A stretch of 32,000 bases of DNA, from the NCBI GenBank assembly GCA_964648855.1, contig CAZYLT010000001.1, positions 1 to 32,000 of the forward strand, written 5' to 3'. The notes under the pieces are model-generated. The model worked only from the letters and a program-made list of their open reading frames with translations. It was not told the origin of the DNA and did no database searches. The stretch is from an uncultured archaeon (GTDB taxonomy: Archaea; Asgardarchaeota; Thorarchaeia; Thorarchaeales; Thorarchaeaceae). A program made the translations under genes and the position numbers. Below, in pieces: positions 1 to 32,000 of the stretch. How positions within the stretch are numbered: the first letter of the stretch is position 1; each line of letters starts with the position of its first letter.

Positions 1-199
1 TATGTCATATCTGTGAACGAATGAATGTCAAAAAGATACAAGGAATGTGGCATATTTATTCTTCTTATTATGCTGATGAAAATTATCGAGTTGCGATGCC
101 CTTTATAAAGGAAGAGCGTGTGAAGGCAGCATCGCATGGCATGCCTGGAAGCGGAGTTATGCGGGCTCGTATGGGCAAAATTGATATGTTTGATGGGCT
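1..199 (+). promoter_or_regulatory. Putative CRISPR leader with TATA-like box (CTTTATAAAG, 101-110)
   Basis: Apparently non-coding stretch directly 5' of the intact repeat. The degenerate repeat lies at the opposite end, which fits this orientation. Confidence 0.55.
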
Positions 200-309
200 A
201 TTGCAGAAGTGAATCCCGAAGAAAGGGAATTGAAACAAAACCATCCATCTAGGTGGAGTTCCGATAAGTCGGATTGCAGAAGTGAATCCCGAAGAAAGGG
301 AATCGAACA
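200..309 (+). CRISPR. CRISPR mini-array: 2 repeats, 1 spacer
   Basis: Repeat ATTGCAGAAGTGAATCCCGAAGAAAGGGAATTGAAAC (37 bp, 200-236) with TCCC-N7-GGGA stem and ATTGAAAC 3' end. Spacer is 36 bp (237-272). Second repeat at 273-309 is identical except for a degenerate 3' end (GGGAATCGAAC). Confidence 0.85.
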
Positions 310-570
310 TTCTTTATCCCAACTATCTGGGTGAATCCGAATTTAGGCTGCAAAACAGGGCGGATATTCTTACACAGTTTCGTAAGATGGACCTTAATAG
401 AAAAACAAGCTCATTTGATCAGTGCCGATGATTTCTTTACCCTCATGAGATGTCACCGGTCATGATTACACATATGCCAAACCCACATGGAAGATATAGT
501 GCGATATGCCTATCAATTGGTTAGATATCTATGCAGCCGTGACCTCATTCAATTCTTTTCGACCTCTAGT

Positions 571-852
571 CTAGTCATAATATGAAACGTAGTACTCTGT
601 AGCGTTCTCCGGAAAGAACTGTCGATATTCAGAGGCTAATTGAGCAGCCAAAGTTTTGTTGTGCGAGATAACCAGCGTTGGTCGATTGTATTTCTCAACC
701 ACATTGGCCATAGTGAAAGTCTTTCCTGACCCGGTGACGCCAAGCAATGTTTGAAAGCGATGTCCGTCTTCGATACCCTGCACTAGCTTGTCGATTGCCT
801 GTGGTTGGTCACCGGTAGGTTCGAACGGTGCATGTAGCTTGAAGTCTGACAT
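571..852 (-). pseudogene. uvrB: Truncated excinuclease ABC subunit B, N-terminal 93 aa
   Basis: [20 protein letters not shown], Walker [32 protein letters not shown], then TAG. The expected YYQPEAY continuation is absent in all frames. ATG at 852 follows a purine-rich RBS, so the ORF-track extension to 990 is probably not real. Confidence 0.9.
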
Positions 853-1101
853 CCTTTCTCTCGCGCCTGCCTTAGCTCCGAGCTGTTTGTAAGTAATCTT
901 TGGGGTCGGTGCATCGGTTTGAGAACCTAATTCGCTCAACGATGCAGTTATCGAACTCCAATATCTAAGACTAGTATCTTCCTCAGTCATGGAGTCCTAT
1001 GGAGGACACAATAGCCACCCAGAGAGATACCTGAAAGTATGTTAATTATATTGTTTCAGCTGTGCGTAACCGAGAGCCATTCTGGGAGTGCAAAAAAGAA
1101 G

Positions 1102-1117
1102 AGAGGAGTGCCAGGTT
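1102..1117 (-). terminator. Pyrimidine/oligo-T archaeal terminator candidate for the 980-aa gene
   Basis: Minus strand reads a CT-rich run ending TTTTTT about 40 nt after the stop at 1156. Confidence 0.4.
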
Positions 1118-1155
1118 TCCCTAGCATATCAGCTTAGATTTTTATTCTATGAAGA

Positions 1156-4098
1156 TCACTTTTTCTTCATGAGAACTACGATGAGGACTACGACAACTAC
1201 TCCCACAACAGCAGCGATGATGATAATGAGAGTACTGTCTAGGGGTGGGGTATCTGGTTCTGTATCGGTGTCAGTCGTAGTTTCTGTGGTGGTTGTTGTA
1301 GTTGTTGTAGCAGGTTCCGCTACAATACACTCCTCAATGGCCAGAGTGGTCCAATGATCCAGTGTGTCATTCGCAGAAAGAACGTACTCAACAGTAGTTC
1401 CATTTTCAAATGGCCCCAATTCCACGGAGTAGGTATCACCCGAATCGTGGGTCATATTTGCCACAGTCCAAGTACTTCCACCATCCGTCGTGTAGTTACA
1501 CAGGACAGTATCTACCCCACTGATATCTGTCACATTGACGGTTATTGGGATAGGGGATTCTGGTGTAGGCCATGTTCCTATGGTTAAATGCGACATTCCA
1601 GGCCCATTGTTGTCAATAGTGAATACCGCGGGCGTCAAGTCGTCACCACCTGCCAGCTTATCATCAAATGCTTCTACCTGAATTAGATAGTCTAGACCGT
1701 CATCAACTGTTGTAGTGTCCCACAAGAAATCGGTCGTGGCTAGTCCATCAGCAATGAGAATCCAATCGGTACCGCCATTTGGGCTATAATACAGATCGAA
1801 GGTCATTGGATCCTTATTTGGATCTACAGCAGTCCATTGGATATTCACCATCCCTTCAAATGTTTCACCACCTGAGGGGGTGGTAAGGTCTACTACAGGG
1901 CCGCGATTCTCCGAAAGCCAATAAAACGCATTTCGCAAGAATATATCATTGTCACTATCATAGAGATTTGCTATGCCATCACCATCATTGTCACCATTGT
2001 AGCGCTGTAAGAATCTATCTCCAATAACGAAGACACGACCGAGTTCATGTTCCAATGCGCACGCGAGTGGAAGCCCATCAGCTGGTGTACCATCATCATA
2101 TTGTGCAGTGCCATCAGTATCAGTGGAAACAAGAGCTGTTCCTCCACCAATACTGAGGAGTGGAGAAGCACGGATGATTTCAATCCGAGTCACTCCATCC
2201 ATTATTGGGTGGGAGCCAAAATTACTCGAATTGTAGTATATATTTTCGAAAATGCCAATAAGGTCATCAGTATCGGTTATAATTCCAGTATTATTGAAAT
2301 CCATTCCGAACTCAGCTAGTACTGAGTCTATCTCATCACTATAGCCTCCTGCTCCTCCAAACATAGCAAGACCACCACCAGCATTAACAAAATCAACTAT
2401 GTCAACAAGTTCTGCATTGGTGTAATTTACATCATCACCATGAAGGAGAAGCACATCGCATGACTCTATCAAAACTGTCTTCCAGCTCCATTGCCACCTC
2501 ACAGTGTATCCATTCTCTGTTAGAAATTGAGCCAGGCCATAGTACGAGGCATTCACGAACCAAGACGGACCATGTGTCTCATCAAAGAGAATGAATTTCT
2601 CTTCTTGTCCACCGCTGGAGCACCACTGGATGAAATTGAACAGGAACATCTCATTGTCAGAGTCGTAAAGATTGACGTCTCCATCCCCATCAGGATCTGA
2701 TGTTGGGTTAGCCATATCGATATCACTCATCACAGCGACCCTACCTATTCCATAAGATGCTGCCGCAGCGACAACAACTCCATCTGCCGGAGACCCATCG
2801 CTCCAGAAACTAGTGCCATCTGTATCAGTTGTGACAAGGGGGACTGCGTTTGCAGGTATACTAGCAAAGCCGCTACCTTTGTCAAACTCGACCCGACCCA
2901 CATCAATCATGACCGAGTGAGATTCGAAGTTTGATGTATTGTAGATTATGTACGGGGCATAGGTATCATAGTCATCAGTTTCTTCGAGGTAGTATGACGA
3001 TTTGTTGCGGATAAATCCAAAATGATCTGTAACTGGGTCAAGCTCCTCTCCATATGACCCGTATTCAGTTATGATGAATACGCCTCCGCCATCCTCAACA
3101 AAGTGACTGATAATGTCAACTTCAGTTGCATTGTAGGCAACATAGGATACTTGGAGAATCAGCAAATCACAACCAGCAAGCACATCTGCTGAAAACGTAG
3201 ACATGCTCGACACGGCATATCCCTGCTCAACGAGAACCATGCTTATGTTAACATAATCCCCTTGGATGGTGTAATGAGATGAATGCGATTGGTCGAACAC
3301 GACATGTCTAGTCAGCTGAATAGCATTGATGAGTATCTGCTCTTGAGCTTCTCCTGTTGCGTACAAGTCGAAACCAAGGAGAGCAATGTGTCCTGACCCC
3401 CTCGTAATATGATATACAGTAGAAGCCGTGCTATCCTCCACAACGGATACACCCCCAGTTCCGTTAAAGCGCAATGCACCATCGATACCGGGGAAAGTTG
3501 CATTAAGACCTCTTGATAATGCATCATCTGTATTGACTACGGTGTTTGTTTCTCCTGGATATGCGTCTGGGTTGTATGTTGTGATAAGCCCGGTTTCGTT
3601 GAATAGGTGCAGGGCAGGACCATGTAGTGTTGCAGTAATGGAATAGCAGTCCATTATTACAAGTACGCCCCCACCCTCCACGAAGCTATCGAAGACTCCA
3701 GCCCAAGCAGCACCAATAGTTGTGATGTTTTCACTACTTAGCTTCTCCTGCTCAGGGATTAGCACCACATCATAACCCATTATGACTGAAGCAAGTTCAG
3801 AATAGTCAGTCAAGTTATCGACATGATAGTCATTCAGAAAGTTCGCGCGGACGATATCCAATGTATTCTTGAGTTCACCATTTGCAGAGATTTGAGAGTC
3901 TGCAAACTCGGTGTAAACAAGCATCGACTTTGGTATCTTTTTGTTTGGCATGTCTTCTGAGAGTCTTACATCATCTGGAATATCAAGTCCTGCAGAAATC
4001 GCCGGCATTGCATCTGACGAAATATTTGTGACAGAAACTGCAGATGATAGAAACAGCATGATGAGAAATACACTCAGAATTCTTCTGTTCATTTTCAA
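1156..4098 (-). CDS. Cell-surface protein with tandem GATase-like (GldG/IFT52 GIFT- or DUF4350-like) domains, Ig-like region, Thr-rich linker and C-terminal TM anchor
   Basis: Signal peptide; repeated xxFDxxH...GYxV...CDxLxL...FVxxGGG modules; TTTTTTTT linker; hydrophobic TM followed by KKK. Confidence 0.8.
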   Translation of the reverse strand: MKMNRRILSVFLIMLFLSSAVSVTNISSDAMPAISAGLDIPDDVRLSEDMPNKKIPKSMLVYTEFADSQISANGELKNTLDIVRANFLNDYHVDNLTDYSELASVIMGYDVVLIPEQEKLSSENITTIGAAWAGVFDSFVEGGGVLVIMDCYSITATLHGPALHLFNETGLITTYNPDAYPGETNTVVNTDDALSRGLNATFPGIDGALRFNGTGGVSVVEDSTASTVYHITRGSGHIALLGFDLYATGEAQEQILINAIQLTRHVVFDQSHSSHYTIQGDYVNISMVLVEQGYAVSSMSTFSADVLAGCDLLILQVSYVAYNATEVDIISHFVEDGGGVFIITEYGSYGEELDPVTDHFGFIRNKSSYYLEETDDYDTYAPYIIYNTSNFESHSVMIDVGRVEFDKGSGFASIPANAVPLVTTDTDGTSFWSDGSPADGVVVAAAASYGIGRVAVMSDIDMANPTSDPDGDGDVNLYDSDNEMFLFNFIQWCSSGGQEEKFILFDETHGPSWFVNASYYGLAQFLTENGYTVRWQWSWKTVLIESCDVLLLHGDDVNYTNAELVDIVDFVNAGGGLAMFGGAGGYSDEIDSVLAEFGMDFNNTGIITDTDDLIGIFENIYYNSSNFGSHPIMDGVTRIEIIRASPLLSIGGGTALVSTDTDGTAQYDDGTPADGLPLACALEHELGRVFVIGDRFLQRYNGDNDGDGIANLYDSDNDIFLRNAFYWLSENRGPVVDLTTPSGGETFEGMVNIQWTAVDPNKDPMTFDLYYSPNGGTDWILIADGLATTDFLWDTTTVDDGLDYLIQVEAFDDKLAGGDDLTPAVFTIDNNGPGMSHLTIGTWPTPESPIPITVNVTDISGVDTVLCNYTTDGGSTWTVANMTHDSGDTYSVELGPFENGTTVEYVLSANDTLDHWTTLAIEECIVAEPATTTTTTTTETTTDTDTEPDTPPLDSTLIIIIAAVVGVVVVVLIVVLMKKK

Positions 4099-4535
4099 AG
4101 TTATATTCTCCTAACTCGCGGAGGATGGGAAGCAAGTCTGGCGTGCCTCATTTCTCCTTGGCGACAAACTGTAATACTCTTCTTAGCCATTTAAATAGTA
4201 CGATAATCATGACACAATGGAGGAAACCCTGCAGGTCTTTGTTTCCAGGAACAAGCTGCGCAAACACAGGCTGGATAGCATCAGGGTTGGTCACATCTCA
4301 GACCTCGCGGTTTATTCCTAATGTATGCATAATTCTTCTTGAAAGAATGGATTTTTGCTGAAAATCCGATAGCTCATAACAAACCTTGCATCTATTTCGC
4401 AACAATTAACTAATGGTTCGGTGCGACATCTCAATGGAATTCAAGATATCATAGATGGAGCGCAGTTTTGCATTGCTTCCACTGATGACTACACAAGCCC
4501 ACTAAACCCAAACAAGAGCAAGAGTTGCCAAGATA

Positions 4536-5834
4536 ATGACCGAACTAAGTAAATCCAAAACACTCTACGAATCAGCAAAAGGATACACAGTGAGAGGGGT
4601 ACAGACCAACTTCAAGTATGTTCAGCCCCACCCGATCTACTTCCAGAAAGCGAGAGGATCTCGAATATGGGATGTTGATGGAAATGAGTACATCGACTGT
4701 GTTTTGAATTTCGGCCCTTGTATTCTCGGGCATGGTCATCTCAAGGTCCTAGAAGCGGTAAGCAACCAACTAGAAACCGGCCTCACAGTAGGACTCGAAA
4801 CGGAGCTTAGTCTTGCTGTGTGCAAACAGCTCACCGAAATGGTTCCGTCAGCGGAATGCGTCAGGCTATCCAACACTGGAACTGAAGCAATGATGCATAG
4901 CATCCAGATGGCTAGAGCCTATACTGGAAAGACCAAAATCGCCAAGATTGAGGGCGGCTATAATGGCTGGTCTGACGATATGCTGGTCAGTTACCATCCA
5001 CCGTTGGAGAAGGCGGGACCTCCCAAATCACCTAATGCAGTTCCAGATTCCGCCGGTCTTCGTGCAAAAGACACGATTGTGGTGCCGTATAATGACGCTG
5101 AGACGGCTAGAAGAATCATTTCACAAAACCGCGATGAGCTAGCGGCGTTCATAATCGAGCCAATCATGCTTAATCTTGGATGTGTACTTCCAAAGGAAGG
5201 CTATCTTCAAGAGATAAGAGAGATAACAGAAGAGAATGATGTACCACTCATTTTTGATGAGGTCAAGTGTGGATTCAAGCCAGCGCCAGGCGGAGCACAG
5301 GAATACTACGGGGTGACTCCAGATATGACTATCCTCGCAAAGGCGATTGCAAATGGATTCCCATTGAGTGCAATAGTTGGAAAGAGCGATATCATAGAAG
5401 TGACGGATCCAGTTGATGGCACCGTGTTGTATGGGGGAACATATAATGGAAATCAAATAGCAGTAGCAGCTGCTTCTGCTACACTAGATGAGTTGAAAAC
5501 AGGACACGTACAAGCACATCTGAACGAGTCAACTCTGAATCTCATTGAAACTTTCCATCGAATAGCAGAAGGAGATGGAATCACAGCGAGGATGCAGGGC
5601 ATTGGAGGAAACTTTCAGATATATTTCACGGATGAGGAGATTGTAGATTATCGATCCACCTTTGGTGTGGATCGCGAGAAATATGGAGACTTTCAGAAGG
5701 CGATGTTTGAGAAGGGTATCTACTTCTGGCCCAGCCATTTGTTTTGCCACGGAATATCTGCAGCACACAGTCAGCAGGATTTGGAGATTCTCTGCATTGC
5801 GATGGAGGAGGCAGTTTCGGAGGTCAAAGGATGA
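4536..5834 (+). CDS. Class III PLP aminotransferase, glutamate-1-semialdehyde aminomutase-like
   Basis: WDVDGNEYID, NTGTEA, IFDEVKCGF, AKAIANGFP (PLP Lys), GGTYNGN. Confidence 0.88.
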   Translation: MTELSKSKTLYESAKGYTVRGVQTNFKYVQPHPIYFQKARGSRIWDVDGNEYIDCVLNFGPCILGHGHLKVLEAVSNQLETGLTVGLETELSLAVCKQLTEMVPSAECVRLSNTGTEAMMHSIQMARAYTGKTKIAKIEGGYNGWSDDMLVSYHPPLEKAGPPKSPNAVPDSAGLRAKDTIVVPYNDAETARRIISQNRDELAAFIIEPIMLNLGCVLPKEGYLQEIREITEENDVPLIFDEVKCGFKPAPGGAQEYYGVTPDMTILAKAIANGFPLSAIVGKSDIIEVTDPVDGTVLYGGTYNGNQIAVAAASATLDELKTGHVQAHLNESTLNLIETFHRIAEGDGITARMQGIGGNFQIYFTDEEIVDYRSTFGVDREKYGDFQKAMFEKGIYFWPSHLFCHGISAAHSQQDLEILCIAMEEAVSEVKG

Positions 5835-7003
5835 AGAGAAACAAAGAGCAAATTGCAGATAGATCGAAAAGCGTCAGCCATTCTGGCATTCGGGAGATGT
5901 ACAACCTGTCTCTCGGTGATACAAAAGCAGTACACTTGGAAATTGGAGAGTCAGACTTCCCCACACCTGGTTTCATCATTGAAGCAGCCAAGAGAGCCAT
6001 GGATGAAGGATTCACCGGCTATACGCCAAATTCAGGTTATTTGGATTTGAGAGCCGCTATTTCAGATAAATTGGAGGAAGAAAACTCGATAATCGCAGAT
6101 CCAGCATCCGAGATCATTGTGACTTCTGGTGCAATGCAAGCTTTATCCCTTGCAATTCTAGTAACACTCAATCCGGGCGACGAAGTCATTATTCCAGATC
6201 CGGGGTACGAGAGTTTCAGTAGGCAAGTTAGATTTGCAGGTGGCAAGCCGGTCGCAGTTCCAGTAAGAGAGGAGAATAATTTCGCTTTTGATACCACCGA
6301 ATTGTCACGAGCTGTTGGTGAAAAATCAAAAATGATCATCATAAACACCCCCAGCAATCCAACAGGAGGGATGATGAATAGGTTAGAATTGAAGGAAATT
6401 GCTGACGTTGCTGAACAGCACGACTTGCTGGTGCTATCTGATGAGATTTACGAGAAGATAGTGTACAACGGAGAGGAACATGTAAGCATCGCATCAATAC
6501 CAGGAATGGAGGAGAGAACCATCACAGTCTTTGGTTTCTCAAAATCATATTCCATGACCGGATGGAGAGTAGGTTATGCAGTTGGAAATAGCAAAATCGT
6601 TGAAGAGATGAATAAGATTCAGGAATTCTATGTTACGTGCGCATCATCTATATCGCAGCGGGCTGCTCTTGCAGCCTTGGAAAGGGGTAGCAAATCGGTC
6701 AACGAAATGGTCACTCAATTGCAGCAGAGAAGAAACTTCCTTCACAAAGAATTATGCAGCCATGACATGATTCATTCTACAAAGCCAGCAGGTGCATTCT
6801 ACCTGTTCCCAAATATCTCCAAGTTTGGGATGTCATCTAAAGATGCAGCCAAGTTTCTCTATGAACAGGCAGCAGTTGTTACTGTACCTGGAGCTGCATT
6901 TGGTGAACATGGAGATGAGCACTTACGTCTGTGTTTTGCGAAATCAAAAACTGACCTACAAGTTGCTGCAGAAAGAATACATTCAGCTCTTGACGAGCTT
7001 TAA
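5831..7003 (+). CDS. Class I/II PLP aminotransferase (aspartate aminotransferase family)
   Basis: LEIGESDF, NTPSNPTG, SDEIYEK, FSKSYSMTGWRVG, LRLCFA. True start is the ATG at 5831, which overlaps the upstream stop (ATGA). Confidence 0.92.
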   Translation: MKRNKEQIADRSKSVSHSGIREMYNLSLGDTKAVHLEIGESDFPTPGFIIEAAKRAMDEGFTGYTPNSGYLDLRAAISDKLEEENSIIADPASEIIVTSGAMQALSLAILVTLNPGDEVIIPDPGYESFSRQVRFAGGKPVAVPVREENNFAFDTTELSRAVGEKSKMIIINTPSNPTGGMMNRLELKEIADVAEQHDLLVLSDEIYEKIVYNGEEHVSIASIPGMEERTITVFGFSKSYSMTGWRVGYAVGNSKIVEEMNKIQEFYVTCASSISQRAALAALERGSKSVNEMVTQLQQRRNFLHKELCSHDMIHSTKPAGAFYLFPNISKFGMSSKDAAKFLYEQAAVVTVPGAAFGEHGDEHLRLCFAKSKTDLQVAAERIHSALDEL

Positions 7004-7120
7004 CCAAGCTTCTCTCTACCAGACTAGTAAAACAAAAGAGCACAAAATCCTAGAAAATATTAAGATATCATAGTCACATAAGACTACTACCGACGAAAGG
7101 TATTGGTGCGGTGGGTCATC

Positions 7121-8464
7121 GTGCAAGAAGCAGGTTTGGAGAGAGTAGCAAGAGAAGTACTAAGAGAGGCGGGCATAGAGAAGAAAGTTGTTGCAAGAGC
7201 GCCATCCAATGATTTGGATCAGAAAGCCAAAATTAGATTGACGCCAGATGGGCAACTAGAACTGACTGCTCAACATGAAGCAGAAGTGCGAAGACTAGCA
7301 GGAAGGTTTGCAGCAAAACAGAAATTTCCAGGCTATAAATGGCTTCTAGCTGTGCATCCCTATCGATTCGCTGTAATTCCTTCATTTCTCATATTGGTTG
7401 TGACCTTCATCCAGCTTCTCCTGATTGCTGTGTTTCCCGACTTATCCGTATCGATATCTATTATCAGTGAAGTAGCGATATCTTCCATTCTAATCGTGTT
7501 TTCCTACACTGCATCTCTGAGATACTACAAATGGAAGACTGAATTTTCAGAGTATATGAGAGAGATTGGTGCGGTGACAGCCTATGATGGAGATGCATAT
7601 GAGATAGACCGACATGCATCGGTCCTTACCATGGCGTCCAGTGCAGGGATTGCTGTTTTGATGCTGGTTCTCAAGTCAGAGGTACCCGGCATTGAGTTGG
7701 ATATGATTTCACCAATAGCCCTAGTCGGTCTATTTGCATCAGCCCTTACGTTGTTCAATGAAATGCAAAGAGGATTCTTTGATGAGAGCTGTTTTGACGA
7801 GGCTGATTGGGTAGATGACAAGCTTCGGGACCCTAATACATCCGAAGCCAATACTGCTAGCAGACTGAGCACCCTGATAGCGGCAATAATAGACGAATTG
7901 AACCTCTCCGATTACTTCGAGAGAGAAACAAATTTAAACGCATCAAAAATTGATGTTCAGTATAGAGAGATTCCTTTCCCTCATTGCAGGCTATTTCATT
8001 ATTATGCAGACGAAGGGACCCTCGTTTTCGAGATCAATGACCTTAATGAATCATCGGCAAGGCACTTTGTTGATTCCCGACTCCGTAGATTGGCAACACC
8101 TTATTTCAAAGAATTGGGTCTTCGTTGGAGAATACTAGCACTGTTCAATCTACTTTTCCTGATTTTCTTCTATTTGGCGCTTCCAATAGTTTCCTATGCA
8201 TTCGGAATTCTAGGTGCCCAACTCACTATTTTAGCTGGCGTTATCATAATGATAGTGACCAGTCGAATCAATTATAGAAATCACGAAAATGCCCAGATGT
8301 CATATCAGTCATTCTTGGAAGAATCAAAATATATGACAGACTATGATAAGAAATACTACTACGATAGCCTCTTTGGCAATATGACAAAATATGACATAAA
8401 AATGCTGGCGGCATTTCTAATCCTAGCCGCCGTTGTAGAGGTAATTATCTATCTGTGGTTTTAG
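7121..8464 (+). CDS. Hypothetical multi-pass membrane protein
   Basis: About 450-aa ORF with roughly 7 hydrophobic segments separated by soluble loops. Start uncertain (7103 or GTG 7121). Confidence 0.7.
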   Translation: MQEAGLERVAREVLREAGIEKKVVARAPSNDLDQKAKIRLTPDGQLELTAQHEAEVRRLAGRFAAKQKFPGYKWLLAVHPYRFAVIPSFLILVVTFIQLLLIAVFPDLSVSISIISEVAISSILIVFSYTASLRYYKWKTEFSEYMREIGAVTAYDGDAYEIDRHASVLTMASSAGIAVLMLVLKSEVPGIELDMISPIALVGLFASALTLFNEMQRGFFDESCFDEADWVDDKLRDPNTSEANTASRLSTLIAAIIDELNLSDYFERETNLNASKIDVQYREIPFPHCRLFHYYADEGTLVFEINDLNESSARHFVDSRLRRLATPYFKELGLRWRILALFNLLFLIFFYLALPIVSYAFGILGAQLTILAGVIIMIVTSRINYRNHENAQMSYQSFLEESKYMTDYDKKYYYDSLFGNMTKYDIKMLAAFLILAAVVEVIIYLWF

Positions 8465-8472
8465 ATGCCTAA

Positions 8473-8943
8473 CTACCCTTTTGCATTCTTTAGTCGTTCG
8501 AGATGAGTCTTATACTGCTCATCGCTGGGGACCAGTTCCACAGCCTTTTCTGCTGCGGCAATTGCATCATCAAGCTTGTTCTGCTCCATGCTTGCACCAG
8601 ATTTGATATAGTATAATGCAGCTTTAGTGGTTACATCATCTACATCATTCTCAAGCGCAGTTTCTGCAACGGATGCCGCATCAGCCCAACTCTTATGCTT
8701 GACATAAGACATTGCCAGGAAATAACTGACTTCAGGCAAGGGTTGTACAGAATGAGCCTTCTTAAAGTGTTCAATAGCCTTCTCTATTTCTCCAGTTTCA
8801 AGATAGCATCTGCCAGAGTAGTATGCAACACGCCAATCATCTGGCGCCATACCTTTCGCAGATTTCAGATCTAGCAATGCAAGTTTAACGTTTCCTTCAT
8901 TCAAGTTTTTCTGGACGCTTTTTAGTATCGGTTCAAGCGACAA
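8473..8943 (-). CDS. Tetratricopeptide repeat protein
   Basis: TPR pattern AYYSGRCYLETGEIEKAIEHFKKA and AIAAAEKAVELVP. Confidence 0.85.
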   Translation of the reverse strand: MSLEPILKSVQKNLNEGNVKLALLDLKSAKGMAPDDWRVAYYSGRCYLETGEIEKAIEHFKKAHSVQPLPEVSYFLAMSYVKHKSWADAASVAETALENDVDDVTTKAALYYIKSGASMEQNKLDDAIAAAEKAVELVPSDEQYKTHLERLKNAKG

Positions 8944-9028
8944 AGTGGTACCTCATTAGTAAAAACTCAATCGCATAATATAAGTGAATATTGGGTTTAG
9001 TGCCCAAAATGTCATAGATTTCAGGGCG

Positions 9029-9859
9029 TCAGATTTCTTTGTATTCTACACATGGGTCCTCGATGCCCTTCTTGATGTTATAGTCAATTATCCGACCCAT
9101 TAAGCCAGAGTCTAAAATGCATGAGATTGCATCTTCTGGGCAGTTTATTTCGCAAGACAAACAAAGAATGCAATCATGACCCCATTTTGGGATTCCATCG
9201 TCATCAAGAAGGATGTTTTTGGTCGGGCATACACTGACACATTTGCCACAACTTATGCAGGCTTCTTCATCAACAGAAAAAGTTCTGCTAAGCAGATTGT
9301 TGGTCACCCATCTCTTGGAAGCAAGTCTTTCAAGCCTATACATTCTAGGAGCTTTGGGGTCCGATTCTTGTACTGCTACCTCATCCTCGTGGTATCTATA
9401 AATCAAGGAATTGGCGAATTCTGATACTTCGTCCAGCTCGGCTTCGGTTGGATTTTCAGGACAAAAAAGAATTCCTTTTCTTGTATACCCAGGGAAGTGA
9501 TTGGCACCCCTTATTTTCACATAGCCTATGTCACGGCCTCCGTTCTGTGTTAATCGCTCTCTGATATCGTTGCCTGTGTCTCCGACATGAAGGCTATACA
9601 AAGCAAAAACAAAGAACGCTCGGCCTTCTAGTGAAGAAATTTCGTCAACAAATTCTGTAACAAGAGCAGGAGGCCGGAAGAAAAATGTTGGTGTCCCAAT
9701 GCCTATGACATCAAAGTGCTCAACCGGTGGACACGAGTCCTCCAACATGTTGACCATATTAACTGACCAACCCTGTTCTCCCAAACCTTCCGATAATAAG
9801 TTAGCAACTTTCGCCGTTGAGCCCATCTGAGAGAAGTAAACAATTAAGCAATTAACCAT
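9029..9859 (-). CDS. EFR1-family flavodoxin-ferredoxin fusion
   Basis: N-terminal IVYFSQMGST and IGTPTF flavodoxin motifs; C-terminal CISCGKCVSVCP and CILCLSCEINCP 4Fe-4S motifs. Confidence 0.88.
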   Translation of the reverse strand: MVNCLIVYFSQMGSTAKVANLLSEGLGEQGWSVNMVNMLEDSCPPVEHFDVIGIGTPTFFFRPPALVTEFVDEISSLEGRAFFVFALYSLHVGDTGNDIRERLTQNGGRDIGYVKIRGANHFPGYTRKGILFCPENPTEAELDEVSEFANSLIYRYHEDEVAVQESDPKAPRMYRLERLASKRWVTNNLLSRTFSVDEEACISCGKCVSVCPTKNILLDDDGIPKWGHDCILCLSCEINCPEDAISCILDSGLMGRIIDYNIKKGIEDPCVEYKEI

Positions 9860-10150
9860 TCTATATGCCCCGGAGGTATTTGTGGATGGAGTGATGTACG
9901 TTAACTGTTGTCATTTAGGCTTTCAAGGAATCTTGGCGCGTCCCATTTTGTGCATATTCTCTATCTATATCAGTTTTTGAAAAAGCATCGTAGTTTGTAT
10001 CAACTGGGAAAAGATGAAATACCCGCATTTAGAAAAACTGGAGTGGATACAGGTAAGTGTTCCATTGATGAATCATGGACAACTCTGGCATAAGTTCATT
10101 TATTTGCACCAATGCATGATTCACCATCCACAAGCTGAGAGGTAGATAAT

Positions 10151-13096
10151 GTGACATCACAGACTGCAGAAACTGCAGATGACACTGATAGAAGCTTTCA
10201 TGCCATGTCTGCTCATGATGTTGTTAGTTCTCTAGGATCGAACTCAGAACGAGGTCTCTCAAGCGGTGAAGCAAAGAATAGATTGGCATTCCACGGGCTA
10301 AATACAATCAAGAAGGTGAAGGGCTCCTTTTGGAAAGTCTATCTCGCTCCAATATTGAATTGGCTGATCAACATCTACCTCGTTAGTTCATTCGCTCTTT
10401 TGATTCTTGCATACTTTTTCCAATCTAGTGAAAACCAGATTGGTCAAGCTCTTCTATGGCTAGGTGTGGTGACCGTCAATTGTTTCGTCGCAATCTTCCA
10501 GCAGTTTCGAGCTCAGAAAAAGCTTGAAGCATTGGAGAAGCTATCAGCCGGTGAAGCTCGAGTAGTACGTGATGGTGCTCAGCTCAATCTGCCCCCAGAG
10601 GAGATTGTCCCAGGGGACATTATGATACTCGAACAAGGAGATAAAATTCCAGCTGACTCGAGGATTCTAAACGAGAATAATCTGACAGTGAATGAAGCCT
10701 CTCTGACTGGAGAAAGTGTTCCAGTTGACAAGAATGCCTCGGTTATTGTTGAGAAAGATGCCCCACTAACAGATAGAAAGAATATGACCTTCTTCGGAAC
10801 ATATGTTGCAACTGGCACTGGAAGAGTCATTGCAACCGAAACTGGTTCTGGAACAGAGATTGGCAAGATTCAAGGGACTCTTGAGGAGCTCAATACGGGC
10901 GATATTCCGCTACGGAGTAAAATTAATCGGCTGGCAAAATACTTGGCAATCGCTGCGATATTTCTAATGATTCTCTCAGTCACATGGGCACTCATTTGGG
11001 GACCGCTTCTCACTGGTCAACCAATAATGCTTGATCCCATTACCATTGCGGACACGCTAACTTCAGGGATTACTAAGGCAATGACTATAATGCCCATCAA
11101 CATTCCCTTGTTGTCCACTATTGTACTTCTGACTGGTGTCTTGGCAATGGCAAAGATGGGAGTCATCATTAGAGACCTCTCAGCTGTCGAGAGCCTTGGA
11201 AGAGTCAGCCTAATCTGTTCTGACAAGACAGGAACCATGACAAGAAACCAGATGACGGTAAAATACATCTGGGATACTGAAAATCTGTATTCGGTGTCAG
11301 GCGCGGGTTACATCCCCGAGGGAGGAATTTACCGTGTCAAGGATGGAACGCCTCTGGATACATTCGAACCACAAGACGAGGTTAGAGTATCTGATGTGTT
11401 AGGATGGAAGAGTCTTCACAAGCTGCTGGTATGCGGCGGCATCAATAATGACTCCGAGATAATAACGAAGAAACTACCTGAGCAGGGTATCGTCCACATT
11501 CCCATGGGGGACCCAACGGATGCGGCTCTGCTTACTCTATTTAGAAAGAGTGGGTTAGCCGAGGACGAAATTGAGAAGAAATATCCAGTTATGATGGAGT
11601 TTCCTTTCGAGTCTAACCTAAAACGGATGTCAAAAATCTGTCGTGACGAAAATAGCTACATCGCATTTGTGAAAGGTGCCACAGAGATTTTGCTGCCTAG
11701 ATGTACCAAACGTGATGGTTCAAAGAAGCCCACCGAAATGAGCTCAGAAATGAGAGATAGAATAACGAAGATGACCACTGATTTTGCGACGAAGGGATAT
11801 CGTGTCATTTCCTTGGCTTATAAGAACATGAAGTCTATTCCGAGTAATCCCCATGCAAGAGAGAAAACAGAAACTGACTTGACCTATCTCGGGTTTGCAT
11901 GTATTGTTGATCCTCCCAGAGGAGGAGTAAAAGAAGCTGTGAATGCCTGCCATAGTGCTGGCATCAATGTGATAATGATAACAGGAGATGCCGCTGCCAC
12001 GGCTAAGACAATTGCCGCAGACCTGAATATACTCAAGCCCAATTCCCTTGCAATTGAAGGAAGCCAAATAGATGAAATATCGCCTGAAGACTTTCAGAAT
12101 GTCAATGTGTTTGCGCGGGTAAATCCAGAACACAAACAGGTGATTGTAGAGAGATACCAGGACCAGAAGAAAGTTGTAGCAATGACGGGAGACGGAGTTA
12201 ATGATGCCTTGGCATTAGCCATGAGTGACGCAGGCATTGCCATGGGGATAACAGGAACTGATGTGGCAAAAGAGGCTGCAGACCTAGTCATTACTGATGA
12301 CAGCTTTTCTTCTATTGTTACTGGTGTACATGAGGGTAGAGGACTCTTCAACAAGATCCGCATGATGGTCTACTTCTATGTTGCCATAAATCTGTTTGAG
12401 TCAATTGTATTCTTTGGAGGTATGTTCCTCTTGCCTGCGGGTTTCAATATGCTGACAGCTTGGCAGAGCCTCTATATTGTAGTTACTACTCATTCTTTCC
12501 CCGGACTCGCATTGGTCTTTGACAAGACATCTCCTAGAGCAATGGAGGAGAAACCACGAGACAGCGAGGAGATAATTACCAAGAATCTTGCGAAATTCAT
12601 GGGATTAAGCATTGTATTGATGACCATCGGAGCCGCTATCGTCTATGGACTCACATATTCTAATTGGGGTAGCATTATTCCACTATTTGCAGAAAATCAA
12701 GCAGGCTTCTATGCAGACTGGATTGACCCCCTTACCAATGAACCCTTTGCAATTACCAGCTCCGTCAAAGCCACCGTGATGCTACTCACTATTCTTCTCT
12801 TAGTTGAGAGCTCGATGGTTCTCGTAATAAGACGCATCAATCTTCCACTTATTGATGGAATCAGAGAACCAGGAATCTGGCGATATGCATTCCTTCTCGG
12901 ACTCATATACTTAGCACACTTGCTTCTGATGTATGTTCCAATAGCGCAGGCCATTTTGGCTCCCCTTGGACTGCATTTCTATTTCATTCCATTAACCACC
13001 TATGACTGGATTATCTGCATTTTGGCTGCAGCTCCAGCAATCATAGGAATGGAAATTTACAAGAAGTACCTGCGCATGAATAATGTCTCGCTATGA
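10151..13096 (+). CDS. P-type ATPase with a P2-like scaffold and atypical transport site
   Basis: PGD, PAD, TGES, CSDKTGT, GDPTD, KGA, DPPR, MITGD, MTGDGVNDA and about 10 TM segments. M4 reads PINIP. Confidence 0.95.
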   Translation: MTSQTAETADDTDRSFHAMSAHDVVSSLGSNSERGLSSGEAKNRLAFHGLNTIKKVKGSFWKVYLAPILNWLINIYLVSSFALLILAYFFQSSENQIGQALLWLGVVTVNCFVAIFQQFRAQKKLEALEKLSAGEARVVRDGAQLNLPPEEIVPGDIMILEQGDKIPADSRILNENNLTVNEASLTGESVPVDKNASVIVEKDAPLTDRKNMTFFGTYVATGTGRVIATETGSGTEIGKIQGTLEELNTGDIPLRSKINRLAKYLAIAAIFLMILSVTWALIWGPLLTGQPIMLDPITIADTLTSGITKAMTIMPINIPLLSTIVLLTGVLAMAKMGVIIRDLSAVESLGRVSLICSDKTGTMTRNQMTVKYIWDTENLYSVSGAGYIPEGGIYRVKDGTPLDTFEPQDEVRVSDVLGWKSLHKLLVCGGINNDSEIITKKLPEQGIVHIPMGDPTDAALLTLFRKSGLAEDEIEKKYPVMMEFPFESNLKRMSKICRDENSYIAFVKGATEILLPRCTKRDGSKKPTEMSSEMRDRITKMTTDFATKGYRVISLAYKNMKSIPSNPHAREKTETDLTYLGFACIVDPPRGGVKEAVNACHSAGINVIMITGDAAATAKTIAADLNILKPNSLAIEGSQIDEISPEDFQNVNVFARVNPEHKQVIVERYQDQKKVVAMTGDGVNDALALAMSDAGIAMGITGTDVAKEAADLVITDDSFSSIVTGVHEGRGLFNKIRMMVYFYVAINLFESIVFFGGMFLLPAGFNMLTAWQSLYIVVTTHSFPGLALVFDKTSPRAMEEKPRDSEEIITKNLAKFMGLSIVLMTIGAAIVYGLTYSNWGSIIPLFAENQAGFYADWIDPLTNEPFAITSSVKATVMLLTILLLVESSMVLVIRRINLPLIDGIREPGIWRYAFLLGLIYLAHLLLMYVPIAQAILAPLGLHFYFIPLTTYDWIICILAAAPAIIGMEIYKKYLRMNNVSL

Positions 13097-13238
13097 CCTA
13101 TGTGGAAGCGACCGTGAGCAAAGAATTTGTCAGTGTGAATCATCTTTCGCTTGCAATAGAATTGTATATACAGTAATGATTCCGCATGGGAACTACATAA
13201 ATAACATATCTGACTTCAATCGGATAGGCGATATACCC

Positions 13239-14096
13239 TTGGCTAGAATGACAACCCACAAAATTCGGTTGATGAAAGAGAAGGGCAAGAAAATCGTGAT
13301 GCTGACTGCATATGATGCCCCCACTGCCAAAATTGTCAGTGAATGTGGAGTGGACATGATATTAGTTGGAGACTCGGTTGGTAATTCACTGCTCGGATAT
13401 GAGAGCACCATCCCCGTGACATTGGAGGATGTCATTCATCATTGTGCAGCAGTTTCCAGAGCAAAGCCGGATAGTTTCATTGTTGGCGATATGCCATTTA
13501 TGTCATACAAAGTAAGTCCGGAGCAGGCTCTTGAAAATTGCGGGAAAATGCTTCAGAAGGGAGGCGCAGAAGCTGTCAAGATCGAGGGAGGGACTGACAG
13601 GGTTGTTGAGATAGTCCAGGCGGTAGTGGATGCGGGTATACCAGTAATGGGGCACATAGGACTGACACCGCAATCTATCTACGAACTTGGTGGCTATCGT
13701 GTCCAAGGAAGAACAAAGGAAACAACCGAGAGCCTCGTATCACAGGCTGTTGCGCTAGAAGAAGCAGGTACATTCTCACTTGTTATTGAACTTGTTCCGT
13801 CACTGACTGCAAAAATGGTCACTGAGTCCATCGATATTCCTACGATTGGGATTGGTGCAGGATCTCACTGCGATGGACAGGTCCTAGTCATTTGGGATAT
13901 GCTGGGTCTCTTCGACGAATTCAATCCCAAGTTTTTGAAGAAGTACGCCAATACTCGCAAAGTCATCAAGGATGCTGTGAATGAATACTCAAAAGAAGTT
14001 CGAGAAGGGTCCTTTCCAGACCCAGAACATAGTTTTGAAATGTCCGAAGAAGAGTCGGGAAGGCTATACGGCAGAAATAGGCCGAATGAGAAGTAG
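13239..14096 (+). CDS. panB: 3-methyl-2-oxobutanoate hydroxymethyltransferase
   Basis: MLTAYD, LVGDSVG, GDMPFMSY, VKIEGG, MGHIGLTPQ, IGIGAG, DGQVLV. Start is probably TTG 13239 or ATG 13248. Confidence 0.95.
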   Translation: MARMTTHKIRLMKEKGKKIVMLTAYDAPTAKIVSECGVDMILVGDSVGNSLLGYESTIPVTLEDVIHHCAAVSRAKPDSFIVGDMPFMSYKVSPEQALENCGKMLQKGGAEAVKIEGGTDRVVEIVQAVVDAGIPVMGHIGLTPQSIYELGGYRVQGRTKETTESLVSQAVALEEAGTFSLVIELVPSLTAKMVTESIDIPTIGIGAGSHCDGQVLVIWDMLGLFDEFNPKFLKKYANTRKVIKDAVNEYSKEVREGSFPDPEHSFEMSEEESGRLYGRNRPNEK

Positions 14097-14103
14097 AACG
14101 TGT

Positions 14104-14325
14104 CTACTCCTCGTCTTTCTTTACCTTTTCATTTAGTGCTTCTACAAGCTTGTCGGGGTCAATTCCGTGTGCTACAGCACCCTGTTCAACGTTTTCATAT
14201 TTGGCGACAGCGCAGCCATAGCAATGGAGACCCCACTCCATGAAAGTTCCTGCTGTTTCTGGCCACTTCATCACTACTTCAGCGATTGTCATGTCTTTTT
14301 TGATTGCTTGAGCCATTGTATTCAT
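14104..14325 (-). CDS. DUF1858 domain protein
   Basis: IKKDMTIAEVV...GLHCYGC...ENVEQGAVAHGID pattern. Confidence 0.85.
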   Translation of the reverse strand: MNTMAQAIKKDMTIAEVVMKWPETAGTFMEWGLHCYGCAVAKYENVEQGAVAHGIDPDKLVEALNEKVKKDEE

Positions 14326-14397
14326 CTCTCTATTAACTATGGTTAATGATTCTCACCCATACATCATAATTTTCCAAATATATACATTGCGTTAGAG

Positions 14398-15357
14398 CTA
14401 GTTGAAAGAATATTGGTCTCCGACACTCGAATAAACAGATACATTGCCTAAAGCGGAGCTGATGGACTGCTGGGCGCTCCAACCGGTGCAATGGGTTGCA
14501 GCTACGAAACCAGGCTGCAATTCTTTCAACTCATGAACAGTAGCTTCAATGATAGATTCGTTTTTTCTGGCCAGATGAAATCCGCCAATAATCCCAGCGA
14601 CTTTTTCTTCACCGGTAAGCTCCATGGCATATTTGACCATGTTCACAATGCCAGCATGGCTACAACCTGTCACAATAACAAGTCCATCTTTTGTTCTGGC
14701 AGCCACAAATTGATCTTCTATCAGGGATTCATCATGTTCCCACCTACCACCAATCATTGCGTGATGACCTGGAAAGCCAGTTTCGTAAGAGGTCCGTCTG
14801 GGTACTTCACCAGAGACTAGCAGTAAGTCATCATGAATTATTGCCCCCTGGCTCGAGTCCTTCAATAACCCCGCCTTCTCTCGTATCTCATGACGCGTTG
14901 GGACTGGGTCAAGCTCGCGAATTCTTACTTCGCCGTTCTCTTCTTTGTGAACAGACTTTGGTAGAAACATCCTAGGGTGAATGTATATCGGTATGCTATC
15001 CTGCTCCAGACTCTGTAATAGCCAAATCAACCCTCCGAAATGGTCCCAGTGCCCATGGGACAGGATAACAGAATCAACGGGTTGGAAGTCAATTGCTAGG
15101 GAGGATAGATTGTTTGACAACACTATGTCTGATGGGCCAGTATCATAGACAATAGTGTGTTTCAGTTCACCCTTTGCTATTTCAATTAATGCTGAAAATC
15201 CATGACCTGCAATCAAATAATGGGGATTAGCATCCGCCGAATCTGCCCATGAACCTGCTCTCTTAGCCCGAGGGTGAGAAGGATCCGAGATCCATCCAAT
15301 CTTGTTGTCAACAAGTAGAGTAACAACCACTTCATCCCCACATCTTAGACTCTTCAA
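14398..15357 (-). CDS. MBL-fold metallo-hydrolase (MJ0301-like subfamily)
   Basis: HGFSALI, YDTG, LSHGHWDHFGG, TGCSHAG, GGFHL, HCTG. Confidence 0.88.
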   Translation of the reverse strand: MKSLRCGDEVVVTLLVDNKIGWISDPSHPRAKRAGSWADSADANPHYLIAGHGFSALIEIAKGELKHTIVYDTGPSDIVLSNNLSSLAIDFQPVDSVILSHGHWDHFGGLIWLLQSLEQDSIPIYIHPRMFLPKSVHKEENGEVRIRELDPVPTRHEIREKAGLLKDSSQGAIIHDDLLLVSGEVPRRTSYETGFPGHHAMIGGRWEHDESLIEDQFVAARTKDGLVIVTGCSHAGIVNMVKYAMELTGEEKVAGIIGGFHLARKNESIIEATVHELKELQPGFVAATHCTGWSAQQSISSALGNVSVYSSVGDQYSFN

Positions 15358-15373
15358 ACGAGGACCCCACTAT

Positions 15374-15796
15374 CTATAGTACCATATGGTCGAGCCCCAT
15401 GTCCTTGAGAACCTGGGGGTAGACCTTGAAGAGAGGTTTGATTTTCGAAAGAAGTCCTAGAGCCTTTGCGATAGAACCATCCAACTTGACCTCTCCCTTT
15501 GCCATGGCAATAGTTGTATTCAGTTTTCCCTGCCAGAACTTGTTCGTCGTTTCAGAGGTGCTCCAGACAGCGATTTCTGGCTCAACATCAGAGTCAAAAC
15601 TGAGTTTACCCAGTTTGCCATCTTCTCCTTTCTCTTGGAAGTTAATGGTCACGTGCACTTCGGGTTGTTCAATATCAAATCTTACAATAATCCCGGACTT
15701 TGCCAGTTTCTCGTGTACCTGTTCCTGTTCCTTGGCACGAGGCCAAAAATTGCAAAATACCTCCTTCAACTGCTCGCTACTTTCATAGTAAGGCAT
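15374..15796 (-). CDS. SCP2 sterol/lipid-binding domain protein
   Basis: FWQGKLNTTIAMAKGEVKLDGSIAKALGL matches the SCP2 C-terminal signature. Confidence 0.8.
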   Translation of the reverse strand: MPYYESSEQLKEVFCNFWPRAKEQEQVHEKLAKSGIIVRFDIEQPEVHVTINFQEKGEDGKLGKLSFDSDVEPEIAVWSTSETTNKFWQGKLNTTIAMAKGEVKLDGSIAKALGLLSKIKPLFKVYPQVLKDMGLDHMVL

Positions 15797-15851
15797 AGTG
15801 AACTCACAGCACTGCAGATATCCTTACTATGATACAAACCTTTCGGGACTT

Positions 15852-17150
15852 TCACATAGCTAGAAGGTACTTATCAATCTCCCAATTCGTCACCTCAGTA
15901 GGCCCTGGATCGCCGGTTATACACACATAGTCTCGCCATTCATTCAATCGTGTAGTGACGATCCATTCTACCAGTTGCGTTCCTAGAGTCTGGCAAAGGA
16001 CTCTATCGCTTTCCAATTCGGAAATCGCAATACTGAGTGATGGGGGAAGCTGCCTACCGCCTTCTTTCGATTCGAATAAATCATCATCTCTAGGAGTAGG
16101 TGGCTCCAATTCTTGCATAATCCCATCAAGTCCTGCGGCCAATATGGCAGCTAGAGCAAGATGGGGGCTACAGGAGGAATCAGGGCATCGTAACTCGATT
16201 CTTGCATTCCTGTGAGTATTCATGTAATGTGGGATTCGAATCATGGTAGTCCTGTTTCTTGGACCCCAAGCAATCTGTGTCGGGGCTTCGAAACCAGGCC
16301 TGAGACGCTTGTAGGAGTTCACTGTTGGAGCTACCAATGCTGCAAGACCAGGAGCGTGCTTAAGTAAACCTGCTGCGAAATGTTCAGCAGTCTTCGAGAG
16401 ACTCCCGTTTTCTTCTGCAAACAAGTTCTTCACACCGTTTAGGGCCCATAGGCTCTGGTGAATGTGCAATCCACTTCCATTTTCGTGTGCAAATGGCTTC
16501 GGCATGAATGTAGCAATTAGTCCATCTCGGATTGCTCGCTCTACAATACTTGCACGCGCTATTAGAATTGCATCTGCGAGTTCCATCACATCACAGAATT
16601 TCAATCCAATCTCATGCTGACCCCTAGCAACTTCATGATGATGAACCGTGGTGTGCAACCCCATTCTTCCAAGCGTCATTGCAACATCTCTTCGAATGGA
16701 CAACCCTCTGTCTGATGGAGGAGTCGCGTAGTAGCCGCCAGAGTCTGCTGGGATTATTCCAGATTTGCCCATTTCTCTGACGAGAAAGAATTCAAGTTCA
16801 CCTCCTATCATAAACCTGAACCCCATATCTCTTGCCTTTGAAACAACGCGCTCCAAAACAGTTATTGTATCTAAAGGATGTGGAATTCCGTCGCTACCAT
16901 AGACTCTACATAGTGCTAAGGCCATGTCCTTGTCCCAAGTTTCATAGATTGGTTCATCCCTCAGCTTCAATACTAGATCGCTATTGTTCACCTTTGCATA
17001 GCCCTTCACTGAGGAGCCATCAAAGCATACCCCATGGTTAGATAGCTCATCTAACCTATCAGATGTAATCTCAACTGCCTTTGTTTCGCCAAGGGGTGTT
17101 GTGAATAGGAGCCGTAGAAACTCCGGGATTCTTCTATCCATGTTAGTCAC
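15852..17150 (-). CDS. glnA: Glutamine synthetase type I
   Basis: FDGSS, GELEFFL, HHEVARGQHEI, TFMPKP...GSGLHIHQS, NSYKRL.PGFEAP, NRT..IRIP, RIELRCPD. Confidence 0.9.
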   Translation of the reverse strand: MTNMDRRIPEFLRLLFTTPLGETKAVEITSDRLDELSNHGVCFDGSSVKGYAKVNNSDLVLKLRDEPIYETWDKDMALALCRVYGSDGIPHPLDTITVLERVVSKARDMGFRFMIGGELEFFLVREMGKSGIIPADSGGYYATPPSDRGLSIRRDVAMTLGRMGLHTTVHHHEVARGQHEIGLKFCDVMELADAILIARASIVERAIRDGLIATFMPKPFAHENGSGLHIHQSLWALNGVKNLFAEENGSLSKTAEHFAAGLLKHAPGLAALVAPTVNSYKRLRPGFEAPTQIAWGPRNRTTMIRIPHYMNTHRNARIELRCPDSSCSPHLALAAILAAGLDGIMQELEPPTPRDDDLFESKEGGRQLPPSLSIAISELESDRVLCQTLGTQLVEWIVTTRLNEWRDYVCITGDPGPTEVTNWEIDKYLLAM

Positions 17151-17198
17151 TTCATTCTAATATTGCAGTGTCAATGAAGATGTATTCAAAAGATTATC

Positions 17199-17232
17199 CC
17201 GAAAAAAAGCGAATGTTTTTCAGTTTATTCGG
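17199..17232. promoter_or_regulatory. Candidate Lrp operator in the divergent glnA/lrp promoter
   Basis: Imperfect nested inverted repeats CCGAAAAAA...TTTTTC...TTTATTCGG in the short intergenic region. Confidence 0.3.
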
Positions 17233-17245
17233 CACTATGGCTATT

Positions 17246-17743
17246 ATGACTGAAAAATTTTCATATGATTTGGATGATGATGATAAGCAAATTCTCCAAC
17301 TCATCCAAAATGATGCGAAGATGAGCATGAAGGAGATTTCCGAGCGTGTGGGAAAAGGGATTTCAACAGTACATTCACGAATTAAGCAGATGGAAAAGGA
17401 GGATATCATTCAGGGATATACTGCCTCCGTAAATCCAGATGCAGTCAATCGACCAGTCTTAGGTTTCATTCTCATCACTGTCCGCTATAGAGCCCCAGGA
17501 GAAAAGAGCGTCTTATCGCAAAGGCAGTTTTGTCAGGACATAGCAAAACATCCCTTCGTAATGGGAGTTCATGTGCTAAGCGGTGAATATGATGTAATCC
17601 TCAAAGTGAGAACTTCATCTATCAGAGAGATGAACGAGTTTATCGTTGATTTTCTTCGGGAAATTCCAGCAGTTGACAAAACATTGACAATGTTTGTGAT
17701 GGATACGTACAAGGACAGCCTGAGAGTTGAGGATATCCGATAA
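17246..17743 (+). CDS. Lrp/AsnC family transcriptional regulator
   Basis: LDDDDKQILQLIQNDAKMS..EIS..VG..ISTVHSRIKQME...IIQGY HTH and a RAM domain (LSGEYDVILKV). Start is 17237 or 17246. Confidence 0.92.
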   Translation: MTEKFSYDLDDDDKQILQLIQNDAKMSMKEISERVGKGISTVHSRIKQMEKEDIIQGYTASVNPDAVNRPVLGFILITVRYRAPGEKSVLSQRQFCQDIAKHPFVMGVHVLSGEYDVILKVRTSSIREMNEFIVDFLREIPAVDKTLTMFVMDTYKDSLRVEDIR

Positions 17744-17746
17744 GAA

Positions 17747-18151
17747 TTGGAAAAATATCAGGTGCTTCTAATTCCGTCCAGAAGAAAGTATGATAAATGG
17801 ATGCAGAGGACGTTTTGCTTGTTCAAGAAACAGAAGTACATCCGGCAGCTCAGCCTATTCCTATGCGCCATATGGGGGATGGTTGAAGCAGGCTTCAAGC
17901 TAAATCAAGTCCCCTTCGATGCAACTTTTTCATACGACCTATGGCTTCTGAGGTTAGTTATGGCTGCAATTGTTGTCCCCTTCCTCTTCTACGCGCCCAG
18001 TTTGGAGATTCAGTTGCGTCGAGCCTTTGATAGCGGGCAGGAGATTGTGGACCGAATTCTGATAGAGGAGTCCAGCTATCGTCTTGGACCCGCCGCTAGA
18101 CCCATTAGTTACAGCAATAATCTTGGGCAGCGTGACGAGTCGTTTTCGTAG
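17747..18151 (+). CDS. Possible small membrane protein
   Basis: ORF with two hydrophobic stretches filling the gap after lrp. No recognised motif and start uncertain. Confidence 0.35.
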   Translation: MEKYQVLLIPSRRKYDKWMQRTFCLFKKQKYIRQLSLFLCAIWGMVEAGFKLNQVPFDATFSYDLWLLRLVMAAIVVPFLFYAPSLEIQLRRAFDSGQEIVDRILIEESSYRLGPAARPISYSNNLGQRDESFS

Positions 18152-18332
18152 GGTTGCACATCCCCCCTTAGAATCCAAGGAAGTGCACATGATGTGTTCC
18201 ACCAATTTGGAGAATGTTTGAGTTATGGGATGCAAATTACCGGAAGGCTTTATAGAGACCACAAACCATCCCAGTTTCACCAAGGTTAGAAAGTAGAAAT
18301 CTTGGAAATTTCAGAAGGAGGAAGTACTTCCC

Positions 18333-19484
18333 ATGACAGTTGCTATAGTTGGTATTGGACACACTGATTTTCGAAGTACAACACCCGACGTTTCCTTCAA
18401 AGAACAGATGTTTGAGGCTGCTCTCAAAGCTTACGAGGATGCAGGAGTTAATCCAAGAGAGGATGTTGGCAGTTTCATTACAGGTGCTGAGGACTACTGG
18501 GAAGGTTACTCGATTTTTGACGAGTTTGTGCCTGACCAGCTTGGTGCAGTCCTCCGCTCGGTCTGTACAATAAGTGGAGACGGAATGCAGGCTCTAATCA
18601 CAGGAGCCATGCAGATTGAAACGGGGTTGTTTGATATTGTTGCAGTCGAGGCTCACAGCAAGGCCTCTGATTTGCTATCATTCACAGGAATTGTGAGCCA
18701 TGCTCTTGACCCAGTATACAATCGAAGTATGGATGTAAATCCGTTCTTTGTGGCCGGTCTTGAAATGAGAAAATATCTCTCCAAGTCCGGTAATACTCGA
18801 GAGCAATGCGCTCATGTGGTCACAAAGAATAGAAAGAACGCTCTTGACAATCCGCTTGCAGCGTATCCTGCGATTATGTCTGTCGCCGAGGTCATGAAAT
18901 CAGAACAGGTTTCTGATCCCTTGACCAAACGTGATATTAGTCCTCTTGCAGACGGAGCGATTGTTTTCGTTCTTGCTTCAGAGAAGAAAGCCAAAGAGCT
19001 CTCAGACTATCCCATTTGGTTGAAGGGCATGAGTTGGATCTCTGAAACTCCGTGGCTTGAGTCACGTGATTGGAGTGATGCACTCTATGCTCGCAAGACT
19101 GCGAAAAAGGCGTTCAAAATGGCTGGAATATCGAATCCAGAAAAAGAGATTGGTCTCTTAGAGGTTGATGATTGGTTTTCATATAAAGAACTGCAACACC
19201 TAGAGGCAATTGGACTATGCAAAACAGGCGAAGCTGGAAAGCTCCTGGAAGAAGGCGCTTTCAGTAGAGATGGAGATACTCCAGTGAATATCTCTGGTGG
19301 AAGACTGGGAGCAGGTAATCTACTTGAGGCTTCTTCTCTTCAGTCGGTGTTGGAGTGTGTCTTACAGCTTAGAGGCCATGCCGGAAAGCGACAGTTGGAT
19401 GATATAGATACAGCGGTTGCCCAATCATGGCGTGGGGTGCCCACAGCAACTGGCAGCCTGCTAGTTCTTGGGAGTGAAAAATAG
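18333..19484 (+). CDS. Thiolase-fold protein (SCP-x/Ltp4-like, no canonical catalytic Cys)
   Basis: VAIVGIG, KNRKNALDNP, SPLADGA, EVDDWFSY, VNISGG. Confidence 0.88.
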   Translation: MTVAIVGIGHTDFRSTTPDVSFKEQMFEAALKAYEDAGVNPREDVGSFITGAEDYWEGYSIFDEFVPDQLGAVLRSVCTISGDGMQALITGAMQIETGLFDIVAVEAHSKASDLLSFTGIVSHALDPVYNRSMDVNPFFVAGLEMRKYLSKSGNTREQCAHVVTKNRKNALDNPLAAYPAIMSVAEVMKSEQVSDPLTKRDISPLADGAIVFVLASEKKAKELSDYPIWLKGMSWISETPWLESRDWSDALYARKTAKKAFKMAGISNPEKEIGLLEVDDWFSYKELQHLEAIGLCKTGEAGKLLEEGAFSRDGDTPVNISGGRLGAGNLLEASSLQSVLECVLQLRGHAGKRQLDDIDTAVAQSWRGVPTATGSLLVLGSEK

Positions 19485-19497
19485 GAGGAGATGGAAG

Positions 19498-20661
19498 ATG
19501 ACGATAAAGAAACGTGTAGCAGTTATTGGTGCTGGGATTACACTCTTCAGACGTAGACTGAAGGAGACTGGCAAAGAGTTGTCATACCACGCATCCAAGA
19601 TGGCACTTGATTCTGCTGAGATGAATCTAAGTGAAATTGAGAGCGTCGTGATGGGTACTGCTCCAGATGCTTTTGATGGTATTCATATGAAATCTGAAAA
19701 TCTGCTTGATGGCGCGGGCGGAGTCGGCAAACCGTATATGAGGCCCTTTGTTGGTGGTGGTACAGGCGTATTCTCGCCAATAGCAGGTTGGTGGCATGTT
19801 GCTTCCGGATTATTTGATACCTGCTTGGTTGTTGCTGAGGAGAAAATGAGCCCATGTCAACCCCATCCGCAGACTGCATTTCGCACCATATGGGATCCAA
19901 TAATAACCAGGCCTCTGAACCCGAATCTTGTCTGGATTTTTGCCTTGGAAATGAACCGATACATGAAAAAGTACGGTATTCCAAAGGAACACATTGCTGA
20001 GGTTGCTGTGAAGAATAAAGGAAATGCTCTTGATCATCCGAGTGCTCAGCTAGCTGCCAAGATAACGGTCGATGATGTTATGAACTCTGAAACAATGGTT
20101 TATCCCGTCCAGCGATTGGATATCAGTCCACCCAGTGACGGAGCAGCCGCTCTGATTCTTGCTTCGGAGGACGTAGCTAAGAAATATACTGACTCTCCAG
20201 TTTGGATTGATGGAGTAGGTTGGTCTCTTGACAGTTCTTACTGGACAAATAGAGACCTCTATTTCCCGCAATATGTTGCTGAGGCAGCCAAAATGGCTTA
20301 TAAGATGGCGAAAATAGACAATCCACCGAAAGAAGTCGATTTTGCGGAGCCATATGATCCATTCACTTACAAAGAACTGCATCACATGGAAGGTTTACTC
20401 CTTGCAGAGAAGGGCCAAGCTCCGAAGCTTACGGCAGAAGGTGTAACTCAGCGTGATGGTGACCTTCCGATATGTCCATCTGGAGGCTTATTGGGAGTGG
20501 GAAATCCTATTGCAGCTGCCGGGTTGATGAAATGTTGTGAGGCCTTCTGGCAACTGAGAAATGAAGCTGGGAAACGGCAAGTTGATGGAGCAGAAACTGG
20601 TGTGTGCCAGGCGTGGGGAGACCTCATGCAGGTTGGCACAGTTACAGTATTCAGGAGATGA
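19498..20661 (+). CDS. Thiolase-fold protein (SCP-x/Ltp3-like, catalytic Cys replaced by Gly)
   Basis: RVAVIGAG, PFVGGGTG, EEKMS, KNKGNALDHPSAQ, SPPSDGA, EPYDPF, CPSGG..GNPIAAAG. Confidence 0.9.
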   Translation: MTIKKRVAVIGAGITLFRRRLKETGKELSYHASKMALDSAEMNLSEIESVVMGTAPDAFDGIHMKSENLLDGAGGVGKPYMRPFVGGGTGVFSPIAGWWHVASGLFDTCLVVAEEKMSPCQPHPQTAFRTIWDPIITRPLNPNLVWIFALEMNRYMKKYGIPKEHIAEVAVKNKGNALDHPSAQLAAKITVDDVMNSETMVYPVQRLDISPPSDGAAALILASEDVAKKYTDSPVWIDGVGWSLDSSYWTNRDLYFPQYVAEAAKMAYKMAKIDNPPKEVDFAEPYDPFTYKELHHMEGLLLAEKGQAPKLTAEGVTQRDGDLPICPSGGLLGVGNPIAAAGLMKCCEAFWQLRNEAGKRQVDGAETGVCQAWGDLMQVGTVTVFRR

Positions 20662-21182
20662 TAGAGATGAGTGAGAAAATGAAAGAAGTTCCAGGCGAAT
20701 ACCTTCGCGACTCTGAGCTCAAGGCAGAAGATGCTATCGCATTCCGGTGGCGACCAAATGCCAAATATGTCTGGAGTGCAGGCATCGCATATAGCAAGTT
20801 CTTGGAAGGATTGAAGAATGGAAAAATCATTGGACGCGCTTGTCGAGAGTGTGGGCGAGTAATAGTACCTCCCAGGATGTTCTGTGCGCAGTGTTTCCGT
20901 TCAACAGATGAATGGGTTCAGGTCAAGGATACTGGAACAATAAATACATACTCCATATCCTATCTTGATGCTGATGCAAACCGAATAGATGAACCGATTC
21001 TTGTTGCAGTTATTGATCTCGATGGTGCATCTGAAGGCATCGGAATACTCCACCTTGTAGGAAACTGCAAACCCGATGACTTGCACATCGGAATGAAACT
21101 CCGTGCGGTCTGGAAACCAGAAGAAGAGAGAATTGGGTCTGTTAGAGACATTGAATATTTCGAACCAATCGAGGAGGACTAG
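20658..21182 (+). CDS. DUF35 Zn-ribbon/OB-fold protein
   Basis: CRECGRVIVPPRMFCAQC, GTINTYS, IGMKLRAVW. ATGA overlap with the thiolase stop. Confidence 0.9.
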   Translation: MIEMSEKMKEVPGEYLRDSELKAEDAIAFRWRPNAKYVWSAGIAYSKFLEGLKNGKIIGRACRECGRVIVPPRMFCAQCFRSTDEWVQVKDTGTINTYSISYLDADANRIDEPILVAVIDLDGASEGIGILHLVGNCKPDDLHIGMKLRAVWKPEEERIGSVRDIEYFEPIEED

Positions 21183-21186
21183 CAAA

Positions 21187-21657
21187 ATGTCATTCGATAA
21201 AATAACGAATCCTTTGAAACTCCACCATCTTGTAGGAGATATGGAGGCTGACTATATCTATACTGCAGGCATAGCCGGTGAGAAGTTCTTCATGGCACTT
21301 AGAGATGAAGGAAAACTACTCGCCACCCCCTGCAAAAAATGTGGCATAACTTACATGCCTCCCCGAATGTACTGTGAACAGTGCTTCGAGAGTCTTCGGG
21401 AGTATCAGGAAGTGCCAGCGAGTGGTGTCGTTGACACTTATACAGTGACATATGAAGACAGAGATAGCGAGAAACTGGCAGCGCCTGTAGTAGTGGCGTT
21501 CATCAGGATTGATGAAACTGACGGCGGGCTCATTCACCAGCTTGGTGATATCAAGGGCAGCGAAGCGAAGATTGGCATGCGAGTGACTGCTGTACTCAAG
21601 GACAAGTCAAAACGGAAGGGCGGGCTGACAGACATAGAATACTTCAAGCCGGAATAG
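21187..21657 (+). CDS. DUF35 Zn-ribbon/OB-fold protein
   Basis: CKKCGITYMPPRMYCEQC, GVVDTYT, IGMRVTAV. Confidence 0.9.
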   Translation: MSFDKITNPLKLHHLVGDMEADYIYTAGIAGEKFFMALRDEGKLLATPCKKCGITYMPPRMYCEQCFESLREYQEVPASGVVDTYTVTYEDRDSEKLAAPVVVAFIRIDETDGGLIHQLGDIKGSEAKIGMRVTAVLKDKSKRKGGLTDIEYFKPE

Positions 21658-21667
21658 CATTTTTCCA

Positions 21668-21715
21668 TAAATGAGTTGGTTATATAGGCCAACTCGTTTA
21701 CTTTCTCTTATTTCT
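21668..21715 (+). terminator. Stem-loop plus pyrimidine tract ending the thiolase/DUF35 operon
   Basis: TAAATGAGTTGGTT-ATATA-GGCCAACTCGTTTA forms a 14-bp stem including G:U pairs, followed by CTTTCTCTTATTTCT. Confidence 0.65.
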
Positions 21716-22007
21716 AGTTAACATCTTACAAAAGAGAAATGATGACGAGAAATATCTGGAGGCACGAGAACGTATTCAGGATACCGCCACTGACTGTTGA
21801 TTCGGGCATGCCGATTACTTGGAGCTAGAGTTAGAGATGCCCTTAGAAAGAGCAAATCATGGAACTCAGTGGGAGCGTTTTTGTCGTGAGTATCATTACA
21901 TTCTACTTCTCCTCAAGCAGAAGCCAAGCAGTACGCTATTCCTACCCACACCACTCCTGCATGCCCAGCATCCAGCATGAGGGCTGGACTCTACGCTGTT
22001 TCCATCA

Positions 22008-22754
22008 TCATTGAAGCTCGGAACACACGGGACAATCCTCCCTGCGTTGTACGGGTGTTGACGTGTAGTCCATACGGCAACCATCGAAGAGCAGAATCCG
22101 ACCTACCAGCGTTTCTCCGAATCCAACAATCAGTTTCAGGACCTCCATGACCTGCAGCATAGCAAACAGACCGGGGGTTGCCCCTACAACTGGAAACGTG
22201 GAGACCTCCTTTGGGGTGTCGGGCAGAATACATCGAAGGCATGGGCCTTTCCCAGGGATAATCGTAGTAACCTGACCATAAAGAGCATGAATTCCGGCAT
22301 GCACAAGCGGCTTCTTCTGGTTCACGCATTCTTGGTTCAATAAAAATCGAGTCGGCCAGTTGTCCATCGCGTCGACCACCACATCGGCACCGTTGAGAAG
22401 CCTAGCAACACTGTCTTCGTTGATTTCGGTGACACGGGCGTCAATCTCAACATTCGAATTCAGCGCAAGGAGTTTCTTCGCAACGGCTTCTGCCTTAGGT
22501 TGACCAATATCCTCCTGCCATCCGAGTGTCTGACGATTCAAATTGCTAAGCTCAAAATAGTCATAGTCAACCAGCACAAGCCGGCCTACACCCGCTGCAG
22601 TCAGGTAGAGCGTCACAGGACATCCAAGACCGCCGACTCCAGCAACAAGCACTATGGCTTCCTTCAGTTTCTCTTGTCCCTCCACTCCCCAGTCCGAAAT
22701 CATCATCTGGCGTTCATACCGTTTGAGCTCAGAGTCCGAGAGGGTCGTCTTCAT
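22008..22754 (-). CDS. ThiF/MoeB/HesA family E1-like adenylyltransferase
   Basis: RYERQ, GVGGLG, ELSNLNRQ, DAMDN..TR, CLRC, CPVC. ATG 22754 follows GGAGGT. Confidence 0.92.
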   Translation of the reverse strand: MKTTLSDSELKRYERQMMISDWGVEGQEKLKEAIVLVAGVGGLGCPVTLYLTAAGVGRLVLVDYDYFELSNLNRQTLGWQEDIGQPKAEAVAKKLLALNSNVEIDARVTEINEDSVARLLNGADVVVDAMDNWPTRFLLNQECVNQKKPLVHAGIHALYGQVTTIIPGKGPCLRCILPDTPKEVSTFPVVGATPGLFAMLQVMEVLKLIVGFGETLVGRILLFDGCRMDYTSTPVQRREDCPVCSELQ

Positions 22755-22874
22755 ATCATATCTACCTCCAACTCCCTTTGTCACCCTTCAATATAGGACT
22801 TGCTCAGGTAATCTGGCCGCAGCCACAATGTTGAAAACGGTTCAGATCTCTCTACATTGTGAGCAGGTGATTTG

Positions 22875-23165
22875 ATGAGCATCGTCGTCAATTATTTCGG
22901 GCTCTTTGCTTCGAAGTTCGAAACCAAAAATGACTCGCTGGAAATGTCTAGCGGAAGCAGGGTCAGGGATCTGTTTGTTCACTTGATAGAGAAACACGAC
23001 CAGATCTTCAGATCATACATCTACGATCCCGAAAAAGGGGAACTGAATGGAGATGTAGTTGTCAGTATCAATGACGTGCCCATTCTTCGAATGCAGGGGC
23101 TAGACACGCTCATCGGTGACGGGGACCAGATCGATATTCTACCTATCTTTGCAGGTGGCGGATGA
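22875..23165 (+). CDS. MoaD/ThiS/SAMP ubiquitin-like (beta-grasp) protein
   Basis: VNYFG...VVSIND...LDTLIGDGDQIDILPIFAGGG with C-terminal di-Gly; RBS GGTGA. Confidence 0.9.
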   Translation: MSIVVNYFGLFASKFETKNDSLEMSSGSRVRDLFVHLIEKHDQIFRSYIYDPEKGELNGDVVVSINDVPILRMQGLDTLIGDGDQIDILPIFAGGG

Positions 23166-23275
23166 AACTCGAAATATAGTATCTCTGGTCTAACACCATC
23201 ATTGCCGCCGACGGACAGACAAGGACGATTTATCTGAATTCGTGTTCTAGTAGAGAAACAAATGGAGGAACCCTC

Positions 23276-23473
23276 ATGGGTATAGCCAAGAAAATCGGTA
23301 TCTTAATCCTGGTCTACTTGCTGGTCGGACTAGTCTGGTCAGTCCTGCGATGGCACAACATCATCCCAATCGAGCCTGGTGGTCTGGAAGGCCCCCTGAA
23401 CATTTTGTACCTGGTCTTTGAACCAGTGTCATTCCTTTTCTTTATGCTCCTCATTGCGTTGGGTCTACTCTGA
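23276..23473 (+). CDS. Small 2-TM membrane protein
   Basis: GGAGG RBS and two hydrophobic helices. Confidence 0.65.
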   Translation: MGIAKKIGILILVYLLVGLVWSVLRWHNIIPIEPGGLEGPLNILYLVFEPVSFLFFMLLIALGLL

Positions 23474-23643
23474 TCTCCTTTGACTCTCCACCAAAGCCTG
23501 CAGATAGTAATCCACAGAGAATCTACCAAATCTCTCTCCTCTGCGAAATAGTTGTAGCCTGAGCGATTGACCTCCTTATATTAGACTTTTACTAAGAAAG
23601 GGTTTACGGGCATTCTTTTCGTTTTGAGTAGGATTTTCATCAA

Positions 23644-23650
23644 TTATAAA
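23644..23650 (+). promoter_or_regulatory. TATA box for a probably leaderless yhhN-like transcript
   Basis: TTATAAA about 25 nt before ATG 23676, with no RBS. Confidence 0.45.
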
Positions 23651-23675
23651 GGGCAGAAATCAAATCAACAAGAAC

Positions 23676-24344
23676 ATGAATCTTGTATTGTATGGCATCA
23701 TATTTTGGACCTGTGCGATAATCTATATTGTCCTCGAATGGAAATCGATGACCGGAACTCCTTTCACAACAATGCTAAAAGCAATTCCTGCCTTCTCTGC
23801 AGTTCTATATGTTCTACTCTTTGCAAATTTAGCAGGCATTTTCTCTCTTCTTCTCCTTACGGCTTTAGCCTTCTGTGGAATGGGAGATATCGCAATGGAG
23901 TATGATATTTTGTCGGGGTTGGGTTTGTTTCTTATCAGCCATATCCTATACACGGCCAATTTCATATTTCATGCCTTGAGGAACCTCACACTCACTTCTA
24001 TTGGGGCATTTGTTGCTAGTCTATCCGCGATGATGGTATATGTGGGCGTATTTCATCGATACATCAGAAGTGCGGAAGAACCAACCGAGCTGCTCCCAGC
24101 TGTCGATCTCTACGCCCTCCTGATTTCATTAACACTCAGTTCATCTGTGATGCTATGGTTCTCAGCGAACATCCTACTTGGTGTTCTTCCAATCATTGGA
24201 GCGATCTTCTTCATAATTTCCGACTCATTGATTGGAGTAAGAGAATTCCATCATCGCTTTCAGTATGATGAACCTGTCACCATGATTACTTACTATCTCG
24301 CAATATTCCTCCTGTCAACTGCAGCATTCACCTATGGCTTCTAG
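23676..24344 (+). CDS. YhhN/TMEM86 family lysoplasmalogenase
   Basis: LKAIP, MGDIAM, GLGLFLISHILY, GAIFFIISDSLIG, TYYLA and about 8 TM segments. Confidence 0.85.
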   Translation: MNLVLYGIIFWTCAIIYIVLEWKSMTGTPFTTMLKAIPAFSAVLYVLLFANLAGIFSLLLLTALAFCGMGDIAMEYDILSGLGLFLISHILYTANFIFHALRNLTLTSIGAFVASLSAMMVYVGVFHRYIRSAEEPTELLPAVDLYALLISLTLSSSVMLWFSANILLGVLPIIGAIFFIISDSLIGVREFHHRFQYDEPVTMITYYLAIFLLSTAAFTYGF

Positions 24345-24464
24345 GTTGGTTCAGGAATCTATGGATGAAGGTATAAAGCTCGTTAGGAAAATCAGGTCTA
24401 GTCCATTGAATGAATCTAACATTGCAAAGAGAAACAAAGAACTTACTAGGACAAAAATACAATA

Positions 24465-24806
24465 GTGCGTGTTTGGCGGGGCAAATTGAAGCGTACTAAT
24501 GAGTCTACTATCAAAAGGCTTTTTTCAGAACACCTACTAAAGGTCGTTTCCTTGGATATTGAAGGACAGGGGGCAAAGAGTGAATCAGGGATAGTTGTAT
24601 CGCATCTGTCGTACCCCAATGTTGAAGCTCATCTCTTTACTGCAGCAAACGCCGCAGGGTGGATACCGAAACTGACCTCTGCTGGTGACATAGAAGTGAG
24701 TCACTCCTCACTGAATAAGAGAGATGAGGGGAAATCGGCATGGGATAAGCTGATGAATTCCATCCAAGTATTGATGAATCGATTGAAACTCGGAGGGCGA
24801 TTGTGA
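24465..24806 (+). CDS. Hypothetical protein
   Basis: 113-aa ORF co-oriented with its neighbours. Its C-terminus (KLGGRL) is nearly the same as that of the next gene. Confidence 0.5.
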   Translation: MRVWRGKLKRTNESTIKRLFSEHLLKVVSLDIEGQGAKSESGIVVSHLSYPNVEAHLFTAANAAGWIPKLTSAGDIEVSHSSLNKRDEGKSAWDKLMNSIQVLMNRLKLGGRL

Positions 24807-24870
24807 GTTCAGACAACTAATCAGAAAAGGAACGCATGGATTCGTACGTCAGTGCTAGTACGATTTGAAT
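24784..24870 (+). repeat. Diverged direct repeat, copy 1
   Basis: About 68/88 identical to 28802-28889 by manual alignment. Confidence 0.85.
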
Positions 24871-24993
24871 TCAATTGATAGTGTCCCGGTATTCGTCGTG
24901 AGGTTAGGATAATGGGCTCACAGATTCACAAAGGTTGCGCTGGATTTATATTCGGACAAAGCACGCAAGGAAGAACTTGAAGGCGCATCATCT

Positions 24994-27900
24994 ATGAAGT
25001 ACAAAATCCTCCTCTTTCTGTTTGCTTTGCTTGTGCTCAGAAATGCTCAAGCAGCTGGAACACATACCTCATCATCGCATGCCACGCTCGATGATAGGAG
25101 TTTCGAAGCCGCTTATACTCCACATGACCCGATTTCCATCACAAGTGATAGTGATTTCGAAACTCAGGGGTGGCCAGGAAACGGAACAGCGGAGAATCCG
25201 TATAGAATCGAGGGCCTAAACATCACAACTAATGGCCATTGCATTGAAATCACGTCAACTACTGTGCATTACCTAATCAAGAATTGTTTGCTATCTGCAA
25301 CGAACCCCACCAATAATCCTGGCATATATCTTTTCTCAGCACCTAATGGAACCATTCAGGATTGCAAGATGGAAAATCATCTAAGCAACGTCTGGCTTAG
25401 CGTTTCTGACAACTGTACTTTCAAGAACAATACTATTTCTGAAACAAGCAACCAAGGAATTAAACTGTGGGGATCCAACCAGTGCGCTATAATCAATAAC
25501 ACTTTCGCCAACAATTCCGAATCTGCTATAAACCTAGAACAGACATCCAATTCCACAATTGCCAACAATACTTTCCAAAACAACGGTCTCGTTATCTCAA
25601 ATAATGATCAAATCGAGTACTGGATCACGCACGATGTGTCAGGAAACACGGTTAACGGCAAAGAGCTTGCGTATCTCAAGAATTTGAATAACACCAAGAT
25701 AGATGCAAGCACCCACGGGCAGACCATCCTTGTGAACTGCAATAATATTACGCTTGCAAATGGCACATACAACAATGCATCACGGGGAATTCAATTTGCA
25801 TTCTGCACCAACACAACAATCAGAAATAATACTGTGCTTGCTAGCAAATACGGTATCTTACAGCACTCTTCCCCCAGGAGTTACGTGATCAACAATACCG
25901 CTCGCTTGAACGAATTTGGTTTTCTCCTTTCTTCCGAAAACATGACAGCATCAAACAACACAGCCACAGAAAACCGACACGGATTCTATATCTCTGGCTA
26001 TAACGCCTTAATTTCTGGAAATGATGCGATAAACAATTCCCAGGATGGCTTCTGGATAAACACGGAAGAATCTAATTTTACGCAAAATGTAGTAAGCCAA
26101 AATCAGGTCGGTCTGAATCTCCACTATGATGACGCCTCCAATTTCGCTATGAACGAAGTGAGCAATAACAGTGAATCCGGATTCTATCTTAACATGGTTC
26201 TTGGGAGTACATTCTTGAACAATAGTATTTCAAACAGCAAACACGGAATGCACATCACAAGAGATGCCTACCAATGTTCACTGTACAACAATTCATTTCA
26301 GCAATGCGGGATGTTCCTGGATGTTAGTTCACTGAGAGAGTGGATAAAGAGCGAAGATGGAAACACCGTCAATGGAAAAACGCTGGGCTATTTCAACGGA
26401 GTTACCGGCACACAAATCGACGGTAGCCAATATGGGCAATTGGTGATTGTCGATTCCTCCTTCGTAGAGGTTGAAAGCGGGCTTTATGAAAATGCTACGG
26501 AGGGCGTTTCTCTGCTATTTTCTGACAATTGTACAATCAGAGGAACTTCCTCGGTGGATAATTCTATTAATACATATAGGATACTCCGGTCACAAGATTG
26601 CATATTTGAAAACAACACGGCGATTAATAGTCTCAATCATGGTTTCAATATACGCAATTCAAACCACATCCATTTGGAAAACAACACAGCACTTGGGAAT
26701 GCCCATCATGGTTTCTACAGTTCCTATTCGGATTTCATAGTGTTCCACAATAACACTGCAAAGCTGAATTCGGATAATGGATTTCACCTAGCTGGTGTTC
26801 ATTGGAACACGATAACAGACATCGCATTGAACCAAAACACAGCAAGAAACAACACGAATTACGGGTTCTTTGTTGAATACGCCGTGAACTGTAATCTAAC
26901 AAATAACCTTGCAAATGATAATGGTAAGTGCGGCTTCTGGATTGACAGCTCAACCAATCTCAATCTTACCGGTAACCGAGCCACTCAAAATGCAAATGAT
27001 GGAATCTCTATCGTCGAGACGGATAACAGCTATCTGCAAACAAATAGTGCTACTGGCAATTCATTCAACGGGTTCAGTTTGGAGAATTCTGATGGTTGGA
27101 TACTCACAAACAACTCCGCTGTTGCTAACCTGCTGGGATTCTCCTTTGATTCGGTAGTCAATTACAGTCTTGAAGAAAATTCTGCAATCTCCAATCTGTA
27201 TTATGGTTACAACTTCGCGAAGTCAAGTAATTTGAACCTGACAGACAATAATGCAACTTACAACGAGTTGACCGGCTTCAATTTTGATGATTCAGATGAT
27301 TGCATTGCTCTCAACAACACGGTTATTCAAAATGGCGTGGGAATAGAATTGGACGACACATCTGAGAATAATCTTTTCTACAGCAATAGTATTGGCTATA
27401 ATCATCATTACAATGGGTTTGATGATAGTCAATCTACCGCTTGGGATAATGGGACCATTGGAAATTGCTGGTCAGATTATGCTGGTTCAGGCTCATATCT
27501 AGTAGATGGTCTTGCCACCAATGTAGACAACCATCCATGTATACTCGACTTGTATGCTCCAAGACTGAATCACCCCCAAGATTTCAGCTATGAATTGGGT
27601 GCAGGGGGCAATTCAATAACCTGGGAAGCATCAGACCTGCGTTTAGATTCATACGTAGTTTATAGAAATGGCAGTGTGATAGATTCCGGTAGTACCGATG
27701 GTGTAAATCTCACAGTGGATGTAGATGGACTGGATATCGGCGTGTACAACTATACAATCAGTATCAATGATACTCTAGACAAGATTTCGATAGATAGTGT
27801 GTTCGTAACAGTTTTCGATTCTACTTCACCAGAAATAGATCGTCCAGAAGATATAGACTACGAGCTGGGTGCAACAGGAAATACAATCAACTGGAATGCT

Positions 27901-28824
27901 TCTGATTTAGACCCGTCGTCATATGAGATACATGTGGATGGCAGCATTGTTCTAGACTCATCCTGGAATGGCTCCAACGTAGAATATGGTGTCGATGGTT
28001 TCTCCCTTGGTTCACACAGTGTTATGATTATCCTTCATGACTCTAGTGATAATTATGCAAGCGACACCGTCATTGTCTCTGTGACAGATACTATTGCCCC
28101 CACCATTGATTCGCCAGCAGACGTGGAATATGAACTGGGCTCGACAGGAAATTCAATAAGCTGGGATGTTTCTGACTTAAATCCCCAGACCTACAATATA
28201 CACAGGAATGGCATACTTATCAAGAGTAAATCTTGGGACGGTTCGAATATCGAATACAACGTTGATGGTCTTTCAGTTGGAGAGTACAACATCACACTGA
28301 CCATATGCGACCGAACAGGGAACCAAGCAAGCGATACAGTTACCGTTGAGGTAGTCGACACTGTCGTTCCAATTATCAGCTCTCCTGAAGACATCATATA
28401 CGAAGTGGGTACAACTGGCCATAGTGTTTCTTGGAATGTCAGTGATGCAGGAACAGTGACGTATGTCCTGCTGAGAAATGAAACGGTTCTTTATGACGGA
28501 AGTTGGAACGGGTCGCAGATTGTTGTTGATATAGATGCTCTCGTGCCGGGCATATACAACTTCACTTTGGTCGTTACAGATGAAGGAGATAATCAGGCAA
28601 GGGATTCAGTACTAGTGTCTGTGCTCCCAGATACTGATACTACAACGACTACAACCAGCACTACCACAACCGAGACAACATCAACTACAACCACGGGGAC
28701 AACACCGCCACCAGGTCCGAATCCGATGATGATAGCCTTAGCAGCTGGTGTTGCCATAGTGGGAATCGCTCTGATAGTGCTCCTCTTCATTGTTCCAAGA
28801 ATGAAACTCGAAGGGCGATTGTAA
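24994..28824 (+). CDS. Cell-surface glycoprotein with NosD/right-handed beta-helix repeats, 4 Ig-like repeats, Thr linker and TM anchor
   Basis: Signal peptide; GTAENPYRIEGL; many NNTxxxN..G repeats; two GNTVNGK inserts; four P.D..YE.G.GN.I.W modules (about 27550-28625); many NxS/T sequons. Confidence 0.9.
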   Translation: MKYKILLFLFALLVLRNAQAAGTHTSSSHATLDDRSFEAAYTPHDPISITSDSDFETQGWPGNGTAENPYRIEGLNITTNGHCIEITSTTVHYLIKNCLLSATNPTNNPGIYLFSAPNGTIQDCKMENHLSNVWLSVSDNCTFKNNTISETSNQGIKLWGSNQCAIINNTFANNSESAINLEQTSNSTIANNTFQNNGLVISNNDQIEYWITHDVSGNTVNGKELAYLKNLNNTKIDASTHGQTILVNCNNITLANGTYNNASRGIQFAFCTNTTIRNNTVLASKYGILQHSSPRSYVINNTARLNEFGFLLSSENMTASNNTATENRHGFYISGYNALISGNDAINNSQDGFWINTEESNFTQNVVSQNQVGLNLHYDDASNFAMNEVSNNSESGFYLNMVLGSTFLNNSISNSKHGMHITRDAYQCSLYNNSFQQCGMFLDVSSLREWIKSEDGNTVNGKTLGYFNGVTGTQIDGSQYGQLVIVDSSFVEVESGLYENATEGVSLLFSDNCTIRGTSSVDNSINTYRILRSQDCIFENNTAINSLNHGFNIRNSNHIHLENNTALGNAHHGFYSSYSDFIVFHNNTAKLNSDNGFHLAGVHWNTITDIALNQNTARNNTNYGFFVEYAVNCNLTNNLANDNGKCGFWIDSSTNLNLTGNRATQNANDGISIVETDNSYLQTNSATGNSFNGFSLENSDGWILTNNSAVANLLGFSFDSVVNYSLEENSAISNLYYGYNFAKSSNLNLTDNNATYNELTGFNFDDSDDCIALNNTVIQNGVGIELDDTSENNLFYSNSIGYNHHYNGFDDSQSTAWDNGTIGNCWSDYAGSGSYLVDGLATNVDNHPCILDLYAPRLNHPQDFSYELGAGGNSITWEASDLRLDSYVVYRNGSVIDSGSTDGVNLTVDVDGLDIGVYNYTISINDTLDKISIDSVFVTVFDSTSPEIDRPEDIDYELGATGNTINWNASDLDPSSYEIHVDGSIVLDSSWNGSNVEYGVDGFSLGSHSVMIILHDSSDNYASDTVIVSVTDTIAPTIDSPADVEYELGSTGNSISWDVSDLNPQTYNIHRNGILIKSKSWDGSNIEYNVDGLSVGEYNITLTICDRTGNQASDTVTVEVVDTVVPIISSPEDIIYEVGTTGHSVSWNVSDAGTVTYVLLRNETVLYDGSWNGSQIVVDIDALVPGIYNFTLVVTDEGDNQARDSVLVSVLPDTDTTTTTTSTTTTETTSTTTTGTTPPPGPNPMMIALAAGVAIVGIALIVLLFIVPRMKLEGRL

Positions 28825-28889
28825 GTTCGGATAGCCAATCAGAATAGAAAGCGAGTGATTTCATACGCCAATGTTAGGTCGATCTGAAT
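28802..28889 (+). repeat. Diverged direct repeat, copy 2
   Basis: Aligns with 24784-24870 and spans the last codons (KLEGRL-stop) plus the 3' UTR. Confidence 0.85.
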
Positions 28890-29041
28890 GGCTAGCTGAT
28901 ACTTCGTGAGGGGATGTTTTGTATCTTGCTGGAATTCCACAAAGAGTTATCTGAAGGCATTATTGAACTTCAGACTTCCAGAATATCCCGAATCCATTTC
29001 ATTTATCTATCGGAAATCGATAGTAGACAGGGCGAATATTC

Positions 29042-29455
29042 TTGGAAACGAAATTGGAACTCTCACGAGGTCTTGGTAAAACACTACTTGTATGGAGCCT
29101 AGGAAGTTTCATTGTTGGTTTGATTCTTTTCTTTACCACATTTCCAATAGTTCAGGGAATTGGTCTTCAGGCGATGTTATGGGCGGTCATTGATGGCATT
29201 GTTGCATCATACACCCTCTTCAAGCAGAAAGACGAACCAGCTGACAAACTAGCCAGGATTCTCAAAATAAACACTGGATTGGATGTCATCTATCAAGTTG
29301 TGGGAGTCCTGCTCGTAATCCTTGTGTGGCAAAATCCGTTCATTGTAGGCAATGGTGTGGGGGTTATCATACAAGGTGCGTTTCTATTCTTCCTCGATCT
29401 GCACTATTATCGCCGGTTCAAACCTCTAGCTTTGGAAGAAGAATCCCCCGAATGA
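29042..29455 (+). CDS. Conserved-looking 4-TM membrane protein
   Basis: Four hydrophobic helices with W..ID, INTGLDVIY and GVIIQGAFLFFLD motifs. Confidence 0.7.
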   Translation: METKLELSRGLGKTLLVWSLGSFIVGLILFFTTFPIVQGIGLQAMLWAVIDGIVASYTLFKQKDEPADKLARILKINTGLDVIYQVVGVLLVILVWQNPFIVGNGVGVIIQGAFLFFLDLHYYRRFKPLALEEESPE

Positions 29456-29556
29456 TATTATTAACCTTGTAATGATTTCCTCCCGTAATTAGAAAGACAC
29501 AAGTATAGCTTGTGCAACGAACGGCGTGGGCCACCATCGGCATCAGGAATAATGAC

Positions 29557-32000
29557 TTGAATCGGAAGTCCTTAACGATTATCGTTCTAATCATGATTTT
29601 GGGGGTATCTGTATTTGCTGCATTCCTTCTATTTCAGCAGAGCTCCATTCCTCCTACCCCTACAGACAAACCATCTACTCAGAGTAATGTGGTTTCGATA
29701 AGTGAAATACATTTCAACGAAACGCTAACAGTGGACCAGGAGTTCTTCGAATTATACATCCCCGCCCGCGAATCTGATATTAGTATAGCGAATTGGTATT
29801 TCACAACGTTTGATGAGGAAGGAATGATATCTCTGCCTTCTATTGCCAATCTAGATGGAGAGGTCTACATCGCCATATTCACAGGAGAAGGCACCGAGTA
29901 CCTGGATGCAAGTGATGGAACCGCGATTGTCTTTCTCCATTTAGAAGAAAGAATATTGGATCCCGAAGGCGATGAAATAGGTCTATTCGATAGCGAAGGA
30001 AATGTGATTGATTATCTTCGGTATGAAGGTGGCAATGGAGACCAGACATATTCTGGTTGGCAAGAAACTGATACGGGACCAATTCTTCCGGAAGGACACA
30101 CAGGCTCGGTCTCCCTTTTTGGCTATGACTCAAGTAATACGAGCAAGTGGTTGGAAAGCATACCATCGCCAGGCAAGCCCAATGTGTACAGCTTTTTCGC
30201 TCCTGAAACCGGATACACAGTAACAATAACAAACGGTCTACACCAGCCCTTCACTTTCCTAGGAATTGATGATTCCGCAATAGCGGAGAAGGGTGAGAAA
30301 GTTGATGCTTATCCAAAAGGAGGAGTCGATGAGAAGTATATCAAGAAAATAAAGGAGCACATTTCGTATAGTCTCGATTTCTATCACAAGAAAGGCTTCA
30401 CTAGAGGCCCAGCTACTTACAAGCCAGGAAAAATCAATGTCACTTTGCTAAATGGTACCACAACAGAAACGGTGGGAGCCGCATCCACAAAGGGGCATAT
30501 TGTCATCAAGATTGGAACAATCAAGAGTGATGCAGATTTGAAGTACGTCTGTGAGCACGAGCTGATGCACCTATTCCAGTTCAAAACAGAGAAGAAGGGG
30601 AATGATACCGTTGACCATGCACCAGTTGGAAACAAATTCTGGATAGAGGGTCAAGCCACCTATTGGGGTATTGAGTCCACACGTGCAAACTATAATCTGA
30701 CTCATGAACAAATACAGGATGAATTCAAGAGAGTTGGAGATCACAATTGGCATGAGCATTATACCGATTTGAACAGGTCCATATTCAAGGGATGGGGCGG
30801 CGGGTATTCAGACTATATGGGTTCCTATCTCTTCAACAAGTTCATAGCTGAGAAATTCGGAGAAGACAAACTCAAACAGATATTTGATGCTGCACAGGAC
30901 AATTTCAATAATAATTCCAGGGATGTCAGCCCGAAAGAAGCAATCGCACAGGTATTAGGAAAGACGTGGGAACAGGTGCTGACTGAGTTTCATGCGTGGA
31001 TGATGACCGCTGCTATAGAAGACAATGGCGTTCCTGAAAGAAAGGGTCACATCAATGTCACATACAGCAATGACACAGTTGGAGACAGCATAAAGGTGGG
31101 CTCCTATGCAGCTGGTGTTGAGAGAATCAAAGTGAACAGCACACAGCCTTTCAAAATCAAACTCAATGCACAAGCAGGAAGCAAGTGGAAAATTACAATC
31201 ATCTATGTCTATGAGGATGGAACAAGAAAGCAGATGATAGGGTCACCCTATGACCACGGCCCAAGCTATCCACATATTGCTGTCAATCCTGAGGGGCATG
31301 CAAAGAAGCTTGTGGAGGTCATCGCAATCAAGAGCCATGTTGAGGATTCGGTTGCGGGTATCAATATGACTGTGTCACCAATTCCTCGCCCAGGACCGGT
31401 GCAGATTACACCCAATGGAGGGCCATATTTCTTCGAATTGCCCTGGGGAGGCGGGAATAGCACTCCACTGAATTGGCCATGGGAAGTATTCTGGAACTTC
31501 TCATACTATCAGGATGATTTGAACTACACTATAAGAATCAATCACACCTCGGTAAAAATGGGCAGCGCATTCAATGTAACAATTGAATCGCCAAACGCGA
31601 CTGTCTTTGCGGAAACAGGAATCTGTGGAAACGGTCAAATCATAATCGACTTTGATCCGGAATATTTCTGGGGCTTTGGAGAATACAAAGTAACAGTGGC
31701 GCAATATAACTGGAGTTCTGAGATATATGGATCGTTAGAGATTCTAGAGAACTTGAGAGTAGGAGCTGTCGCGCAGAATCCAATTACAATAGTTCCCGAG
31801 GAACCTCAGGTGATCAACTCAGAAATATGGCAAACCAGTGAGGCTATCTGGTACAATCTCACGCTCATTCCTGATTTTGACTATACTTTGCTGCTGGAGA
31901 TTGATACCGGATTTGAAACAGAAGCAGATTGGTATATCGAAGCGTATAACTCCACCAATCTTGAAACTCCCTTTATCACGAGCCTAGGAGAGTATTCAGA
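29557..32000 (+). CDS. Membrane-anchored or secreted lamin-tail-domain plus gluzincin (HExxH) metallopeptidase, partial (runs off the window)
   Basis: Manual translation from TTG 29557 stays open to the end. N-terminal TM; ISEIHFN..EFFELY..DEIGLFDSEGNVIDYLRY..PSPGKPN (LTD); HELMH at 30556-30570; downstream FWIEGQA. Confidence 0.85.
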   Translation, partial: MNRKSLTIIVLIMILGVSVFAAFLLFQQSSIPPTPTDKPSTQSNVVSISEIHFNETLTVDQEFFELYIPARESDISIANWYFTTFDEEGMISLPSIANLDGEVYIAIFTGEGTEYLDASDGTAIVFLHLEERILDPEGDEIGLFDSEGNVIDYLRYEGGNGDQTYSGWQETDTGPILPEGHTGSVSLFGYDSSNTSKWLESIPSPGKPNVYSFFAPETGYTVTITNGLHQPFTFLGIDDSAIAEKGEKVDAYPKGGVDEKYIKKIKEHISYSLDFYHKKGFTRGPATYKPGKINVTLLNGTTTETVGAASTKGHIVIKIGTIKSDADLKYVCEHELMHLFQFKTEKKGNDTVDHAPVGNKFWIEGQATYWGIESTRANYNLTHEQIQDEFKRVGDHNWHEHYTDLNRSIFKGWGGGYSDYMGSYLFNKFIAEKFGEDKLKQIFDAAQDNFNNNSRDVSPKEAIAQVLGKTWEQVLTEFHAWMMTAAIEDNGVPERKGHINVTYSNDTVGDSIKVGSYAAGVERIKVNSTQPFKIKLNAQAGSKWKITIIYVYEDGTRKQMIGSPYDHGPSYPHIAVNPEGHAKKLVEVIAIKSHVEDSVAGINMTVSPIPRPGPVQITPNGGPYFFELPWGGGNSTPLNWPWEVFWNFSYYQDDLNYTIRINHTSVKMGSAFNVTIESPNATVFAETGICGNGQIIIDFDPEYFWGFGEYKVTVAQYNWSSEIYGSLEILENLRVGAVAQNPITIVPEEPQVINSEIWQTSEAIWYNLTLIPDFDYTLLLEIDTGFETEADWYIEAYNSTNLETPFITSLGEYS

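Follow-up and report, generated by a model that had tools for sequence, protein, structure and literature searches.

A deeply diverged Asgard family of P-type ATPases, apparently undescribed, with PxNxP in M4 and histidine in M6

The pump gene and its catalytic core

The window (the whole stretch of DNA that was analysed, 32,000 nucleotides) encodes a P-type ATPase whose open reading frame begins with a GTG codon, directly downstream of a GAGG-like stretch (Table 1). A Pfam scan of the product detected the domains Cation_ATPase_N, E1-E2_ATPase, Cation_ATPase, Hydrolase and Cation_ATPase_C, and the AF2 model of the protein has a pLDDT of 88 and a pTM of 0.81.

The protein carries the features that define the P-type ATPase superfamily (HAD-IC): DKTGT, a TGES-type A-domain loop, the GDGxND hinge and the N-domain KGA. 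TIGR01494 (cut-off 62) scores it at 260 bits. Each motif was checked by translating the window coordinates. An earlier note on this DNA had described TGES, DKTGT and TGDGVND as intact and the protein as an active pump; back-translation and the invariance of the core confirm the motifs, and the catalytic core appears to be complete. Residues D358, K359, G361, T362, K508, D587, T611, G612, D613, R656, K662, D681, N684 and D685 show no variation among the 82 aligned sequences (family members plus canonical pumps), while T360 of DKTGT is near-invariant. The hinge motif has Leu at a position that is Pro in nearly all P-type ATPases; this Leu is present in 40 of 45 family members vs Pro in 36 of 37 canonical pumps.

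Table 1. Positions in the window of the ATPase gene and of the sites discussed in the text
Feature	Position	Strand	Basis
Asgard PxNxP/M6-His P-type ATPase, whole gene	10151-13096	+	ORF, 981 aa
M1 entry funnel, P67 and N70 (neutralised in family)	10349-10360	+	column counts
M2 Q118	10502-10504	+	column counts
TGES, A-domain dephosphorylation motif	10706-10717	+	translation; 121/121 close homologues
M4 PINIP (I316, N317)	11093-11107	+	translation, alignments
DKTGT phosphorylation motif (D358)	11222-11236	+	translation
KGATE	11672-11686	+	translation
DPPR	11909-11920	+	translation
MITGD	11975-11989	+	translation
TGDGVNDAL hinge motif	12185-12211	+	translation
M5 AINLFES (N747, E750; site-I ligands kept)	12383-12403	+	SERCA2 alignment
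M6 YIVVTTHSFP (V777, T780, H781; TTHSFP at 12485-12502)	12473-12502	+	alignments
M8 E886 (site-I ligand)	12806-12808	+	SERCA2 alignment

Residues of the membrane ion site

Equivalences with SERCA were taken from HMMER alignments to Listeria LMCA1 and SERCA2. In M4, I316 stands in place of E309 (gate and ligand) and N317 in place of G310; in M5, N747 and E750 correspond to N768 and E771; in M6, V777 replaces N796, T780 corresponds to T799 and H781 replaces D800; in M8, E886 corresponds to E908. Translation and alignment thus bear out what had been read from the sequence at the start: the PINIP and YIVVTTHSFP motifs, the changes E309->I, N796->V and D800->H, and the retained M5 N..E pair. The loss of the Ca2+ site II ligands, also claimed then, proves to be a trait conserved family-wide. 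The Lys noted in M4 is present here as K309, but its column varies among the 45 family members (R10 L10 K9 T7 S3).

Column 316 is hydrophobic in all 45 family members (I36 V3 F3 W2 L1) vs Glu in 37/37 canonical pumps, and column 317 is Asn in 42/45 vs Gly in 35/37. His is found at column 781 in 44/45 vs Asp in 37/37, and nothing but hydrophobic residues or Thr occurs at column 777 (V18 Y10 F7 I3 T2). The site-I positions are kept: N747 in 41/45 members, E750 in 45/45 and Glu at column 886 in 43/45, the canonical prokaryotic pumps having Q26 and E11 at the latter.

The entry funnel differs as well. P67 and N70, which we take to occupy the positions of SERCA Q56 and D59, are conserved in 42/45 and 40/45 members; canonical pumps have Q in 34/37 at the first column and D20 S6 N6 E4 at the second. 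In M2, Q118 (presumably the E109 position) is Gln in 40/45 members vs Glu in 37/37 canonical pumps. Besides H781, no Cys, Met or His cluster is conserved across the family, and a metal-binding N-terminal domain is absent.

Conservation and distribution of the family

PINIP is present in 121/121 sequences (the pump and 120 homologues with 63-94% identity), and the same set shows no variation in NLFES or TTHSFP. Close orthologues therefore carry PINIP, not PEGL, and PINI and TTH, whose conservation the earlier note had proposed to check, are conserved. The pattern P-x-N-x-P / N..E / His / Glu is kept down to ~35% identity, and the same pocket pattern was found in 30 full-length family genes read directly off Asgard genome loci. 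Private degeneration, chance or a sequencing error was considered and is ruled out by the invariance of the motifs in the 120 homologues and their conservation across the family.

A match at E<=1e-150 was observed in 301 of 400 Asgard genomes (72 of the 90 high-quality ones), and the family is often present as two tandem copies. In its own genome the gene described here is the only one to pass E<=1e-150. All named members of the family are Asgard. Among the best 80 loci of one wider genome scan, the motif occurred only at a Promethearchaeota locus; the bacterial and other archaeal matches among these 80 were all of the PEGLP type, which suggests that the PxNxP/M6-His motif is confined to Asgard archaea. 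The pump's own genome also encodes two pumps of the ordinary PEGLP/NLVTDG type, with which Ca2+ export is already taken care of.

Placement among P-type ATPases

All models of known subfamilies score this pump far under their cut-offs, and the best-scoring are the P2A Ca2+ models: 412 bits with TIGR01116 (cut-off 703.4) and 474.8 with TIGR01522 (cut-off 798.3), with canonical controls at 637-771 bits. The P2A hallmarks are missing, as M4 has no PEGL carboxylate and V777 and H781 stand at the M6 ligand positions. The P3A model TIGR01647 gives 320 bits (cut-off 615.5), while ordinary P2A pumps reach 437-487 with it. With the P5 model TIGR01657 the score is 227.6 bits (cut-off 618.25), and MPINIP stands where P5 pumps have the M4 signature PP(D/E/A)LP. 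The signature of P6 (CtpE) is likewise absent, since the pump combines PINIP with His and not PEGL with an M6 Ile.

In phylogenetic trees, one branch separates the family from the canonical pumps (SH-aLRT 100; FastTree 100). When E. coli MgtA was added, it fell on the canonical side and the split between family and canonical pumps had an SH-aLRT of 99. These were quick searches without a mixture model, with eukaryotic P2B-D, P3A, P4, P5 and P6 sequences left out; in them the family lies outside the canonical P2A clade sampled and not, as the earlier note had allowed for, nested within a characterised P2 clade.

The top Foldseek matches of the model are SPCA1 and SERCA. With VIA-align, P2/P3 pumps give Z of 28-33 at 21-30% identity and P4/P5 pumps Z of ~21-26, the gastric H,K-ATPase (P2C) being an outlier at Z 25.4. 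A family profile of M5-M10 matches SERCA best (109 bits), with SPCA1 at 79 and LMCA1 at 66, and the 60 matches listed are P2 pumps only. In the literature searched on P-type ATPases and Asgard archaea we found no description of a PxNxP/M6-His family. These pumps form a coherent, deeply diverged Asgard family that is apparently undescribed so far.

Gene neighbourhood

The pump gene is surrounded by unrelated housekeeping genes (panB, Lon, M29 peptidase, RFC and GNAT), and this context gives no clue to the substrate. ORFs at 23 loci, drawn from several Asgard families, were clustered by all-against-all BLAST. No partner or operon is common across Asgard families at these loci, synteny being seen at the level of lineages only; thus there is no sign of an obligate subunit.

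The 14-nt overlap of the pump gene and panB is probably an artefact of longest-ORF choice; homologous PanB proteins of 280-292 aa fit a panB start at 13248. Two genes that neighbour the pump in Thorarchaea, for an S8 peptidase and a UFL1-like protein, do not adjoin it here. An S8 homologue is located at 138-139.9 kb of contig C1 of the same genome, in which tblastn gave no match to the UFL1-like gene.

Transport model and candidate ions

We consider it probable (roughly 0.6) that the protein is a stand-alone, active E1-E2 pump of an undescribed Asgard family outside canonical prokaryotic P2A, moving a non-Ca2+ cation through a single site. The analysis shows directly that the motifs are intact and conserved, that the family is phylogenetically separate, and what fold it has. 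The geometry of the pocket is inferred from the SERCA alignment, and the substrate, the stoichiometry and the direction of transport are proposals too.

The motor is of the standard kind, with D358 for phosphorylation, TGES for dephosphorylation and a complete set of ATP-binding residues. The hydrophobic I316 and V777 would plug Ca2+ site II, while the pocket of SERCA site I would be retained but recast from N317 (M4), N747/E750 (M5), T780/H781 (M6) and E886 (M8). P67, N70 and Q118 would neutralise the acidic entry funnel. In E1, a single small cation would enter the pocket from the cytoplasm and phosphorylation would follow; in E2P, the cation would be let go on the outside, with protons on Glu/His residues as the probable counter-ions.

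With site II plugged and site I rebuilt around a His, the pump probably transports a small ion other than Ca2+, and Ca2+ itself is unlikely. Because its ligands would be two carboxylates, one His and amides, a divalent metal of borderline character (Mn2+, Fe2+ or Zn2+-like) is a tentative candidate; the transition-metal version of this proposal is weakened by the fact that H781 stands alone, with neither a Cys/Met/His cluster nor a metal-binding N-terminal domain. H+ or a monovalent cation is another possibility that we put forward with reserve, based on the neutral funnel and on a Glu-His pair that could relay protons.

Alternative readings

The pump might transport Ca2+ (or Mg2+) after all, binding one ion at the site-I-like pocket much as LMCA1 and SPCA use a single site II. 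Of the five site-I ligands in SERCA, four have counterparts here (N747, E750, T780, E886), the P2A Ca2+ models score best, the M5-M10 profile is nearest to SERCA, and databases label members of the family 'Ca2+-transporting ATPase'. Still, D800, a ligand common to both Ca2+ sites, is His in all but one of the 45 members, the E309 gate is hydrophobic and the acidic funnel is neutralised; in SERCA, mutational changes of D800 or E309 abolish Ca2+ transport. The Ca2+-pump models are also far under their cut-offs (475 vs 798 and 412 vs 703 bits), and two other pumps encoded by the genome are of the canonical Ca2+ type. We regard this reading as improbable.

The earlier note had favoured a non-canonical substrate (lipid, anion or organic molecule) and a possible P2-to-P4 intermediate. 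Whether convergent with eukaryotic P4 pumps or linked to them in evolution, a flippase for lipids or a pump for some other large or amphipathic substrate would agree with the resemblance of PINI to PISL (Ile at the E309 position) and with the neutral funnel. M4 PINI shares Pro-Ile with PISL but has Asn for Ser, and its second Pro is as in P2/P3 pumps. Asgard archaea are, moreover, the closest known relatives of eukaryotes, to which P4 pumps are considered unique (PMC10654040). PF03381 (CDC50) has no match in the pump's own genome (94.6% complete), and control genomes were equally silent; this absence is not decisive, because P4B pumps function without CDC50 (Palmgren 2023, PMC10654040).

The remaining evidence speaks against a flippase. 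The P4 model TIGR01652 (NCBIfam; cut-off 431.25) gives 93.9 bits for the pump and 89-117 for other family members, no better than the 68-96 bits of ordinary PEGLP P2A pumps. The A-domain DGET of P4 pumps is not present, TGES standing in 121/121 close sequences; the Pfam scan had no match to PhoLip_ATPase_N or PhoLip_ATPase_C, and the two buried Glu residues E750 and E886 are conserved. Nor are P4 pumps alone in having a hydrophobic residue in place of E309: plant P3A H+-ATPases have PIAMP there. The P4 structures (Z 23-26, 17-19% identity) rank below those of P2/P3 pumps, and by structure as by profile P2/P3 pumps match best, SERCA in particular. None of the tests run points to a lipid, anion or organic substrate, and the flippase reading is highly improbable.

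It is a long shot, too, that the family ranks with P1-P6 as a pump for an organic substrate (e.g. a lipid head group or a polyamine-like molecule), kin to or forerunner of P4/P5 by its Pro-Ile M4 and neutral entry. That the protein is a non-transporting or decaying paralogue (sensor, scaffold or futile ATPase), as the loss of the E309, N796 and D800 ligands might indicate, is scarcely credible given strong conservation of the replacement residues across deep divergence, complete catalytic motifs and retention of the gene in about three-quarters of Asgard genomes, often in two tandem copies.

Implications

Few pumps are understood as well as the P-type ATPases. Since 1998 only P6 has been accepted as an added P-type family, and more are expected from prokaryotes (Palmgren 2023, PMC10654040). 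Judged from its residues, the ion site of the Asgard family would be unable to act as a Ca2+ site, in spite of the database label, so that identification of the substrate, if achieved, would put right a systematic mis-annotation. Characterisation of these pumps would also bring to light a new design of ion site, in which site I is kept, site II is plugged and a His takes the place of the universal M6 Asp, and would reveal what the closest archaeal relatives of eukaryotes pump besides Ca2+ and heavy metals.

Comparison with known P-type ATPases

The P2A pumps (SERCA1/2, SPCA1/PMR1, LMCA1) share with the Asgard pump the domain order, the 10-helix fold, TGES, DKTGT and GDGVND; they are its best matches by HMM, sequence and structure, and SERCA N768, E771, T799 and E908 have equivalents in it. 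The differences are Ile for E309, Asn for G310, Val for N796 and His for D800, the neutralised funnel and a clade separate from that of the PEGLP pumps. LMCA1 and SPCA have kept site II and lost site I, while the Asgard family has done the reverse.

In P3A pumps (AHA2, Pma1), as in the Asgard pump, the E309 position is hydrophobic (PIAMP in AHA2); they transport a single charge, with counter-charges built into the protein. AHA2 is also a high structural match to the Asgard pump (Z 30.1). They differ in M6, where the proton-acceptor Asp (Asp-684 in AHA2; PMC10654040) is replaced by His in the pump.

The likeness to P4 pumps (ATP8A1, Drs2, Neo1) lies in the Ile after the M4 Pro (PISL vs PINI) and the lack of an E309-type carboxylate. 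Unlike them, the Asgard pump has TGES and buried Glu residues in M5 and M8, carries no P4-specific Pfam domains, and its structural matches to P4 rank lower.

P6 (mycobacterial CtpE) is prokaryotic and P2-like, with PEGL in M4 and Ile at the M6 Asp, and owes its recognition as a separate family to the replaced M6 Asp and to a clade of its own (Palmgren 2023, PMC10654040). The M6 Asp is replaced in the Asgard family also; in a comparison with the published description of P6, the Asgard family is set apart by the combination of PINIP and His.

Ion-site residues and their conservation

On the evidence of sequence comparisons, the pump represents an uncharacterised family of P-type ATPases, restricted to Asgard archaea, in which the ion site is predicted to have been rebuilt. 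The pump has the full P2/P3-type architecture in Pfam (Cation_ATPase_N, E1-E2_ATPase, Cation_ATPase, Hydrolase and Cation_ATPase_C), and every motif quoted for it in the earlier note was verified by translating the window coordinates.

SERCA equivalences were set by HMMER alignments to Listeria LMCA1 and SERCA2. I316, N317, V777 and H781 of the pump correspond to SERCA E309, G310, N796 and D800, and N747, E750, T780 and E886 to N768, E771, T799 and E908. Therefore the site-II-specific ligands are gone, the ligand common to both Ca2+ sites is a His and the remaining site-I ligands are retained. Thus, the dismantled Ca2+ site II proposed earlier is borne out, as is the intact M5 N..E (N747 and E750), which the family shares with canonical pumps.

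The alignment comprised 45 sequences of the family and 37 canonical pumps (PEGLP-type P2A Ca2+ pumps with Asp in M6). The catalytic residues are all invariant in both groups. H781 is found in 44 of the 45 family members versus Asp in 37/37 canonical pumps; N317 (42/45) and E886 (43/45) stand where canonical pumps have Gly and mostly Gln, respectively. Positions 316 and 777 are hydrophobic across the family (with rare Thr at 777). The cytoplasmic entry path in M1/M2 is neutralised, P67, N70 and Q118 taking the place of canonical Q, D and an invariant Glu (putative SERCA equivalents Q56, D59 and E109). The M4 Lys to which the earlier note drew attention is not conserved in the family. Where 36/37 canonical pumps have Pro after GDGxNDx in the hinge, 40/45 members of the family have Leu.

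Features of the window; motif positions are back-translations of exact coordinates
Feature	Position	Strand	Remarks
Predicted surface protein	1156-4098	-	980 aa; signal-like N-terminus; weak matches to GIFT/ABC_transp_aux/DUF4350-type domains; repeated DGDG Ca-binding-like stretches; Thr-rich stalk; C-terminal membrane anchor
Pump	10151-13096	+	single long ORF, 981 aa
TGES	10706-10717	+	
PINIP	11093-11107	+	M4
DKTGT	11222-11236	+	
TGDGVNDAL	12185-12211	+	hinge
AINLFES	12383-12403	+	M5
TTHSFP	12485-12502	+	M6
panB (ketopantoate hydroxymethyltransferase)	13083-14096	+	longest ORF; 14-nt overlap with pump stop codon
SCP2 sterol-carrier-like protein	15374-15796	-	syntenic with pump in Thorarchaeota
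Two neighbouring thiolase-like genes	18333-20661	+	
ThiF-family E1-like enzyme	22008-22784	-	
NosD/right-handed beta-helix protein	24994-28824	+	1276 aa; PKD/HYR-like C-terminal domains
Gene after NosD-type gene	29512-31998	+	weak Lamin Tail Domain match (31.4 bits, below Pfam cut-off 34.3); extends past window end

Distribution of the family

PINIP, NLFES and TTHSFP are present in all 120 best database homologues (63-94% identity to the pump, nearly all labelled Thorarchaeota or Promethearchaeota); the PINI and TTH motifs are thus conserved, and a defect private to this pump is ruled out. When 1.84 billion cluster representatives were searched exhaustively, the family extended to ∼35-37% identity, below which PEGLP/NLVTDG pumps take over. 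With a genome-level match defined as E<=1e-150, the family was detected in 301 of 400 Asgard genomes (72 of the 90 high-quality ones). The pump's own genome (3.1 Mb, 94.6% complete) encodes six P-type ATPases, namely three P1B-like pumps, two canonical PEGLP/NLVTDG pumps and the window pump; only the last passes the threshold, which therefore separates the family from canonical paralogues. In a species-genome scan the signature appeared, among the best 80 loci, only in a Promethearchaeota locus.

Organism-named members are all Asgard (Thor-, Loki/Prometh-, Hel- and Odinarchaeota), bar one, P0128, labelled Korarchaeota by NCBI, probably through a binning or taxonomy error. On the P0128 contig an Arf/Ras-type small GTPase lies two genes downstream of the pump gene. 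P0128 has PINIV in M4 and keeps the His in a similar M6 motif; two further genomes, from the same Asgard phylum as the window, share this variant. Two tandem copies are usual in one large Asgard family (L022-L028), with the signature in both, and look like an old duplication inside the pump family. One copy has PINIP or PLNIP and the other PINLP; M6 His and M5 N..E are present in both.

Gene neighbourhood

No neighbour conserved across Asgard families was found at the compared loci, and the pump neighbourhood gives no hint of a substrate or subunit. The local order in Thorarchaeota is S8 peptidase (divergent), pump, UFL1-like gene, panB, DUF1858 and SCP2. The peptidase flanks the pump in 7/7 other Thorarchaeota loci compared, and a ∼650-aa E3_UFM1_ligase match (PF09743, 31.6 bits versus cut-off 23.2) follows it in 5/7. 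Neither gene adjoins the pump in the window (compared over 9029-15796), which retains only the pump, panB, DUF1858, an MBL-fold gene, SCP2 and glnA, with a flavodoxin/ferredoxin gene in place of the peptidase upstream. The own genome has an S8 peptidase homologue at C1:138-139.9 kb and zero tblastn matches to the UFL1-like gene. PanB homologues are 280-292 aa long; a start at ATG 13248 fits, and would replace the overlap by a gap of ∼150 nt.

Position among P-type ATPases

The AlphaFold model of the pump is confident (pLDDT 88, pTM 0.81), and SPCA1 and SERCA rank at the top in Foldseek. VIA-align comparison of this predicted structure with cluster representatives gave Z of 33.1 for PfATP4, 30.4 for SERCA2, 30.1 for AHA2, 29.4 for PMCA, 29.1 for MgtA, 28.2 for SPCA1 and 28.1 for LMCA1, all P2/P3 pumps; P4/P5 pumps gave ∼21-26 at 17-21% identity, a range that includes the P2C gastric H,K-ATPase (25.4). 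The M5-M10 family profile matched SERCA best (109 bits, over its full length), followed by SPCA1 (79), LMCA1 (66) and Na,K-ATPase (62), with P3A, P4 and P5 chains absent among the 60 matches listed.

The pump scores far under every NCBIfam subfamily cut-off, PMR1-type being best (475 bits versus 798). As a control, three ordinary PEGLP pumps and three further family members were scored. With the P4 model (cut-off 431), the ordinary pumps gave 68-96 bits and the family, the window pump included, 89-117; with the P3A model (cut-off 615.5), the values were 437-487 and 320-365 bits. By these scores, the family is no nearer to P4 or P3A than Ca2+ pumps in general are.

Trees were rooted with a P1B pump of the own genome, in quick searches without a mixture model or eukaryotic sequences. 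One branch splits the family from canonical pumps (support 100 in FastTree, SH-aLRT 100 in IQ-TREE), so that it does not nest among those sampled. When E. coli MgtA (P3B) was added it fell with the canonical pumps (split support 99); the family would thus have split off no later than P3B, with the caveat that the MgtA branch is long.

What the pump may carry

The pump is most simply read as functional, with a single ion site. I316 and V777 would block site II, leaving a putative site-I-like pocket walled by two Glu, two Asn, one Thr and one His, reached through a less acidic funnel. Carboxylates, imidazole and amides together would make a fitting ligand set for a borderline divalent metal; H+ or a monovalent ion would match the neutral funnel and the Glu-His pair just as well. 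Ca2+ is unlikely, since SERCA cannot function without its residues at D800 and E309 and two canonical pumps are already present in the genome. The flippase-like reading of the earlier note, a possible P2-to-P4 intermediate, is not supported: its sole basis is the M4 Pro-Ile, found also in plant P3A H+ pumps (PIAMP), and none of the other P4 hallmarks tested was found.

Comparison with known families

We found no description in the literature of an Asgard pump family with PINIP and M6 His. A recent review recognises families P1 to P6 and expects more prokaryotic ones (Palmgren 2023, PMC10654040). As described there, P6 (CtpE) departs from the Asgard family in M4, which reads PEGL, and in M6, where Ile takes the place of the Asp.
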